Positions 1 through 64,000 of a stretch of 64,000 nt of DNA are shown here, piece by piece; position 1 is the stretch's first letter, and the number at the start of each line of letters is the position of its first letter. Source of the DNA: Nitrospirota bacterium (GTDB lineage: Bacteria > Nitrospirota > Thermodesulfovibrionia > Thermodesulfovibrionales > Dissulfurispiraceae); assembly GCA_963790025.1 (NCBI GenBank), contig CAWBMP010000004.1, positions 320,001 through 384,000 of the forward strand. Reading direction: 5' to 3'. Both the position numbers and the translations under genes were made by a program. The notes below the pieces were generated by a model. That model did no database searches. It saw only the letters and a list, made by a program, of their open reading frames with translations, and was not told the origin of the DNA.

Positions 1-366
1 GATTAGTCCGACTTCGACCGGCCGGGAGACGGCGTTGAACACAATAGGTGTGTTTTTGAATTTACCTTTTAGTACATCAGCAACCGTTGTTCCAAATGCA
101 TAAATAACCATATATTTTTTGTATTCGAGGGATTGAATGATTTCGCTCAGTTTGTTCCTGTCTTGTTTTGCATCAATGACAGTGAACTGGAAGTGATACT
201 TATCGGATTTCTTCAACCTGTCCTGATACGCTCTTTCCGCGTCTGTCATCCCGCGCCACAGGACCATGGCGATATTTATATTCTCTTTCGCCCATGATGG
301 AACAGCGCCGACTGCAGTCAGCATCACGGCAATAAGCAAAACAGATAATCTTAGATGTAATTTCAT
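1..366 (-). CDS. ABC transporter substrate-binding protein, N-terminal part (runs off window start)
   Basis: Manual translation from ATG at 366: MKLHLRLSVLLIAVMLTAVGAVPSWAKENINIAMVLWRG...FGTTVA...TPIVFNAVSRPV. Signal peptide, GGAGG RBS; TPIVFxAVxxPV is typical of ABC_sub_bind proteins. Confidence 0.7.
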   Translation of the reverse strand, partial: MKLHLRLSVLLIAVMLTAVGAVPSWAKENINIAMVLWRGMTDAERAYQDRLKKSDKYHFQFTVIDAKQDRNKLSEIIQSLEYKKYMVIYAFGTTVADVLKGKFKNTPIVFNAVSRPVEVGLI

Positions 367-524
367 ACAGCCTCCACCGTATTTTGTCGACAATTGACCC
401 GGGGCATATCTGCTTCTTATTTATTCCTGATTTGTGCCTATGTCGTCTTGGTCCCGTTCCCGCTCAGATACTGAAGCATAGCACTACACGGTCCTGATCA
501 AACCGGATCCCGAGGCTTCTTTAA

Positions 525-1001
525 CTACCTAAGCATGGCGCACCCGATCACAAGGTCATCAATCCTCTCGAAATATGCAGTCCTGACTTCGATTTCATTT
601 GACTTTGGCTTTCTAAGCCTATAATCAACCCAACCGCTTCCCTTTTTCTTGGCTACGGTAATAATCTCTTTGCGGAACAGTTTGCCATCTTCATCAGGCA
701 CATCTGTGAGATTCTTCCCAACGAGGTGAGGAAGTGTAGAATTTGCCAGTGAAGTTCCCTTTAAATCGTAAGCAAATACGTGCATTGCCTTTGATCTATC
801 CACAAACTTTCCATTGGGATTGTTAAATTCTTCAAGCGTTTTTTTCAGGGTGTTGACCTTATAGTAAGATATGGCTTTCTTGACCATAGCAATTGCCATC
901 GCCTTTTTATCAGCCTTCTCCGCAGCAAGGCCGATACTTGCAAACATCATCAGCAAAGCAAACAACGCTGCTAATGCCGAACAGTTCATTATCTTTCTCA
1001 C
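525..1001 (-). CDS. Secreted single Cache-domain protein
   Basis: Signal peptide; FAYDLKG...LVGKNLTDVPDEDGKLF...GSGWVDY pattern of sCache_2 domains. Confidence 0.8.
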   Translation of the reverse strand: MRKIMNCSALAALFALLMMFASIGLAAEKADKKAMAIAMVKKAISYYKVNTLKKTLEEFNNPNGKFVDRSKAMHVFAYDLKGTSLANSTLPHLVGKNLTDVPDEDGKLFRKEIITVAKKKGSGWVDYRLRKPKSNEIEVRTAYFERIDDLVIGCAMLR

Positions 1002-1145
1002 AGGACACCCATTTTATTTATTTTCAAAACAACTCCCTGCATGTCATTTAATTGTCACTTTGTTCCGGCCCGCGTTATTATAGCACACTCAGAGTAGTAG
1101 ATGATCATTAATTTTCGTTCCTCTTTCTGCCTTCCTCTATCTTTT

Positions 1146-1781
1146 TCACACTCCCCGCTCTTCAGGACCATAAATATATTTGTGCAGTTGAAGATTGAGC
1201 CTGACCCGTAGCCGGTCCTCGAGTATCCATCGGGAGAGGTCCCCAGGTGAGAGGACCCCAAAAACAGGCGCCAACAGGATGGTGCAAATGCCGGATAATT
1301 CGTGCTTTCCTATAAAATCCCTCGTCCATTCATAGTCTCCTCTATCGGCAATAACAAATTTAAGTTCATCCTGCGGCTTTAACAGCCTTAGGTTCCCGGC
1401 CTCCAGCCTATCGGACATGGCACTCCCGGGAGTTTTAATATCCATAATTATTATCGCCCTGCGGTCAACCCTGCTGATGTTTACGCTTCCATTTGTCTCG
1501 ACCAACACCTTAAACCCGCTGTCGAGAAGCCTCTTTATGAGCGAAAATGCCTCCTCCTGCATCAGCGGCTCGCCACCGGTAATTTCAACAGTGTTTATCC
1601 CGTAAGAAACAGCTTGCTTAAAAACATCATCTTCGGTCATCTCCAGTCCTTCTTCATACGCATAGGCGGTATCACAATAAGCACACCGGAGATTACAGCC
1701 GCTCATCCTGATAAAAATACAGGGGATACCTGCATAGGTCGATTCACCCTGAATGCTGGTAAAAATTTCACAAATCTTCAT
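1146..1781 (-). CDS. queE: 7-carboxy-7-deazaguanine synthase (radical SAM)
   Basis: EIFTSIQGE, CNLRCAYCDT, ITGGEP, ETNG, C-terminal QLHK motifs. Confidence 0.9.
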   Translation of the reverse strand: MKICEIFTSIQGESTYAGIPCIFIRMSGCNLRCAYCDTAYAYEEGLEMTEDDVFKQAVSYGINTVEITGGEPLMQEEAFSLIKRLLDSGFKVLVETNGSVNISRVDRRAIIIMDIKTPGSAMSDRLEAGNLRLLKPQDELKFVIADRGDYEWTRDFIGKHELSGICTILLAPVFGVLSPGDLSRWILEDRLRVRLNLQLHKYIYGPEERGV

Positions 1782-1882
1782 ATTCAGACTTTATCATGTT
1801 CTGTTAAGGGTGGTCAAAATGTTACAATGACTTTACGGATATACATCAGTTCAGGGTGTTTGTGTCCGTAAAGGAGGAAACA

Positions 1883-2308
1883 ATGAATTTTTGGTCGAAA
1901 GTAAAAAGAGATTTGCAAAAAGGGGTCGATGACGGCTTGGCCTTTGTCAAGGAAGGTGCGGCAGTCGTTATCAAGAAAGCTGAGGAACTCACAGATGAAG
2001 GGAAAAGGCGTTATGTCCTTTACGAAATGAAGGCTAAGGTGCAAAAGGAAATCGCGGAACTCGGCGGACAGGTGTACGAAGTGAGCTCAACAATGAAAAA
2101 TCCCATGCTCGACAGCAAAGTAAAAGATATCACTGCCCGCATCAGGCGGCTTGAGACTGAAATACTTAAGCTTGAGGGCAAGCAGGCTCCAGCAAAAAAA
2201 GCTCCAGTAAAAAAGGGTGCGGCAAAAAAGACCGCAACAAAAAAAGCACCGGCAAAAAAAGCCGCCCCCCCAAAAGCTCCGCTCATGCCGTCAACAACAT
2301 CTAACTAA
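1883..2308 (+). CDS. Hypothetical coiled-coil protein with Lys/Ala/Pro-rich (PAKK) tail
   Basis: AGGAGG RBS before ATG 1883; tail APAKKAPVKKGAAKKTATKKAPAKK. Confidence 0.75.
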   Translation: MNFWSKVKRDLQKGVDDGLAFVKEGAAVVIKKAEELTDEGKRRYVLYEMKAKVQKEIAELGGQVYEVSSTMKNPMLDSKVKDITARIRRLETEILKLEGKQAPAKKAPVKKGAAKKTATKKAPAKKAAPPKAPLMPSTTSN

Positions 2309-2315
2309 TATAAAA

Positions 2316-2386
2316 GAAGAAAGTACAGGGGAAGTCTGTTTATCGGCGCATTGCACAGATAAACAGACTTCCCCTGTACTTTCTTC
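2316..2386. repeat. Perfect 29-bp inverted repeat (REP/REPIN-like, family A copy 1)
   Basis: gaagaaagtacaggggaagtctgtttatc (2316-2344) and its exact reverse complement (2358-2386), 13-nt loop. Confidence 0.9.
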
Positions 2387-2446
2387 CTAAACTTTCTTTT
2401 ATAGGACGCTCCTATCAATAAACGCTGTTACTTAGGAAAAAGCTAT

Positions 2447-2475
2447 TTGACACATAGATATCAAAACAGTATTAA
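2447..2475 (+). promoter_or_regulatory. Putative sigma70 promoter for yedF
   Basis: TTGACA-N17-TATTAA. Confidence 0.5.
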
Positions 2476-2582
2476 TTAAACATTGCACTCGAAGCATATA
2501 AGTTCACAGCGGGGTCCCCGCAAGAAGTGTGGGCTTCCAAGCCAAAAGGCACATACTTGTTGGGGTGGTGAAGGAGAACTCT

Positions 2583-3185
2583 ATGATAGTGGATGCGAGA
2601 GGTATGGGCTGTCCCAAACCGGTGTTGCTGGCCGAGAATGCCCTGTCCGGAATAGGTGAAGGCATTATTGATGTCTTGATTGATAACGAGGCATCTGTAA
2701 AAAATCTCATGCGTTTTGCTTCAAAAAACGGTTTTTATTCGGAGGATTCCAAAGAGGATGGGTACTGGAAGGTCCGGATCGTTAAAGGATATTCCTGCGA
2801 AGTGCCGGGCACTCAAATCGCCGGTGACCAGGGTGTTGAGAGCCCGGACAAAGATGTGCTGCTCATTATAGGATCTGATACGATCGGCAAAGACGAGACG
2901 TTGGGGAAAATTCTCATGAAGGGATTTTTTGAGACGATGAAACTGACCAAGGAGGTCCCCCATACCATTTTTTTCCTCAATACCGCTGTTAAACTAACCA
3001 CCATGGACCAGGAAATGATAGCTATTCTTCGTGACATTGAGAAAATGGGCGTGGAAATCTTTTCATGCGGGACTTGCCTTAAACACTACGATCTTGAAAA
3101 GTCCCTGATGATCGGCTACCGCGGCACAACAAATCATATAGTGGAAGGGATTAATACTTTCGACAAAACGGTCTGGATCGGATAA
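2583..3185 (+). CDS. yedF: Sulfurtransferase-like selenium metabolism protein (TusA/SirA + DsrE-like)
   Basis: VDARGMGCPKPV N-terminus, LGKILMKGFF, SCGTCL; AAGGAG RBS. Confidence 0.85.
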   Translation: MIVDARGMGCPKPVLLAENALSGIGEGIIDVLIDNEASVKNLMRFASKNGFYSEDSKEDGYWKVRIVKGYSCEVPGTQIAGDQGVESPDKDVLLIIGSDTIGKDETLGKILMKGFFETMKLTKEVPHTIFFLNTAVKLTTMDQEMIAILRDIEKMGVEIFSCGTCLKHYDLEKSLMIGYRGTTNHIVEGINTFDKTVWIG

Positions 3186-3186
3186 A

Positions 3187-3323
3187 ACAGTAAGCAGCCT
3201 GCAGCAGACAGTAAGCAGCAAAAGAAAAAGACAAAAGAGTTATCTTATATTGTCCTTTGCTGCATACTGCTCACTGCCTATTTGTTTTCTGCTTACTTCT
3301 TACTGCTTACTTCTTACTGCTTT
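3187..3323. repeat. Inverted array of 7-mer tandem repeats (cagtaag/cttactg) between convergent genes
   Basis: Left arm cagtaagcagc...cagtaagcagc; right arm ctgcttacttcttactgcttacttcttactgc overlapping the ppdK stop. Confidence 0.75.
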
Positions 3324-6082
3324 TTAAGCGCCGCTTGTGCCGCTGCGAACCGCGCTACAGGCACCCTGAAAGGAGAGCAACTTACATAATCAAGACCGAT
3401 TTTATGGCAGAATTCAACTGACTTCGGTTCTCCGCCATGTTCGCCGCATATTCCTATTTTCAGCTCTTTCTTGACATTCCTGCCCTTTTCCACAGCTATG
3501 CGCATAAATGAGCCCACCCCGACCTGGTCAATGGTAATGAAAGGATCCTCTTTCAATATTCCGTTCTCAATGTAGAAAGGCAGGAACCCTCCGGCATCGT
3601 CTCTGGATAATCCGTAAACGGTTTGAGTAAGGTCATTCGTTCCGAAAGAATAGAAATCGGCCTGTGTCGCAATATCGCCGGCAGTCATGCATGCGCGAGG
3701 CAATTCTATCATGGTCCCTACTGTATACGGGACTTTCACTTTATATGCTTTCAACACGCTGCTTGCAGTACAAACAGTGAGACGCCTGAGCAGTTCAAGT
3801 TCATTGACATGCCCGACGAGCGGAATCATGATCTCAGGTATCACTTTTACCTTTTCCCTGGTCAGCTCGCAGGCCGCTTCCATAATGGCCTGCACCTGCA
3901 TCTCGTATATTTCAGGATAGGTGACCCCGAGACGGCAGCCGCGGTGTCCGAGCATCGGATTAAACTCATGCAAAAACTTGTTCTTTACAACAAGCCGTTC
4001 GAAAGGAACATTCATGTCCAGGGCCAATTCGTGCAATTCTTCATCGGTACTGGGCAGAAATTCGTGGAGAGGCGGGTCGAGAAGCCTGATCGTGACCGGC
4101 AGGCCTGCCATGGCCTTGAAAATACCGATAAAATCGACCTTCTGGAAAGGCAGAAGTTTTGCCAGGGCCTTCTTTCTCCCTTCGACGGTATCGGAAAGAA
4201 TCATCTCCCGCACCGCTTTTATCCTGTCGGGACCGAAAAACATATGCTCTGTTCTGCATAGACCTATTCCCTGGGCGCCAAAATTTCTCGCAACAGCGGC
4301 ATCATTCGGCGTATCGGCGTTGGTCCTGACTTTTAAAGTCCTGAACAGGTCTGCCAACTTCATCATTTCCTTATACCAGGGATTGTTTTCAGGGTCAGCC
4401 GGCAATAACGGCAACTTTCCTTCATAAACACGGCCCTTCGTACCATTGAGCGTTATCCAGTCACCCTCCCTGATGGTCCTGCCGTTCACATGGATTTCTT
4501 TGTCAGCGGCATTAATCTGAAGTGCCGAAGCGCCCACAATACAGCATTTACCCCATCCCCTTGCAACGAGGGCCGCGTGGCTGGTCATTCCTCCCTTAGC
4601 CGTCAAAATGGCCTCAGCAGCATGCATACCGTGAACATCCTCGGGAGAAGTTTCATTTCTTACCAGTATGACTTTTTCTCCACGCTTAGCCCAGGCAGCG
4701 GCATCATCGGCACTGAACACCACCTTGCCAACCGCTCCGCCCGGACCTGCGGGAAGACCCTTCGCCACCTCAATTGCCTTTTTCTCCGCAACCGGATCCA
4801 CGCTCGGATGCAGAAGTTCATCGAACTGGTCAGGCTTCACGCGTAAAATAGCAGTTTCCCTTGTAATCAGCCTTTGTTTTGCCATGTCAACGGCCATGCG
4901 TATCGCTGCCTGGCCGGTGCGTTTTCCTACTCTTGTCTGGAGCATCCAAAGCCTTCCGTCCTCAATGGTAAATTCAATATCCTGCATGTCCGTGTAATGC
5001 CTTTCAAGCTTGTTCCTGATAGAAACCAACTCCTTATAGACTCGCGGCATTTTCTCTTCAAGGGAAGGAAGATGTTTGGTATCTTCTGTTTTTCCGGCAT
5101 TGTTCACCGGGTTAGGGGTCCTTATGCCTGCCACGACATCTTCACCCTGCGCATTGGGCAGCCATTCTCCGAAGAACGCGTTCTCCCCGGTAGCAGGATT
5201 TCTTGTGAAAGCGACTCCGGTGGCTGAATTTTCGCCGGTATTGCCGAAGACCATGGATTGGACACTGACTGCTGTGCCCCAGTCTTCTGGTATTTTCTCG
5301 ATCCTGCGGTAAGCAATGGCCCGCTTTCCCATCCACGACTGAAAAACCGCGCCAATACCGCCCCACAACTGCTCCTGGTGGTCATCAGGGAATTCCTTTT
5401 TAAGGGTATTTTTGATAATCACCTTGAACGTATCGCAGAGTTTTTTCAGGTCATCGACTGAAAGATCGGTATCGTTATTGTATCCTTTCTCCCTTTTCAC
5501 ACTTTCCAACGCATGCTCAAGCTTATGGCGAACGGCCTGTCCCTCAGCCGGCTCTATCCCGGCCGCCTTCTCCATTACCACATCTGAATACATCATCATC
5601 AGGCGTCGGTATGCGTCATAGATAAAGCGTTCATTATTGGTCTTTTTTATCAGACCCGGAATTGTTTTTGATGTCAGGCCCACATTCAGGACCGTTTCCA
5701 TCATGCCAGGCATCGAACTGCGGGCCCCCGAGCGCACCGATACAAGAAGGGGGTTTTCGGCGTTTCCAAATTTTTTGCCCAGGATTTTTTCCACTTTCCC
5801 CAGTGCGGCGTCAACCTGGGGCTTTAATTCAGAAGGATATTTCTTGTTGTCTTTGTAATAAAGCGTGCATACTTCAGTGGTGATCGTGAAACCGGGCGGG
5901 ACCGGAATGCCCAGATTGACCATCTCCGCAATATTGGCGCCCTTGCCACCCAGCAGGTTTTTCATCTCGGCCTTTCCGTCGGCCTTGCCTCCTCCAAAAA
6001 AATAAACGTACTTCTTCTTCGCAGTCTTTGCAACCGCAGCAGCTCGCGCACTCTTTTTTACATTCTTAACAACCGTTGCCAT
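3314..6082 (-). CDS. ppdK: Pyruvate, phosphate dikinase
   Basis: LLGGKGAN, VSVRSGA, GGMTSHAA phospho-His, GLCRTEHMF, GICGEHGG. Confidence 0.97.
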   Translation of the reverse strand: MATVVKNVKKSARAAAVAKTAKKKYVYFFGGGKADGKAEMKNLLGGKGANIAEMVNLGIPVPPGFTITTEVCTLYYKDNKKYPSELKPQVDAALGKVEKILGKKFGNAENPLLVSVRSGARSSMPGMMETVLNVGLTSKTIPGLIKKTNNERFIYDAYRRLMMMYSDVVMEKAAGIEPAEGQAVRHKLEHALESVKREKGYNNDTDLSVDDLKKLCDTFKVIIKNTLKKEFPDDHQEQLWGGIGAVFQSWMGKRAIAYRRIEKIPEDWGTAVSVQSMVFGNTGENSATGVAFTRNPATGENAFFGEWLPNAQGEDVVAGIRTPNPVNNAGKTEDTKHLPSLEEKMPRVYKELVSIRNKLERHYTDMQDIEFTIEDGRLWMLQTRVGKRTGQAAIRMAVDMAKQRLITRETAILRVKPDQFDELLHPSVDPVAEKKAIEVAKGLPAGPGGAVGKVVFSADDAAAWAKRGEKVILVRNETSPEDVHGMHAAEAILTAKGGMTSHAALVARGWGKCCIVGASALQINAADKEIHVNGRTIREGDWITLNGTKGRVYEGKLPLLPADPENNPWYKEMMKLADLFRTLKVRTNADTPNDAAVARNFGAQGIGLCRTEHMFFGPDRIKAVREMILSDTVEGRKKALAKLLPFQKVDFIGIFKAMAGLPVTIRLLDPPLHEFLPSTDEELHELALDMNVPFERLVVKNKFLHEFNPMLGHRGCRLGVTYPEIYEMQVQAIMEAACELTREKVKVIPEIMIPLVGHVNELELLRRLTVCTASSVLKAYKVKVPYTVGTMIELPRACMTAGDIATQADFYSFGTNDLTQTVYGLSRDDAGGFLPFYIENGILKEDPFITIDQVGVGSFMRIAVEKGRNVKKELKIGICGEHGGEPKSVEFCHKIGLDYVSCSPFRVPVARFAAAQAALKKQ

Positions 6083-6230
6083 CCAATCCCTCCAGCTCTA
6101 TGATTTAATATTTATAAGCGTGCGTATGGTCTCGTGCATTATATAGTAGAATACATTGGAAAAAGAAAAATTTCAACAAAACTGTAATAAAAGGACCGGC
6201 AGCGGCAGGCTGCTTCTCTACGCGCTGAAA

Positions 6231-7226
6231 CTACTTCGCTGTATTTATCGTCAGCCCATTGTATTCGATCAACCGCAGATCGTCCTCGTAGGTCCTGCCT
6301 GTAGTGGTAAGGTAATTTCCGGTGAGTATAGCATCGGCGCCTGCCATGAACACCATGGAATTGAATTCACCAAGCACCTGCAATCTGCCTCCACACACAC
6401 GTATTTGTTTGTCCGGCAAAATAAAGCGGTAAAGACTGATTATTCTAAGCGCCTCAAGGGGATGGAGATGTGCCTTTTCACCCAACCGGGTGCCTTTGAC
6501 CGGTATAAGAAAATTGATCGGTACAGAGTCAACACCCAGGTCCCTTAATGCAAAAGCCATTTCCACCCTATCGGTCCATGCCTCCCCGATGCCGAATATG
6601 CCTCCAGAGCATACCGAAAGCCCGGCAGAAAGCGCGTCCTCAATGGTACTAAGTTTGTCCTGATATGTATGGGTCCTGCAAATCTCCGGGAAAAACCTTT
6701 CGGATGTTTCAAGATTATGATGATACCGGACAAGGCCGCATTCCCTGAGATATGCCAGTTCCTCTTTGTTGAGAAGCCCGAGAGTGGCACAGGGCAAAAG
6801 ACCTATGCCACTGATGTCCTGAATCATGCCGCCTATCTTACCGAGTTCGTTTCTACCGACCTTTCTGCCGCTTGTAACGATGCAGAATCTCCTTACCCCG
6901 GCGCGTTTTGCCTCCACTGCCTTTTCAATTATTTTTCTTTTCTCCAGGAGAGGATAGACCGCGATGCCGGTCCCGGCCTTCGATGACTGGGCGCAGTACG
7001 AGCAGTCTTCAGAACACGCTCCTGATTTCGCATTGACAATAGCGCACAAATCGACACTGTCACCGCTGAAGCACTGTCGAATCCCGTTTGCCGCAGCAAA
7101 AAGATCGGCATCGGTATAATCAGCAACATCCTGTAACCCGCATATCCAAAGGGCATCAGCTGGAGTAATGGACCCTCCAGCGATCACCTTATCTCTCAGA
7201 GTTTCAATGCCGAAGCTCGAAATCAT
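6231..7226 (-). CDS. bioB: Biotin synthase
   Basis: CSEDCSYCAQS, YHHNLETS, CSGGIFG, VPINFL, GNYLTT. Confidence 0.95.
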   Translation of the reverse strand: MISSFGIETLRDKVIAGGSITPADALWICGLQDVADYTDADLFAAANGIRQCFSGDSVDLCAIVNAKSGACSEDCSYCAQSSKAGTGIAVYPLLEKRKIIEKAVEAKRAGVRRFCIVTSGRKVGRNELGKIGGMIQDISGIGLLPCATLGLLNKEELAYLRECGLVRYHHNLETSERFFPEICRTHTYQDKLSTIEDALSAGLSVCSGGIFGIGEAWTDRVEMAFALRDLGVDSVPINFLIPVKGTRLGEKAHLHPLEALRIISLYRFILPDKQIRVCGGRLQVLGEFNSMVFMAGADAILTGNYLTTTGRTYEDDLRLIEYNGLTINTAK

Positions 7227-7479
7227 CGAAGCCCTGAAATTGATTTTCCCAAATCAACTCTACCCCGGTAACATGCGAAGCAGGCGAACCCTGCTTGCAT
7301 TTCAGGATGGCCTGATCAATGACCTCCCGGTCCCCTTCAAAGACAGCCTCTACTCTGCCGTCAGGAAGGTTCCTTACCCATCCGCACAACCCCAATACGT
7401 CAGCGACATCACGGGTGAACCACCGGAAGTTCACTCCCTGCACTCGTCCCGATATATAAAGATGCGCCCTCGCCTTCAT
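7204..7479 (-). CDS. acyP: Acylphosphatase
   Basis: GRVQGVNFR, GWVRNLPDGRVEA. Confidence 0.92.
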   Translation of the reverse strand: MKARAHLYISGRVQGVNFRWFTRDVADVLGLCGWVRNLPDGRVEAVFEGDREVIDQAILKCKQGSPASHVTGVELIWENQFQGFDDFELRH

Positions 7480-7504
7480 TTTAGAATTATACAATACTAA
7501 TAAA

Positions 7505-7679
7505 GAAAGTGCAGGGACAGACTGTTTATCGGAGCAACAGCACGGGTCTGCCGTGACGGGGGCGAGTGACGCCGGGCCCCAACAGCGAATAGGCAGGAAT
7601 AACGCTGCTGCTATATAAATTTGGCATTGGAAGGAAAGTAGCTTTAGCGCGCAGAGAAACAGTCCGTCCCTGCACTTTC
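7505..7679. mobile_element. MITE/REPIN-like element (family A copy 2), 26-bp terminal inverted repeats
   Basis: gaaagtgcagggacagactgtttatc ... gagaaacagtccgtccctgcactttc (2 mismatches); arms resemble 2316-2386. Confidence 0.7.
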
Positions 7680-7682
7680 CTT

Positions 7683-8390
7683 TTATTCTCCCAGATACGC
7701 CTTTTTGACAGCCTCGTTGTCCAATAGCTCTTCCCTGCTCCCATGCATGGTGACTATCCCTCCCTCAAGCACGTAACCGCGGCTGGACAGCTTCAATGCG
7801 GCCCTGGCGTTCTGTTCGACCAGAAGTATTGTAACACCTTCGCTGTTGATGTCCCTGATCGTCCTGAATATCCTGCTCACCATAATAGGGGCCAGCCCAA
7901 GCGATGGTTCATCCAGTAACAGGAGTTTCGGGTCCGACATCAGCGCCCTTCCAACAGCCAGCATCTGCTGCTCCCCACCGCTCAAGGTGCCACCTGTCTG
8001 TTCCCCGCGGTCTCTGAGGACCGGAAAGAGATCAAAAACCTTTTCCATCTGCTTTTTCACCCTCCCCCTCGCCAGTTGCAGAATAAAGGCGCCCATTTCC
8101 AGGTTTTCAATTACAGTCAAACGCGGGAATATCCTCCGTCCCTCCGGCACCTGGCATATGCCCTTTTCGACGATCCTGTGAGGAGCATTATCGTTTATCG
8201 CCTCTCCCTCAAAAACAATATTTCCGGCGTCCGGCTGCATGATCCCGGAAATGGTCATCAGTGTCGTCGTCTTGCCGGCGCCATTGCTGCCTATGAGACA
8301 GACAATCTCACCATTGTGTACCTCAATGTCTATCCCACGAATGGCCTTTATGGGGCCATATGACGCATGGACGCCGCTAAGCTTTAACAC
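7683..8390 (-). CDS. livF: Branched-chain amino acid ABC transporter ATPase
   Basis: GSNGAGKT, QVPEGRRIF, LSGGEQQM, LLLDEPS; GTG start at 8390 preferred. Confidence 0.92.
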   Translation of the reverse strand: MLKLSGVHASYGPIKAIRGIDIEVHNGEIVCLIGSNGAGKTTTLMTISGIMQPDAGNIVFEGEAINDNAPHRIVEKGICQVPEGRRIFPRLTVIENLEMGAFILQLARGRVKKQMEKVFDLFPVLRDRGEQTGGTLSGGEQQMLAVGRALMSDPKLLLLDEPSLGLAPIMVSRIFRTIRDINSEGVTILLVEQNARAALKLSSRGYVLEGGIVTMHGSREELLDNEAVKKAYLGE

Positions 8391-9162
8391 CTGACTGCAC
8401 CGCCTCTCTTCCCAGGTATGCATCTATTACAAGCGGGTCGTTGCGCACCGCTTCGGGAATGCCTTCCGCAATTTTGACGCCGTGATCCAGAACGATAATC
8501 CACTCTGATATACCCATAACCAGTTTCATGTCGTGCTCTATTAGAACAATTGTTTTACCGAGATCTCTTATTTGCCCGATAAGCTTCATGACGTCCATGG
8601 TTTCGATCGCATTCATGCCCGCAGTCGGCTCATCGAGCAGCAGGAGTCTGGGCTCCGTAGCCAGCGCCCGCGCGATTTCAAGTCTCCTCTGGCTTCCATA
8701 GGAAAGATTACAGGCGGGTATGTGGGGAAAATCCTCCAGTCCCACAAATCCGACGTATTCAGCGGCCTTCTCAACTATGCACCGCTCCTTCCGCCTAAAG
8801 GCCCTGTCGTGCATCACAGCGCTAAACAGACCATAACGCATACGCACATGCTGGGCCACCATAACATTTTCAATGACCGTCATCTCAGGGAACAGTCGTA
8901 TGTTCTGAAAAGTTCGTGCAATGCCCAATCCGGTGACACGGTGTGGAGGCAGCTTAGATATTTCATGTTCCAGGAAATGTATTGAACCCCTGCCCGGACG
9001 CGTAATACCGGTGAGACAATTGAATAGCGTGGTTTTGCCGGCGCCGTTGGGCCCTATAATGCTGACAATAGCACCTTCCCTGATTTTGAAGCTGATATCC
9101 TCTATCGCCTTGATCCCGCCGAAATGTTTACTCACACCCCGCGTTTCTAAAATATGCACCAT
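8377..9162 (-). CDS. livG: Branched-chain amino acid ABC transporter ATPase
   Basis: GPNGAGKT, ARTFQNIRLF, LSYGSQRRLEIARAL. Confidence 0.92.
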   Translation of the reverse strand: MVHILETRGVSKHFGGIKAIEDISFKIREGAIVSIIGPNGAGKTTLFNCLTGITRPGRGSIHFLEHEISKLPPHRVTGLGIARTFQNIRLFPEMTVIENVMVAQHVRMRYGLFSAVMHDRAFRRKERCIVEKAAEYVGFVGLEDFPHIPACNLSYGSQRRLEIARALATEPRLLLLDEPTAGMNAIETMDVMKLIGQIRDLGKTIVLIEHDMKLVMGISEWIIVLDHGVKIAEGIPEAVRNDPLVIDAYLGREAVQSGVKA

Positions 9163-10256
9163 TAATCCTCCACATGCAGCACGTTGCCGCTCTTTCGCAG
9201 GCTCTTCCCCAGCAATCCTTCGGGCTTGAATATCATCAGTAATACGAGACCGATTCCAAGCATTAGCATACGGTAAAGCTGCACGTCCCGCAATATCTCA
9301 GGTAACAATACAAGAATAAAAGCACCCAAAATCGCACCGTAGATATTGCCGATCCCTCCCAATATCACCATGCTCAAAATCAGCACCGACTCTCCAAAAG
9401 TAAAGCTCTCAGGCGATATAAACCGCATTTTTGCTGCAAAAAGCACTCCCGCTATGCCTGCCCAAAAGGTGCCGAATGCAAAGGCATACAGCTTATATCG
9501 TGTCGTGTTTATACCCATGGAGGCGGCGGCAATTTCATTCTCGCGCAACGCTATCCAGGCCCTTCCTATCCTCGACCGCTCAACCCGCCTGATAATAAAA
9601 ACCGACAAGAGGACAATCACAAGGACAAGATAATAGAAATACCGCAAATTGCTCAGCGGCAAACCAAACAAGAACGGAGGAGCAATGCCCGATATACCGT
9701 TTGGACCTTTGGTAACGCTGTCCCAGTTATTCAGCACCAATCGAAGTATCTCGCCGAAGCCGAGCGTAACAATAGCAAGGTAATCACCCCTCAGCCTTAA
9801 TGCAGGCACCGCAACGAGCAGTCCTGTGCATGCACTGCATGCCGCCGAGATCGGCAAAGCGGGCCAGAATCCGACCCCCAGTTTTGTGTTAAGGAGTCCA
9901 TAGGTATAAGCGCCGATTGCATAAAATGCGGCAAAGCCCAGGTTCAGGAGTCCGGCATATCCAACAATAACATTAAGACCGAGCGCAAGGAGAATATAGA
10001 TGCCCGACATTATGAGCACATCGACATAATAATTGCTTACCAGGAAAGGAACTGCAAGCGCCAGCATAAAAAAGACCGGGAGAACATAAGGCCGGAAAAC
10101 CGAAACAACTGTATAGAGATATTTAAAGGGGGAGGTCCCCTTACGCAAGAAACGGAAAACCGGGATGCCTGCCGCGATTATCAGGAACAGGACCGCTGCT
10201 GCCTTCAGCCCCTTGAAGGGCAGGAACAATAGCGCCGCCCACAAGGCAATTCTCAC
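9162..10256 (-). CDS. livM: Branched-chain amino acid ABC transporter permease
   Basis: LRLRGDYLAIVTLGFGEI, GRAWIALRENE. Confidence 0.9.
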   Translation of the reverse strand: MRIALWAALLFLPFKGLKAAAVLFLIIAAGIPVFRFLRKGTSPFKYLYTVVSVFRPYVLPVFFMLALAVPFLVSNYYVDVLIMSGIYILLALGLNVIVGYAGLLNLGFAAFYAIGAYTYGLLNTKLGVGFWPALPISAACSACTGLLVAVPALRLRGDYLAIVTLGFGEILRLVLNNWDSVTKGPNGISGIAPPFLFGLPLSNLRYFYYLVLVIVLLSVFIIRRVERSRIGRAWIALRENEIAAASMGINTTRYKLYAFAFGTFWAGIAGVLFAAKMRFISPESFTFGESVLILSMVILGGIGNIYGAILGAFILVLLPEILRDVQLYRMLMLGIGLVLLMIFKPEGLLGKSLRKSGNVLHVED

Positions 10257-11152
10257 ACCTTTTCCTCCGAATGCCGCCCCATAATACCTGAAGGTTTTAT
10301 CAAAAGGATAATTATGAGAATTACAAAGGCATAGGCATCCTTATATTCGCTTGAAATATATGCAGCGCCTGTACTTTCTATAAGGCCGAGGATAAGACCG
10401 CCAAGCATGGCCCCGGGAATGCTTCCGATGCCGCCCAATACCGCTGCAGTAAAAGCCTTTATCCCCGCAACATACCCTATGTAATGATTGACCAATCCAT
10501 AGTAGGAGGCCACCATAACTCCGGCTACTGCTGCAAGTCCCGCACCGATGATAAAGGTAAGCGAAATAATGCTGTCAACGTTGATGCCGACCAGCGCCGC
10601 CATGGTCTTGTCCTGGGCAGTGGCCCTCATGGCCTTGCCCATGCGCGTTCTCTGAAACAAATGAAGGGAAATCATGAGCAAGGCGGACACTACAAGAATA
10701 ACTGCCTGAAGGGAAGTAATTTCTGCGTTCATGAAGTGCAGATGCTTTTCTCCAAAACGGTATGGGAACACCTTGTCCGTTGCACCCTGCGTAATCATGA
10801 CATAATTTTGAAGGAAGATCGAAACACCGATCGCGCTTATAAGGGGGCTCAATCTGGGAGCGTTTCTCAGAGGCTTATAGGCAACTTTTTCCATGGTAAA
10901 TCCGTAAGCAGAACAGAAAAAAACCGCCAAAACAACAGTCAGGAGCACAGCCAGCGGCATGCTGAAGGCGGTGAGACCGATGGAGGTAAAAATGCCGAGG
11001 AAAATAATGCCAAGATAAGCGCCGAGCATATAAATCTCCCCGTGGGCGAAGTTAATAAGTTCGAGGATGCCATATACCATGGTGTAGCCCAGGGCAATAA
11101 TGGCGTAAACGCTCCCAAGCGTCAAACCGTTAATGACTTGCTGGAGCAGCAT
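10253..11152 (-). CDS. livH: Branched-chain amino acid ABC transporter permease
   Basis: QQVINGLTLGSVYA...INFAHGE, KAFTAAVLGGIG. Confidence 0.92.
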   Translation of the reverse strand: MLLQQVINGLTLGSVYAIIALGYTMVYGILELINFAHGEIYMLGAYLGIIFLGIFTSIGLTAFSMPLAVLLTVVLAVFFCSAYGFTMEKVAYKPLRNAPRLSPLISAIGVSIFLQNYVMITQGATDKVFPYRFGEKHLHFMNAEITSLQAVILVVSALLMISLHLFQRTRMGKAMRATAQDKTMAALVGINVDSIISLTFIIGAGLAAVAGVMVASYYGLVNHYIGYVAGIKAFTAAVLGGIGSIPGAMLGGLILGLIESTGAAYISSEYKDAYAFVILIIILLIKPSGIMGRHSEEKV

Positions 11153-11259
11153 AGCATGAGATTGTAGCAAAAAGGCCGGAGTATTGTCATTTCTGTAATA
11201 ACTTAGTAACATCCTTATGTTAAGCTATTTATCAGTTTACCCATAGGAGGTAACAGAAG

Positions 11260-13011
11260 TTGCGCCGTTCATTTATCTCTCTAATTCTGCTTGCCTCCCT
11301 TTTGGCCGGCTACACCGCCAGTTATGCTGTATCTGACGATGATCCGGCAATACACGAGGCCGCAGAACGCCCAGTCCGCTGGAGTGACAGTCATGTTGCC
11401 TCAGGCACCACTCCTGATTCACATATCCACATAAAAATTCTTGCCATCAATGACTTTCACGGCCACCTGTCTGAAGGACGCATCATCGGCAACCGTCGGG
11501 CAGGCGGGGCTGCTGTACTGACATCATACCTTAAGGCGGCTGAAAGGGGCATAGAATACAGAACAATCATAGTGCATGCCGGTGATCACGTGGGAGCTTC
11601 TCCCCCGGTCTCTGCCCAGCTCAAAGATGAGCCTTCGATCATGTTCATGAACACACTTGCAAATAAACATTGTTCAAGTGGAGACCGGTCAGCCGAAAGG
11701 TGTAATATGGCCGCCACGATAGGGAACCACGAATTCGATAAAGGAGTGCCTGAAATGATGCGCCTCATATACGGAGGTAATCATCCTGAGGGTCCATTTC
11801 TTGAGGACCCCTGGCGCGGGGCTTTGTTTCCTTATGTGGTGTCAAATGTCGTAGATACAAAAACAGGAAGGCATATCCTGCCTCCATATGTTATAAAGAA
11901 TGTAAATGGCATTCGTATTGCCTTTATAGGCGTTGTGCTCAAAGACACGCCTTCCATTATATCTGCCTCTGCATCAGCAGGTCTTACTTTTCTTGATGAG
12001 GCAGGGTCCGTAAACAAATATATTCCCGAATTCAGGGCCAAACATGTGGAGGCTGTCATTGTGCTGATACATCAGGGAGGCTACCAGTCTTCATACCGGG
12101 GCGCAACACTGTCCGGACAAACTGTCGAGGGTCCCATTACCGATATAGTCTCACGCCTGGATGATAAAGTAGACATTGTCATATCCGGTCATACACACAC
12201 ATTTATCAATGCCCTTTTGAAAAATAAACGCGGCAAAGACATCCTGGTTACCCAGGCTTTTTCCTACGGTACTGCCTACGCTGATATCGATCTTGACATA
12301 GACCGCAACACGAAAAGAATTATCGGGAAGTCGGCTTCCATTGTCACCACTTATGACGATGCAGGCCCGGGGTTGACTCCAGACCCGGCAGTTTCAAAGC
12401 TCGTGGCAGCGGCTGAAGCAAAAGTGGGACCTCTGGTCCATCGCGTCATAGGACAGACATTAACAGAGATTACCGGCACACAGAACAGTGACGGGGAATC
12501 GGCACTCGGCAATCTGATTGCCGATGCCCAGAGGGCAGCTTATGACGCCGATTTCGCCTTTACGAACCCTGGCGGGATACGCGACGATATACATGCAGGA
12601 CCCGTTACATGGGGGCAACTCTACAGCGTGCAGCCATTCAACAATTATATGGTCAGGATGAATCTTACAGGCAGACAGATCTATGAGCTGTTAAATGAGC
12701 AGTGGCTTGATCAACCGCATCCGCGCATGCTCCAGATCTCGGGTCTCACTTACACGTGGGACAGTACGCTTCCGGCGGGCAAAGGCGTTGCAGAAATACG
12801 CCGTAACGGCAGGCCGATTGATCCTGCTTTGGTTTACACCGTAGTTGTGAACAGCTTTCTCGCCGGTGGGGGGGATAATTTCAAGGTCCTCGCCAGGGGG
12901 ACAAACCGGACAACAGGAATTATCGATCTTGACGCACTTGTGAACTATATCCGGAAATTGCCGCAGCCTTTTTCAGCACAGATAACCGGAAGGATCAAGA
13001 AAATCAAGTAA
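11260..13011 (+). CDS. Periplasmic bifunctional metallophosphatase/5'-nucleotidase
   Basis: Signal peptide, NDFHG, GD, GNHEFD, GHTH, NPGGIR; AGGAGG RBS before TTG. Confidence 0.9.
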   Translation: MRRSFISLILLASLLAGYTASYAVSDDDPAIHEAAERPVRWSDSHVASGTTPDSHIHIKILAINDFHGHLSEGRIIGNRRAGGAAVLTSYLKAAERGIEYRTIIVHAGDHVGASPPVSAQLKDEPSIMFMNTLANKHCSSGDRSAERCNMAATIGNHEFDKGVPEMMRLIYGGNHPEGPFLEDPWRGALFPYVVSNVVDTKTGRHILPPYVIKNVNGIRIAFIGVVLKDTPSIISASASAGLTFLDEAGSVNKYIPEFRAKHVEAVIVLIHQGGYQSSYRGATLSGQTVEGPITDIVSRLDDKVDIVISGHTHTFINALLKNKRGKDILVTQAFSYGTAYADIDLDIDRNTKRIIGKSASIVTTYDDAGPGLTPDPAVSKLVAAAEAKVGPLVHRVIGQTLTEITGTQNSDGESALGNLIADAQRAAYDADFAFTNPGGIRDDIHAGPVTWGQLYSVQPFNNYMVRMNLTGRQIYELLNEQWLDQPHPRMLQISGLTYTWDSTLPAGKGVAEIRRNGRPIDPALVYTVVVNSFLAGGGDNFKVLARGTNRTTGIIDLDALVNYIRKLPQPFSAQITGRIKKIK

Positions 13012-13027
13012 AAACCTCCAACTTTTT

Positions 13028-13948
13028 TTACTTTTTACTTAAATAACTTTCAGGGTTTTCCGTTATGCACTTCATTATCATGTCTTTGGCCAATCCAGTT
13101 TCTATCAGCCTCGATGCTGCCTCGGGTATGCTCATACTGCCCCCTATAAGAGTCCCATTTCTGTCGGTAACGCCCTGAACAGGCATTCTCGTTTTTGACT
13201 CACGCACCGAATCAGACACGATTATTATTCTTGAGGGATTTTTTACTTTGAATATCAAGCCAATTGTTGCGCAGTGCAGATGGTTGGGATCAGCAATGAC
13301 TTCAATATAGACCTCCCGGTTGTGAAGTCCGAATCCGGCAATCCCCGGCTCGCGGTGGTGAAATGAACGCATCGCATTAAATATATGCGTGATGCCATGT
13401 GCGCCTGCGTTAAACCCTCTCTCCGCCTCACTGTATGTAGCATCCGAGTGTCCCATGCTCGGAATAATCCCCCTATCAGCTATCTTCTTTATTAACCCTG
13501 CCGCGCCGTTCATTTCAGGTGCAATGGTGATGATTTTTACCATCTCCTCAAATCCCTCAATAAGCTCCTGCAAATAATATTCCGTAGGCTCCAGGAACAC
13601 CATTGCATTCAAAGAGCCGCATTTTGAGAAATTCAGAAATGGACCTTCAAGGTGCACTCCGGCAATCCTGGATGCTTCGTGGAAAACAGCCGGGGTGTCC
13701 TTTTCCCGTACTCTGAGGCTTCTGTCTTCTGTCTGTCTTCTGCCCTCCGATTTCTGCTTCTCCATCGCCTTCCTGACGACTTCCATATTCTGCCTCATGA
13801 CTTTTATCGTTGAAGGGTATATGGTGGGGACAATTTCAGAAACGCCAAGCAAGCCCTGAATATCCGCCATTGCGAGAATATGCTCCTTGTCGGCAGTCCG
13901 CGTGTCGTACCCGCCAATGCCGTGTGTATGCACATCGATAACTTTCAT
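13028..13948 (-). CDS. nagA: N-acetylglucosamine-6-phosphate deacetylase-like amidohydrolase (compact form)
   Basis: IDVHTHG, HLEGPF, TIAPE, GHSDAT, THIFNAM, IAD, VSD motifs. Confidence 0.85.
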   Translation of the reverse strand: MKVIDVHTHGIGGYDTRTADKEHILAMADIQGLLGVSEIVPTIYPSTIKVMRQNMEVVRKAMEKQKSEGRRQTEDRSLRVREKDTPAVFHEASRIAGVHLEGPFLNFSKCGSLNAMVFLEPTEYYLQELIEGFEEMVKIITIAPEMNGAAGLIKKIADRGIIPSMGHSDATYSEAERGFNAGAHGITHIFNAMRSFHHREPGIAGFGLHNREVYIEVIADPNHLHCATIGLIFKVKNPSRIIIVSDSVRESKTRMPVQGVTDRNGTLIGGSMSIPEAASRLIETGLAKDMIMKCITENPESYLSKK

Positions 13949-13966
13949 AAGGGTATATTATCACAC

Positions 13967-14065
13967 GGTAAAAGGTGAAAGGTAAAAGATAAAGGGTTAA
14001 AGGCAAAACAATAATAAAATAAAAACTTCTGTGTTTCTTCTTTTACCTTTGACCTTTGACCTTTT
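13967..14065. repeat. Inverted array of 7-mer repeats (aggtaaa/tttacct) between divergent genes
   Basis: ggtaaaaggtgaaaggtaaaagataaagggttaaaggcaaaa ... ttttacctttgacctttgacctttt. Confidence 0.75.
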
Positions 14066-14110
14066 GCTCTTGCGGTTATGTTTTGCTATAGTTAGTTATA
14101 AAACACATAC

Positions 14111-14866
14111 ATGGAGGAAACAGTGGTTGTTTTTGGAAAATGGACAAGGGACTCCCTGGAGGATATTCTGCGTGAGTCATCCTCATACAGTACACCGGGG
14201 CAACGCATACAGTATCTTTCATCTTTTTTCCTGGGTGTTGCTTATAAAGAGTCGACCCTGATCGGCGACATCGGCACACCGGAAATGCTGGTAATTAATC
14301 TTCAGGAAGTCGACTGCATTACCTTCATCGAGTACATCGAAGCTATGCGCCTGTCGGGCTCGTTTGAGGACTTTGAAAGAAAACTGAAGAAAATAAGATA
14401 CCGTTCCGGGAAGGTCGCCTTTACCGCAAGAAAGCACTTCTTCACGGACTGGAGTGAATTTAACAGGGATTATGTCGACGATGTCACAAGACATATAGGG
14501 GGCCGCAAAACAATACGCATCCGCAAACAATTGAATATCAGGGAGGACGGGACAGCCTTTCTCTATGGCATTAAACCATGCGAGCGTGAAATCGCCTATA
14601 TACCTTCCGACGCACTGGCCGATGAACGTGCTGACGCCCTTGCAGATTCGGTCCTTGATACTCTGCAGACCGGTGACTATATAGGTATTTACTCGGGCAC
14701 GCCCGGTCTTGATGTGTCACATGCGGGCATATTCATCAAAGACGGAGCCAAGGCATATCTGAGGCATGCCTCAGCCGTAAAAGAGCAGAGGAAAGTGATC
14801 GACCAGGATTTTAAAAACTACATGACTGCCAAACCCGGGATTGTTGTACTCAGACCAAAAAGTTAG
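14111..14866 (+). CDS. DUF1460 NlpC/P60-like N-acetylmuramoyl-L-alanine amidase
   Basis: FLGVAYKESTL, VDCITFIEY (catalytic Cys), RKHFFTDW, GLDVSHAG (His), LRHAS. Confidence 0.85.
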   Translation: MEETVVVFGKWTRDSLEDILRESSSYSTPGQRIQYLSSFFLGVAYKESTLIGDIGTPEMLVINLQEVDCITFIEYIEAMRLSGSFEDFERKLKKIRYRSGKVAFTARKHFFTDWSEFNRDYVDDVTRHIGGRKTIRIRKQLNIREDGTAFLYGIKPCEREIAYIPSDALADERADALADSVLDTLQTGDYIGIYSGTPGLDVSHAGIFIKDGAKAYLRHASAVKEQRKVIDQDFKNYMTAKPGIVVLRPKS

Positions 14867-14926
14867 GCAATAGGCAATGGGCCACAGTTAAAAAAAATAA
14901 AACTGTGGCCCATTGCCTATTGCCTA
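14864..14926. terminator. Perfect 26-bp hairpin between convergent genes, probable bidirectional terminator
   Basis: taggcaataggcaatgggccacagtt / aactgtggcccattgcctattgccta. Confidence 0.75.
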
Positions 14927-16165
14927 TGGCCTGACTTTGCCTATGGCCGCAATGTCGTCTCTCATCCACCACAGAAGTAAGAGTCCAGGGACCGCAGATA
15001 TTGTAGCCAGCAAAAAGAAATGGGCCCAGCCCACCGTTTCAACAACGTATCCTGATGAGGGCGCTATAAATATTCTACCCAGTGCCGCGAGCGATGACAG
15101 CAAGGCATACTGGGTTGCACTATATCTCTGATTGCATAGTGCCATAAGAAGAGAAACAAATGCCGCCGTTCCCATGCCGCCGCAAAGATTCTCAAAGGCG
15201 ACGGCAACGATCATCACCGGATAGCTCTTGCCTGCCAATGCGAGCACCATAAACGACAGGACAGATACCGCCTGCAGTATGCCGAATGTCATAAGCGATT
15301 TATATAGCCCGAGCCGCACCATAAGCGTACCTCCAAACAACGCGCCGATTATCAGTGAAACCAGGCCCAATCCCTTATTTATCGCACCCACATCGGTAGG
15401 AGAAAACCCGAGTCCTCTTATAAGGAACGCAGTCGTCATAGTCCCTGCATATGCATCACCGATTTTATACAACACAATTACCAGGAGGAGCGCAAAAGCC
15501 GAGGGGCGTGAGAAGAAATCTTGAAGCGGTCCCCACGCCGCCTCGCGAACACTTTTAGGCGGGGTTATTTTCTCATCGGGCTCCGGACCCATGGCAGTTG
15601 CAGCCATGCCCGCAACCATTATCAATGACATAAGAAGATACGTATAGCGCCAGCCTATTCTGTCTGAAAGGATAAGCGCAACTGCGCCGGACACAATCAT
15701 CGCTATCCGGTAGCCCATAACAAAAACTGCGGCCCCTATACCAAGCTCCTTCTCATGCAGCACATCGGTCCGATATGCATCAACAACGATATCTTGTGAT
15801 GCCGATGCAAAAGCGACGACTGCCGCTAAGGCCCCCATTGCAAGAGGGTACTGCCGTGGAGAACTGAAGGCCATTGCAGCGATGCCCCCAATTAGGCATA
15901 ACTGTGCAATAAGTATCCAACCTCTCCTTCTACCCAGCCATGGCGGTATAAACCGGTCCATAACGGGCGACCAGATGAACTTCAATGTGTACGGAAGTCC
16001 TACGAGCGCGAAAATACCGATAGTACGCAGGTCCACTCCGGCAACCGCCATCCACGCCTGCAATGTTCCGCCGGTCAGCGCGAGCGGAAGGCCCGAGGAA
16101 AATCCGAGCAGCATGACAGTTGCAATGCGGCGGCTGTGAAATACCTGAAGATATTTATTAAACAT
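14924..16165 (-). CDS. ampG: Muropeptide MFS transporter
   Basis: LGFSSGLPLAL, KFIWSP, GRRRGW, SASQDIVVDAY, SATQYALLSSL. Confidence 0.93.
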   Translation of the reverse strand: MFNKYLQVFHSRRIATVMLLGFSSGLPLALTGGTLQAWMAVAGVDLRTIGIFALVGLPYTLKFIWSPVMDRFIPPWLGRRRGWILIAQLCLIGGIAAMAFSSPRQYPLAMGALAAVVAFASASQDIVVDAYRTDVLHEKELGIGAAVFVMGYRIAMIVSGAVALILSDRIGWRYTYLLMSLIMVAGMAATAMGPEPDEKITPPKSVREAAWGPLQDFFSRPSAFALLLVIVLYKIGDAYAGTMTTAFLIRGLGFSPTDVGAINKGLGLVSLIIGALFGGTLMVRLGLYKSLMTFGILQAVSVLSFMVLALAGKSYPVMIVAVAFENLCGGMGTAAFVSLLMALCNQRYSATQYALLSSLAALGRIFIAPSSGYVVETVGWAHFFLLATISAVPGLLLLWWMRDDIAAIGKVRP

Positions 16166-16175
16166 AGGCAAAGAC

Positions 16176-16257
16176 AGGTAAAAAGTTAAAAGTAAGGAAA
16201 AAAATTTGTTTACTTTGTTTTCATTACTTTTTACTTCTTACCTTTTACTTTCTACTT
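16176..16257. repeat. Inverted array of 7-mer repeats (aagtaaa/tttactt)
   Basis: aggtaaaaagttaaaagtaagg ... tactttttacttcttaccttttactttctactt. Confidence 0.65.
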
Positions 16258-16512
16258 CTATTGTGTTTCATTCATCTCTTTGAAAAGCTCCTTTAAAACC
16301 TCCTCTATTTCCTGGTAGGTCATCCATCCCCTGTCAAAAAATATGCTCCCTATGACCCTGTGACGATTTCCGCAAAGATCATCATCGACCTGTTCCGACA
16401 GCGCTAATTTGAGCTGTTCCGGCGTTATAAAACCCATATCCACTGCTGTCTTGCCGAATCTGGGACAGAGTTGTTTCGTAATCCCCCTTTCACTGCTCTC
16501 TTTCATTGACAT
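16258..16512 (-). CDS. Small hypothetical protein resembling GspE/PilB N-terminal (MshEN-like) repeats
   Basis: RFGKTAVDMGFITPEQLKLALSEQ and RVIGSIFFDRGWMTYQEIEEVL; GGAGG RBS. Confidence 0.6.
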   Translation of the reverse strand: MSMKESSERGITKQLCPRFGKTAVDMGFITPEQLKLALSEQVDDDLCGNRHRVIGSIFFDRGWMTYQEIEEVLKELFKEMNETQ

Positions 16513-16527
16513 TCCTCCCCTGCATAC

Positions 16528-16645
16528 AGATAAAAAATTAACCACGGAGTTCACGGAGAAATGCTCTGGGCACTCCGTAAGAATTTATATGGCTTGTTTA
16601 TATCAAAGGATTCCTCTGTGCACTCTGTGGTTTAATCTTTTATCT
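16528..16645. repeat. Inverted repeat element with 9-mer periodic arms
   Basis: agataaaaaattaaccacggagttcacggagaaat versus reverse complement of right arm agataaaagattaaaccacagagtgcacagaggaat. Confidence 0.8.
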
Positions 16646-16653
16646 TTGGTCTT

Positions 16654-18150
16654 TCACCTCCGAATACCAAGTTTGACCGGAAGCCGCCCCATAAAATCAA
16701 TTTCACTTTTCAGGCACTTTATCACAGCCTCTTGTACCCGATACGTCGGCTCGTAAGCCGCGATTAGTATATCAGCTTCTCCAAAATAGCGCAAAACATA
16801 AGGGCTGCCGAAAGAGACAACTATAGACTTTTTTGAGCGCTTTATCAGTCGGGATATCTTCTCTCTGTCCTTTCCGGTAAGCCCCGAATTCCCTTTCCAG
16901 GCGGCAACGCTCGTAAATAGCGCAAAAAGCAACGTCTCATCTCTCATAGCATCTATATCGCCTGGACTGGAGAACACCCGCAGATGGTCCTTAAGCGGTA
17001 ATGACGATAAAGGCGATGGGTCTCCTGCAATGATAAGCCGGACATCTCTTTTTTCATTTAACGGCAGCATCCCCGGCGTATGCTTAACAAGCGTAATTGA
17101 CCTGCCAGCAATGGAGGATGACAGCAGCCGGTTGCCGTCGTAGTCAGGTCCTCCTCCCACTATACGCTCCAGGCGTTCTTTTGCTTTTACAATGCGGCCT
17201 ACTGCATTGTCTATCGTCTTCTCTTGCACTTCTCCCGATGCAACCGCAGACCGCAACCGGCTTACCGCAGCATCAGCGTCGGCAGGATGGAGCAGAATGT
17301 CCGTCCCCGCATTTATGCACTTGACAGGAGCATCCTGCGCGTTACCCAGAGCATGCATATCAAGCGCATCAGTCAGTATGAGACCCTTAAAGCCGAGTTC
17401 CTCCCGCAGTAGGTCATGCATAATCTTTTTTGAAAAAGTCGCAGGCATATCGTCAATGGAGGGAACTGCCAGATGCCCGATCATTATGCTGCTGACGCCG
17501 GTTTCTATGGCCTTGATAAAAGGAACAAGGTCAACACCCTGTAAGTCTTCTTTTGACTTTTTAATGACCGGCAGCGCAATATGTGAATCAATGGCCGTAT
17601 CCCCATGACCGGGGAAATGCTTGGCACAACTGATCAGTCCTGTGCGCTCCAGCGCCCTGATATATTCCGAGCCGAACCATGACACGGTTTCAGGGTCATC
17701 AGAAAAAGCCCTCGTACATATTATGGGGTTATCAGGCTCCTGATTGACATCCAAAACAGGAATAAGCGGCATATTGATTCCATTATCAATCGCCTCATCA
17801 GCGACACCTTTGAGGGCATCTTCCAGGAGCAGCGCGTCTTCGGAATTCCCACGGTCCAGCGCCGCAGCCATTGCCATCGGGCAGGGAAGCACAGAGGCCC
17901 CTTTTATTTGCTGTCCTGCGCCCCTTTCAATATCAGAGGCAATAAACAATGCAATATCGGCAAGGGATTGAAGTTCACGTATAAAATCCCCTATTTCACC
18001 CCTTGTGCCTCCGAAAACGATAAATCCGCCGATACCTTTTTTTACAAGGGATGTAAGCCTGCTCCGATAGGAGGCGTTATGGATGTCGTCCCCGTTGAGT
18101 CTGCTGATAACAAGTTGATAGAGCCGCTTTTCAAGAGTATCAGGTTTCAC
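16654..18150 (-). CDS. nagZ: Glycoside hydrolase family 3 beta-N-acetylhexosaminidase
   Basis: KHFPGHGDTAIDSH NagZ signature, ASDIERG, LTDALDM, C-terminal SFGSPY domain. Confidence 0.88.
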   Translation of the reverse strand: MKPDTLEKRLYQLVISRLNGDDIHNASYRSRLTSLVKKGIGGFIVFGGTRGEIGDFIRELQSLADIALFIASDIERGAGQQIKGASVLPCPMAMAAALDRGNSEDALLLEDALKGVADEAIDNGINMPLIPVLDVNQEPDNPIICTRAFSDDPETVSWFGSEYIRALERTGLISCAKHFPGHGDTAIDSHIALPVIKKSKEDLQGVDLVPFIKAIETGVSSIMIGHLAVPSIDDMPATFSKKIMHDLLREELGFKGLILTDALDMHALGNAQDAPVKCINAGTDILLHPADADAAVSRLRSAVASGEVQEKTIDNAVGRIVKAKERLERIVGGGPDYDGNRLLSSSIAGRSITLVKHTPGMLPLNEKRDVRLIIAGDPSPLSSLPLKDHLRVFSSPGDIDAMRDETLLFALFTSVAAWKGNSGLTGKDREKISRLIKRSKKSIVVSFGSPYVLRYFGEADILIAAYEPTYRVQEAVIKCLKSEIDFMGRLPVKLGIRR

Positions 18151-19016
18151 CTTTTTATTTCCAAACTTTTGTCGTAGAGTTCTTTCCTGCTGAGGCCGTA
18201 TTCCTCAGCAACAATTTTTACCGCCTCTTTTCGGCCCCTTCCCTTTTTCATCAGGGTCCTGATTTCGCTTACTGCTTCTTCCATTCTCACTACAAAAAGT
18301 CCCTGACCTTCAGGAGACCCCGCCATTGTCATGCCCTCTTTCCGGTCTCCTTCTACAAGTATTACATATTCACCCGCTGTTGTAAGTTGCTCAAGTGCTT
18401 CCCGCACAGCAGCAAGCCCACCCCGCACCGTACCCTCATGCAGTTTTGTAATTTCCTTTACAACCGCGGCCTCGCGGGGCCCGAAGATTGCCTCCATGTC
18501 CAAAAGCGCGGCGATCAAACGGTGAGGGGCCTCATAAAAAACAAGGGTCCTGGATTCATGTTTAAGCCCGGCAAGTTTTTTTTGCCGCTGGACCGTCTTT
18601 GACGGGAGAAAACCTATAAAAGTGAATTCCTCGGTGGGGAGTCCCGAGATAGAAAGAGCGGCAATGAGAGCGGACGGCCCTGGGATGGGAAAGACTGCAA
18701 GCCCCTCCTCAATGGCCCTCTTGATAACAACGGCGCCGGGATCGGAAATCCCGGGGGTCCCCGCATCCGAAACGACCGCAACCGAGAATCCTGCCCGGAG
18801 TTTTGAGATGATTTCTTCGGCTTTGGTCTTTTCCCGCTCGGACCAGTAGCTTAGCAGCGGTTTCCTTATGCCATAGGAATTGAGGAGCTTCAGCGAATGC
18901 CTCGTATCCTCCGCCGCTATATAATCCACCTCCTTAAGTATCCTCAACGCCCGGAGCGTTATATCCTCGAGGTTGCCTATCGGTGTTGCAACAATATAGA
19001 GCGTTCCATCCGGCAA
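18147..19016 (-). CDS. rsmI: 16S rRNA (cytidine1402-2'-O)-methyltransferase
   Basis: LYIVATPIGNLEDITLRA, SDAGTPGISDPG, YEAPHR, KEITKLHE. Confidence 0.95.
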   Translation of the reverse strand: MPDGTLYIVATPIGNLEDITLRALRILKEVDYIAAEDTRHSLKLLNSYGIRKPLLSYWSEREKTKAEEIISKLRAGFSVAVVSDAGTPGISDPGAVVIKRAIEEGLAVFPIPGPSALIAALSISGLPTEEFTFIGFLPSKTVQRQKKLAGLKHESRTLVFYEAPHRLIAALLDMEAIFGPREAAVVKEITKLHEGTVRGGLAAVREALEQLTTAGEYVILVEGDRKEGMTMAGSPEGQGLFVVRMEEAVSEIRTLMKKGRGRKEAVKIVAEEYGLSRKELYDKSLEIKR

Positions 19017-19022
19017 CGAATA

Positions 19023-19496
19023 CTACCGTTTTACCAGCGTGTCCTTAAAAACATTAAGCCACATGATATGGCTCTTTTCTTCGTTGATAATCTCGTCTAC
19101 AAGCTCCTTTTCGCGCACCACATCCCTGACCCCGTAAAAGTACAGAAGAGTCTCTTTCTCAAATCCGAGGGCATAATCAACTGCCTCGCTTACATTCTTG
19201 ATGCGGTCCATCGATGGAATTGATTTATCTTTACCCAAGAAAAACTGCGATTCGACGATTGCGCGCAGATAAGGGGATATCTCCTCCCATTTTTCCGGGA
19301 CCTCATCTCCTACCATATCCCTAAGGTCGGCATACGTTTTTTCGTGTCTTAATTCCTTTTGTGCCAGTACGCCGAAAAGCTTCGTCAGCTTCTGGTCCTC
19401 TTTAAAACGGGCCGCCATTTCCGTATAGTATTGATAACCCAATTTTTCGGTTTGTACCGCCTGCTCAAGTACCTCGCGAATGTTATAGTTCTCCAC
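19023..19496 (-). CDS. Ferritin-like/rubrerythrin family protein
   Basis: Two ExxH helix pairs (ELRH, EEKSH). Confidence 0.85.
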   Translation of the reverse strand: MENYNIREVLEQAVQTEKLGYQYYTEMAARFKEDQKLTKLFGVLAQKELRHEKTYADLRDMVGDEVPEKWEEISPYLRAIVESQFFLGKDKSIPSMDRIKNVSEAVDYALGFEKETLLYFYGVRDVVREKELVDEIINEEKSHIMWLNVFKDTLVKR

Positions 19497-19512
19497 AATT
19501 CCACCTCCAAAA

Positions 19513-19600
19513 AAATAAGTAAAAAGTCAAAAGTGAGACGAAACAAATGACATTTTCTTTTATTCCTTTTTTTACTTTTTAGTTTTTACTTTTAACTTGT
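19513..19600. repeat. Inverted array of 7-mer repeats (aagtaaa/tttactt)
   Basis: aataagtaaaaagtcaaaagt ... tttactttttagtttttacttttaactt. Confidence 0.6.
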
Positions 19601-19604
19601 TTTT

Positions 19605-19898
19605 TTACTTGTCTGCTTCCAGCAGCTTTCTCAGACGACTGTCCGCCCTGACTATATCATCTGCATTGTCTCCGGTGATGTCCCACTGGTATTCTCCTTT
19701 TGCGCTGCGGTGCAGTTTGATCTTTACCGGCTTTCGCGGCTTTATCTGTGAGATATCGTGATTTCTGCTGAACTGTAATGCAGGTTTCTTTTCATTTTCC
19801 GCAGCATGGACAATACAAGGACAGGAAAAGATATTAAAGACTGACAAAAAAAACATAATACTGATAATAAACAGAGTATTCCTATTTTTTTTAGACAT
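19605..19898 (-). CDS. Hypothetical exported protein
   Basis: Signal-peptide-like N-terminus; start overlaps the nadE stop. Confidence 0.6.
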   Translation of the reverse strand: MSKKNRNTLFIISIMFFLSVFNIFSCPCIVHAAENEKKPALQFSRNHDISQIKPRKPVKIKLHRSAKGEYQWDITGDNADDIVRADSRLRKLLEADK

Positions 19899-21679
19899 TA
19901 CCGGCTCCTATACCTGTTGGTTATGGGGAATCTCCTGTCCCTGCCGAATGCCCGGGGAGTGATCTTTATGCCGGGCGGAGACTGTCGCCTTTTATACTCG
20001 CTGAAATCAACCATGCGTATGACCCTTTTTGTGTCCTCCACCGGACAATTCGGGTTGAGAGTAATGATCTCGTCGAAACTTTTGTCCTCCTCGATATATT
20101 GCTTCAAGACCGGATCAAGTATATCGTAAGGAGGCAGCGTATCTGTATCTCTTTGGTCAGGCTTCAATTCCGCTGAAGGCGCCCTGGTAATGACCCTTTC
20201 GGGGATTACCATTCTGCCCGCTTCCAGATTTTTCCATTTGCACAGCCGGTAGACCAGTGTTTTCGGGACGTCTTTTATGACAGCAAACCCTCCGGCCATG
20301 TCCCCGTAGAGTGTGGCATAGCCCACGCTCATCTCAGACTTGTTTCCGGTGGTGAGCACAAGCCACCCGAATTTATTTGAAAAGGCCATGAGCAGGTTCC
20401 CCCTGATTCTGGCCTGGAGGTTCTCTTCAGTACTGTCAGAAGACATTTTTTGAAAGTATGGTCTCAGGGTCTCCAGGTACGAATCAAATACTGCGGCAAT
20501 CGGGATTTCAATCAACTTTATACCGAGATGTCCTGCAAGTTCCTGAGAATCTTCCTTGCTTTCCCGCGAGGTGTATGGCGAAGGCATAAACACACCTGTA
20601 ACATTATCTCCACCAACAGCATCAACCGCAATGGCAGCGACAAGAGCGGAATCGATCCCACCGCTCAAACCGATACAAACATTGACAAACCCATTCTTGT
20701 GAACATAATCCCTGGTCCCAAGGACCAGCGCCCTGTATACCTCCTCCTCTATCACCTCCGGAGCGCGGAAGCCCTGAAGCGCGGAACTTGCACTATGAAA
20801 GCCTTTTCCTTCCGCGCTTCCCCTCTTCCGGGCCTCTGCTCTTCCGGACTTTCCTGTTATTGTGATTTTCTCGACCACGTCCGGTTGCAAATCAAAGACC
20901 TGTTGCCTTCTTGTCGGCTCATGAAGGCGCCTGATGAAAACCGCGTCCAGGTCCAGATCAACCATGATCACGTCCTCTTCGAACTGTTTACCTTCGGCAA
21001 TTATTTCGCCGTTCTGGTCCACTACGAAACTTTGTCCATCGAACACCAGTTCATCCTGTCCTCCCACGGTATTCAAATATGCGATGATAACACTGTTATC
21101 ATAAGCGCGTGTAGACAGCATTCTCTTTCTGAATCCGCCTTTGCCGATATGGTAAGGGGAAGCGTTGATATTGATAATAAATTCAGCGCCTGCCAGCGCC
21201 TGTACAGTGCTCGGTCCGCCAGCATACCAGATATCCTCGCAAATGGTAACGCCGAACAAATAATCTTCCATTTGGTATACCGCATATCTGCTGCCTGCCT
21301 GGAAGTATCTAAACTCGTCGAAAACGCTGTAATTCGGCAAATGCATCTTATGATAAACATCTACAAGCCGCCCTTTGTGCATGACTGCAGCGGCATTAAA
21401 TATATCATCCCTCCTGTCCACAAACCCGGTTATTACCACTGCATCGCGGGTGCTATCCTGGATTTCCTTGAGCGCGGCAAGTGTATCCTGAATGAACTGA
21501 GGCTTTAAGAGAAGGTCTTCAGGGGGATAGCCGGTCAGCGCAAGCTCAGGGAATACAATGATATCGGGGGAGTACTCTCCGACCGTTTCAACATACCCCA
21601 TGATCTTCTTTACATTGCCGTTCAGGTCACCCACTGTGGGGTTGATCTGGCATAAAGCAATACGGACCGTCTTCATCAA
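19898..21679 (-). CDS. nadE: Glutamine-dependent NAD+ synthetase
   Basis: CN-hydrolase domain (FPEL, ICEDIW) plus GLSGGIDS, ENLQARIRG, TGNKSE, GYATLYGD. Confidence 0.96.
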   Translation of the reverse strand: MMKTVRIALCQINPTVGDLNGNVKKIMGYVETVGEYSPDIIVFPELALTGYPPEDLLLKPQFIQDTLAALKEIQDSTRDAVVITGFVDRRDDIFNAAAVMHKGRLVDVYHKMHLPNYSVFDEFRYFQAGSRYAVYQMEDYLFGVTICEDIWYAGGPSTVQALAGAEFIININASPYHIGKGGFRKRMLSTRAYDNSVIIAYLNTVGGQDELVFDGQSFVVDQNGEIIAEGKQFEEDVIMVDLDLDAVFIRRLHEPTRRQQVFDLQPDVVEKITITGKSGRAEARKRGSAEGKGFHSASSALQGFRAPEVIEEEVYRALVLGTRDYVHKNGFVNVCIGLSGGIDSALVAAIAVDAVGGDNVTGVFMPSPYTSRESKEDSQELAGHLGIKLIEIPIAAVFDSYLETLRPYFQKMSSDSTEENLQARIRGNLLMAFSNKFGWLVLTTGNKSEMSVGYATLYGDMAGGFAVIKDVPKTLVYRLCKWKNLEAGRMVIPERVITRAPSAELKPDQRDTDTLPPYDILDPVLKQYIEEDKSFDEIITLNPNCPVEDTKRVIRMVDFSEYKRRQSPPGIKITPRAFGRDRRFPITNRYRSR

Positions 21680-21792
21680 AAATCCTCACTCTTTCGTAGT
21701 GCGGTACTTCTCGCAATTTCAATTTTAGCACATTTCTCGTTTGTCTTTCGCCTATTGCCTATTGCCCGCCTTAATTATGATACAATTCCTGC

Positions 21793-22590
21793 ATGTGGAA
21801 TGTGCGCATAAGGGCTTCCAGAAAAGTCGGTGCCCGGGACCTCCATATATCCGGGGCGGAAGGACTCTATGAAAATGGTGAATTGGCCGGAACAATATCC
21901 GCTTATGTCAGGAGAGTACTTGAGCATACGAGGGGAGTACCCGATAAAATTAGTCTCACAATCGAATCTATAGAGCGAAAACCTGCGACCGTTCCCTTGT
22001 TGCGGGTAACAACACTTCAGAACGCCTCGCCTGACAGGGCGCATGCGATCATTTCAGAACTTTTGAAAAGCATTGGAATATCGAGGCGTGCAGTAACTGC
22101 TGCTGAAAAAGTTTTGACCTCGCCGCGGGTAATGCGCGGCGCGTCCCTGATAACAGCAAAGGCGGGCCTCCGTATCGAGCCGGACAAAAAGCGCGGAGTC
22201 AGGGTATCGAGGTTGGGAATAGAACCGGGCGAAAGAAAAAAGCTGGCACTGAGGCTTTCGCGAATGCAGATAAATACAGCGACGGTAAGGGAGGCCCTTA
22301 TCCTGGCGTCAAAAGCAACCTCATCCCCGGACATCCTTGCCGAATTGTGCATTTCCGACGATCCGGATTATACAACAGGATACCTGGCAAGCACCAAAAC
22401 AGGCTATGTCCGAATACCGAACATAAAAAAGCGGGGCGCTATGCATGGAGGCAGGGTTTTCTTTATCAGGGAAGGCGCAGAGCGCGACGCTATAATAGAC
22501 TACCTGGAAAAAGAACCGATATTAGTCTACAACACTACGACAGGTAAAGGTAAAGGTTACGGTAAAGAAAAAAAGATAAACAATAGATAA
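21793..22590 (+). CDS. bioW: 6-carboxyhexanoate (pimelate)--CoA ligase
   Basis: HISGAE, RGVRVS, EALILASK, ELCISDDPDYTTGY, GGRVFF. Confidence 0.92.
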   Translation: MWNVRIRASRKVGARDLHISGAEGLYENGELAGTISAYVRRVLEHTRGVPDKISLTIESIERKPATVPLLRVTTLQNASPDRAHAIISELLKSIGISRRAVTAAEKVLTSPRVMRGASLITAKAGLRIEPDKKRGVRVSRLGIEPGERKKLALRLSRMQINTATVREALILASKATSSPDILAELCISDDPDYTTGYLASTKTGYVRIPNIKKRGAMHGGRVFFIREGAERDAIIDYLEKEPILVYNTTTGKGKGYGKEKKINNR

Positions 22591-22633
22591 TTCTGTTTTT
22601 GGCTTTCCTGTGCCTATACCTTTACCTATACCT
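22542..22633. repeat. Inverted array of 6-mer repeats (aggtaa/tacctt), left arm inside bioW 3' end
   Basis: aggtaaaggtaaaggttacggtaaag ... cctatacctttacctatacct. Confidence 0.75.
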
Positions 22634-22654
22634 TCTTTTTTTGAGAGGTGTCAT

Positions 22655-23626
22655 TTGGCTGAGAAAATTATTCTTATCGGGAACCCCATAGCAGGCGGGG
22701 GGGCGGGGTCCAAGATTAAAAAGGCCTCCGATCTCCTCGTAAAAAAAGGATACGACACAAGGCTTATGTTCACCGGCAAAAAAGGTGATGCCGAGGCTTT
22801 CGCCAGAGGTATTACAGCCCAGCCCGTGCGGCTGGTCATTGCCGCCGGCGGCGACGGTACCTATAACGAAGTAGCCAATGGCCTGGTCCGGTCAAATATC
22901 CCCATGGCAATACTCCCCCTGGGCACCAGTTCGGTACTTGCTCGGGAGCTGCATATTCCCCTCACAGTAAAAAAGGCGCTGGAAATTGCCCTAAGCGGCA
23001 ATGTACGGACAGTACATCTCGGCAAGATCACATTTATATCTCATAGCTCATCGCCTGCTGCTCATAAAAATAACGGCAATATATCAAAGGACACGGTCAC
23101 TCGTTATTTTCTCCTGATGACCGGTATAGGTTTCGATGCCGAAGCGGTCTTCGGCGTTAATGAAATGATAAAAAAATTCACCGGCAAAGTCGCGTATTTC
23201 TTGAGCGGACTTAAAGTACTGGCGCATTATGACCCCGGCTTAATAACACTTTCGATCAAACACGATTCATCAGACGCCGGACCGACGCGGGAAATCTCAG
23301 CGTACGCTGTAATCATCGGCAAGGCATCCCGTTACGGCGGCACTTTCAGGGCAACTCCCGATGCACGGCTATCCGAGCCCTATTTTTATGTTTTTGCTAC
23401 ACATAAAAATAACAGAAGCGCCCTCTTCCGTTACGTGACCGGGGTCATGAGCGGAAAACATATCGCCTTCAGCGATATCAGCTATTTGAAAGCCGCAGAA
23501 ATTGTCGTGGGAGGTGAAGCCCCCGTGCAGATCGACGGTGATTATGAAGGGACGACGCCTGCAAAAATAGAAATAGAAAAAGACGCCCTCAGCCTGGTAA
23601 CTGCCCCGGAGTTCACGCAAATATAA
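22655..23626 (+). CDS. Diacylglycerol/lipid kinase family protein
   Basis: NPIAG, GGDGTYNEV, LPLGT, GIGFDA, QIDGD; TTG start after GAGAGG. Confidence 0.88.
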   Translation: MAEKIILIGNPIAGGGAGSKIKKASDLLVKKGYDTRLMFTGKKGDAEAFARGITAQPVRLVIAAGGDGTYNEVANGLVRSNIPMAILPLGTSSVLARELHIPLTVKKALEIALSGNVRTVHLGKITFISHSSSPAAHKNNGNISKDTVTRYFLLMTGIGFDAEAVFGVNEMIKKFTGKVAYFLSGLKVLAHYDPGLITLSIKHDSSDAGPTREISAYAVIIGKASRYGGTFRATPDARLSEPYFYVFATHKNNRSALFRYVTGVMSGKHIAFSDISYLKAAEIVVGGEAPVQIDGDYEGTTPAKIEIEKDALSLVTAPEFTQI

Positions 23627-23748
23627 AGGTTTCGTAAAAAGCTCCATAGGCAAGGCGCGCAAATCCTGACGAATGAGTCGTACTTTGGTGTACGTCGCAG
23701 TGAGGAGGGATGCAGCGCAACGCAGATTATGGACTTTTTACGAAACCT
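23627..23748. mobile_element. 122-bp MITE-like element (family B) with 15-bp terminal inverted repeats
   Basis: aggtttcgtaaaaag ... ctttttacgaaacct, imperfectly extended inward; non-coding; fills the gap between two stop codons. Confidence 0.75.
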
Positions 23749-24582
23749 CTACATGTAGCCGAGTTCTCGCAGGTGCTCCATAACCTTCTCTTTTTCCTGT
23801 CCCCGTCCCACTCTTTCCGGAGTGTGCTCCAGGTCCTGCATCCACGCCGGAACATCACTATTTCTTCCCGTAGAACACCTGGCGCCGAGAGAACGATAAC
23901 CAAGTTTATAAAGTTTATTGTGCGGAATGTCATTTTTGGAAATAGTAATCCATATATCGCGTTCGCTGAGGTGAAGGACAGGGTGCACCCTCATATGATC
24001 AGGCTTTGTGCGAGGACTGAAAAACTCTTCACTTTTTCTAGCTTCGTGTTCGTCCCACCGTATGGCGGTGGAAAGGGCCTTTACTTTATTCTTAACAATA
24101 AATTCCCTCAGGGGGACGGTTTTCATCAAATGATTGCACACTTCAGAATCAGGCATGAAATGAAATTGAGGTTTATTAAAATCATCTTCTTTAAGAGCAA
24201 GCTGATTGCTTTCGTTAAGATCAGACACCTTTACTATATCGCCGACAGTGGAAACTTTTGAAATAACATCTTCATTCTTGATAAAGATAATATCCAATGA
24301 CCATAATTCTTTTATGTAATTGACAAATTCCAATATTTCATCAAATACATCTCCTTCGTCAATAAATACACACTTGGGCAGTTTTATGCCGAACTCTTCG
24401 CAAACCTGTTTGTATATCCAAATCGAGGTTGTACTGTCTTTTCCTCCTGTCATGGCAATTGCCATATTTTCAGGCTTGAAGCGATCAATCGCTTCCTTGA
24501 TTACCTCTTTTGATACGTTGATCTTTTCTTCGTTGCTCAACGAACCCAGTATCGAATGAAGCTGGCCCATTTCAGGAATCAT
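23749..24582 (-). CDS. PAPS reductase/CysD-like adenine nucleotide alpha-hydrolase family protein
   Basis: TGGKDS PP-loop, AIRWDE, RVHPVLH, LYKLGYRSLG, ERVGR...LRELGYM. Confidence 0.85.
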   Translation of the reverse strand: MIPEMGQLHSILGSLSNEEKINVSKEVIKEAIDRFKPENMAIAMTGGKDSTTSIWIYKQVCEEFGIKLPKCVFIDEGDVFDEILEFVNYIKELWSLDIIFIKNEDVISKVSTVGDIVKVSDLNESNQLALKEDDFNKPQFHFMPDSEVCNHLMKTVPLREFIVKNKVKALSTAIRWDEHEARKSEEFFSPRTKPDHMRVHPVLHLSERDIWITISKNDIPHNKLYKLGYRSLGARCSTGRNSDVPAWMQDLEHTPERVGRGQEKEKVMEHLRELGYM

Positions 24583-24827
24583 AATATATTATACCTTCCT
24601 TCTTTTGTCTGCTGCCTATCACCATAAAGTTTAAAGTCAATCGGCAAAGATTGTCAAGCATTTCTATGCGCGCATATTCACTACTTACCTCCTTCTTTCT
24701 ACCTTTACCTGTGTCTTCCGGTTCAAATTCCGGCTTCTTCAAAGGGCTCTTGATTAATACAAAATTATTGTTTAAAATATTAGACTTGCAGGGAATTTTT
24801 TTTGCATCATGCACGAAGGGAGGGGAA

Positions 24828-25403
24828 ATGGCTGAAACTTTAGAAATAAGATGGCATGGCAGAGGCGGCCAGGGTACGGTTACAGGCGCTAAAGTATATG
24901 CTGAAGCGTGTCTCAGCAGTGGAAGACATGTTCAGGCATTTCCTGAATACGGGCCTGAAAGGTCGGGAGCTCCTGTAAGGGCTTTTAACCGTGTAAGCTC
25001 AAAAGAAATCAGAGTGCACTGTCCTGTCCTGAGACCCAATGTAGTAATTGTTGTGGACGCAACATTGCTGGATGCGATTGATGTAACGGAAGGCGCTCCG
25101 GACAATGCAATGTTCCTGATCAACACCCCCAAAGATCCAGGGGAGATCAGGAAAAAACTCAAGGTAAAAGCCACGCAGAAGATCTTTACCGTCGATGCTA
25201 CGGGAATAGCCATTGACAACATCGGAAAGGCGATGCCCAATGCCGCTTTGGTCGGCGCACTGGGGAAAGTGGTTGAGATGACAAGTTTTGACGCTATTCA
25301 TGAAAGCGTAAGAAAAAGTTTTGGAAAAAAGTTTTCTCAAAAAATAATAGTCGGCAACCTTTACGCCTTGCAGACTGGCTACAAGGAGGTAAAGGAAGGA
25401 TGA
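24828..25403 (+). CDS. porC: 2-oxoacid (pyruvate):ferredoxin oxidoreductase gamma subunit
   Basis: EIRWHGRGGQG, AFPEYGPERSGAP. Confidence 0.92.
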   Translation: MAETLEIRWHGRGGQGTVTGAKVYAEACLSSGRHVQAFPEYGPERSGAPVRAFNRVSSKEIRVHCPVLRPNVVIVVDATLLDAIDVTEGAPDNAMFLINTPKDPGEIRKKLKVKATQKIFTVDATGIAIDNIGKAMPNAALVGALGKVVEMTSFDAIHESVRKSFGKKFSQKIIVGNLYALQTGYKEVKEG

Positions 25404-25696
25404 AACTAAAAGGGTGGAAAGATTTGACGCCCGGTGCAGTAATTATCGAACCGGGCAATTCAGTTAAGTTTAAGACGGGTTCCTGGAGGGCTTTCAGGCC
25501 TGAATGGATCGAGGACAACTGTATTCACTGTCTGTTTTGCTGGGCCTATTGCCCTGATATGGCTGTCAAGGTCAAAGACGGCAAAAGGGTCCAATTCGAT
25601 TATGACGCCTGTAAAGGATGTGGAATATGTGCTCTTGAGTGTCCCGGTAAAAGAGGCAACAAGGCTATTGTCATGAAAGAGGAGGGGAAAAAATGA
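25400..25696 (+). CDS. porD: Pyruvate:ferredoxin oxidoreductase delta subunit (2x4Fe-4S)
   Basis: KTGSWR, CIHCLFCWAYCP, CKGCGICALECP. Confidence 0.92.
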   Translation: MKLKGWKDLTPGAVIIEPGNSVKFKTGSWRAFRPEWIEDNCIHCLFCWAYCPDMAVKVKDGKRVQFDYDACKGCGICALECPGKRGNKAIVMKEEGKK

Positions 25697-26877
25697 CGCG
25701 AGCTACTGTTGCTGTTACAGGAAATGAAGCTGTTGCAGAGGCCCTCCGGCAGGTAAACCCCGATGTCAGTGCAGCATATCCCATTACCCCTGCAACCGAC
25801 ATCATGCAGCGGTTTACGGGTTTCGTGTCCAACGGAGAGGTCAAAACGGAAATGCTCCTTGTCGAGAGCGAACACAGCGCAATGAGTGCCTGTATAGGGG
25901 CGTCAGCTGCCGGCGGCAGGGTCATGACCGCAACCTCTTCCCAGGGGCTGGCCCTGATGTGGGAGGAGTTGTTCATTGCCTCAGGCCTCCGTCTTCCCAT
26001 TGTCATGTCTTTGGTAAACAGGGCGCTTTCCTCGCCTTTAAATATTCACTGCGACCATTCCGACGGCATGGGAGCGCGCGACTGCGGATGGATACAATTA
26101 TGGTGCGAGAATGCCCAGGAAGCTTACGACAATGTCATACAGGCATTCAACATTGCGGAACACATGGCTATACGGCTTCCTGTAATGGTATGTCTCGACG
26201 GCTTTATAATAAGCCATTCGATAGAAAGCATGAAATATATTGACGATGAGGCGGTAAGGAATTTTGTCGGAGATTTTAACCAGGTCCATCCTCTTCTTGA
26301 CATGGAGCATCCTGTGAGCTACGGCCCGCTGATCCTGACCGATTACTATATGGAATACAGGAGGGCCCATGCCAGTGTTATGTCAAAGGTCAAGCATGCC
26401 GTCCTCGATGCGGCCCTGGATTTCGAAAGGATTTCAGGCAGAAAATATGGTTTATTTGAAAGCTACCGGCTCGAAGATGCCGAGATAGGAATGGTCATTC
26501 TCAATTCCGCTGCCGGGACCACAAAGGATGTAATCGATGATTTCAGGGACCGGGGCATCAAGGCCGGACTTTTAAAGCCTAGGTTGTTCAGGCCTTTCCC
26601 ATATGAAGAGGTTGGAGAGGCGCTCAAACACCTGAAGGCCATTTGTGTAATGGACAGGGCGGATGCCTGGGGCGCCTCTTACGGACCATTATTTATGGAG
26701 ATCGCGTCTTGCCTTAATCCCTATAAGGACCGGCCTGTACTGATAAACAAGATATACGGACTGGGCGGCAGGGATTACCTACCCGAAAATGCGGAACTTG
26801 TCCTGGATGAACTTGTGGAGATTGCGAGTACGGGAACTGTGAAAACCTTCAAGGAATATATTGGAGTAAGGGAGTAA
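25693..26877 (+). CDS. porA: Pyruvate:ferredoxin oxidoreductase alpha subunit
   Basis: YPITP, ESEHSA, TATSSQG, YGLGGRD. Confidence 0.94.
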   Translation: MTRATVAVTGNEAVAEALRQVNPDVSAAYPITPATDIMQRFTGFVSNGEVKTEMLLVESEHSAMSACIGASAAGGRVMTATSSQGLALMWEELFIASGLRLPIVMSLVNRALSSPLNIHCDHSDGMGARDCGWIQLWCENAQEAYDNVIQAFNIAEHMAIRLPVMVCLDGFIISHSIESMKYIDDEAVRNFVGDFNQVHPLLDMEHPVSYGPLILTDYYMEYRRAHASVMSKVKHAVLDAALDFERISGRKYGLFESYRLEDAEIGMVILNSAAGTTKDVIDDFRDRGIKAGLLKPRLFRPFPYEEVGEALKHLKAICVMDRADAWGASYGPLFMEIASCLNPYKDRPVLINKIYGLGGRDYLPENAELVLDELVEIASTGTVKTFKEYIGVRE

Positions 26878-26878
26878 T

Positions 26879-27841
26879 ATGACGACACCTATAAGTTTAA
26901 AAGAACTTTCAAAAAAAGAGGATTTATTCGTTTCCGGCCACAGGATGTGCGCCGGCTGCGGTGCTCCGATCATAGTTAAAATGGTACTCCTTGCATCTGA
27001 ATATCCTGTGGTTGCCGCTTCTGCGACAGGTTGTCTCGAGGTTTCATCCTGCATATCCGAATTTACCTCATGGAAGGTACCCTGGATACACAATGCTTTT
27101 GAGAACGCCGCTGCCACCCTTTCAGGTGTGGAGACTATGTTCAAGTCACTAAAAAAACAGGGGAAGATTGACAAGGATGTAAAGTTTATCGCATTCGGAG
27201 GAGACGGAGGCACATATGATATAGGATTTCAGAGCCTTTCCGGGGCCATGGAGAGGGGAAATGACATTCTTTATGTCTGCTATGACAACGGCGCCTACAT
27301 GAACACCGGCATTCAGCGTTCAAGTGCAACCCCGTTCGGCGCCGACACAACCACTTGCCCGTCAGGGGACGTGATTCCCGGAAAGCTTCAGGACAGGAAA
27401 GACCTTACAAGGATCATAGCGGCTCACGGAGTGCCGTATGTTGCCCAGGCATCGCCGAGCCAATGGTCGGACCTCGTAAAAAAGGTCCAGAAGGCTTTGG
27501 ATATTAAGGGCCCAAAATTTATGAACATAATAGCACCCTGCAACCGCGGCTGGAGATCGAGGACCGACGATGCCATACTTTTAAGCAGGCTTGCAGTCGA
27601 GACCTGCTACTGGCCCCTATATGAGATCGAAAACGGCGTCACGCGAGTTACGCTTAAACCCAAAGTGATAAAACCCCTTGTGGATTTTCTCAAACCACAG
27701 GGACGGTTCAAGCATATGTTCGCTCCCGGCAATGAATGGATGCTGAAACAGGCCCAGGAGGGTGTTGACAAGGTATGGCAAAGGCTTTTGAAAGACGAAC
27801 AATGCAGCGCGCCTAAAGAGGCATCTGCTAAAAAACAATAG
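26879..27841 (+). CDS. porB: Pyruvate:ferredoxin oxidoreductase beta subunit
   Basis: GHRMCAGCG, GGDG TPP motif, YMNTGIQRS. Confidence 0.94.
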   Translation: MTTPISLKELSKKEDLFVSGHRMCAGCGAPIIVKMVLLASEYPVVAASATGCLEVSSCISEFTSWKVPWIHNAFENAAATLSGVETMFKSLKKQGKIDKDVKFIAFGGDGGTYDIGFQSLSGAMERGNDILYVCYDNGAYMNTGIQRSSATPFGADTTTCPSGDVIPGKLQDRKDLTRIIAAHGVPYVAQASPSQWSDLVKKVQKALDIKGPKFMNIIAPCNRGWRSRTDDAILLSRLAVETCYWPLYEIENGVTRVTLKPKVIKPLVDFLKPQGRFKHMFAPGNEWMLKQAQEGVDKVWQRLLKDEQCSAPKEASAKKQ

Positions 27842-27867
27842 CAAAGAGTTGTCAATAAGACAAAAAG

Positions 27868-27899
27868 AGTGCCCTTGCAGGAATTCCTGCAAGGGCACT
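27868..27899. terminator. Perfect 32-bp palindrome, probable bidirectional intrinsic terminator
   Basis: agtgcccttgcaggaattcctgcaagggcact flanked by A-rich and T-rich tracts between convergent porB and rne/rng. Confidence 0.8.
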
Positions 27900-27923
27900 T
27901 TGTTTATTGCACACAGCGACAAT

Positions 27924-29435
27924 CTACTCCACTTCTGCTCCGGCCTCTTTTTCGGCTGCCACCTCTTTATTTACCACTTCGATGGAATATTGCCCTCCGG
28001 GAAGTTTCACATCGCCGTTGACGTTTATAGTCATATGGAACGATCTTTCGATCCCAACAATAACATCACGTTTCGCATTCATGAGGTAGTTCGCGCTTTC
28101 GACGGGAAGACGGCAATCTATGCTTTTGACAGTACCGGACGATGCCTTGGTGTGCATCTCCCTGAGGGCAGCGATTGCAACAGCCATATCAGACCTCACT
28201 ATGCCGGCGCCGCCACAGGACTCGCAAGCGGTATTCATAGTGTCGAGATATGCGGGCCGAAGCCGTTCCCTTGTCATTTCCACAAGGCCGAAGCGTGATA
28301 TTTCAGTTATATCGAAATGGGCCTTGTCAGCGCTTAAAGCATTTATCAAGCTCTGCTCCAGGTCACGTCTGTTTTTTGCGGAAGCCATATCAATAAAATC
28401 TACTACGATCAGCCCTCCTATATCGCGCAGGCGAAGCTGACGCGCAATTTCCTGCGCAGCTTCAAGGTTCGTTTTCAATGCCGTTGATTCCACATTCTCT
28501 TCTTTTCTGCTTCTGCCCGAGTTGACGTCGATTGCTGTAAGCGCCTCGGTTTTATCAAATACAAGGTATCCCTGTGAGGGGAGTTTTACAAACCGGTCAT
28601 TAATTTTTGCAATCTGCGCCTCGATCATGTGATTGGCAAAAATAGGCCGTTTTTCCTTATAGAATTTAATATTGATTTTGCGCCACGGCACCGTCCTTCG
28701 CAAGAAATCCTTGGTTTTCCGGAATGCCTCCCCATCATCGATAAGCACTTCCGCAACGTCGGCGGTCAAATAGTCCCTGACTGTCCGGACCGCTATATCC
28801 TGCTCTTTATAAATAAGCGCCGGCGCTGAAGACTTTTCTGCTTCGGTCTGAATCCTGTTCCAGAGCCTGGTGAGGTATTTAAGATCGTTGGGAAGCTCGT
28901 CGCCCGATATGTCACCAGAGGCAGTTCTGAGTATAAACCCCATGTCCTCAGGCAGTTTAAGCGAGTTGAACATTTCCTTAAGCCGGTCCCTGTCCTCCCT
29001 GTCCTCTATCTTTCTCGATATGCCGACCCTTTTCTGCCCCGGCATCATCACAATGTACCTGCCGGGAATGGATATATAGGTAGTTAAACTCGCCCCTTTC
29101 GTGTCCCGTTCGTCCTTCTCAACCTGGACAATTACTTCCTGTCCCTTTGATAATACATCCTGCACGCGCGCCCTCTTTCCTTCCTTCTTGTTCTGGAAAT
29201 ATCGGGGCTGTATCTCCCGCATCTGGAGAAAGCCCTGTTTCCTGGCCCCGAAGTCCACAAACGCAGCCTGGAGCCCAGGTTCCACGCGGGCGATCACTCC
29301 TTTATATATATTGCCTCTAAGATTCACCTTGGAAGAAAATTCCACATAAAAATCCACGAGAGTGTCGCCCTCTACAATCGCTACCCTTTTTTCTTCAGGA
29401 TACAGCGCGTTTATTAATATCTTCTTTTTCATCAT
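27924..29435 (-). CDS. Ribonuclease E/G family
   Basis: GNIYKG S1 domain, AIDVNSG, LRLRDIGGLIVVDFIDM, CxxC zinc link. Confidence 0.93.
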   Translation of the reverse strand: MMKKKILINALYPEEKRVAIVEGDTLVDFYVEFSSKVNLRGNIYKGVIARVEPGLQAAFVDFGARKQGFLQMREIQPRYFQNKKEGKRARVQDVLSKGQEVIVQVEKDERDTKGASLTTYISIPGRYIVMMPGQKRVGISRKIEDREDRDRLKEMFNSLKLPEDMGFILRTASGDISGDELPNDLKYLTRLWNRIQTEAEKSSAPALIYKEQDIAVRTVRDYLTADVAEVLIDDGEAFRKTKDFLRRTVPWRKINIKFYKEKRPIFANHMIEAQIAKINDRFVKLPSQGYLVFDKTEALTAIDVNSGRSRKEENVESTALKTNLEAAQEIARQLRLRDIGGLIVVDFIDMASAKNRRDLEQSLINALSADKAHFDITEISRFGLVEMTRERLRPAYLDTMNTACESCGGAGIVRSDMAVAIAALREMHTKASSGTVKSIDCRLPVESANYLMNAKRDVIVGIERSFHMTINVNGDVKLPGGQYSIEVVNKEVAAEKEAGAEVE

Positions 29436-29734
29436 TGATCCGGGTTCTCCTTTCTTTCATTATCCGCAAATTCATTTTTATTCGAGTCTCGCTCGTTATA
29501 TACCAGTTGCAGCGCTTCGCTCAGTAGGATTTCGGGGAACCTTACAGTTGCCTCAATAACGTCCCCGATCGGGTAATCAACGAAATGCCTGTCAGGATAA
29601 ACAATCCTTATGAATGGGCGTTTCAAAATATGGCAGCGTTTAACACGTCCGCTCCGGTCTGGGAAAGTAATTATTATGTTTTCGGGGTCCTCCTCAAGAC
29701 CATAACGGGCGATAAGCTCTTTAATCCCTTCCAC
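29432..29734 (-). CDS. Hypothetical protein
   Basis: ORF packed between co-directional genes, stop overlaps the next start. Confidence 0.6.
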   Translation of the reverse strand: MEGIKELIARYGLEEDPENIIITFPDRSGRVKRCHILKRPFIRIVYPDRHFVDYPIGDVIEATVRFPEILLSEALQLVYNERDSNKNEFADNERKENPDQ

Positions 29735-29740
29735 TTTATC

Positions 29741-30775
29741 TCACAACCTTATGTCGTTTATTGCATCTATGAACTTTCTCAGTCTGCCGAAGTCTCTACG
29801 GTTAAAATCAACAACAAGTCTCGGCAAATCGGCAAGCGTATCCTCATCAGCCTCCTCGGGGAGAGCACCTGAGAGGAATATATCTCCTCCTGGGATCAGC
29901 ATGTCGGAAAAGCGGTCCTTTAACTCTTTAACTGCCCGGGGACTCAGCGCTGAAGCGAGTCTGACCACTAATTTTTTCTCCACATACCGCTGGCTATGAT
30001 AGCGGCGGTAGAACCTTTTTATGCATGCAATCGCATCATTAACGGAATTGGCCTGTTCAAAAAGGTCAAAATCAGACGGGCTTAGATATCCCCCTGCCAG
30101 CAATTCATCTTCCATAAACTTCTGCCACCTGGACCAGTATGTACCGCCCGGCACATCAACGAGCACAAGCGGCATGGGATTACGCTTCCCCGTCTGAATC
30201 AGGGTAAGCGTTTCCATCGCCTCATCAAGCGTGCCGAACCCGCCGGGGAAGAGCGCAACAGCACAGCTTTCCTTCAGAAATGCCACCTTGCGGTTGAAAA
30301 AATATTTGTACGTAATAAGCCGCGGGTTGCCCTCGAGAGCCGGGTTTGGGCTTTGTTCAAAAGGAAGGCGTATATTTACACCGAAGGAATATTCCGGACC
30401 GGCCCCTTCGTTGACCGCCTGCATAATCCCGCCTCCTCCTCCGGTTATTACCATATATCCTTTCTCGGAGAGCCTTAGTCCGAAAAGCTGTGCCATGTGG
30501 TATACAGCCTCGTCCGGACTCGTTCGGGCAGACCCAAATACCGTTACCTTTCTTACGCACCGGTAAGGGCCGAAGACCTTCGAGGTAAACCTCATCTCTT
30601 TAAGCGTGGTATTCATCAGTTTCAGGTCCGCCCTCATGCCGTTTTCATTCCCTGCCTTGAGCGCAGCTATGATCATTTCCCGCACCAAGTCCGGATGGTG
30701 CACGCCAACCATCTTCATAAGCTGCTCAACAGCCTCATCTACGGGACCGTTCGTCATGGTAAAGTGAAGGCTCAT
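29741..30775 (-). CDS. LOG family (TIGR00730-like) nucleotide-binding protein
   Basis: VTVFGSART, TGGGGGIM, PGGFGTLDE. Confidence 0.9.
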   Translation of the reverse strand: MSLHFTMTNGPVDEAVEQLMKMVGVHHPDLVREMIIAALKAGNENGMRADLKLMNTTLKEMRFTSKVFGPYRCVRKVTVFGSARTSPDEAVYHMAQLFGLRLSEKGYMVITGGGGGIMQAVNEGAGPEYSFGVNIRLPFEQSPNPALEGNPRLITYKYFFNRKVAFLKESCAVALFPGGFGTLDEAMETLTLIQTGKRNPMPLVLVDVPGGTYWSRWQKFMEDELLAGGYLSPSDFDLFEQANSVNDAIACIKRFYRRYHSQRYVEKKLVVRLASALSPRAVKELKDRFSDMLIPGGDIFLSGALPEEADEDTLADLPRLVVDFNRRDFGRLRKFIDAINDIRL

Positions 30776-31070
30776 TTATTCATTCCCTCATCCCCATTTC
30801 CCGGGCGGGCTTTGAGGTCATCAAAAGAAAAAACATCAGGTTCGGATTTCATCAGCCAGTATTTTTTCGGCATGCTCACCTTTTAAGCGGACTTCTCATA
30901 ACACAGCTTTAAGAATATCATATATTCTACCCTAAAACATGTTAAGCCGCCAATCCTGTCAATTGCTTCGCTATGAATTACTTGCATTTTTGTGACATTT
31001 ACATTTACATTAAAATAGCGTTGAGGTAACATAAACTTGTTGCATAAACATCTTTGCCAGGAGGTCATCC

Positions 31071-32357
31071 ATGAAAAACAAGTTGCAGGTCCGTCTTATT
31101 TCTCAAATAATTATGTTATTGGCCGGCAGTTTCTTTTTGTTTGCAACCAGTGTCTTTGTTTTTGCCGAAGATGTGGTGAAGATCGGATTGAATTACCCTG
31201 CGACAGGTCCTTACGAAAGACAGGGAATAGATGAGAAGAGGGCCGCTGATATTGCGGTTGAAGAGATTAACGCAGCGGGCGGCATCCTGGGAAAAAAAAT
31301 ACAACTTGTTTACAGGGATTCAAAGGCCAATGCAAAAATTGCAAAAGAAAATGCGATTGAGCTTTTCGATAAGGAAGGCGTGCAGATGTTGTTCGGCGGC
31401 TCATCAAGCGCTGAGGCCATTGCCGATGGAAAGGTTGCCCTGGCAAAAAACAAAATCTTTTTCGGCACCTTAACTTACGCTACTGCTACAACCCAGGAAG
31501 AAGGCCACAGGCATATATTCAGAGAGAGTTATGACTCGTATATGGCAGCAAAGGCCCTGGCGCCTTACCTGAATCAAAATTTTGGCGGCAAGAAATATTT
31601 CTACGTTACCTCTGATTATATCTGGGGATGGACCACCGAAGACGCCATGAGAAAGTTTACGAATACAACTGACAAGGCCGTAAATGCTTCAGTCTTGACG
31701 AGGCTTGGCTCTCCGGACTTTAAGGACGCGTTGAGTGCGGCCAAGGAGAGCAATGCCCAGGTCCTGGTCCTCGTCCTTTTCGGCCACGACATGGAGATAG
31801 GAGTAAAGCAGGCTTACGAGATGGGACTGAAAAAGACCATGCAGATTGTAGTTCCAAACCTCACCCTCGATATGGCGGCCGGCGCAGGTCCGGAGGCAAT
31901 GGAGGGAATTCTCGGCGCAACCCCATGGTACTGGGACGTTCCATTTAAATTCAACTATCCTAAGGGGATTGCCTTTGTAAAGAAATTCGAGGACCAATAT
32001 AAGACATATCCCGATACGCCCGGCGCATCGGCGTACGTTATACTTTACCAATATAAGGATGCCGTGGAAAGCGCCAAAACCTTCGATACAAAGGCCGTCA
32101 TAGCAGCGCTTGAAGGACATAAGTATACCGGCTTGAAAGATGAGCAATATTGGAGACCCTGGGACCATCAGTCTGTCCAGACCGTTTACGCGGTTAAGTG
32201 CAAACCTGCGGCAGAGATCAAGAAAGATAAATATCAAGAAGATTATTTCGAAATCATCAATACCATGAAAGGCGACGATGCCGCCATAGGCCAAAAAGAG
32301 TGGGCCGATGTGAGGGCCAAGGTCGGCCTGCCTGCTTCTCTTGAGGAGGCCAAATAA
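31071..32357 (+). CDS. Periplasmic binding protein, LivJ-like family
   Basis: Signal peptide, KIGLNYPATG, EEINAAGGILG, DYIWG; AGGAGG RBS. Confidence 0.88.
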   Translation: MKNKLQVRLISQIIMLLAGSFFLFATSVFVFAEDVVKIGLNYPATGPYERQGIDEKRAADIAVEEINAAGGILGKKIQLVYRDSKANAKIAKENAIELFDKEGVQMLFGGSSSAEAIADGKVALAKNKIFFGTLTYATATTQEEGHRHIFRESYDSYMAAKALAPYLNQNFGGKKYFYVTSDYIWGWTTEDAMRKFTNTTDKAVNASVLTRLGSPDFKDALSAAKESNAQVLVLVLFGHDMEIGVKQAYEMGLKKTMQIVVPNLTLDMAAGAGPEAMEGILGATPWYWDVPFKFNYPKGIAFVKKFEDQYKTYPDTPGASAYVILYQYKDAVESAKTFDTKAVIAALEGHKYTGLKDEQYWRPWDHQSVQTVYAVKCKPAAEIKKDKYQEDYFEIINTMKGDDAAIGQKEWADVRAKVGLPASLEEAK

Positions 32358-32366
32358 GCAAAATCC

Positions 32367-32449
32367 AAGGTAAAGGTAAAGATAAAGGTAGAGGTAAAGG
32401 TAGAGGTAAAGATTTTATTCTTTGCTTTATCTGCCTTACTCTTTACCTT
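32367..32449. repeat. Inverted array of 6-mer repeats (aggtaa/aggtag)
   Basis: aaggtaaaggtaaagataaaggtagaggtaaaggtagaggtaaag ... ctttatctgccttactctttacctt. Confidence 0.75.
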
Positions 32450-32472
32450 TTCCTTGTTTAGGAGAGGTAGAC

Positions 32473-34941
32473 ATGAGGATTGGAAGAAAGCTTAATTTGA
32501 ATGCAGGCATTATACTCATCCTGATGATAGCCATAGGCGCTACCGCAGTAATCGGAATACAATTCATACAAAGCAAGGTATTTGAACTTACACAGAAGTC
32601 CACGCCTTATCAGATAAGAGTGTTTAATCTGCAGAGGGCGCTGCAGGCGCACTCGGCAAATTTACTGAAGGCCGCAGCATCGGTCTCGATGGAAGAATTC
32701 CAAAAGACTTCCGCTACCGCAAAGGAATCTCTCACTGAAGAGATACAGGCTGCGGAGGACGTATCCAAGTTAAGCGGCAAGGACACCTCTTCAAGCGACG
32801 AAATTTCCGGTATAACAAAATCAATAATTCAGATAACAGAAAAGCGCCTGACACTGGAACAGGCCACAAATGCGGCGATGGAAACCATGAGAGGACATCT
32901 TGTCGAGGCATCAAAGAGGTTAAATGCATTGGATGCCAATATAAGAAAGCTCCAGCAGGGTGCGACAGGAACGATGGTATCCAGCATCGATCGAACAGGC
33001 GCAGCGAACCAGCAGGCAATCAATTTCGCAATTATACGGGATGGATTGAAAGACCTTATGATCGGCGCCGCTCAACTGCCTGCCATAGAGGACCGGCGGT
33101 CTGCGTCTACGATAAAGAGCAATGCGGAAACAACGTCCGTTACTGTTCTTGCTGCAATCAAAGCTACGAAGTGGGCCGGTAAAACAGGGGAAGAGGTGGA
33201 AAAGAAATTCAGGCTGGCAAGCAATACGTTAGTTGAAGCAGGCAATGTCAAGCTGAAATACTTTTCGACTGAAGACGATTCGGTCAAAGAAAAGGCGGAC
33301 AAACTGGCCAAGGATGCCGGATATGAACTGTCCTACCTCCTGCCGTTCATTATAAAAGGGTTTGAAACAGCCAACGAGTCTCTTAAATCTAACAGTCATG
33401 AAATAACTAAGAGCATAGGTTCATTTTCAGAGTCTAATAATATATTGATTACAGCTTCAAACCTTATTTCGTTGAGCGGATCCATAGAGTCCAATATAAA
33501 CTACAGTTTGTCGGAAAAGAGCTCGGCGGATTTTGAAAAAACGATAACGATTATTGAAGGCGCCTTCGGTCAGGTGGATAAGACCGTTATGAAGTTGAGA
33601 GAACTGCTCGCAAAAGACAACATGGTCGAAGCCACCAGGATATATAAAGCCACGGCCGATTCCCTGATGGCGGTAAAACAAGGATTTTTAGGCAAAGAAG
33701 GTGTTGTAGAGAAAATGAGGGCTTCTCTGAAAAACATCGAAGAAGTAGCCAAATTGAATCAAAAGATGAAAGAAATCGTATCAAAACAAATAGAGGAAAC
33801 CAACAAGGAAGTAGTCACGGCCAAAACAAGCCAGGAAAGTGCCGTAGCCGCTGTAAAGGCAGCGGTTTCGACTACGGAAGGAGTAATCCTGATCATAGCC
33901 GCCATTGCTTTGGTCGCATCGTTGGCCCTGAACACAGTGATAACCCGCTCAATTACGAATCCTGTCAAAGAGCTCGAGAAAATGGCTGCGGGCTTCGGTG
34001 AAGGCGACTTCAGCATTCGCCTGGATGAATCAAGAAATGATGAGTTCGGAAATCTGGCGTTAAATTTTAATCAGGCGACAAAAAAACTGGGCGAGATCAC
34101 ATCAAAGTTGAAAGATTCGATCGTCAGATTGTCTGCGAACTCCCAAAAACTTTCAACCACGGCCGAAAGCCTTTATAGTGGGGCCATGGAGCAGGCGTCA
34201 CAGTCCGAGCAGTCGGCCACAGCGGTCACGCAGATAAGCCAAACAATAACAGACGTTGCCAAAAATGCGAGCGCTGCGGCCGGTACTTCAAAAGGCGCCT
34301 CTGATATAGCTACCCAGGGGAAGGACGTTGTTGACAGAACTGTCCGTGGAATGAACGAAATAGCAGATTCAGTAAAGGGGGCCTCCTCGACCATAGGACT
34401 GCTGAAGGAAAGTTCCGCCAAGATCGGAGATATAGTCGTGGTAATAAAGGATATATCCGACCAGACAAACCTCCTCGCCTTGAATGCAGCAATTGAGGCT
34501 GCGCGGGCAGGCGAGCAGGGACGCGGCTTTGCTGTGGTGGCAGATGAGGTCAGAAAACTTGCCGAACGCACCGGCATGGCTACACAGGAAATAGCCGATA
34601 TAATAAATGAAATACAGACTGACACTGAGAAATCTGTTTCAGCTATGGAAACTGCCCAGGTCAGGGTAGAGGAAGGGCTAAAACTTACAGGTGAGGCGAG
34701 CAATTCTCTTGAAGCGATAGTCGATGCCTCTACAAAGGGCGTGGATATGGCTCAACTGATAGCTACAGCAACCGAGGAACAGTCAGCTGCCGCAGAAGAG
34801 GTCTCCCATAGAGTAGAAGATATTGCGGATATAACAAAGAGATTAAAAAATTCTACTGCTGATATCAAGCAGGCTTCGGAGGAGCTCTCAACAGTTGCCG
34901 ATGAATTAAATCTCATGGCGTCGTGGTTTAAGTCCTCTTAA
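32473..34941 (+). CDS. Methyl-accepting chemotaxis protein with large periplasmic domain
   Basis: Two TM helices, HAMP (DEFGNL), [34 protein letters not shown]. Confidence 0.95.
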
Positions 34942-35095
34942 GATGCCGGCGCATTTATTGCCGAATAGCGTGGAGGGAAAGTCAGCCTTGCCCATCATCT
35001 CGGATTTTTTAGGGTTTGATTTTTGGGAATATTTTGTGTGTTAATAGAAATGACAGGGCGCGTCATTCTAAACCGTACCTGATCTGGAGGGAACT

Positions 35096-35299
35096 ATGCT
35101 TAGCATGCAGGATTCTTTGGTAATACTGGCGATCGTACTTGTTATCTTCGGGGGAAAAAGGTTACCCGAAATAGCAAATGGAATGGGAAAGGCCATAAAA
35201 GGTTTTAAAAAGGAGATCAACAGGCCGGATGAAATAGAAATAACTCCTCAAAAAGATGATACCGCCAATAAAGAGAGCGAAAAACAGAACGCGAAATAA
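35096..35299 (+). CDS. tatA: Twin-arginine translocase TatA/E
   Basis: LVIFGGKRLPEIANGMGKAIKGFK. Confidence 0.9.
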   Translation: MLSMQDSLVILAIVLVIFGGKRLPEIANGMGKAIKGFKKEINRPDEIEITPQKDDTANKESEKQNAK

Positions 35300-35321
35300 A
35301 ACGGATAGCCGCAATGGACTA

Positions 35322-35879
35322 TTATTCCCCTCCCACTTGTAGGCCATGCTGTTCAGGCGGATTCTCATTCTGGTTCTCGCAAATTGCCCTATGCAAGGCT
35401 TCGGTATCAGACTCGGGCAGTATCGACTTCCAGTCCATAAACTGGGCCTCTTTCTCAAATGAACCTAACAGATCACCGTCTTTACTGTAGTCGGCTTCCG
35501 AAACCAGGCGGTACTTTTTCTCTTGGCAATTCAGTTCCTTCCGGGCCAGCGTATATTCGTAGCGATCGTAACCCTTAGTCGTAAATCCCTGCTTCTTTTG
35601 TTCCTGCACCTGCCATTCACGGCCCCTAACATCTTTTATGATACGCTTTGTCCAAACACTGGCAATGTTTATTTTGGCCATCTCAAGTTTTAAAACATTA
35701 AAAATGGTCTTATAGGGGTATTTGACAGTTTTAGCATCATAATAATAGGAAAAATACTGGTCCCCCGCATACTGCTTCCAGTCCGCCGCGCCAGCAGCGG
35801 CACTGCACAAGATACCGGCCATCAATATTACCGCAATACAGGTTTTAGCGCCCGCGGACAGACTTTTTTTATTTGGCAT
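35322..35879 (-). CDS. Exported hypothetical protein (surface-adhesin E-like fold possible)
   Basis: Signal peptide; ADWKQY...YYD, ELNC...Y, W..I.P.S..E.L...C pattern. Confidence 0.6.
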   Translation of the reverse strand: MPNKKSLSAGAKTCIAVILMAGILCSAAAGAADWKQYAGDQYFSYYYDAKTVKYPYKTIFNVLKLEMAKINIASVWTKRIIKDVRGREWQVQEQKKQGFTTKGYDRYEYTLARKELNCQEKKYRLVSEADYSKDGDLLGSFEKEAQFMDWKSILPESDTEALHRAICENQNENPPEQHGLQVGGE

Positions 35880-36012
35880 AGCTCCTTCACCTCCTATCAG
35901 CAGTCCCGGACGAATAATGCCCAGGTCAGAACACTCTATTATACCTCACACCCAAAAGAAAAAACCCTTATCCCTGATTTTTATCACTCATTTTATTGTG
36001 CTATAATTTCCG

Positions 36013-37239
36013 ATGCGTTTCATTGCCGACCTCCACATCCATTCAAAATACTCCCGCGCCACAAGCAGAAATCTGGAACCGGAATCACTCTGGAGATGGG
36101 CGCAGCTCAAGGGGATTACGGTTATAGGTACCGGAGATTTTACACATCCGCTGTGGATCAAAGAGCTGGTTGATAAACTGGAGCCTTGCGGCAGCGGCCT
36201 TTTCAGGCTCAGGGACGAACTGCATAAAGGAGACGTGCCGGACCTGTGTAAAGCAGAGGTTTTTTTCATGCTCACTGCAGAGATAAGCTGCATTTATAGC
36301 AAGAATAACAGGGTGCGCAAAATCCATGCTATTGTGCTTGTGCCTTCTTTTGATGATGCCGAAAAGATAAGCCGTTCGTTATCCAGGATAGGCAATCTCA
36401 AAGCCGACGGCAGGCCCATATTGGGACTTGATGCAAAGGCGCTCCTCGATATAGTTTTACATGAGTCTCCGGAAGGCATGCTGGTCCCGGCGCATGCATG
36501 GACGCCCCATTTCTCTGTTTTTGGCGCAAATTCGGGATTCGATTCCCTTGAAGAATGTTTCGAAGAATTAACGCCGCATATATGGGCCATTGAGACCGGG
36601 CTTTCTTCAGACCCTCCAATGAACTGGCGTCTTTCAGCTCTTGACAACATTACTCTAATGTCAAACTCTGATGCCCATTCGCCCGCCAAGATAGGGCGGG
36701 AGGCGAACATCTTTGATAGTGAAGTCTCTTACACGTCCATGATCAATGCCCTGAAGACGCGAAAGGGCTTTGCCGGCACTGTCGAGTTCTTTCCGCAAGA
36801 GGGGAAGTATCACTATGACGGACACCGTGCATGCGGCGTGAGTTTTACCCCGGCAGAGACTGTCAAACATGCCTCTCTCTGCCCCGTGTGCGGTAAAAAA
36901 GTTACGGTCGGAGTGATGCACCGGGTGGAGGACCTGGCTGACAGGAAGGCTGGCTTCAGACCTGCAGGTTCGCCGCCGTACATTTCTGTTATCCCCCTGT
37001 CTGAAATTATATCTGAAGTGCTCAAGACCGGCATCAGCAGCAAGGCGGTGGAAAGGATTTATTTCGACCTTCTTTATAAGCTCGGCAGTGAGATTACTGT
37101 CCTGATGGATACGCCGCTGGAAGATATCGGGAACGCCGGGTCCCGAAAGCTGAAAGAGGCTGTTGCAAAGATGCGGACCGGTGATGTAAACATTGTACCC
37201 GGCTATGATGGCGAGTTCGGCAGGATAAAAATCCTTTAA
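36013..37239 (+). CDS. Endonuclease Q family (PHP domain + zinc ribbon)
   Basis: ADLHIHSKYSRATS, GTGDFTHP, PAHAWTP, ETGLSSD, SNSDAHS, GKYHYDGHRAC, CPVCG, PGYDGEFG. Confidence 0.88.
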   Translation: MRFIADLHIHSKYSRATSRNLEPESLWRWAQLKGITVIGTGDFTHPLWIKELVDKLEPCGSGLFRLRDELHKGDVPDLCKAEVFFMLTAEISCIYSKNNRVRKIHAIVLVPSFDDAEKISRSLSRIGNLKADGRPILGLDAKALLDIVLHESPEGMLVPAHAWTPHFSVFGANSGFDSLEECFEELTPHIWAIETGLSSDPPMNWRLSALDNITLMSNSDAHSPAKIGREANIFDSEVSYTSMINALKTRKGFAGTVEFFPQEGKYHYDGHRACGVSFTPAETVKHASLCPVCGKKVTVGVMHRVEDLADRKAGFRPAGSPPYISVIPLSEIISEVLKTGISSKAVERIYFDLLYKLGSEITVLMDTPLEDIGNAGSRKLKEAVAKMRTGDVNIVPGYDGEFGRIKIL

Positions 37240-38009
37240 AAAAGCAGGCTGTTATCGTTCATTATCTCCTTTGCCAGAGTGATATAACCCTGTGCTCCCG
37301 TTGAATTCGGGGCATATAGGACAGCGGGCTTGCCATGACTCGGAGATTCCGCCAATATGACATTCCGGGGGATGACAGTGTCGTATACCTTTGATTTGAA
37401 CACTCTTCGCACTTCCTCGGAAATCTGACGTGATAGGGCGAGGTGCTTATTATACATGGTAAGTAATATGCCCTCGAGATCGAGCGATTCGTTAAAACTC
37501 CCGCGTACACGCCAGAGGAGTTTGATCAGGAGGCTTAACCCTTCCACCGCGAAATACTCGCACTGGACCGGGACAATGACGGACTCTGCCGCGACGAGGG
37601 CGTTGAGCGTAAGAAGACCGAAGGAGGGCGGACAGTCGATGAATATATACTGATACTTGTTTTTAAGAGGGTTTAAAATGTTCTTAAGGGTATTTTCACG
37701 TTTGTTTTTTTCAAGAAGTTCCATCTCAGCAGCGAACAGGTCCATCGAAGTGGGCAGAACGTGGAGATTGGGAATAAGCGTCTGCACAAGGGCGTCCTCC
37801 ACCTGGGACTTGCCGATATAGACCTCATAGAGGTCCCCCTTTATCTTGTCTTTTTTAATACCGAACCCACTGGTCAGGTTGCCCTGCGGATCGGAATCTA
37901 CTACAAGGATCGGCACCTCGGACAAGGCCAGCGATGAAGAAAGATTGAGCGCCGTCGTTGTCTTGCCTACGCCGCCCTTTTGGTTCGTTATGGCGATTAT
38001 CTTACCCAC
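37236..38009 (-). CDS. parA: ParA/Soj family ATPase
   Basis: NQKGGVGKTTT, DPQGN, IDCPP, IPRNVILAESPSHG. Confidence 0.9.
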   Translation of the reverse strand: MGKIIAITNQKGGVGKTTTALNLSSSLALSEVPILVVDSDPQGNLTSGFGIKKDKIKGDLYEVYIGKSQVEDALVQTLIPNLHVLPTSMDLFAAEMELLEKNKRENTLKNILNPLKNKYQYIFIDCPPSFGLLTLNALVAAESVIVPVQCEYFAVEGLSLLIKLLWRVRGSFNESLDLEGILLTMYNKHLALSRQISEEVRRVFKSKVYDTVIPRNVILAESPSHGKPAVLYAPNSTGAQGYITLAKEIMNDNSLLF

Positions 38010-38060
38010 GTAAATCTATTGTATCTCTAGACCGGGTGCGGCTGCGAAATGCTGCTGTTG

Positions 38061-39629
38061 TTAATCCCAGTTCCGGCTGTTCAGTTCCGGCAGTTCAGGG
38101 TTCGTGTTTTGAAGACGATACTTTTTTATTTTATATCCTATCTGCCGTGGTGTAAGGCCGAGCAGCCTTGCGGCCTTTGCCTGAATCCAGCCGGTCCTCT
38201 TGAGGGCAGCAATGATTTTGGTCCTCTCAATGTCTTCTATTGCCGAGGGAAGCGCATCTTTCATCTGCATCGCATAACGGGCCTTTATCAACTGTTCCCT
38301 TATGTTCAGAGGAAGATCTGATTGGCTTATGACCGCCCCGCCGGACATGACTACCAACCGCTCTATCGTGTTTTCGAGTTCCCTGACGTTACCGGGCCAT
38401 TCATAATTAAGAAATGAATTAAGGGCCTCAGGTGTAATGACGACAGACTTCTGGTTGTCCTGATTATATTTCCTCAGGAAGTATTCCACAAGCAGCGGGA
38501 TATCCTCCCTTTTTTCACGGAGAGCGGGGAGGAAAACGGGGACCACGTTGAGGCGGTAATAAAGGTCTTCCCTGAATCTGTTATTCGAAACGAGTTCTTC
38601 AAGGTTCCTGCTCGTTGCGGCGATGAGCCTCACATCGACCTTGAATGTTTTTTCGCCGCCCACCCTCTCGAATTCTTTTTCCTGGAGCACCCTCAGTATC
38701 TTCGGCTGAAGACCGATCGGAAGGTCACCTATTTCATCGAGGAATATAGTGCCGCCGTCCGCCAGTTCAAACCGTCCCTTCCGTGCAGCCATTGCTCCGG
38801 TGAACGCCCCTTTCTCATGTCCGAACATTTCCGATTCAAGAAGCCCTTCAGGAATAGACGCGCAGTTGAACTTTATAAACGGCCCCTGTGCTCTGGCGCT
38901 CATGTAGTGTATTGCCTTTGCCATAAGCTCTTTCCCGGTGCCGCTTTCACCGCGCAGGAGCACATTTGCTTTTGACGGGGCCACTTTGTGGATGGATTCG
39001 AACACTTCCTGCATGCGGTCGGAATTGCCGATGATATTCTTTAAGGTGTATTTACCTTTTAACTGTTGTTTGAGGTCCTCTTTTTCCTCAAGGAACGCCT
39101 CACGCTCTTTCTCGATCTCCTGGTGGAGCCTCACCGATTGCGCGATCAAAGAGGCAATGATCTTCAGCAGCCTCACATCCTCTTCAAACGATATCCGGGT
39201 TGACCCAAAAAGCCTGTCGACGCTGAGAACGCCAAGCACGTAGTTCTTAAACTTTATTGGGACGCATAAAAAAGCGATATTTTCTTTCCGTATAGTTTGC
39301 CGCGCCCCGGTCCGGTTGAGAAAGAGCGGTTCTTCACCTATATTGGGGATAACGATAGGGGACCCGTGTTTTGCGACTTGTCCAATAATACCTTCTCCAA
39401 GCCTGTATCTTCCACGCTTGATTTCTTCCTCGGACATTCCGTAGGCCGCTATTATGGAGACTACACTATTGTCCCGAAGCGCAACTGTTCCGCGGTTCAT
39501 ATCAAGGTATTCCGAGAGCATTCTCATAACGCCCCTGAGGTTGGACCTGAGATTCAGAGAGGAGCCGAGAAGCTTGCTTATCTCATAGAGAGCAGTCATC
39601 TCCAGGGTCTTGTTATCATTACGGGCCAT
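38061..39629 (-). CDS. NifA-like sigma54-dependent activator (GAF-AAA+-HTH)
   Basis: GAF region, [24 protein letters not shown], Fis-type HTH. Confidence 0.92.
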
Positions 39630-39778
39630 AAAGAACAGTTTACTAAAAATACTACAAAAATGTAAAGGTAGTTATTATATTGTCGCGGCAGTCTGAAGAT
39701 TAACTCTGGCAGCCACTACTGATGAGCCCGATGATCAAGAGCTAAAAAAAACCGGCCCACACCGGATTTGCAATAAAG

Positions 39779-39806
39779 TTGACATCATTGCATAATATTG
39801 TATATT
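39779..39806 (+). promoter_or_regulatory. Putative sigma70 promoter of the tRNA pair
   Basis: TTGACA-N16-TATATT shortly upstream of tRNA-Gln. Confidence 0.55.
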
Positions 39807-39829
39807 TTAAAAAGCTAAGCTTGGAGCGT

Positions 39830-39903
39830 TGGGGAGTCGTCCAACGGCAGGACGACAGACTCTGGATCTGTTTATAGGGGTTCGAATCCTCTCTCCCCAG
39901 CCA
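39830..39903 (+). tRNA. tRNA-Gln(CTG)
   Basis: Acceptor tggggag/ctcccca, anticodon arm acaga-ctCTGga-tctgt, GTTCGAATC, encoded CCA. Confidence 0.95.
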
Positions 39904-39974
39904 AATAGCATTAAAGCGTTGAGCGTTATAGCGTTATGCCGTAACGCTCAATGTTTTACGCTAAGAAACAAAAT

Positions 39975-40050
39975 GGTCCCATCGTCTAGAGGCCTAGGAC
40001 GTGGCCCTCTCAAGGCTAAAACACGGGTTCGAATCCCGTTGGGACCGCCA
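39975..40050 (+). tRNA. tRNA-Glu(CTC)
   Basis: Acceptor ggtccca/tgggacc, anticodon arm tggcc-ctCTCaa-ggcta, GTTCGAATC, CCA. Confidence 0.95.
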
Positions 40051-40051
40051 A
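40007..40051 (+). repeat. att site (tRNA-proximal direct repeat)
   Basis: ctctcaaggctaaaacacgggttcgaatcccgttgggaccgccaa. Confidence 0.92.
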
Positions 40052-40084
40052 TTTTTCAATGAGTTACAAAACTACCGAAAGCCA

Positions 40085-40103
40085 GCGTGCTAATTTCGTG
40101 CTA
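40085..40103 (+). promoter_or_regulatory. Putative integrase arm-type binding site doublet
   Basis: gcgtgctaatttcgtgcta, repeated identically at 49378-49396 inside the other end. Confidence 0.65.
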
Positions 40104-40143
40104 ATTTAAGGCTAAAACACATAGAATGTACTTTTTATATTTT

Positions 40144-41265
40144 TTAGGATTCACCCTGATCACGCTTTCCATCTGACATTTTCTTTAGTTTCCTATCCAA
40201 TATCGAGAGTGGCTGACGTAAAGCCTCCATATTGAGATGGGCATACCTCAATGTCATGCGCAGATCCTTATATCCCAGCAACGCAGCTATAAGCGACAGT
40301 TCGACATGTCCTTGTCGCAAATAAGAGGCAAAGCAGTGCCGCAAGTCATGAAATCGGAAATCATCGATCTCGGCATCTTGAATCACTTTTCTGAAAGCTC
40401 GCTGAACAGTCCTTGCCGTCAGTTGTTTATTGTTGTAATTAAAAACGTAAGGACTGTCTCTCTTGTCGCTTTCAATTATTTCTTTTAAAGCTTCAAAAGC
40501 TGACATCGAAAGCGGATTACCAAAGTTCTCATTGTTTTTCATTTTTCTGCTGGTTATTGCAATTGTCTTATCGGCAAGATTCACTTCGCTTTTCCGTAGA
40601 TTTATGAGGTTTCCCTCTCGCAAACCTGTGCATATAGCTACATTCACCATATATCTTAACCAAGGCTCTGCATTGTCCAGTCGCACAAATAGTTTTGTAA
40701 ATTCTTCTTGTGTAAGATACCTAACTCCAAGTGGTGAGTCTTCCGGAAGTTCGATGCTGGAGACTGGATTGGCGACGTTCCATTTCCATTGTTTACGGGC
40801 AACATTGAACATTCTACGAAGCAGAGTTAGTTCTTTTCTGATAGTACCGCTCTTGGGGGGCACTTGCCTTTTGGTGACCTGCCCTTCCCTCCACGCCTGA
40901 TAGTTTCCGACTTGTTTGCAGACAAGTTTAAGGGATGCATTTTCACCAAAGAACGCATATAGATGTTTAAAAATAGTTTTGTCACGCTTCTTCTGATAAT
41001 ATTCTTTCTTTTCGGTATACAGCTTATCATAACGTGAAATCATATCTTTAAGTTTTATACGACCGCTTTGTTCTAAATCGAACCATTTTTCCTCGGTGAC
41101 CAGAGTTTTGGTTTTCATCAAAATCTTTTTTGCCAGGTCACCAGTACCAGTTGACTGCCGCACCTGAATGCCGCCCACAGTAAATCGCATGTGATAAATT
41201 CCATTCCTCAAAAAGAGTCCCCTTATCATGATGTTGCTCATCTTATCCTTTTCTGTTCTGCTCAT
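40144..41265 (-). CDS. Tyrosine recombinase/integrase
   Basis: TGLR, FHDLRH, LLGY(H expected)KDLRMTLRYAH; N-terminal arm-binding-like region. Confidence 0.93.
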   Translation of the reverse strand: MSRTEKDKMSNIMIRGLFLRNGIYHMRFTVGGIQVRQSTGTGDLAKKILMKTKTLVTEEKWFDLEQSGRIKLKDMISRYDKLYTEKKEYYQKKRDKTIFKHLYAFFGENASLKLVCKQVGNYQAWREGQVTKRQVPPKSGTIRKELTLLRRMFNVARKQWKWNVANPVSSIELPEDSPLGVRYLTQEEFTKLFVRLDNAEPWLRYMVNVAICTGLREGNLINLRKSEVNLADKTIAITSRKMKNNENFGNPLSMSAFEALKEIIESDKRDSPYVFNYNNKQLTARTVQRAFRKVIQDAEIDDFRFHDLRHCFASYLRQGHVELSLIAALLGYKDLRMTLRYAHLNMEALRQPLSILDRKLKKMSDGKRDQGES

Positions 41266-41593
41266 TTTTTTCTGACAGGCTCTTTAACAAAACTTTCAAA
41301 TTATCATCGAGAGAATGACTCAGAACTATAATCCGAATCCAGTCTATCTATCTGTTTTAGCAGTACATTTAGCCAAAAACATTTAGTTATTGTCTTAGCT
41401 CAGAAAAGGCTAATACAAGGAAGGCCACTTATGATAAAGGCAGGTTATGCAAGCAATAGTGATACAAAATATTACTTACTAATAACAAAGATTGTCTGAT
41501 GAAAGTATCGCACTCATTTTTTTTGATTAATTTATAAATCTGCGGCTTGAAAATATCCAATTCATACTCACCTTTGATTCCATTATTTGTCCT

Positions 41594-41630
41594 ATGACTA
41601 TCGACTACCATTGAGCTATAATATTGTAGT
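41594..41630 (+). promoter_or_regulatory. Putative promoter of the island cargo operon with flanking imperfect palindrome
   Basis: ATGACT-N17-TATAAT; actacca...ttgtagt brackets the -10; AGGAGG RBS downstream. Confidence 0.4.
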
Positions 41631-41653
41631 TTTTAGATAAAGGAGGCAATTTC

Positions 41654-41956
41654 ATGAGTATTCAGAGCAACATAGTTGAGGCAATAAGGTCTAAACGAAA
41701 ACTCGAATTGAACTATAAGAATGAAGGTCTAAGATTGGTATTGCCTCATGCGATTTATATAAGCACTACGGGGAAAACACTTGTTGATGCATATCAAACA
41801 TCAGGATATTCTACTCATTTAGAAAAAATACCAGACTGGAGACAATTTGATGTGGCTAAAATTAGTAATATTACAGTGTTAGAGGAAACTTTTAACATTG
41901 CATCGGGATATAATCCATCGTCTGATAGGTATTCAAATGCAATTTCAAAAGTCTGA
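41654..41956 (+). CDS. Stand-alone WYL-domain protein
   Basis: AIxxKRKLELNY...RLVLPH...VDAYQ...WRQFDVAKISNI...F pattern; no HTH. Confidence 0.75.
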   Translation: MSIQSNIVEAIRSKRKLELNYKNEGLRLVLPHAIYISTTGKTLVDAYQTSGYSTHLEKIPDWRQFDVAKISNITVLEETFNIASGYNPSSDRYSNAISKV

Positions 41957-41973
41957 GAGACAACCGAAGCCCC

Positions 41974-42441
41974 ATGCAAAATTATAAAATTCACTTTGAC
42001 AGCTATCAAGATTTTGAATTGCGAAATGTCAAACAGCTAATGGGGGTATGTGGGCTTTATTTTATTTTCCTAAAGAAGACAGTAATACCATATCCATTTG
42101 CAAAATCAAGATTAATCTACATAGGCATGAGTGAAAAGAAAACGAATAGCATAGGCAAAAGACTTTCAGACCATTTTGATGGCATATCAGGGAATGAAGG
42201 GCTGCTCAATTACAAAAAGACAGAAGGGCTATTTTTTACTTATTTGAATTTTGAAATTCTAAAACGACTTTGGACTTATCGTATTGAGGATTTAGAGAGC
42301 TATTTTATTCTTGATTTCCTCAAGCATTATGGGGTATACCCTATCTGTAACAATAAAAGTGGTTTTGAAATTAAGAAATATGATTTGCCAATAACTTTAA
42401 CAATCGATTGGAACTATTTTGGACAGGTGCAAGATAAATGA
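41974..42441 (+). CDS. GIY-YIG superfamily nuclease
   Basis: GLY...YIGMS, KRLSDH (Arg), DLESYFI (Glu), PICN (Asn). Confidence 0.75.
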   Translation: MQNYKIHFDSYQDFELRNVKQLMGVCGLYFIFLKKTVIPYPFAKSRLIYIGMSEKKTNSIGKRLSDHFDGISGNEGLLNYKKTEGLFFTYLNFEILKRLWTYRIEDLESYFILDFLKHYGVYPICNNKSGFEIKKYDLPITLTIDWNYFGQVQDK

Positions 42442-42629
42442 GCGATGAGATAAAGAGTGGACAAGATATACTTCAAACCTTCTTTTCAGAAATAACGACA
42501 ATTGAAGACGTAGATTCAGAAATAGCACTCACGATACAGAATCTTTTTAATCAGGACAAATTGACAATTGCAATTATTTCACAAGAACTCGCAAGGCTTA
42601 GAGAGAAAACGGCAAATGGTAAAAGTTAG
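42438..42629 (+). CDS. Small acidic helical hypothetical protein
   Basis: ATGA overlap with the upstream stop and 14-nt overlap with the downstream start. Confidence 0.7.
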   Translation: MSDEIKSGQDILQTFFSEITTIEDVDSEIALTIQNLFNQDKLTIAIISQELARLREKTANGKS

Positions 42630-45051
42630 AAATATTGCTTTGTACGGCTTCAGGGGGGTAAGGAAGTCACTCGAAATGAATCTTGAGTCTTCCAAATCAT
42701 TACTCCTGTATGGAGACAATGGCAGTGGGAAGAGTTCTATATCTGATGCGTTTGAATGGTTCTACAGGGATAAGGTTGACCACTTAAGCAAAGAAGAAAT
42801 AGGAACGAAGGGAACTGATGCCCTGAGGAACATATTCTTGCCCGATGATAAAGATGCTCTTGTTGAATTTAAATTTACCGAACCCAAGTATGATGCGGGC
42901 AAAAAACTATTTTATAAAAAGGCAAAACTGACATCGGCATATTCACCGTCTTCAGACGATCTTAACTCTTATCTCGCTCAATCTTTATCCGAAAATCTGT
43001 TTCTACGTTATAAAGACCTTCTCCGTTTTATTTTAGCCACTAAGGCAGATAAGCTTAAAGAATTATCGCAGATCATCGGATTTGCCGAAGTCACAAAAGT
43101 AAAAACTATATTAAAAAAAGCTACGAGTGACCTTAATAGGGACTTCAAGCAAAAAAACTATGAGCAGCAGATTAGCCAAAAACAGGCTTTAATTCTTGAA
43201 CAATTGGAACAACACATCACTAATGATGAACAGTATTTCAATGCGATTAAAGAACTAGTTGCTCCTTTAGGTGTTACCGTTGAAGTCAATGATGAGAAAA
43301 ACATAGATGAAATATTGGAATTAATAAGGAAGCCCGAAGATAAGGACCCAATACTTGACCAAGCATCTTATGAAAAAGCTGTCGAGGCATTAAATAACCT
43401 GCGTGGTCTTATTAAAAGTATTCTTGCAGCATATGAGACTTTCTTCGGCAAATATCAGGCTATTATTAATGATATTAAGAAGCTTAATAAAATTAGTCTT
43501 GAGAACCTATTATCTGAAGGGTTATCTGTTCTTGAAAAAAGATTATTTGACGATGACAGATGTCCCCTCTGTTTGCAAAACAAGGAGAGGGAATCCTTAA
43601 TTGATGAATTAAGAAAACGAATCGAAGAATTAACCCTAATTAAGAAGGAGAAAGACGAATTAGAAGAAGCACAGAAATTCACACTTAACGTCTTTCAATC
43701 TGCCGTAACCGAGATTAATACGGCATTGAGGGAAAGGGCATTTTCAAAAGAGGCACACACCGAGACAAAAAAGAACATTGAACATATAAAGAAAACGCTA
43801 TCGACTTCTCTTGAAAATCTTAACAAATACACACTTAATAACCAGATCGAAATACCGAAGCCAAGTGACTTCATTGTGTATGATGAAGCTATCTTGCAGA
43901 AAGCCATATCAGTCTTTACAGAAGAGAAGACGAAAATATCTAAGCAAAAAAAGGATGACAAGAAATTCTCGGCAAACAGCAAAATAACTTTGGCAAGACA
44001 GGCATACAAAGAAATCAAAGCTCTGAAGGTTGAGGTTGAGAAATATCAGAACCAAATACTTTCAATGGAGCTTATTTGCAATAACTTCATCAAGAGGCAA
44101 AAAGAGGCGCTTACAGTATTTCTAAGGGCAATTTCAAAAGACATAAATGAATTATATTTGTATATGAATGATGCAGAGAAAGTCGACGAAATAGAGCTTA
44201 TTACTCTCGGTGACGACGATGATTTTGAGGGAATTACAATACAGTTTAAGTTTCATGGGGCAGTCGTTTCTCCTCCAGATAAGTACCTAAGTGAATCGCA
44301 TCTTAATTGTCTCGGAATATGTTTATTCTTATCATCGGTGAGGGCATTCAACAAGGTTAATAAGTTTTTTATCCTTGATGATGTAATTTCAAGCTTTGAC
44401 AGAAATCATCGTGGACGCTTCGCTCATTTATTGAAGGAGAAGTTCTCAGATTATCAGATCCTTCTTTTTACACATGAAAAAGATTGGTTTGAATATGTTG
44501 CCAATATGGTTAAGGGACTCAACTGGCTTGTAAAAAGAACAATTTGGAATCATGAAGAAGGAGCAAGCATTGAAATTCCCTTGTACGACTTAAAACAAAG
44601 AATCGATGCCAAGATTGATAAATCTGATACCTCAGAACTGGGCAATATGATAAGACAGTATCTCGAGCGATTGCTTAAAGAGGTATGCTACAGCTTAGAA
44701 GTCAAAGTTAAATTTCTTTACAATGACAGAAATGAAACCAGAATGGTTAATGAACTGTTATCTGAAATGAAAGCGAAATTGAAAGAAAGGAAGTGTGATA
44801 TTACTAACCATTTGGTATTCGATAGATTGGCATCTTCTGTTTATCTTGGAAACGTCACTTCTCACGATAGTTTATATTCTGAGAGCATCGCGGATTTAAT
44901 GATGCTATATAAAGACGTAGTTGAACTGGAAAGCCTTTTCAGATGCAATAACGATAACTGCCACAAACTTATTGCCAAGAAGCATTATGATGACGTTAAC
45001 AAGAAGATACGCTGTTCATGTGGACATTTGACATATGACTGGAAAAAATGA
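42616..45051 (+). CDS. Rad50/SMC-like ABC ATPase with zinc hook and RloC-like C-terminal HEPN plus Cys-rich tail
   Basis: FRG, Walker A GDNGSGKS, coiled coils around CPLC, signature LSESH, Walker B ILDDVISSFD, FTHE; NMIRQYLE...GNVTSH; CNNDNC...CSC. Confidence 0.8.
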   Translation: MVKVRNIALYGFRGVRKSLEMNLESSKSLLLYGDNGSGKSSISDAFEWFYRDKVDHLSKEEIGTKGTDALRNIFLPDDKDALVEFKFTEPKYDAGKKLFYKKAKLTSAYSPSSDDLNSYLAQSLSENLFLRYKDLLRFILATKADKLKELSQIIGFAEVTKVKTILKKATSDLNRDFKQKNYEQQISQKQALILEQLEQHITNDEQYFNAIKELVAPLGVTVEVNDEKNIDEILELIRKPEDKDPILDQASYEKAVEALNNLRGLIKSILAAYETFFGKYQAIINDIKKLNKISLENLLSEGLSVLEKRLFDDDRCPLCLQNKERESLIDELRKRIEELTLIKKEKDELEEAQKFTLNVFQSAVTEINTALRERAFSKEAHTETKKNIEHIKKTLSTSLENLNKYTLNNQIEIPKPSDFIVYDEAILQKAISVFTEEKTKISKQKKDDKKFSANSKITLARQAYKEIKALKVEVEKYQNQILSMELICNNFIKRQKEALTVFLRAISKDINELYLYMNDAEKVDEIELITLGDDDDFEGITIQFKFHGAVVSPPDKYLSESHLNCLGICLFLSSVRAFNKVNKFFILDDVISSFDRNHRGRFAHLLKEKFSDYQILLFTHEKDWFEYVANMVKGLNWLVKRTIWNHEEGASIEIPLYDLKQRIDAKIDKSDTSELGNMIRQYLERLLKEVCYSLEVKVKFLYNDRNETRMVNELLSEMKAKLKERKCDITNHLVFDRLASSVYLGNVTSHDSLYSESIADLMMLYKDVVELESLFRCNNDNCHKLIAKKHYDDVNKKIRCSCGHLTYDWKK

Positions 45052-45107
45052 CAGCTTCATCAACTAGTGGATATTGGTCATAGGCGGCTAAAAGGAGAAC
45101 CGGTTTT

Positions 45108-47411
45108 ATGCCAGCAGCAAAGAAAACTTTAGCTATCGAACGAAAAAGCGGCACAATTTTTAGCCATATCCGTCAGAAGTGGCTTGTTGAAACACCGGAA
45201 GAGCGTGTCCGTCAAGAATATCTTTGTGTTTTAGTCAATGAATACGGATATAGTCTTGATCAAATGGATGAAGAACTCTCAGTTGTTGGCAGAGGGGCAG
45301 CAGACGCAAGAGCTGATTTTCTAATATGGCGAACGCCTCAGGAAAAGGCCGATAAGAAAACTGCGTTAGTTGTTGTTGAGTGCAAGGCTGATAATGTTAC
45401 CATCGACAGTAAGACATATTTGCAGGGCGCTAATTATGCACAGTATGAACGAGCAAAGTTCTTTGTTACTCACAATAACCGCGAAACCAAATACTGGAAG
45501 GTTGATCTTGAGCGAAGAATGCCTAATTATGATGAGATTGAAGATATTCCCCATGCAGAAGCAACCGATGAAGAGATCAAAGAAATCATTTCTCGCCTCA
45601 AGGTATTTCGTGAAGATCAATTTGCCGACCTGTTGCATCAATGTCACAACATCATAAGGAACAGAGAAAAGCTTGACCCTGCCGCAGCTTTTGATGAGAT
45701 AGCCAAGATACTTTTTGTCAAAGTCAGTTTCGAGAGGCGTCTGAAAGTTGGTCGGCAGAGAAAGAATCTTTTTTCCAAGGATTTCTTGGTTCAGCAGAAA
45801 AACCTATATGAGGACCCTATAGATACGCTGTTTACCGAAACGAAGAAAGAATACCGGGCCGATAAAATATTTGAACAGGATGAAAAGATAAATCTCAAGT
45901 TCAATACCGTCAAAGACATCATAGAGAAACTTGAGCGCTACAATCTCTCTGATACTTCAGAAGACGTAAAGGGAATCGCCTTTGAAAAGTTTTTGGGGCG
46001 GACCTTTCGCGGTGAAATAGGACAATTCTTCACTCCCCGGACAATTGTCGAGTTCATGATCAGAATGGTTGACCCCAAAGAAGGTGACATTATTTGTGAT
46101 CCCGCTTCCGGCTCAGGAGGCTTTCTGATCAGATTTTTTGAGATAGTCCGGGAACAAATATTGCTGGACGTTGACAACGAATACCGAAAATACAAGGAAG
46201 AGATCGATACAAAGAAATACACAAAGAAAAAGAAGGCTGACCTGCTGCGCAAAAAATATGAGCAGTTGCAGAGACAGATAAATCCATACGCCAGCAGAGC
46301 AGAATCGAGCAGGGAGGATCGACAGGTTTCCCGTATATGGAGGCTTGCTAACACATGCATTTACGGCTGCGATGCAAATGACAGGATGGCACGGACAAGC
46401 AAAATGAACATGATCATGCACGGCGACGGCCACGGCGGGGTACATCATCATGACGGCTTTATCAATGTGAACGGCATTTTTGAAGAGCGCTTTAACATTG
46501 TTCTTACCAATCCACCCTTCGGCGCAAATGTCGAAGAGTCAGACATAATTGAAGAATCCCATGTGGCTATTCCTGACGATATTGAAAAAAAATACAAAAC
46601 GGACTATGGAACCCTTTACAAAGAGGCCATAGATAAGGTCAGGGCTGCTGTTGGCAAATCGATTCTAAATCTTTTTGACTTGCCCAAGACGGGTAGGATT
46701 AAAACAGAAATACTGTTCATGGAACGTTGTCTTGCATTATTAAAGCCAGGGGGCAAGCTCGGCATTGTCCTTCCCGAAGGCATTTTCAATAATCCATCAC
46801 TTGCATATGTCAGGCAATACTGCGAAGAAAGAGCATTCATAAGGGCAGTAGTGTCTCTTCCCCAGGAGACATTTTTTTCATCCGGGGCAAGCGTCAAGGC
46901 TTCGCTTTTGTTTATGCAGAAATTCACTAACAAGGAAAAGGCGGGCTTCGATGCTCTAAAAACAGCAGCCTTGGCTGAAATTGAGGAAAAGAAAAAAGAG
47001 CAAAAAAACCAACTTCTCGAGATTATTGGAAAACAGAATTATAATCAAAGTGACTTTTTGCCTGAGGGGACGGAGAACTATTCAAAAGAACAGAAAGCAA
47101 AGGCTTCAGAAAAAGCTAAAGAAGGCAATATAAAACTCAGAGAAGAAAAAGACAGGGCAAAAAAAGCACTGAAGGAACTGGAAGAGATAATTCTAAAAGA
47201 AGCAAGAGCGCTTCTTAAGGAAAGATTCAGCTATCCGATTTTCATGTACGAGGCCGAAAAGGTAGGCATTACGGCGACAGGCGAGGCCGATTCCAACGAA
47301 CTTTATCCGAATGATAATATGCCCCCGGATATTGAAAAGACGTGTCTGGAAACTTATCGGGAATTCAGGGAAAATCCTAAACCTTTTATGATATTGGAGC
47401 GAGAAGAGTGA
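45108..47411 (+). CDS. Fused restriction endonuclease (HsdR_N-like PD-(D/E)xK) and N6-adenine methyltransferase
   Basis: TPEERVRQ, ADFLIW...VVECK, GQFFTPR, DPASGSGGF, NPPF; no helicase motor. Confidence 0.9.
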   Translation: MPAAKKTLAIERKSGTIFSHIRQKWLVETPEERVRQEYLCVLVNEYGYSLDQMDEELSVVGRGAADARADFLIWRTPQEKADKKTALVVVECKADNVTIDSKTYLQGANYAQYERAKFFVTHNNRETKYWKVDLERRMPNYDEIEDIPHAEATDEEIKEIISRLKVFREDQFADLLHQCHNIIRNREKLDPAAAFDEIAKILFVKVSFERRLKVGRQRKNLFSKDFLVQQKNLYEDPIDTLFTETKKEYRADKIFEQDEKINLKFNTVKDIIEKLERYNLSDTSEDVKGIAFEKFLGRTFRGEIGQFFTPRTIVEFMIRMVDPKEGDIICDPASGSGGFLIRFFEIVREQILLDVDNEYRKYKEEIDTKKYTKKKKADLLRKKYEQLQRQINPYASRAESSREDRQVSRIWRLANTCIYGCDANDRMARTSKMNMIMHGDGHGGVHHHDGFINVNGIFEERFNIVLTNPPFGANVEESDIIEESHVAIPDDIEKKYKTDYGTLYKEAIDKVRAAVGKSILNLFDLPKTGRIKTEILFMERCLALLKPGGKLGIVLPEGIFNNPSLAYVRQYCEERAFIRAVVSLPQETFFSSGASVKASLLFMQKFTNKEKAGFDALKTAALAEIEEKKKEQKNQLLEIIGKQNYNQSDFLPEGTENYSKEQKAKASEKAKEGNIKLREEKDRAKKALKELEEIILKEARALLKERFSYPIFMYEAEKVGITATGEADSNELYPNDNMPPDIEKTCLETYREFRENPKPFMILEREE

Positions 47412-48799
47412 TGCCTGCCATATCAGGCTTTCCTAAAGCGTTTGGCGTGTATTTTGACAACATTGCCAGATGGGACCCTTCAAGTTTCCATGGGATTATT
47501 TGGCATTGGCCGAAAACCCATATGTTCCCCATTGGTACCGTTATAAATCAGAGAAAAGAGAAAGTTGATCGCAGTAAATTTAATTTTACAGAGCTTCAAC
47601 CTGTAACAATCCATTTTGATGGATCTATTGCCAGGAGAAACGTTGACTCATCACGTGAATACACTATGGATCTGTATTTTGCCAGACCCGGCGACATTGT
47701 AGTGGCAAAGATTGATTTAAAAAATGGAGCTGTCGCAATTGTACCTGATCAATGGCGCAATGTTGTTGTTACTGGTCATTTTGCAGTCTATGAGCCGGAG
47801 TGTTCAAGAATTTTACCTGAATTTTTCCATCGCATTATACAGGCAAGTTTTTTTAAAGATCATCTATGGCGAAATAAGGTTGGCGCTGAAGGAAGAAAAG
47901 AAGTGAAGCTCGATTATTTTGAATCCCTTGAGATTCCCATACCGCCTCTTCCAATCCAGCAAAAGATTATCAAAAAATGGCGCACTGCTCAAAACGAAAT
48001 TAAGGAGGCGACAGAAAGAGTAAATAGCCTTGGGAAAAAACTTGCAGAAAGTGCATTAATAGATGCCGGAATTGAACTTTTACCACTGAAACAACGCTCA
48101 AAGTCATTCGGAATTTATTCGGACGAAATTGAAAGATGGGGCGTCGAATTTAACCGCTGGATATGGAAATTATCTGAACTGCTTTTCTCACATAAGTATC
48201 CCATGGTAGTGTTGTCCGATGAAGCCCTCATAAATCCGTCAGACAACGTTTTATCGTCTGATGATAAATTGGTTTCCTTTGTCCCTATGGAAGCTGTTTC
48301 AGACAAAACCGGCGAGATTTCGGCTCCACAGATTCGCAAATGTCGTGAAGTAAAGAATGGATACACACGGTTTAGTAATGAAGATGTCATATGGGCCAAA
48401 ATAACGCCATGCATGCAAAACGGGAAATGTGCTGTTGCAAGAAATCTGGAGAATGGTATTGGCTTCGGATCAACAGAGTTCCATGTGGTCAGAACAAAAA
48501 ATAAATATAGGCTTGTCCCCGATTATATCTGGACTTTGCTTCGGCTCGATCATTTACGCCACGCCGCACAGAGATATTTTATTGGCTCTGCCGGACAACA
48601 GCGCGTTCCTGCTGATTTTCTTGCAAACCTTCAAATCCCTTTTCCCCCTGTTGAGATTCAAAAAACCATTGTTAACAGTGTAAAAAAGGCTTTCTCGGAA
48701 ATTGCCCGTGAACGTGAAGCAGCTGAAAGAAAATCCTGGGAAATTAAGACTGAAATAGAAGCTATGATTCTTGGGACAAGGAAAATCGAAGATTTATGA
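47408..48799 (+). CDS. Restriction-modification specificity (S) subunit, two TRDs
   Basis: IPIPPLPIQQKI and IPFPPVEIQKTI conserved regions, AKITPCMQNGK, GSTEFHV, GSAGQQRV. Confidence 0.9.
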   Translation: MMPAISGFPKAFGVYFDNIARWDPSSFHGIIWHWPKTHMFPIGTVINQRKEKVDRSKFNFTELQPVTIHFDGSIARRNVDSSREYTMDLYFARPGDIVVAKIDLKNGAVAIVPDQWRNVVVTGHFAVYEPECSRILPEFFHRIIQASFFKDHLWRNKVGAEGRKEVKLDYFESLEIPIPPLPIQQKIIKKWRTAQNEIKEATERVNSLGKKLAESALIDAGIELLPLKQRSKSFGIYSDEIERWGVEFNRWIWKLSELLFSHKYPMVVLSDEALINPSDNVLSSDDKLVSFVPMEAVSDKTGEISAPQIRKCREVKNGYTRFSNEDVIWAKITPCMQNGKCAVARNLENGIGFGSTEFHVVRTKNKYRLVPDYIWTLLRLDHLRHAAQRYFIGSAGQQRVPADFLANLQIPFPPVEIQKTIVNSVKKAFSEIAREREAAERKSWEIKTEIEAMILGTRKIEDL

Positions 48800-48880
48800 C
48801 GAAAATTGAAAAACAAGCAGCCCCGGTAAAAAGCGTTATAATAACTAGAGTGGCAAGTAAATTAGCTATGGAGGTCTTAC

Positions 48881-49081
48881 ATGAGCAAGGTTATTAGTAC
48901 AAAGCCCCAGGTTATCCTGAAAAATGGCAAGCCTGATGCTGTGATAATTAACATCAAAGATTATCATAAGATGCTTGATCGCCTTGAAGACAAGGAAGAC
49001 CTTGCTGAGCTTGAGAGGATGCGTAAAGGACGGCTGAAATTCAGAAAATTTGATGTTTTCCTCTCAGAACATAAGTCATGA
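48881..49081 (+). CDS. Phd/YefM family antitoxin
   Basis: PQVILKNGKPDAVIINIKDY. Confidence 0.85.
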   Translation: MSKVISTKPQVILKNGKPDAVIINIKDYHKMLDRLEDKEDLAELERMRKGRLKFRKFDVFLSEHKS

Positions 49082-49341
49082 AGTATGAGTTGTTTATCGA
49101 AGGTCGGGCAGAAAAAGATTTAAAAAAACTTGACACTTCCCTTTTTAAACTTATCATAACCGAGATTAAGAATTTAGCAGACAATCCCCACCCTCATAAC
49201 AGCAAGAAAATCACGGGCTCAAAAAATGACTGGCGGATAAGAATTGGAGATTACAGAGTCCTCTATGAAATTGACAACAAAGATCAAATAATAAAAATCA
49301 TGAGAGTGAAACACCGGCGCGAAGCCTACAGAAATAATTAA
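49078..49341 (+). CDS. RelE/ParE family toxin
   Basis: AEKDLKKL, WRIRIGDYRVLYEI, HRREAY; overlaps the antitoxin stop. Confidence 0.9.
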   Translation: MKYELFIEGRAEKDLKKLDTSLFKLIITEIKNLADNPHPHNSKKITGSKNDWRIRIGDYRVLYEIDNKDQIIKIMRVKHRREAYRNN

Positions 49342-49538
49342 ACGGTTGTGTGAGGTCAGGACTTGCCGTATGAACCCGCGTGCTAATTTCGTGCTACTTT
49401 AGATGTTACAATAGGTAGTAATATGTCAGTATTTGAAAAAAACAATAATTTAGATTAAAAAGTTAACTAATTGATTCTAATATCAAATAGTATTTATTTT
49501 AGGTATTTCAAAAAATTTTGAGTAGCTTATTCTTATAT

Positions 49539-49583
49539 CTCTCAAGGCTAAAACACGGGTTCGAATCCCGTTGGGACCGCCAA
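49539..49583 (+). repeat. att site (distal direct repeat, 3' half of tRNA-Glu)
   Basis: Identical to 40007-40051. Confidence 0.92.
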
Positions 49584-49631
49584 ACCTTCGCAAGGACCCT
49601 TTAGGTTGAAGGCATGGTGTAAAAACCTTAT

Positions 49632-49800
49632 CAGACGCTATCGATAAAGACCTAATTGGGCATGTATTTCTTCCCTGTTGAACTTGTAGTCTTTAGGAAG
49701 CGATACATTGTATCGGTTAAAAATATCCTCAAGATTTTTTTTCGGTCTTTAGCGGATTTGAGAATTGTTATGTGCTGGCCTTTTAGAATTTTAGCCGTCT
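49632..49800 (-). pseudogene. Degraded antitoxin + PIN (VapC-like) toxin start
   Basis: Minus strand reads ...LEDIFNRYNVSLPKDYKFNREEIH after a frameshift in an A8 run, then MPN*VFIDS with an in-frame TAG and truncation. Confidence 0.5.
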
Positions 49801-49803
49801 TTT

Positions 49804-50004
49804 TCAACTTTTCATCCGCCTTTTCTTCATTTCCTTAACTATGCTCTTGACATCTTCTCCCTTAAGCCACGACTGCCTTTCTTTGGGATAATCTCCGGCG
49901 CCGGTTTCAAATTGCTGTAAAAACCGTGCTATGCCTATAGGCCCTAACTCTTTGACGAACGCCTCTATGCCTTGCTTGCGTAATTTGGCATGACTCAACA
50001 ACAT
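49804..50004 (-). CDS. Small hypothetical, antitoxin-like protein
   Basis: GIEAFVKELGPIGIARFLQQFETGAGDYPKER; resemblance to small proteins found beside PIN genes is from recall. Confidence 0.55.
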   Translation of the reverse strand: MLLSHAKLRKQGIEAFVKELGPIGIARFLQQFETGAGDYPKERQSWLKGEDVKSIVKEMKKRRMKS

Positions 50005-50032
50005 ACTTCAATAACAACTCCTTGATGTTCTT

Positions 50033-50248
50033 TTATGCAAAAATTAACTTGCCTTTTGGTTCAGGTATGGAGCGACCTAATTCTTTTGCTGTTTCTATCC
50101 ACTCCTGTATAACAACCTCGATATTAGCAAGAGCTTTCTTATAGGTAGCTCCATCTGCTGCACAGCCCGGCAACTCCGGCACCTCTGCAATAAATGCCTG
50201 ATCCTCTGCACTCCAATAAATAATGATCTCGTATTTATACTTGCTCAT
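50033..50248 (-). CDS. hicB: HicB family antitoxin
   Basis: FIAEVPELPGCAADGAT...IPEP. Confidence 0.9.
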   Translation of the reverse strand: MSKYKYEIIIYWSAEDQAFIAEVPELPGCAADGATYKKALANIEVVIQEWIETAKELGRSIPEPKGKLIFA

Positions 50249-50501
50249 CTCTCTTCTCTCCTAATTTGTATTTTAATATTACATTGCGAACCTGTTTAAC
50301 CTGATAAGGTTTTGATTTGCCGCCTATTGGCTGCAAATTAAGTATTTCCTCTACTCCCTCTTTTGTAAATATATGATGACTGCTGCGCACCCTTTCTTCA
50401 AAGCCCAAAAACTTCAGCAACCTGCGCAATCCGTCAAAAGGAATGTTGGCATCTGAAGTCCCGCGCAAAATCTGGATCAGAAGCTTCGCATGCTTCGCCA
50501 T
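50235..50501 (-). CDS. hicA: HicA family toxin
   Basis: LGFEERVRSSHHIF, LNLQP, KPYQVKQ; directly upstream of hicB. Confidence 0.85.
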   Translation of the reverse strand: MAKHAKLLIQILRGTSDANIPFDGLRRLLKFLGFEERVRSSHHIFTKEGVEEILNLQPIGGKSKPYQVKQVRNVILKYKLGEKRDEQV

Positions 50502-50810
50502 ATTGATAATTATAATATATGGCTTGCTTTTCGTATATACTTTATTTGCCTTACATTCATTTTCATGTAATAAGCTTTCATACCTTTAAAACCGTGACCA
50601 AAACGTGACAGAAAATATCTTAAGCAATATAAATTATCGGAATAGATAGAAGTGATAGAAGTGTAAATCTATTTCTTATTCAATCATGTTTTAATAAACT
50701 CAAGCTGGTGGCCCAGTTACAAAAATGATTAAATTCCGCTCTCTATGATAAATGGCAATATATTTTTTACACTTTCAAGCGGAGCGACAAGGCCAATCTC
50801 ATACAAACGT

Positions 50811-52400
50811 TTATTTAATACGAAGTTCTGATTGAAAAGAGGCTTCAAGCGCCACATTCTTCACTAGCCGCTCTTTCGAATAGCCAGGATAAATATTGTT
50901 TATTATGCTTAGTATAAACTGGATATGACCTTTATCCTTTATGAAGGGCACTAATAAAGAAGCCGCCAAACTTCTGAAGAGGACGTAATCAGCGGGTAAC
51001 TCATCTTTAAAGCGCCATTTCCTGTCGACAAAGCCGATAGAGCCAGTGTCAGGTAAACTTATCAGGTTCCACAAGACGTAGTCTACAGCATTTCCATCAA
51101 CCAGGTCATAACCTTCTTCATCCTTCCGGTTTTTGGAGTAATCGGCAAGGAGGCACCCATGTAATTTTCGCATAATATTAATAATCTTATTTTCGCTATT
51201 TTGTGAAACTAACGCCCTATAAGCTTCGAAGATCAGCAGATCGCCATTCAGAAACTTATCCGTTTCGATGAGATTAAAGGCGGAATTTTGAGTATTATAC
51301 GAAGTCTTACCGGTATCTATCGGATGGCGGTTTACAAGATATTGTTTGTTTTCGTCTTTAAGAAGTGTTATCACATGGCGGTATGCCGAATTATACATTT
51401 CGCTATTGGAAAACTTCTTGATATGCCATGGCGCTCTCAAGTTCTTTTCCCCTGACTTGCTGGCAAGCACCAGAAATGAATTTGAGAAATGCCAAAAAAG
51501 CCCGGCTTTAACCAGATTCTTGAGAAAAAGAGATTCGGGGAATAAATAAAGTCTCTTGCCCGAATAATCCTCAAATGGAGTTTTTATCCAGTTGTGCAGA
51601 CTCAGTGACAGAATCTCATTGTCCTCCTTCATAAAGGTTTCCGGTAATTTATAATCGGGGAATGCATGATAAAACTGGATATTTTCAAATCCGGCTGCCG
51701 TTAGTATGGCCTGCAGTTCATTCCTGCCGAATGTGACCGCGGTATTATTTGGATACCCGATCAATCCTTCGAAATGCCTGTTTGTGTGGTCTTCCGTGCA
51801 GCCGCTGAAATATTTTGCCCCAAATTTATTCTCAATTGCTATTAATAGCACCCCGTCTTCCGCGAGGGATGATTTCAGTTTTTGCAGAAAAGCAATGCAG
51901 GAAGTTTCGGGTGAGGCATCATTTTTTGCAAGTGAGGGAATGTACTCCATTACGCCTATGAGCGTTACAAGCCCGTACTTTTCAGAACTGAATGCTATAT
52001 CCAGCATGTCGCTGCAGTACACGTTCACATTGTGAAGGTCTCTGGTACGCTTTCTTGTGACGAGGGCCCGGGGCCGGCTCCCCTCTATCGCATCAACTCC
52101 GGAAAAGCTTTCACCAAGCCACCTGGTTATAGCTCCGCACCCTGAACCGAGTTCGAGGACATATGCATCCCTGTCAAGGACATCCGAAACAGCCTTCAGA
52201 ATATTTGCTCTCCGCAGAGAAAGGTGGTACTTCGTAGGCCAATCCTTGATATAAGGAAGCAATTCCGGAGAATAACTTGTCACGTCTTTGAGGTTGCTAA
52301 AAACATTCAAAAGGTATTCTTCACTGCCATCCGAGTAATTCAGGAATGCTCCAGGACGAGTATATATACCCAATGTCTCATCGAAAACAAAGTTTTTCAT
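50811..52400 (-). CDS. Class I SAM-dependent methyltransferase (glycan-associated type)
   Basis: VLELGSGCGAITR, LIGVMEY, IAIENKFGAKYF, FPDYKLP. Confidence 0.85.
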   Translation of the reverse strand: MKNFVFDETLGIYTRPGAFLNYSDGSEEYLLNVFSNLKDVTSYSPELLPYIKDWPTKYHLSLRRANILKAVSDVLDRDAYVLELGSGCGAITRWLGESFSGVDAIEGSRPRALVTRKRTRDLHNVNVYCSDMLDIAFSSEKYGLVTLIGVMEYIPSLAKNDASPETSCIAFLQKLKSSLAEDGVLLIAIENKFGAKYFSGCTEDHTNRHFEGLIGYPNNTAVTFGRNELQAILTAAGFENIQFYHAFPDYKLPETFMKEDNEILSLSLHNWIKTPFEDYSGKRLYLFPESLFLKNLVKAGLFWHFSNSFLVLASKSGEKNLRAPWHIKKFSNSEMYNSAYRHVITLLKDENKQYLVNRHPIDTGKTSYNTQNSAFNLIETDKFLNGDLLIFEAYRALVSQNSENKIINIMRKLHGCLLADYSKNRKDEEGYDLVDGNAVDYVLWNLISLPDTGSIGFVDRKWRFKDELPADYVLFRSLAASLLVPFIKDKGHIQFILSIINNIYPGYSKERLVKNVALEASFQSELRIK

Positions 52401-52412
52401 CCCTTTTTCTCC

Positions 52413-54731
52413 TTATTTGGAGATTCCGCTCACAGACAATAAAAACTGTTCGAGTTCTCTTACCGAGTCCGGATTTTCGTAAAAAATATGGTTCCCCTCC
52501 TGTATCTTTTCACTTAGTTGTTTTTTCCAGTCCGCATCATTCGCAAGCCGTACCGCCCGTTGAATATATTGCTCGCTATCGTTACAGACCAGGTCCATGA
52601 CATTCATTTTCTTGTAGTAGGCGTATGTAAAACGGCTTGCCATGCGGCTTCCGGGCCAGGTTACTATAGGACAACCAACTGAAAAAATTTCCAGGCTCGT
52701 TGTGCCGCCGCAAAAATAAGGGGTATCTAATACTGCATCTGCGCTTCTCATAAAACTGAGAAAATCATTAAAAGAAAGACGCGGCAGGAAAATGATCCTT
52801 TCTGTTACGTCCGGAATTGATTGAAGGAATCTATCCATAAGCAATGTGCTCAAGGGCTTATGCATGGCTTCGAATAAAATCAGCAGGCCATTACTGTCGC
52901 GTCGCAAAATCTCACCTAAAACTGCATCAAAATCCGGATGAAACTTGAATAGGCTTTGAGGCACAACATAAAGCCTGTTTCCGTTTGGCAATCCCACTTT
53001 TTTTCTGATCAGTTGTGTGTCGGTTAATTTAACGCTATCAGGACGGTAAAAATAGTTCGGGATATTTTTCATTCTGACGAGAGATTCCGAATATTGAGTT
53101 TCAGAGCCCTCCGTTTCAAAATCTTCACAGGATATATAAAAATCTATGTTAGGAATCCCGGTTGTATCAGGATGCCCCCACGTTACACACTGCACCGGCG
53201 CCAACCTCGAAAAAGCCAGAAAATAAGTCAGCGCGTCCATTCCGATATCCGTATAAAACAGGATATCCAGCTCACATTCGGCTATCTGCTCACGCGCCTT
53301 TCCCAAGGCTGGAACAAGCGCCACTGATTTATCGGCATTTCTTTCTATGGCGCGTGATATCTCATCGGATTTCTTTTTACCAAAAAAAACATGCACGCTG
53401 AACTGTTGACGCGATAGGTTTGCAATGACCCCCCGGAAATGTTTGCCGATAGTATGATCGTAAAAATTGCTTGAAATAAAACCAATCTTTATTTTTCCAT
53501 GCTTCGCAACTTCTTTTCCCTTTTTGCAGTGAGGCGAAACATAAAGCAAAGATGGGCAGGCATTTATATATAGTTTTGCTATTTTAACCTGCAGGTCCCG
53601 ATTGTTGAGTCCATGATACGCCAGGTAAAAATTGGCTTTGCCGACATCTGCAAGAGGATTATTCAGAATAACTCCCGATTTGAGGAAGTCATCTATTGCG
53701 TGGTCAATCTGCCGGCGATAACGTGAAATATTTTCTCTGGTCGTCATAATTACAGGCAGCAATGTAGCCAATTTTATTCTAATGCCGTCGTTGTGCTTTA
53801 ATTCAATTGCTTTCCGATAACATGCCTTAGCTTTATCAAACTTTCCCATTTTATTGAGAACATTGCCCATATTGTTATAAGCCTGATGATAATCAGGTTT
53901 GAAGGCTATGGCACGGTTGTAGCAGGCTATTGCTTCATCCAGTTTGTCCTGCTCTCTGAGCGCATTGCCTAAATTGTTGTGTGCTTCATGATAGTCAGAT
54001 TTTAACGTCAGGGCCCGCTGGTAACAGGCTATTGCTTCATCCAATTTCCACTGCTCCAGCAACACAACGCCAAGGTTGTTATGCGCCGCATGAAAATCAG
54101 GCTTCAAGGCTATGGCACGGTTGTAACTGCCTATTGCATCATCCAGTCTTCCCTGCTCTTTAAGCGCGTTGCCCAAATTGTTGTGCGCTTCATAAAAATC
54201 AGATTTTATGGCCAGGGCCCGCTGGTAACAGGCTATTGCTTCATCCAATTTCCCTTGCTCCAGCAATACAACGCCAAGGTTGTTATGCGCCGCATGAAAG
54301 TCAGGTTTCAAGGCTATGGCACGGTTGTAACAAGCTATTGCTTCATCTAACTTGCCTTGTTCCACCAACACAACGCCAAGGTTGTTATGCGCCGCATGAA
54401 AATCAGGTTTCAAGGCTATGGCACGGTTGTAACTGGCTATTGCCACATCCGGCTTTTTGAGAGCATGATATACACTCCCGGCTGTATTATGATACAAAAA
54501 AACTGTTTGGTTTATGCCTATAGCCTTTTCAATCAGCTGGACTGCTGCTTCGTTTTTCCCCATTTGATGTGCAATAAGTCCCAGTAAATGTAACGCATCC
54601 GCATTGTCAGGCTCCCTGAGCAAGATTTCATGACAAATCGGCACAGACTGTCTAAGTTCTCCAGCCTGCTGGAGTTTTAAGGCCTGTTGCATGGCGGCAG
54701 AAATATCTAAGGGCCCATTTACATTATTCAT
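52413..54731 (-). CDS. TPR-repeat O-GlcNAc transferase-like protein (GT41/SPINDLY family)
   Basis: Multiple 34-aa TPRs; KIGFIS...HTIG, RLAPVQCVTWGHPDTTG, KFHP, LDT...GGTT. Confidence 0.88.
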   Translation of the reverse strand: MNNVNGPLDISAAMQQALKLQQAGELRQSVPICHEILLREPDNADALHLLGLIAHQMGKNEAAVQLIEKAIGINQTVFLYHNTAGSVYHALKKPDVAIASYNRAIALKPDFHAAHNNLGVVLVEQGKLDEAIACYNRAIALKPDFHAAHNNLGVVLLEQGKLDEAIACYQRALAIKSDFYEAHNNLGNALKEQGRLDDAIGSYNRAIALKPDFHAAHNNLGVVLLEQWKLDEAIACYQRALTLKSDYHEAHNNLGNALREQDKLDEAIACYNRAIAFKPDYHQAYNNMGNVLNKMGKFDKAKACYRKAIELKHNDGIRIKLATLLPVIMTTRENISRYRRQIDHAIDDFLKSGVILNNPLADVGKANFYLAYHGLNNRDLQVKIAKLYINACPSLLYVSPHCKKGKEVAKHGKIKIGFISSNFYDHTIGKHFRGVIANLSRQQFSVHVFFGKKKSDEISRAIERNADKSVALVPALGKAREQIAECELDILFYTDIGMDALTYFLAFSRLAPVQCVTWGHPDTTGIPNIDFYISCEDFETEGSETQYSESLVRMKNIPNYFYRPDSVKLTDTQLIRKKVGLPNGNRLYVVPQSLFKFHPDFDAVLGEILRRDSNGLLILFEAMHKPLSTLLMDRFLQSIPDVTERIIFLPRLSFNDFLSFMRSADAVLDTPYFCGGTTSLEIFSVGCPIVTWPGSRMASRFTYAYYKKMNVMDLVCNDSEQYIQRAVRLANDADWKKQLSEKIQEGNHIFYENPDSVRELEQFLLSVSGISK
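53870..54445 (-). repeat. Near-identical 102-bp TPR-encoding tandem repeats
   Basis: aaggctatggcacggttgta and ccaaggttgttatgcgccgcatgaaa recur at 102/204-bp spacing. Confidence 0.85.
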
Positions 54732-54891
54732 TAATCACTTGAAAATATAAAAAAATTTGGCCAATCGCCGAAAGTTTAGTGCAGCAATTTTGCAGTAGCA
54801 GGCATCCGAAGGGACAGAAAACAGGAGTCGGGCTTCTGTTCTTTGAGCGCCCGACATCGTATGCTTCCTATGGCTTAGGCTACAAGGCCGA

Positions 54892-55656
54892 TTACTGGCT
54901 GAGCATATATTTTCGGTGCTGGAGATAGGCATCCTTGACCGCAATATAAGGATCGACAGCCGCTTCTTTCAAATCCTCGTATTCGCCGATATGCAATGAG
55001 GTGTTATTAAAATATTCATATGCATTGACACCAAGCATGTCCTCTATCGGGGTGATATAATCCATCGGCGTCATGTAGCCGTCACCTACAAAACCGACAG
55101 TGTCCCTCACGGTTGAAGGTCCCAAAAATGGCCAGACAATATATATACCGTTTCCTATGCCATACTTCCCTAATGTCTGGCCCAGGTCCTTATCCTGGCG
55201 CTGGAAATCCGGATTCTGCTTCATAACATCGAACAGTCCGCCTATACCAACCGAGCTGTTTATAACGACGCGGACCAGCTCTATGCCTGCCGCTTTAGGC
55301 TCTCCCTGAAGAAGTGCATTAACAAACCGTACCGGCATTTCAAGATTGCGGAAAAAATTGCGTACCGATGTCCGCGCCACCTCGGGGACTACCGCGTTAT
55401 AGCCGCTTGCAGCCGGTTTCACGAACCAAAAGTACAATTTATCATTAAACCCAAACGCAAAACGGTTCCATGGCTCAATTGGATCAGCTATTGTCTCTCC
55501 TTCAGAGGGTATTTCTTCTTCAGTCTGGGTTTCAACAGCCTCTCCCTTTAATTTTTCTTCTCCGCCCAGAGGTCCGGTGAACGGTGTTTGAGGCCACGAA
55601 GGCGCTGCCAGCGATAACAAAATGACTATAATAATTGCTACATGATGTGTCTTCAT
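54892..55656 (-). CDS. mlaA: VacJ/MlaA family protein
   Basis: DPIEPWNR, NFFRNL, INSSVGIGGLFD, DLGQTLG, PFLGPSTVRD, DPY. Confidence 0.9.
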   Translation of the reverse strand: MKTHHVAIIIVILLSLAAPSWPQTPFTGPLGGEEKLKGEAVETQTEEEIPSEGETIADPIEPWNRFAFGFNDKLYFWFVKPAASGYNAVVPEVARTSVRNFFRNLEMPVRFVNALLQGEPKAAGIELVRVVINSSVGIGGLFDVMKQNPDFQRQDKDLGQTLGKYGIGNGIYIVWPFLGPSTVRDTVGFVGDGYMTPMDYITPIEDMLGVNAYEYFNNTSLHIGEYEDLKEAAVDPYIAVKDAYLQHRKYMLSQ

Positions 55657-55713
55657 GTCTTTATCCCCTTAGATATTATTATACATTTGTCGGAAACAGG
55701 ATGCATGTCCCGG

Positions 55714-56355
55714 CTATTTTTCCTCTTTACGTGAGAAATTTTTGATTTTTTCCCTAAGCATGGCGATCAAGGCATCAAATCCCTTATTTTTAATCACACT
55801 CACAAATTGTGATCGTGTCAGAGCAAGCTGGCTCACTCCGTAAATATGTATGTCCACGATACGCCACAGTGCATCCGTCTTCCTGAGACGATAATGGAAA
55901 TCGACATGCTCGTCATTCGGCTCAATCAGCTTGCTTACAACAGTAACAGTGCCCTGCTCCGGCTTTGACTCCGAAGCTATTTCAAACCGCTCCCCGGAAA
56001 ATTCACTAAAGTTCCCTGCATATGATGCAATGGTCCATTCAGTGTAAGTGTCCAGAAAAGTCTTGCGCTCCTTCTCCTTCAATGTCTTCCAGTAACTCCC
56101 AACAGACGCACCCGCCATGAAAGGAACGGCAAAAGACTCTTTGATGACCGGCTCCAGCAGCTTGTAACGTCCGGCATAGCCGAGTTCATGCCCCTTCATG
56201 GATTCCAAAAGAGATGTATTGAATCTCTTAATAACATCTGCCGGTCCCGCTTCCTCTGCGGCGGCAGAATAGACCACTGTAAAGATGAGGGCGGATAAAA
56301 GAATAAGGCCTGCAAACTGTGATGCAAATTTTTTCCCTGTGTATTGCCCTGGCAT
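55714..56355 (-). CDS. hpnM: MlaC/Ttg2D-like hopanoid-associated periplasmic protein
   Basis: RYKLLEP, WRIVDI..GVSQLALTRSQF; divergent from hpnN. Confidence 0.75.
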   Translation of the reverse strand: MPGQYTGKKFASQFAGLILLSALIFTVVYSAAAEEAGPADVIKRFNTSLLESMKGHELGYAGRYKLLEPVIKESFAVPFMAGASVGSYWKTLKEKERKTFLDTYTEWTIASYAGNFSEFSGERFEIASESKPEQGTVTVVSKLIEPNDEHVDFHYRLRKTDALWRIVDIHIYGVSQLALTRSQFVSVIKNKGFDALIAMLREKIKNFSRKEEK

Positions 56356-56504
56356 TTAAATCATCCTCCAACTAACATTTGTTCTACTTGGTGACTAGTC
56401 TTTTCTGCTATTATAATAAATAATCGGAAATTTTTGATATTACTTTATCACAAATTCAGAAACTCCCCAATAAACTGCACTCTGGGGTTCCGTAAGGAAA
56501 GTGA

Positions 56505-59171
56505 ATGGAAAAAAATGACGGGGCACTGAAACCGGACCAGGTCCGGGGCAGGCTGATAGGATGGTGGACTGCTGTAATGCAGCGTTACGCGCCATGGGTC
56601 ATAGTCATCGTGATCGCGGCTACTGCCGGAGTGCTCTTTTATTCGGTGCGGAATTTTAGAATTAATAGTGATTTCAATAGCATGATTTCAGAGAAATTGC
56701 ACTTCCGCAAGCTCCAAATGGATTTTGACAAGGCATTCCCTCAACTCACTGATACAATTGTTATAGTGCTTGACGCGGACACCGCGGAGCAGGCAATGGC
56801 GGCGAGGAAGCGCTTTGCCGCACAGTTACGAAAAGAAAAAACTCTCTTCAGGACCATCTACGAGCCTGGAGGCGGAGAGTTTTTTGAAACAAAAGGCCTT
56901 CTATACATGAGTTTAAGTGAACTGGAAGGACTTTCCGACAAAGTTGCCGAAGCGCAGCCGCTCCTCGCATTTCTCTCGAAGGACCTGAGCCTGCGGGGGC
57001 TATTCTCGGTGCTCGGAATGGCCTTGAAGCGTGAAGAGTTAAGCAGTGCACAGGGCGGCACCATAGACAAACTGCTGGACCGTATGGGCAGCACCTTTGA
57101 TAACATAAGTGCCGGGCATCCCCGCCAAATATCCTGGGAAGAAATGATGCTCGCCGGTAAGGAAGCTGATGCTCAGCGCCGGCAGTTTATCATGACGCAG
57201 CCTGTCCTTTATGCAACCGAATCCTCTCCAGGTGAAGCGGCCTTCCAAGCTGTGAGCAATATAGCCCGGCAGCTCCAAATCGATAAGGCCCACGGAATAA
57301 CTGTGCGCGTTACAGGTGATGTTGCACTGGCCCGGGAAAACATGGCTGAAGTCAGAAACAGCACAGGCGCTGCAACGGCGGTCTCGCTTATTTTGGTTGG
57401 CATGGTCCTCTATATCGGACTTGGAGGCTCCGGACGTCTCGTGGCCGCGAGCCTTGCAACTCTGATAACCGGGCTTATATGGACAACAGGCTTTGCACTC
57501 TTTGCTATTGGCAGCCTCAACATGATATCGATTACCTTTGCAGTACTGTTCATTGGCCTCGGCATAGATTACTGCATCCAGTTCTGCCTGCGGTACAGGG
57601 AATTGGTCGTTTCAGGATGCGGGGACCACGACAGCATTGTCATTGCCGCAAGAGGTGTAGGCAAAAGTCTCGTGCTTAGTTGCATAACCATTGCCATCGG
57701 CTTCTATTCTTTTGTACCTACTGCCTATGCAGGAGTAGCCGAACTCGGACTCATATCAGGGACCGGTATGTTCATCAGCCTTTTTGCAACACTTACCCTG
57801 CTGCCCGCCTTACTGACGATTGCCCCAGTCCGCAGAAAGCAAAAGCTTCCCTTATCGCCGGGGGAAAGGGTTACCTCACTCCCCTACCGTTATTCAGCAC
57901 CGATAACCGGCGCAGCCTTTGTGCTGGGAGTCCTTTCCATAATGGTGGCACCGAAGATATTCTTCAACTATAATCCCCTTGATCTCTACCAGGAATCTTC
58001 GGAAAGCATAAGTACCATCCTGGACCTTTTCAAGGATGTCAATACCCAGCCTTGGACTGCCTCAGTGCTCGTCAGGGGAAAAGCGGAGTCACATAAGCTT
58101 GCCGAAAAATTGGGGAAACTTAAAGAAGTAAAAATGGTCGTATCCATCCTGGACTTTGTGCCCGAGCGCCAGGCCGACAAGCTCCGCATTATTTCGGACA
58201 TGTCCCTTTTCTTACCGCCAACCCTAAGTGAGGCAAAAGTGAGACACCTGAAATATGACACAAATATGGCAGCTCTGCTTAGATTTGAAAAAACTCTCAA
58301 GAAATCGCGGCTTGCATCAAGCGCATCCGGCCGAAGACTGTATGAGTCTATAGAGCATTTCAGAAAGCTGCTGACCAACCCGGTGAAAGGCAGTGAGGCG
58401 TTTTCTGTTTTGGAAACAAGCATGCTCTCCGGTCTTCCGTCGCTATTCGACATGCTCACGAAATCAATGCAGGCAACGGCCATCACCGAATCCAACCTGC
58501 CGCGCGAACTGGCAAGCCAGTACATAGCACCGGATGGTCGCTATCGTATCCAAATATTTCCGAGTGAAAACATAATGCATCCTGAAGAGTTGAAACGCTT
58601 TGTCCGGGCCTTGTATTCAGTGACCCCGGACGCGACGGATTCGCCGGTCGGCATATATGAATCCGGAAAGGCGGTCATTGCGTCATTTCAACAGGCGACG
58701 CTATCGGCCATGGCAGTTATCACCATCTTTCTCATTATTGAATTAAGGGGCATTTTTGTGACCGGACTCATCCTTACCCCTCTTGTGCTGGCTATGCTGC
58801 TGACCGGCGCGACATCCGTTCTGCTGCATATACCCCTTAATTTTGCAAATGTTATTGTCGTGCCGGTTTTATTGGGAATAGGTGTCCACAGCGGTATAAT
58901 TTTCATGCTAAGGTATCAGACGGAACCACCGCTGCATGGCAATATGCTGAAAACAAGCACGGCCCGCGCCATACTATTCAGTTCCTTGACGATGTTGATC
59001 AGTACGTGCAGCCTTTCCTTTTCACCTCACAGGGGGATCGCAAGCATGGGTATACTTCTTACTATATGTTTGTGTTTTGTCTTGGCCGGGACACTTGTCT
59101 TACTGCCGGCCCTGATTCAACTCTCAAAGCGCCGGTCCGCTTCCGTCAAAAAAACTTGCAAAAAAAGCTAA
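56505..59171 (+). CDS. hpnN: Hopanoid transporter, MMPL/RND family
   Basis: Two RND TM bundles, LFIGLGIDY, NFANVI..P.LLGIG, HRGIASMG; within the hopanoid cluster. Confidence 0.88.
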   Translation: MEKNDGALKPDQVRGRLIGWWTAVMQRYAPWVIVIVIAATAGVLFYSVRNFRINSDFNSMISEKLHFRKLQMDFDKAFPQLTDTIVIVLDADTAEQAMAARKRFAAQLRKEKTLFRTIYEPGGGEFFETKGLLYMSLSELEGLSDKVAEAQPLLAFLSKDLSLRGLFSVLGMALKREELSSAQGGTIDKLLDRMGSTFDNISAGHPRQISWEEMMLAGKEADAQRRQFIMTQPVLYATESSPGEAAFQAVSNIARQLQIDKAHGITVRVTGDVALARENMAEVRNSTGAATAVSLILVGMVLYIGLGGSGRLVAASLATLITGLIWTTGFALFAIGSLNMISITFAVLFIGLGIDYCIQFCLRYRELVVSGCGDHDSIVIAARGVGKSLVLSCITIAIGFYSFVPTAYAGVAELGLISGTGMFISLFATLTLLPALLTIAPVRRKQKLPLSPGERVTSLPYRYSAPITGAAFVLGVLSIMVAPKIFFNYNPLDLYQESSESISTILDLFKDVNTQPWTASVLVRGKAESHKLAEKLGKLKEVKMVVSILDFVPERQADKLRIISDMSLFLPPTLSEAKVRHLKYDTNMAALLRFEKTLKKSRLASSASGRRLYESIEHFRKLLTNPVKGSEAFSVLETSMLSGLPSLFDMLTKSMQATAITESNLPRELASQYIAPDGRYRIQIFPSENIMHPEELKRFVRALYSVTPDATDSPVGIYESGKAVIASFQQATLSAMAVITIFLIIELRGIFVTGLILTPLVLAMLLTGATSVLLHIPLNFANVIVVPVLLGIGVHSGIIFMLRYQTEPPLHGNMLKTSTARAILFSSLTMLISTCSLSFSPHRGIASMGILLTICLCFVLAGTLVLLPALIQLSKRRSASVKKTCKKS

Positions 59172-59265
59172 ATTGCTATAAATTATTGTATATGTTACCG
59201 TATTCACTGTTTTGCCAGGAGAATGCTTCTTTTGAAAGCAAACGAAAAGGGGCGCTTTCAGCCTT

Positions 59266-60177
59266 ATGATACCCGATATGAACCTAAAGGGCAAAAGCTA
59301 TCTGGTTGTTGTTGCTGATGACATGGGCAAATCGGCATCAGTTAACCAGGCAATAGCCGAGGCCCACGATCAGGGGATTCTTACTGCCGCCAGTATTATG
59401 GCGGGGGGTGAGGCTTTTGATGACGCAGTAAAGACGATTTCCGGGCGCAGTCGGCTGTCGACCGGGCTGCACGTTACACTATGCGATGGGAAAGCTGTAT
59501 TGCCTCACGCATGTATTCCTGATATTACCGATCATGAAGGATATTTCATAAAAGATCCTGCTGCTGCAGGACTGCACTATACGAGACCGGGTCTTCTTGC
59601 GCAGATTGAGGGCGAAGTTGCCGCGCAGTTCGAGCGCCTGGAAAGGGCGGGCATCCGCCCTTGTCATGTAGACTGCCATCATCATCTTCACATGCACCCC
59701 CTTATTTTCGAAGTGCTCTGCCGGCAGGCCTTCATGAGGAATATCTTTTGGATCAGGCTGCCTAAAGAGCCGCTGTCGATTGTTATGGCATTCCGTTCGC
59801 CGTCGCGCGGCATCATGCCCTTTGTCGAATGGGCAGTCTTCGGAATACTTGGAAAATACAACTCGCGGACGGCCCGGAAGTACGGGATGCAGAGTGCCGC
59901 CCGTGTTTTCGGCCTCTCAAGTACCGGAGGCATTGATGAGAAGTTTTTTCTTGATATTTTACGTCATGCTGGTATCGCTCTCACGGAGATTTTCACTCAT
60001 CCCGACGTGGAGACACCTTCCGGCAGGCGGGAACTCGCTGCATTAATGTCCCCCAGCGTGCGTGATCTGATAAGAGAATTGGAGATATCGCCGGTAGGAT
60101 ACAAGGACCTGGAAGCGAGACGTGATAGCACCAGAATAAGCGAAAACGTACACAGAGGGATTCTTTCATTTAAATAA
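59266..60177 (+). CDS. hpnK: ChbG/HpnK family deacetylase
   Basis: VADDMG, GLHVTL, HVDCHHHLHMHP, EIFTHP. Confidence 0.85.
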   Translation: MIPDMNLKGKSYLVVVADDMGKSASVNQAIAEAHDQGILTAASIMAGGEAFDDAVKTISGRSRLSTGLHVTLCDGKAVLPHACIPDITDHEGYFIKDPAAAGLHYTRPGLLAQIEGEVAAQFERLERAGIRPCHVDCHHHLHMHPLIFEVLCRQAFMRNIFWIRLPKEPLSIVMAFRSPSRGIMPFVEWAVFGILGKYNSRTARKYGMQSAARVFGLSSTGGIDEKFFLDILRHAGIALTEIFTHPDVETPSGRRELAALMSPSVRDLIRELEISPVGYKDLEARRDSTRISENVHRGILSFK

Positions 60178-60223
60178 ACAAGGGAAGCCCTCCATGTTCC
60201 GGTTACGTTAAAAAGGAGATGCG

Positions 60224-60712
60224 GTGAAAACATATATAGTAATATTATTGGCGACCTTTAGCGCTGCCATAGGTGAAACATTATTAAGCTATGGAATGAA
60301 GAGGGGCGCGCAAGTGGACCTGGCCATGCCTTCTCAATGGGGGCATCTTGTACTGTCGGTAATACGTAACCCGTATGTTTTCGCCGGCGTTGTCTTCCTC
60401 GCTGTTTTTTTCTTCCTCTACCTTGCCGCCCTCTCATGGGCCGACCTCAGCTTTGTGATGCCGTTAACAGCGATGTCTTATATTTTTGCCGCTCTTCTGG
60501 CGAGGTATGTGCTTAGAGAGGAAGTATCCTGGTTCCGTTGGGCCGGGACCGCAGTAATCACTCTGGGTATCATACTGATTGCACTCGATAGCCGGCAGCG
60601 GTCGGAAGACAGCGGGATAGGCGGGTATCCAAAGAGCACTATCATCAGCGGAACATCCTATTCCGGCGATACCGGGGATACCGGAAAAGAAAGGAGCCAC
60701 GGACATTTATGA
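60224..60712 (+). CDS. EamA/SMR-like small membrane transporter
   Basis: Four TM helices, ALSWADLSFVMP, LREEVS..RWAG. Confidence 0.8.
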   Translation: MKTYIVILLATFSAAIGETLLSYGMKRGAQVDLAMPSQWGHLVLSVIRNPYVFAGVVFLAVFFFLYLAALSWADLSFVMPLTAMSYIFAALLARYVLREEVSWFRWAGTAVITLGIILIALDSRQRSEDSGIGGYPKSTIISGTSYSGDTGDTGKERSHGHL

Positions 60713-62694
60713 GCATTGTTCCTTTTCGTCTTAAATTCAAGGCACAGTCTGCGGAACCCGGAGAGAAGAAGCTTCCGGTTGTGAGTCCCAAAGGATTCGC
60801 CGAAAGAGTTGCCGAAGCCATACGGAAAACCCAGACATATTATGTAGAGGACCAGCACAAGGACGGATACTGGTGTTACGAGCTGGAATCAAATGTTACG
60901 ATTACTGCCGAATATTTAATGCTCCTTCATTTTTTAGGGTTGAGAGATCCCGGAAGAGACAAAAAAATAGCTCAGCACATACTGAAGAACCAGAGGGCCG
61001 ACGGGACCTGGGCAATTCACTGGGGAGGCGAGGGAGACATCAGCACAACAGTCGAGGCCTACTTCGCTCTTAAACTTGCCGGCTTTTCAGCCGATGACCT
61101 TCCGCTGAGAAAAGCCAGGGCTTTTATACTTGAATCAGGGGGCGTTGAGGCTTCGAGGGTTTTCACGAAAATATTCCTCGCGCTTTTCGGGCAGTTCTCC
61201 TGGAAGGCAATACCTTCTATTCCCGTTGAACTTAATCTTTTGCCGGCATGGTTCCCCATTAATATTTACAATTTTTCGAGTTGGGCCCGGTCTACAATTG
61301 TGCCGCTCTCGGCAGTTCTTGACCGAAAGCCGGTGAGACGTCTGCCGGGCGAAACAGGCGTCCGTGAACTCTATAAAGAACCAGGCAAAATACCGCCGGT
61401 GGCAGCACAAAAGCTCTCACCATTCTCCTGGAAACGGTTTTTTATCATCCTTGACCGCCTTATCAAGACAGTGGAAGAGATGCCGGTAAGACCGCTGAGG
61501 GAAAAAGCGCTCAAGAAAACGGAGCAATGGGTAAACGAGCATCAGGAGACTACAGGCGACTGGGGAGGAATCCAGCCGGCGATGGTCAATGGCGTACTTG
61601 CCCTTTCAGCATTGGGCTATGGTACGGCATACGAACCCGTAAAAAAAGGACTTGATGGCCTCAAAAATTTTACAATCGAAAAGGACGACGAGCTTGTTCT
61701 CCAATCCTGCATATCGCCTGTCTGGGACACGGCATTGACTGCCCTCGCAATGATGTATTCGGGTATGGATCCGGACCATCGTTCCCTTATAGCTGCCGGC
61801 GACTGGCTGATCTCGAAACAGATATTCCGGAAGGGCGACTGGAGTGTTAAGAGACCGGATCTTCAGCCCGGTGGCTGGGCCTTTGAATTTGATAATGACT
61901 GGTACCCCGATGTGGATGACACGGCAGTGGTATTGATGCTTCTGAACAGGTATGACGACAGCGAGTTTGTCAAGACTGAAAACCTGCAAAGCGGCCTCAG
62001 GTGGATACTTGGAATGCAGGGAAAAGATGGCGGCTGGGGCGCCTTTGACGTGGACAATAACGTGCGGTTACTAAACCAGCTGCCTTTCGGAGACCTTGAA
62101 GCTATGATAGATCCCAGCACGCCTGATATCACCGGAAGAGTCCTTGAACTCCTCGGCATGGTCGGATATGGGCCTTCACATGATGTCGTGCTCAAGGCAA
62201 TACGGTTCCTGAAAAAACAGCAGGAAGAGGACGGGACCTGGTGGGGAAGATGGGGCGTCAACTACATTTACGGCACCAGCGGGGTCCTCGCAGGTCTGGG
62301 CTCGATTGGGGAAGATATGTCGAAACCGTACGTAAGGAGAGCGGTCGCATGGCTGAAAAACCACCAGAAGATCGACGGCGGCTGGGGAGAGTGCTGTCAA
62401 TCATACGATGACCCAACGTTGAAATGCCAGGGGTGGAGCACCCCCTCACAGACAGCATGGGCCATTATAGGACTGATTGCCGCTGGCGAAGGCACATGCG
62501 AGGAAGTGCACAAAGGCATAAAATACTTGCTCAAAAAACAGCAGCCTGACGGTACATGGGAAGAGGAATTCTTCACCGGCACCGGATTCCCTAAATATTT
62601 CATGATCCGCTATCACAATTACCGCAATTGTTTTCCCCTTATGGCGCTCGGCAGGTTTCACAAGCTTATTGAGAGGGAAGGACCGCAACAGTGA
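60709..62694 (+). CDS. shc: Squalene--hopene cyclase (HpnF)
   Basis: YPDVDDTA (DxDD), QW repeats, SPVWDT, GRWGVNYIYGT, TGTGFP. Confidence 0.97.
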   Translation: MSIVPFRLKFKAQSAEPGEKKLPVVSPKGFAERVAEAIRKTQTYYVEDQHKDGYWCYELESNVTITAEYLMLLHFLGLRDPGRDKKIAQHILKNQRADGTWAIHWGGEGDISTTVEAYFALKLAGFSADDLPLRKARAFILESGGVEASRVFTKIFLALFGQFSWKAIPSIPVELNLLPAWFPINIYNFSSWARSTIVPLSAVLDRKPVRRLPGETGVRELYKEPGKIPPVAAQKLSPFSWKRFFIILDRLIKTVEEMPVRPLREKALKKTEQWVNEHQETTGDWGGIQPAMVNGVLALSALGYGTAYEPVKKGLDGLKNFTIEKDDELVLQSCISPVWDTALTALAMMYSGMDPDHRSLIAAGDWLISKQIFRKGDWSVKRPDLQPGGWAFEFDNDWYPDVDDTAVVLMLLNRYDDSEFVKTENLQSGLRWILGMQGKDGGWGAFDVDNNVRLLNQLPFGDLEAMIDPSTPDITGRVLELLGMVGYGPSHDVVLKAIRFLKKQQEEDGTWWGRWGVNYIYGTSGVLAGLGSIGEDMSKPYVRRAVAWLKNHQKIDGGWGECCQSYDDPTLKCQGWSTPSQTAWAIIGLIAAGEGTCEEVHKGIKYLLKKQQPDGTWEEEFFTGTGFPKYFMIRYHNYRNCFPLMALGRFHKLIEREGPQQ

Positions 62695-63683
62695 TTGCCC
62701 TTGTTACGGGCGCTACCGGTTTTATCGGTTTCCATGTGGCCCGCTTTTTGAAAGAGCAGGGGATCGAGGTCCGGGCTTTGGTCAGGGAAAATAGCGATAT
62801 CTCGCCACTGAAAGCCATGGACATCGAGCTGGTCAAGGGGGATGTCAGGGACTTGGAATCGGTCTGCCGGGCACTCAAGGGATGCCGGCAGTTATATCAC
62901 ATCGCTGCTGACTACAGGCTTTGGGTGCCTGATCCCGGCATTATGTATGCGATCAATGTTCAGGGCACACGGAATTGCATGGAAGCTGCTCTCAAAATCG
63001 GGATAGAGAAGGTCATTTATACAAGCTCAGTGGGAGTACTCGCGGCATCCTCAAAGGGGGTCCCGTCCAATGAGGAAAGCCGGGCAACCATATATGATAT
63101 GATCGGCCATTACAAACGGTCCAAGTTTCTTGCCGAGTGTGAGGTGCGATCGTTCATCAGCAAAGGGGTCCCCGCAGTTATCGTATATCCATCTACGCCT
63201 GTCGGTCCCATGGACAGGAAACCCACACCTACCGGACAGACCATCGTTGACTTCATCAATGGTAAAATTCCGGCATTCCTGGATACAGGGCTGAACTTTG
63301 TCTCTGTGGAGGATGTAGCCGCCGGCCACTGGTTAGCATCGCTGAGAGGAGAGATCGGCCGGGCATATATATTGGGAAACAAAAACCTCACACTTAAGGA
63401 ATTTTTCGAATCCCTTGCAGGCATCACAGGATGTCAGCCTCCTAAAATCCGGCTCCCTTATCTTCCGGTCCTGTTTGCCGCTTGCATCGACGAGACCATT
63501 TCGAGACTGGCTACCCGCAGACACCCGAGAATTCCGCTCACAGGGGTGAGAATGGCGCGAAAATATATGTATTTCGACGCTTCCAGGGCTGTAAAGGAAC
63601 TGCACATGCCACAGAGCCCGGTCGAGCATGCCATGGAGCGTGCGATTGAGTGGTTCAAAGAAAATAATTATAAAAGGAACTGA
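62691..63683 (+). CDS. hpnA: Hopanoid-associated sugar epimerase/NAD-dependent dehydratase
   Basis: VTGATGFIG, AADYRLW, YKRSK, DRKPTPTG. Confidence 0.9.
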   Translation: MIALVTGATGFIGFHVARFLKEQGIEVRALVRENSDISPLKAMDIELVKGDVRDLESVCRALKGCRQLYHIAADYRLWVPDPGIMYAINVQGTRNCMEAALKIGIEKVIYTSSVGVLAASSKGVPSNEESRATIYDMIGHYKRSKFLAECEVRSFISKGVPAVIVYPSTPVGPMDRKPTPTGQTIVDFINGKIPAFLDTGLNFVSVEDVAAGHWLASLRGEIGRAYILGNKNLTLKEFFESLAGITGCQPPKIRLPYLPVLFAACIDETISRLATRRHPRIPLTGVRMARKYMYFDASRAVKELHMPQSPVEHAMERAIEWFKENNYKRN

Positions 63684-63689
63684 TAATTT

Positions 63690-64000
63690 ATGCGTTTTCC
63701 AGTCAGCTTATACATATCGCTTACTAAAAGTTTTATCAAGAACGCCCGGAAAGGTAACAAGCGTTTTCCGCTTGTACTTATGCTTGAGCCTACGCACAGA
63801 TGCAATCTGGCCTGTGCCGGATGCGACAGGATACGGCTGCATGATGAGATGCAGTCCCCTGATCTTTCCCTTGAACAATGCATTGATGCTGTAACGGAAT
63901 CGGACGCACCTGTCATCACGGTAACAGGGGGTGAACCTATGCTTTACAGGGATCTGATACCGCTCGTAAGAGAAATCATCAAAATGAAAAAACAGGTGTA
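63690..64000 (+). CDS. hpnH: Adenosyl-hopene transferase radical SAM protein (partial)
   Basis: Manual translation MRFPVSL...KRFPLVLMLEPTHRCNLACAGC...TGGEP; runs off the window end. Confidence 0.85.
   Translation, partial: MRFPVSLYISLTKSFIKNARKGNKRFPLVLMLEPTHRCNLACAGCDRIRLHDEMQSPDLSLEQCIDAVTESDAPVITVTGGEPMLYRDLIPLVREIIKMKKQV

Follow-up and report, generated by a model that had tools for sequence, protein, structure and literature searches.

A mobile three-gene cassette joining a predicted GIY-YIG nuclease and a small acidic protein to a zinc-hook ATPase: a candidate uncatalogued antiphage system

RESULTS

A three-gene cassette on a tRNA-Glu island

We analyzed a 64,000-nucleotide stretch of DNA from a Nitrospirota bacterium (the window) and found a cassette that, by sequence comparison, is conserved and horizontally mobile. 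It comprises genes for a predicted GIY-YIG nuclease, an acidic protein of ~60 amino acids, and an ATPase of ~810 amino acids. There is growing recognition that SMC/Rad50-like ATPases serve as the DNA-sensing core of bacterial immune systems such as Wadjet, Lamassu, and RloC. On balance, our analysis suggests that the three genes probably form an uncatalogued antiphage or anti-mobile-element system that is related to RloC and Lamassu and works like them.

In the window, the cassette lies on a 9.5-kb integrative island at tRNA-Glu, bounded by 45-nt direct repeats. The features of the island are as follows.

40007..40051, + strand: attL, left copy of the perfect 45-nt direct repeat, the 3′ end of tRNA-Glu (39975-40050)
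40144..41265, − strand: tyrosine integrase, context (Pfam Phage_integrase, 6.3e-33)
41594..41622, + strand: promoter-like site, ATGACT-17-TATAAT (10/12), just upstream of the first gene
41654..41956, + strand: accessory WYL-like gene, 100 aa (Pfam WYL E = 0.0019, subthreshold; PADLOC WYL 2.9e-5)
41974..42441, + strand: GIY-YIG-fold nuclease, 155 aa, with Y29, Y49-I-G51, R63, H67, E105, E108, N126, and N127 invariant
42438..42629, + strand: 63-aa acidic protein (pI 4.37) without a known family, the universal partner of the ATPase (HMM match in 72/80 loci)
42616..45051, + strand: 811-aa Rad50/SMC-like ABC ATPase with a predicted coiled-coil insert, zinc hook, HEPN-like domain, and Cys4 ribbon (SMC_N 6.6e-13)
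45108..48799, + strand: type I-like methylase and specificity subunit, neighbors outside the conserved cassette (the methylase has 767 aa and begins with an HSDR_N_2 domain)
48881..49341, + strand: Phd/YefM-ParE toxin-antitoxin pair, context, the last cargo of the island
49539..49583, + strand: attR, right copy of the direct repeat, a perfect match to attL

A preliminary description of this DNA had reported four co-directional, AT-rich open reading frames at the head of the island cargo. The coordinates are as claimed, as are the junctions (17 nt separate the first two genes, and the next two junctions overlap by ATGA and by 14 nt) and the low GC content, which is 0.35 to 0.36 over 41 to 45 kb versus ~0.49 in the flanks. 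The repeats and the integrase likewise bear out the position at the head of the cargo. A AAAGGAGG box lies 7 nt ahead of the first ATG. The region holds 14 promoter-like sites where 13.9 are expected, a count not above chance. No RNA sequencing runs covering 41600 to 45100 were listed, and one DNA run contains 0.32 of the sampled words. Among 41 related genomes, the cassette is present in one, the window's own.

Predicted proteins of the cassette

The 155-aa protein had been described as a stand-alone GIY-YIG nuclease. Its sequence match to this family is weak (E = 0.009), and a profile of the protein found nothing meaningful among PDB sequences. A fold search supports the GIY-YIG alpha/beta fold, with the GIY-YIG domain of UvrC as the top Foldseek match (E = 0.097). 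Y29, Y49, R63, H67, E105/E108, and N126/N127, each conserved in 67/67, match the active-site Tyr, Tyr, Arg, Glu, and Asn, with roles assigned from motif order and not from residue-level superposition. The GIY-to-YIG spacing is 19, compared with the usual ~10. The description is weak by sequence and is backed by the fold and by invariant catalytic-type residues.

The middle gene encodes the protein previously noted as small and acidic, which its pI confirms. Its HMM matches all 72 of the loci that hold the 5′ end of the ATPase gene. An Atlas search with the 63-aa protein returned unnamed clusters alone, with scores of ≤0.85. A helix-hairpin-helix identity was considered (Pfam HHH_2, E = 0.026; RuvA, 0.024) and rejected because 2 of 42 members of the small-protein family match and the Pfam families are inconsistent. 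A Pfam scan of the family detected no DNA-binding autoregulator. No PADLOC family matched the 155-aa or the 63-aa protein at an E value of ≤1, and NCBIfam gave no useful match for any of the four proteins.

The motifs of the ATPase are as follows.

42712..42738, + strand: Walker A, G33-S41, GDNGSGKSS, invariant in alignment A1
43561..43572, + strand: CPLC zinc-hook motif, C316-C319, midway along the predicted coiled-coil insert, invariant in 21/21
44287..44382, + strand: ABC signature LSESHLN through Walker B ILDD, with D589 at the position of Glu in ABC ATPases and of Gln in LmuB
44581..44940, + strand: helical, HEPN-like domain spanning residues 656-775 and containing R680-x3-E684 and S749-H750 (fold search)
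44944..45021, + strand: Cys4 zinc-ribbon-like tail, C777, C782, C800, and C802 (76, 76, 76, and 74 of 76), with three short strands in the model

An alternative TTG start at 42568 would give 827 aa; homologues in alignment A1 begin at the ATG (811 aa). Across the 21 homologues of this alignment, the CPLC motif, Walker A, signature, Walker B, and the four C-terminal cysteines are invariant. CPLC (residues 316-319) lies in predicted coiled coil, after Walker A and before the signature motif. In the PDB, a profile of the ATPase matched the heads of SMC and Rad50 proteins (E = 1.6e-8 to 4e-3).

A profile of the HEPN tail against PDB sequences gave nothing meaningful. By fold search, the tail matches the four-helix up-down bundle of HEPN domains. 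R680, E684, S749, and H750 are conserved in 76, 76, 76, and 75 of 76, respectively. In the available part of one report, the motifs of the HEPN superfamily are given as Rx4-6H and Ex3[KR] (PMC3710099). E684-x3-K688 is present in 76/76, and the His lies within N-x-x-S-H, with Asn in place of the expected Arg (N746, 75/76). Candidate stand-alone HEPN-ribbon proteins were rejected: these short profile matches are fragments of the ATPase, since their starts fall inside ATPase motifs. These data uphold the earlier account of an 811-aa zinc-hook ABC ATPase with a HEPN-like, Cys-rich end, and the fold together with the RloC-type triad supports its view that the ATPase carries its own putative RNase.

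The 100-aa product of the first gene had been called a WYL domain without a helix-turn-helix (HTH). No HTH was detected in this protein. PADLOC gives a WYL match, and the Pfam match is weak and below the gathering cutoff (18.6 versus 21.8 bits). Among six relatives scanned, one passes Pfam WYL (L040, 23.4 bits) and one matches weakly.

Conservation across loci and a sister clade

Single-protein searches gave one locus each, and loci were collected via alignments. We fetched 80 loci, of which 69 have enough upstream DNA and 72 hold the 5′ end of the ATPase gene. They span many phyla, and because of this recurrence, the cassette is more than a chance arrangement. It occurs in Nitrospirota, Planctomycetota, Bacteroidota, Chloroflexota, Pseudomonadota, methanogens, and other archaea. 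It accounts for 190 of the 241 candidate stretches in a species-genome collection of 185,579 entries. We found no relatives in phage records or IMG/VR contigs.

Among the 69 loci, the GIY-YIG gene is intact in 66, a remnant in 1, and absent in 2, while the small gene is present in all 69. Junctions remain tight across loci, the commonest overlap between the small gene and the ATPase gene being 11 nt (33/64 loci). The three proteins diverge in step, with correlated pairwise distances (r = 0.81 to 0.89; Mantel P = 0.001; 62 loci). A distant plasmid version with 31% identity retains all three genes, with the GIY-YIG gene inverted.

Relatives of the WYL-like gene occur in 9/80 loci. Some other loci have KTSC or another small gene in its slot. 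The 71- to 77-aa upstream family aligns weakly with KTSC (hhalign E = 0.0034; probability, 9.5%). On our preferred explanation, the WYL-like gene would serve optionally as an input or modulator, and KTSC or other small genes could take its place.

A larger sister clade encodes a homologous small protein (hhalign 95%, E = 1.7e-8) and ATPase without a GIY-YIG gene (0 matches in 78 loci), and one copy of it, a paralogue, lies elsewhere in the window's genome. Therefore, by sequence comparison, the small protein and the ATPase are the older core pair, and GIY-YIG is an addition in one clade. The proposal that all four genes form an operon as a unit was not borne out. With regard to co-occurrence with the ATPase, the GIY-YIG and small genes hold up, and the WYL-like gene does not.

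The nearest neighbor is a restriction-modification (R-M) gene, a toxin-antitoxin gene, or a member of a named defense family in 40/80 loci. Defense neighbors include OLD/Gabija-like, Shedu, HerA, reverse transcriptase, TIR, SIR2, Schlafen, JetA, and AAA_13 families.

DISCUSSION

Alternative explanations

The neighbors bear on three other readings of the cassette. In the first, it would be a PrrC-like, restriction-linked guard in which an R-M enzyme silences the ATPase-HEPN protein, which fires when a phage disables restriction, and the GIY-YIG protein serves as a back-up DNase. The window fits this, as type I-like hsdM/hsdS immediately follow the cassette and no terminator-like site separates the two. 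The island contains no hsdR. An R-M gene is the nearest neighbor in 17/80 loci, and the available parts of two reports place PrrC and some RloC genes within type I loci (PMC3710099, PMC2610378). However, 63/80 loci have no R-M nearest neighbor, and relatives of the window HsdM are found in just 6/80. No specific R-M partner is conserved, since the R-M types differ between loci (type I, IIG-like, and III-like). We consider such a guard unlikely.

A selfish addiction module that stabilizes islands and plasmids is, in our estimation, quite improbable. Here, the nuclease domains would be toxins, the small acidic protein an antitoxin, and any effect on phage secondary. This would agree with a small acidic gene translationally coupled to larger nuclease-bearing genes, with frequent toxin-antitoxin neighbors, and with the presence of the cassette in both an integrative island and a plasmid, in the latter next to TniQ/TniB/Mu-type transposase genes. 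Yet a hook-bearing, coiled-coil ATPase of 810 aa exceeds what a toxin-antitoxin system needs. The small gene, moreover, lies between two larger genes and is kept where GIY-YIG is absent, and its product has no detected DNA-binding autoregulator.

DNA repair is known to pair an ABC ATPase with a GIY-YIG nuclease (UvrA/UvrC). That pairing, UvrB neighbors at 2 sister-clade loci, the zinc hook, and the match to SMC and Rad50 heads recommend a mobile, nonimmune DNA repair or end-processing machine of the SbcCD or Mre11-Rad50 type, with GIY-YIG in the Mre11/SbcD role, but we find this highly improbable given a fused HEPN-type domain whose invariant RNase-type triad would be out of place in DNA repair, a sporadic and strain-specific distribution (both in the 41 relatives and in the species collection), and defense neighbors at half of the clade A loci.

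Proposed mechanism and significance

In our preferred reading of the cassette as an immune system, the ATPase would dimerize via its CPLC hook and survey DNA for ends or aberrant structures, and ATP-dependent movements of the heads would license the nucleases. The fused HEPN domain would then cut tRNA or other RNA through its RloC-type Arg-x3-Glu…Ser-His triad. The GIY-YIG protein, which itself lacks a targeting domain, would cut DNA either while bound to the complex or upon its release from it, and the small protein would be an obligate subunit with a regulatory or adaptor role for the ATPase. The preliminary description had suggested that the locus could sense DNA breaks or ssDNA and act through DNase as well as RNase outputs. 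The order of these steps, DNA-end sensing followed by nuclease release, is borrowed from Lamassu, which detects DNA ends and then releases its nuclease according to the available part of a recent report (10.1101/2025.03.14.643221).

A broader reading is possible but doubtful. The small protein and a zinc-hook ATPase with an RloC-like RNase and ribbon could be the invariant core of an unrecognized immune superfamily whose members number hundreds of species among bacteria and archaea. A minimal GIY-YIG DNase would have been recruited in one clade, yielding a single DNA-sensing complex that strikes both RNA and DNA, with interchangeable WYL, KTSC, or other inputs tuning the trigger and the small subunit, which has no known relatives, acting as a licensing switch.

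The cassette would join the RloC design (an ATPase-RNase fusion) and the Lamassu design (an ATPase governing a separate nuclease) in one complex. The two-gene and three-gene clades would offer a natural comparison, and a universal 60-residue subunit with no known fold would be brought to light. The cassette was missed by the defense-finding models used; therefore, its genes carry only generic annotations (“AAA family ATPase,” “hypothetical protein,” and “GIY-YIG nuclease family protein”).

Comparison with known systems

We found no description of such a gene set in our literature search; the ABC ATPase classification of Krishnan et al. 2020, which lies outside that search, may cover the clade. 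The preliminary description held that the locus fits neither Lamassu nor RloC cleanly, and our comparisons agree.

RloC resembles the cassette ATPase as a protein of ~800 aa in which a coiled coil bearing a CxxC zinc hook splits the ABC head and an RNase domain, putative in the cassette ATPase, forms the C-terminal part. The RloC triad, in the available part of its description, is Arg-x3-Glu-x36-52-His, often with Ser preceding the His (PMC2610378). R692/E696/H737 of Geobacillus kaustophilus correspond to R680/E684/S749-H750 here, but the Glu-His spacing is 65 in the cassette ATPase compared with 36 to 52 in RloC (PMC2610378). A Walker B/D-loop motif, DDxISSxDxNH, is common to the cassette ATPase and an AAA_13 protein (hhalign E = 3.7e-4). 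The window ATPase had no match to Pfam AAA_13 at an E value of ≤1; PF13166 is precomputed on 4 among the 120 homologues listed, and the sister-clade paralogue barely reaches it (36.8 bits versus a cutoff of 36). PADLOC PDC-S06 matched a true AAA_13 neighbor at 8.7e-139 and the cassette ATPase family at 2.2e-14 at best. With hhalign, the ATPase tail profile gave no alignment to the tail of the AAA_13 protein, and AAA_13 proteins sit on a very long branch in our quick tree. Lastly, RloC acts alone, whereas the cassette ATPase has obligate partner genes and an added Cys4 ribbon.

Lamassu/ABC-3C systems (LmuA-LmuC-LmuB; DdmABC in Vibrio cholerae) share the order of effector, small middle gene, and zinc-hook SMC-like ATPase. 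LmuB is the top PADLOC match of the ATPase (PDLC03859, 1.9e-20, residues 2-629), which is modest for a family member; LmuB models match 21/21 ATPase members, at best with 3.2e-28. The PADLOC models for LmuC and for LmuA, an effector with a conserved oligomerization part, did not match the 155-aa and 63-aa proteins. Lamassu swaps effectors, while the cassette effector is fixed across loci. Unlike in Lamassu, the cassette ATPase bears its own HEPN domain, and the middle protein is ~60 aa. Walker B of the cassette is ILDD with D589 (21/21), whereas the available part of the LmuB report gives Gln for the catalytic Glu (10.1101/2025.03.14.643221).

PrrC with EcoprrI likewise unites an ABC ATPase and a HEPN anticodon nuclease in one protein; it shares the triad and the type I R-M linkage seen in the window. 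However, PrrC has no coiled coil or hook, and its R-M linkage is constant, which for the cassette is not the case. PrrC was absent among the 25 of 28 PADLOC families listed for 21 clade A members. Mre11-Rad50 and SbcCD also combine a zinc-hook SMC-like ATPase, similar in its head by profile, with a separately encoded nuclease. That nuclease is a calcineurin-like phosphoesterase, whereas the cassette has GIY-YIG, an extra HEPN domain, a small subunit, and carriage on mobile islands.

In the available part of a 2024 survey of 132 systems, GIY-YIG appears only in the single-gene PD-T4-3, PD-Lambda-1, and Uzume systems (10.1101/2024.10.26.620412). These work alone, whereas the minimal GIY-YIG domain of the cassette is tied to an ATPase.

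A three-gene unit with an optional fourth gene

The preliminary description had proposed a four-gene operon, and all four co-directional ORFs are present, separated as described by a 17-nt gap, an ATGA overlap and a 14-nt overlap.

Genes of the window
41654-41956, plus strand, WYL-like ORF, 100 aa
41974-42441, plus strand, GIY-YIG ORF, 155 aa
42438-42629, plus strand, small-protein ORF, 63 aa
42616-45051, plus strand, ATPase ORF, 811 aa from the ATG used by homologues

Their GC content (0.35-0.36, versus about 0.49 outside) bears out the reported AT-richness, and a AAAGGAGG box lies upstream of the first (WYL-like) gene.

There are more than 100 clusters of full-length ATPase relatives, each of about 808 aa. 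When one genome per species was scanned with an alignment, 190 of 241 candidate stretches proved to be relatives; 80 loci were retained. We scored GIY-YIG co-occurrence where the ATPase 5' end was intact and 700 nt or more of upstream DNA was available, which left 69 loci; the gene was intact in 66, a remnant in one (L020) and absent from two (L047 and L062). The small gene was found in 69/69 loci with enough upstream DNA and in 72/72 containing the ATPase start, and in each of the 8 loci without it the 5' end of the ATPase gene is cut off or truncated. Gene junctions stay tight from locus to locus. Sequence divergence runs in parallel in all three proteins (62 loci, r 0.81-0.89, Mantel p 0.001), with the GIY-YIG protein the most conserved (mean pairwise identity 0.67, compared to 0.51 for the small protein and 0.50 for the ATPase).

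However, a WYL-like gene occurred in only 9/80 loci, adjoining the GIY-YIG gene in seven (once as a 54-aa fragment) and preceding an AAA_13 gene in two. In three other loci the WYL slot was occupied by a gene with a KTSC domain (Pfam about 1e-27 in the two that were scanned), and in six more by a member of an unassigned 71-77-aa family; most of these genes lie 1-10 nt from the start of the GIY-YIG gene.

Replacements in the WYL slot (KTSC or 71-77-aa), by fetched locus
L003, 1984-2199
L005, 2114-2329
L010, 6141-6356
L025, L046, L051, L054, L063 and L067

No further conserved flanking gene was found among the 80 loci. Thus, the link of the GIY-YIG and small genes to the ATPase gene held, the WYL-like gene proved optional, and only three of the four genes make up the conserved unit.

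A sister clade of small protein and ATPase

The window's genome carries a second ATPase paralogue, 24% identical, on another contig.

Second module
L084 (locus from the same genome), 5160-7779 (contig 2, about 89159-91778), 59-aa protein and 821-aa hook ATPase with HEPN-ribbon tail

The hook is present, hhalign matches the tail to the HEPN-ribbon profile (95%, E 2.8e-8), and the 59-aa ORF precedes the ATPase without a GIY-YIG gene. Neighbors of this module encode a NERD-domain protein, an RHH protein and a 343-aa protein with an RNxxxH-like motif.

The sister clade is larger than the GIY-YIG clade, with at least 833 relatives among at least 871 candidate stretches; 78 loci were kept. A small ORF adjoined the ATPase in 60/62 loci with enough upstream DNA, and hhalign shows its products to be homologs of the 63-aa family (95.4%, E 1.7e-8). 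Searching the 78 loci with a GIY-YIG profile gave no match. The sister clade shows the core, small protein plus ATPase. In a quick ML tree of the ATPases (midpoint root, for drawing only), one side of a branch (support 99) held 29/29 GIY-YIG-linked ATPases and a divergent alphaproteobacterial one, the 17 sister-clade rows formed a clade (support 100), and AAA_13 proteins lay far outside.

Inverted variant
L081 (plasmid NZ_CP080785.1), 172750-175835, alphaproteobacterial, GIY-YIG gene divergent from small gene and ATPase

Despite the inversion, this version retains the three genes and every motif. Its position next to TniQ, TniB and Mu-type transposase genes suggests that a Tn7-like element carries it.

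Island, neighbors and spread

In the window the genes lie within a complete, integrative island.

Island features
40007-49583, 9.5-kb island at tRNA-Glu, perfect 45-nt direct repeat at both ends
40007-40051 (tRNA-Glu 3' end) and 49539-49583, the perfect 45-nt repeat copies
45108-48799, R-M module, 767-aa methylase with N-terminal HSDR_N_2 nuclease-type domain, and specificity subunit

The island encodes a tyrosine integrase, the four genes, the type I-like methylase and specificity subunit, and a Phd/ParE pair; there is no hsdR between the att sites. An imperfect 27-nt repeat just inside each end (40082-40108 and 49375-49401) may represent integrase arm sites. Beyond the island, yet in a low-GC stretch, a 772-aa minus-strand ORF (52413-54731) contains a 102-nt unit five times in tandem (53830-54537).

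The cassette was found in 1/41 related genomes, the window's own; searches of phage records and IMG/VR contigs gave no match. By our own tally, the nearest neighbor in the GIY-YIG clade was an R-M, toxin-antitoxin or named defense family in 40/80 loci, an R-M gene in 17 of those 40; others included OLD/Gabija-like, HerA, Shedu, reverse transcriptases, AAA_13, JetA, TIR, SIR2, Schlafen and HEPN/NTase. This signal was weaker in the sister clade (about 17/73 loci, many with housekeeping flanks). Among rival readings of the cassette, a PrrC-like guard of R-M seems unlikely, an addiction module slightly more so, and a repair machine is the most doubtful. Genuine AAA_13 (RloC-like) genes adjoin the cassette in four loci: L068 and L073 (3503-6335), and L029 and L030 (9686-11983). 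In two of the four, a WYL-like gene comes before the AAA_13 gene, and the cassette is followed by a JetA-like gene (Wadjet).

Domains and the HEPN-like tail

By sequence, the ATPase head is clear (SMC_N 6.6e-13), and the WYL (E 0.0019, under the Pfam cutoff) and GIY-YIG (E 0.009) calls are weak. The 63-aa protein had no consistent family match and is acidic, as first described (pI 4.37; family median 4.82). At the end of the ATPase, four Cys make up a ribbon-like tail. Residues R680, E684 and S749 of the tail are conserved in 76/76 sequences and H750 in 75/76, repeating the Arg-x3-Glu...(Ser)His triad reported to define the PrrC and RloC anticodon nucleases (R692/E696/H737 in G. kaustophilus RloC; PMC2610378). 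This triad would be an independent point for the nature of the tail. However, its spacing is 65 compared to 36-52 for RloC (PMC2610378), and an Asn lies near the His where HEPN usually has Arg. The His falls in a low-confidence loop of the predicted structure.

At E <= 0.001, 448 representative proteins contained the HEPN-ribbon domain; among the matches listed (150 of 448), complete proteins were mostly about 800 aa with the domain C-terminal. Of nine matches fetched, one was an 819-aa full-length protein and six are fragments, since they begin inside ATPase motifs. The other two (178 and 185 aa) begin just upstream of the HEPN-like domain and may be either fragments or stand-alone proteins. 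Seven protein clusters and one locus stop just before the domain.

HEPN-less ATPase relatives, ending at about residue 654-674
Locus L001, 613-2637
Proteins P0098, P0102, P0104, P0105 and P0108-P0110

The HEPN domain may therefore be dispensable in some lineages. In L001, the gene downstream of the ATPase is unrelated and has an RNase_H_2 domain.

Proposed mechanism and comparison with known systems

In RloC, the DNA-dependent ATPase and hook are reported to govern the RNase (PMC3458546), and in Lamassu the binding of DNA ends frees a nuclease (10.1101/2025.03.14.643221). Taking both as models for a putative defense system, we infer that a hook-linked ATPase dimer would detect aberrant or foreign DNA and then license its own HEPN RNase and, in the GIY-YIG clade, also the GIY-YIG DNase, itself without a targeting domain. 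In this model the small subunit would act as an obligate regulator, with WYL, KTSC or other small proteins as optional inputs. Our literature search, which did not extend to Krishnan et al. 2020, turned up no paper linking GIY-YIG to an ATPase system of hook or SMC-like type; a 2024 survey places GIY-YIG only in three single-gene systems (10.1101/2024.10.26.620412).

The best PADLOC models were LmuB for 21/21 members tested (top 3.2e-28). PDC-S06 models matched these 21 at 2.2e-14 or weaker, whereas a genuine AAA_13/RloC-like neighbor scored 8.7e-139. The window ATPase had no match to Pfam AAA_13. Its Walker B, ILDD, is as in AAA_13 proteins ("DDPISSLD") and is without the Gln variant reported for LmuB (10.1101/2025.03.14.643221). 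The locus had been said to fit neither Lamassu nor RloC cleanly, and by the tests run its ATPase is not clearly a member of either. Taken together, the PADLOC scores, the Pfam result and the Walker B form place this family between Lamassu's LmuB and RloC.
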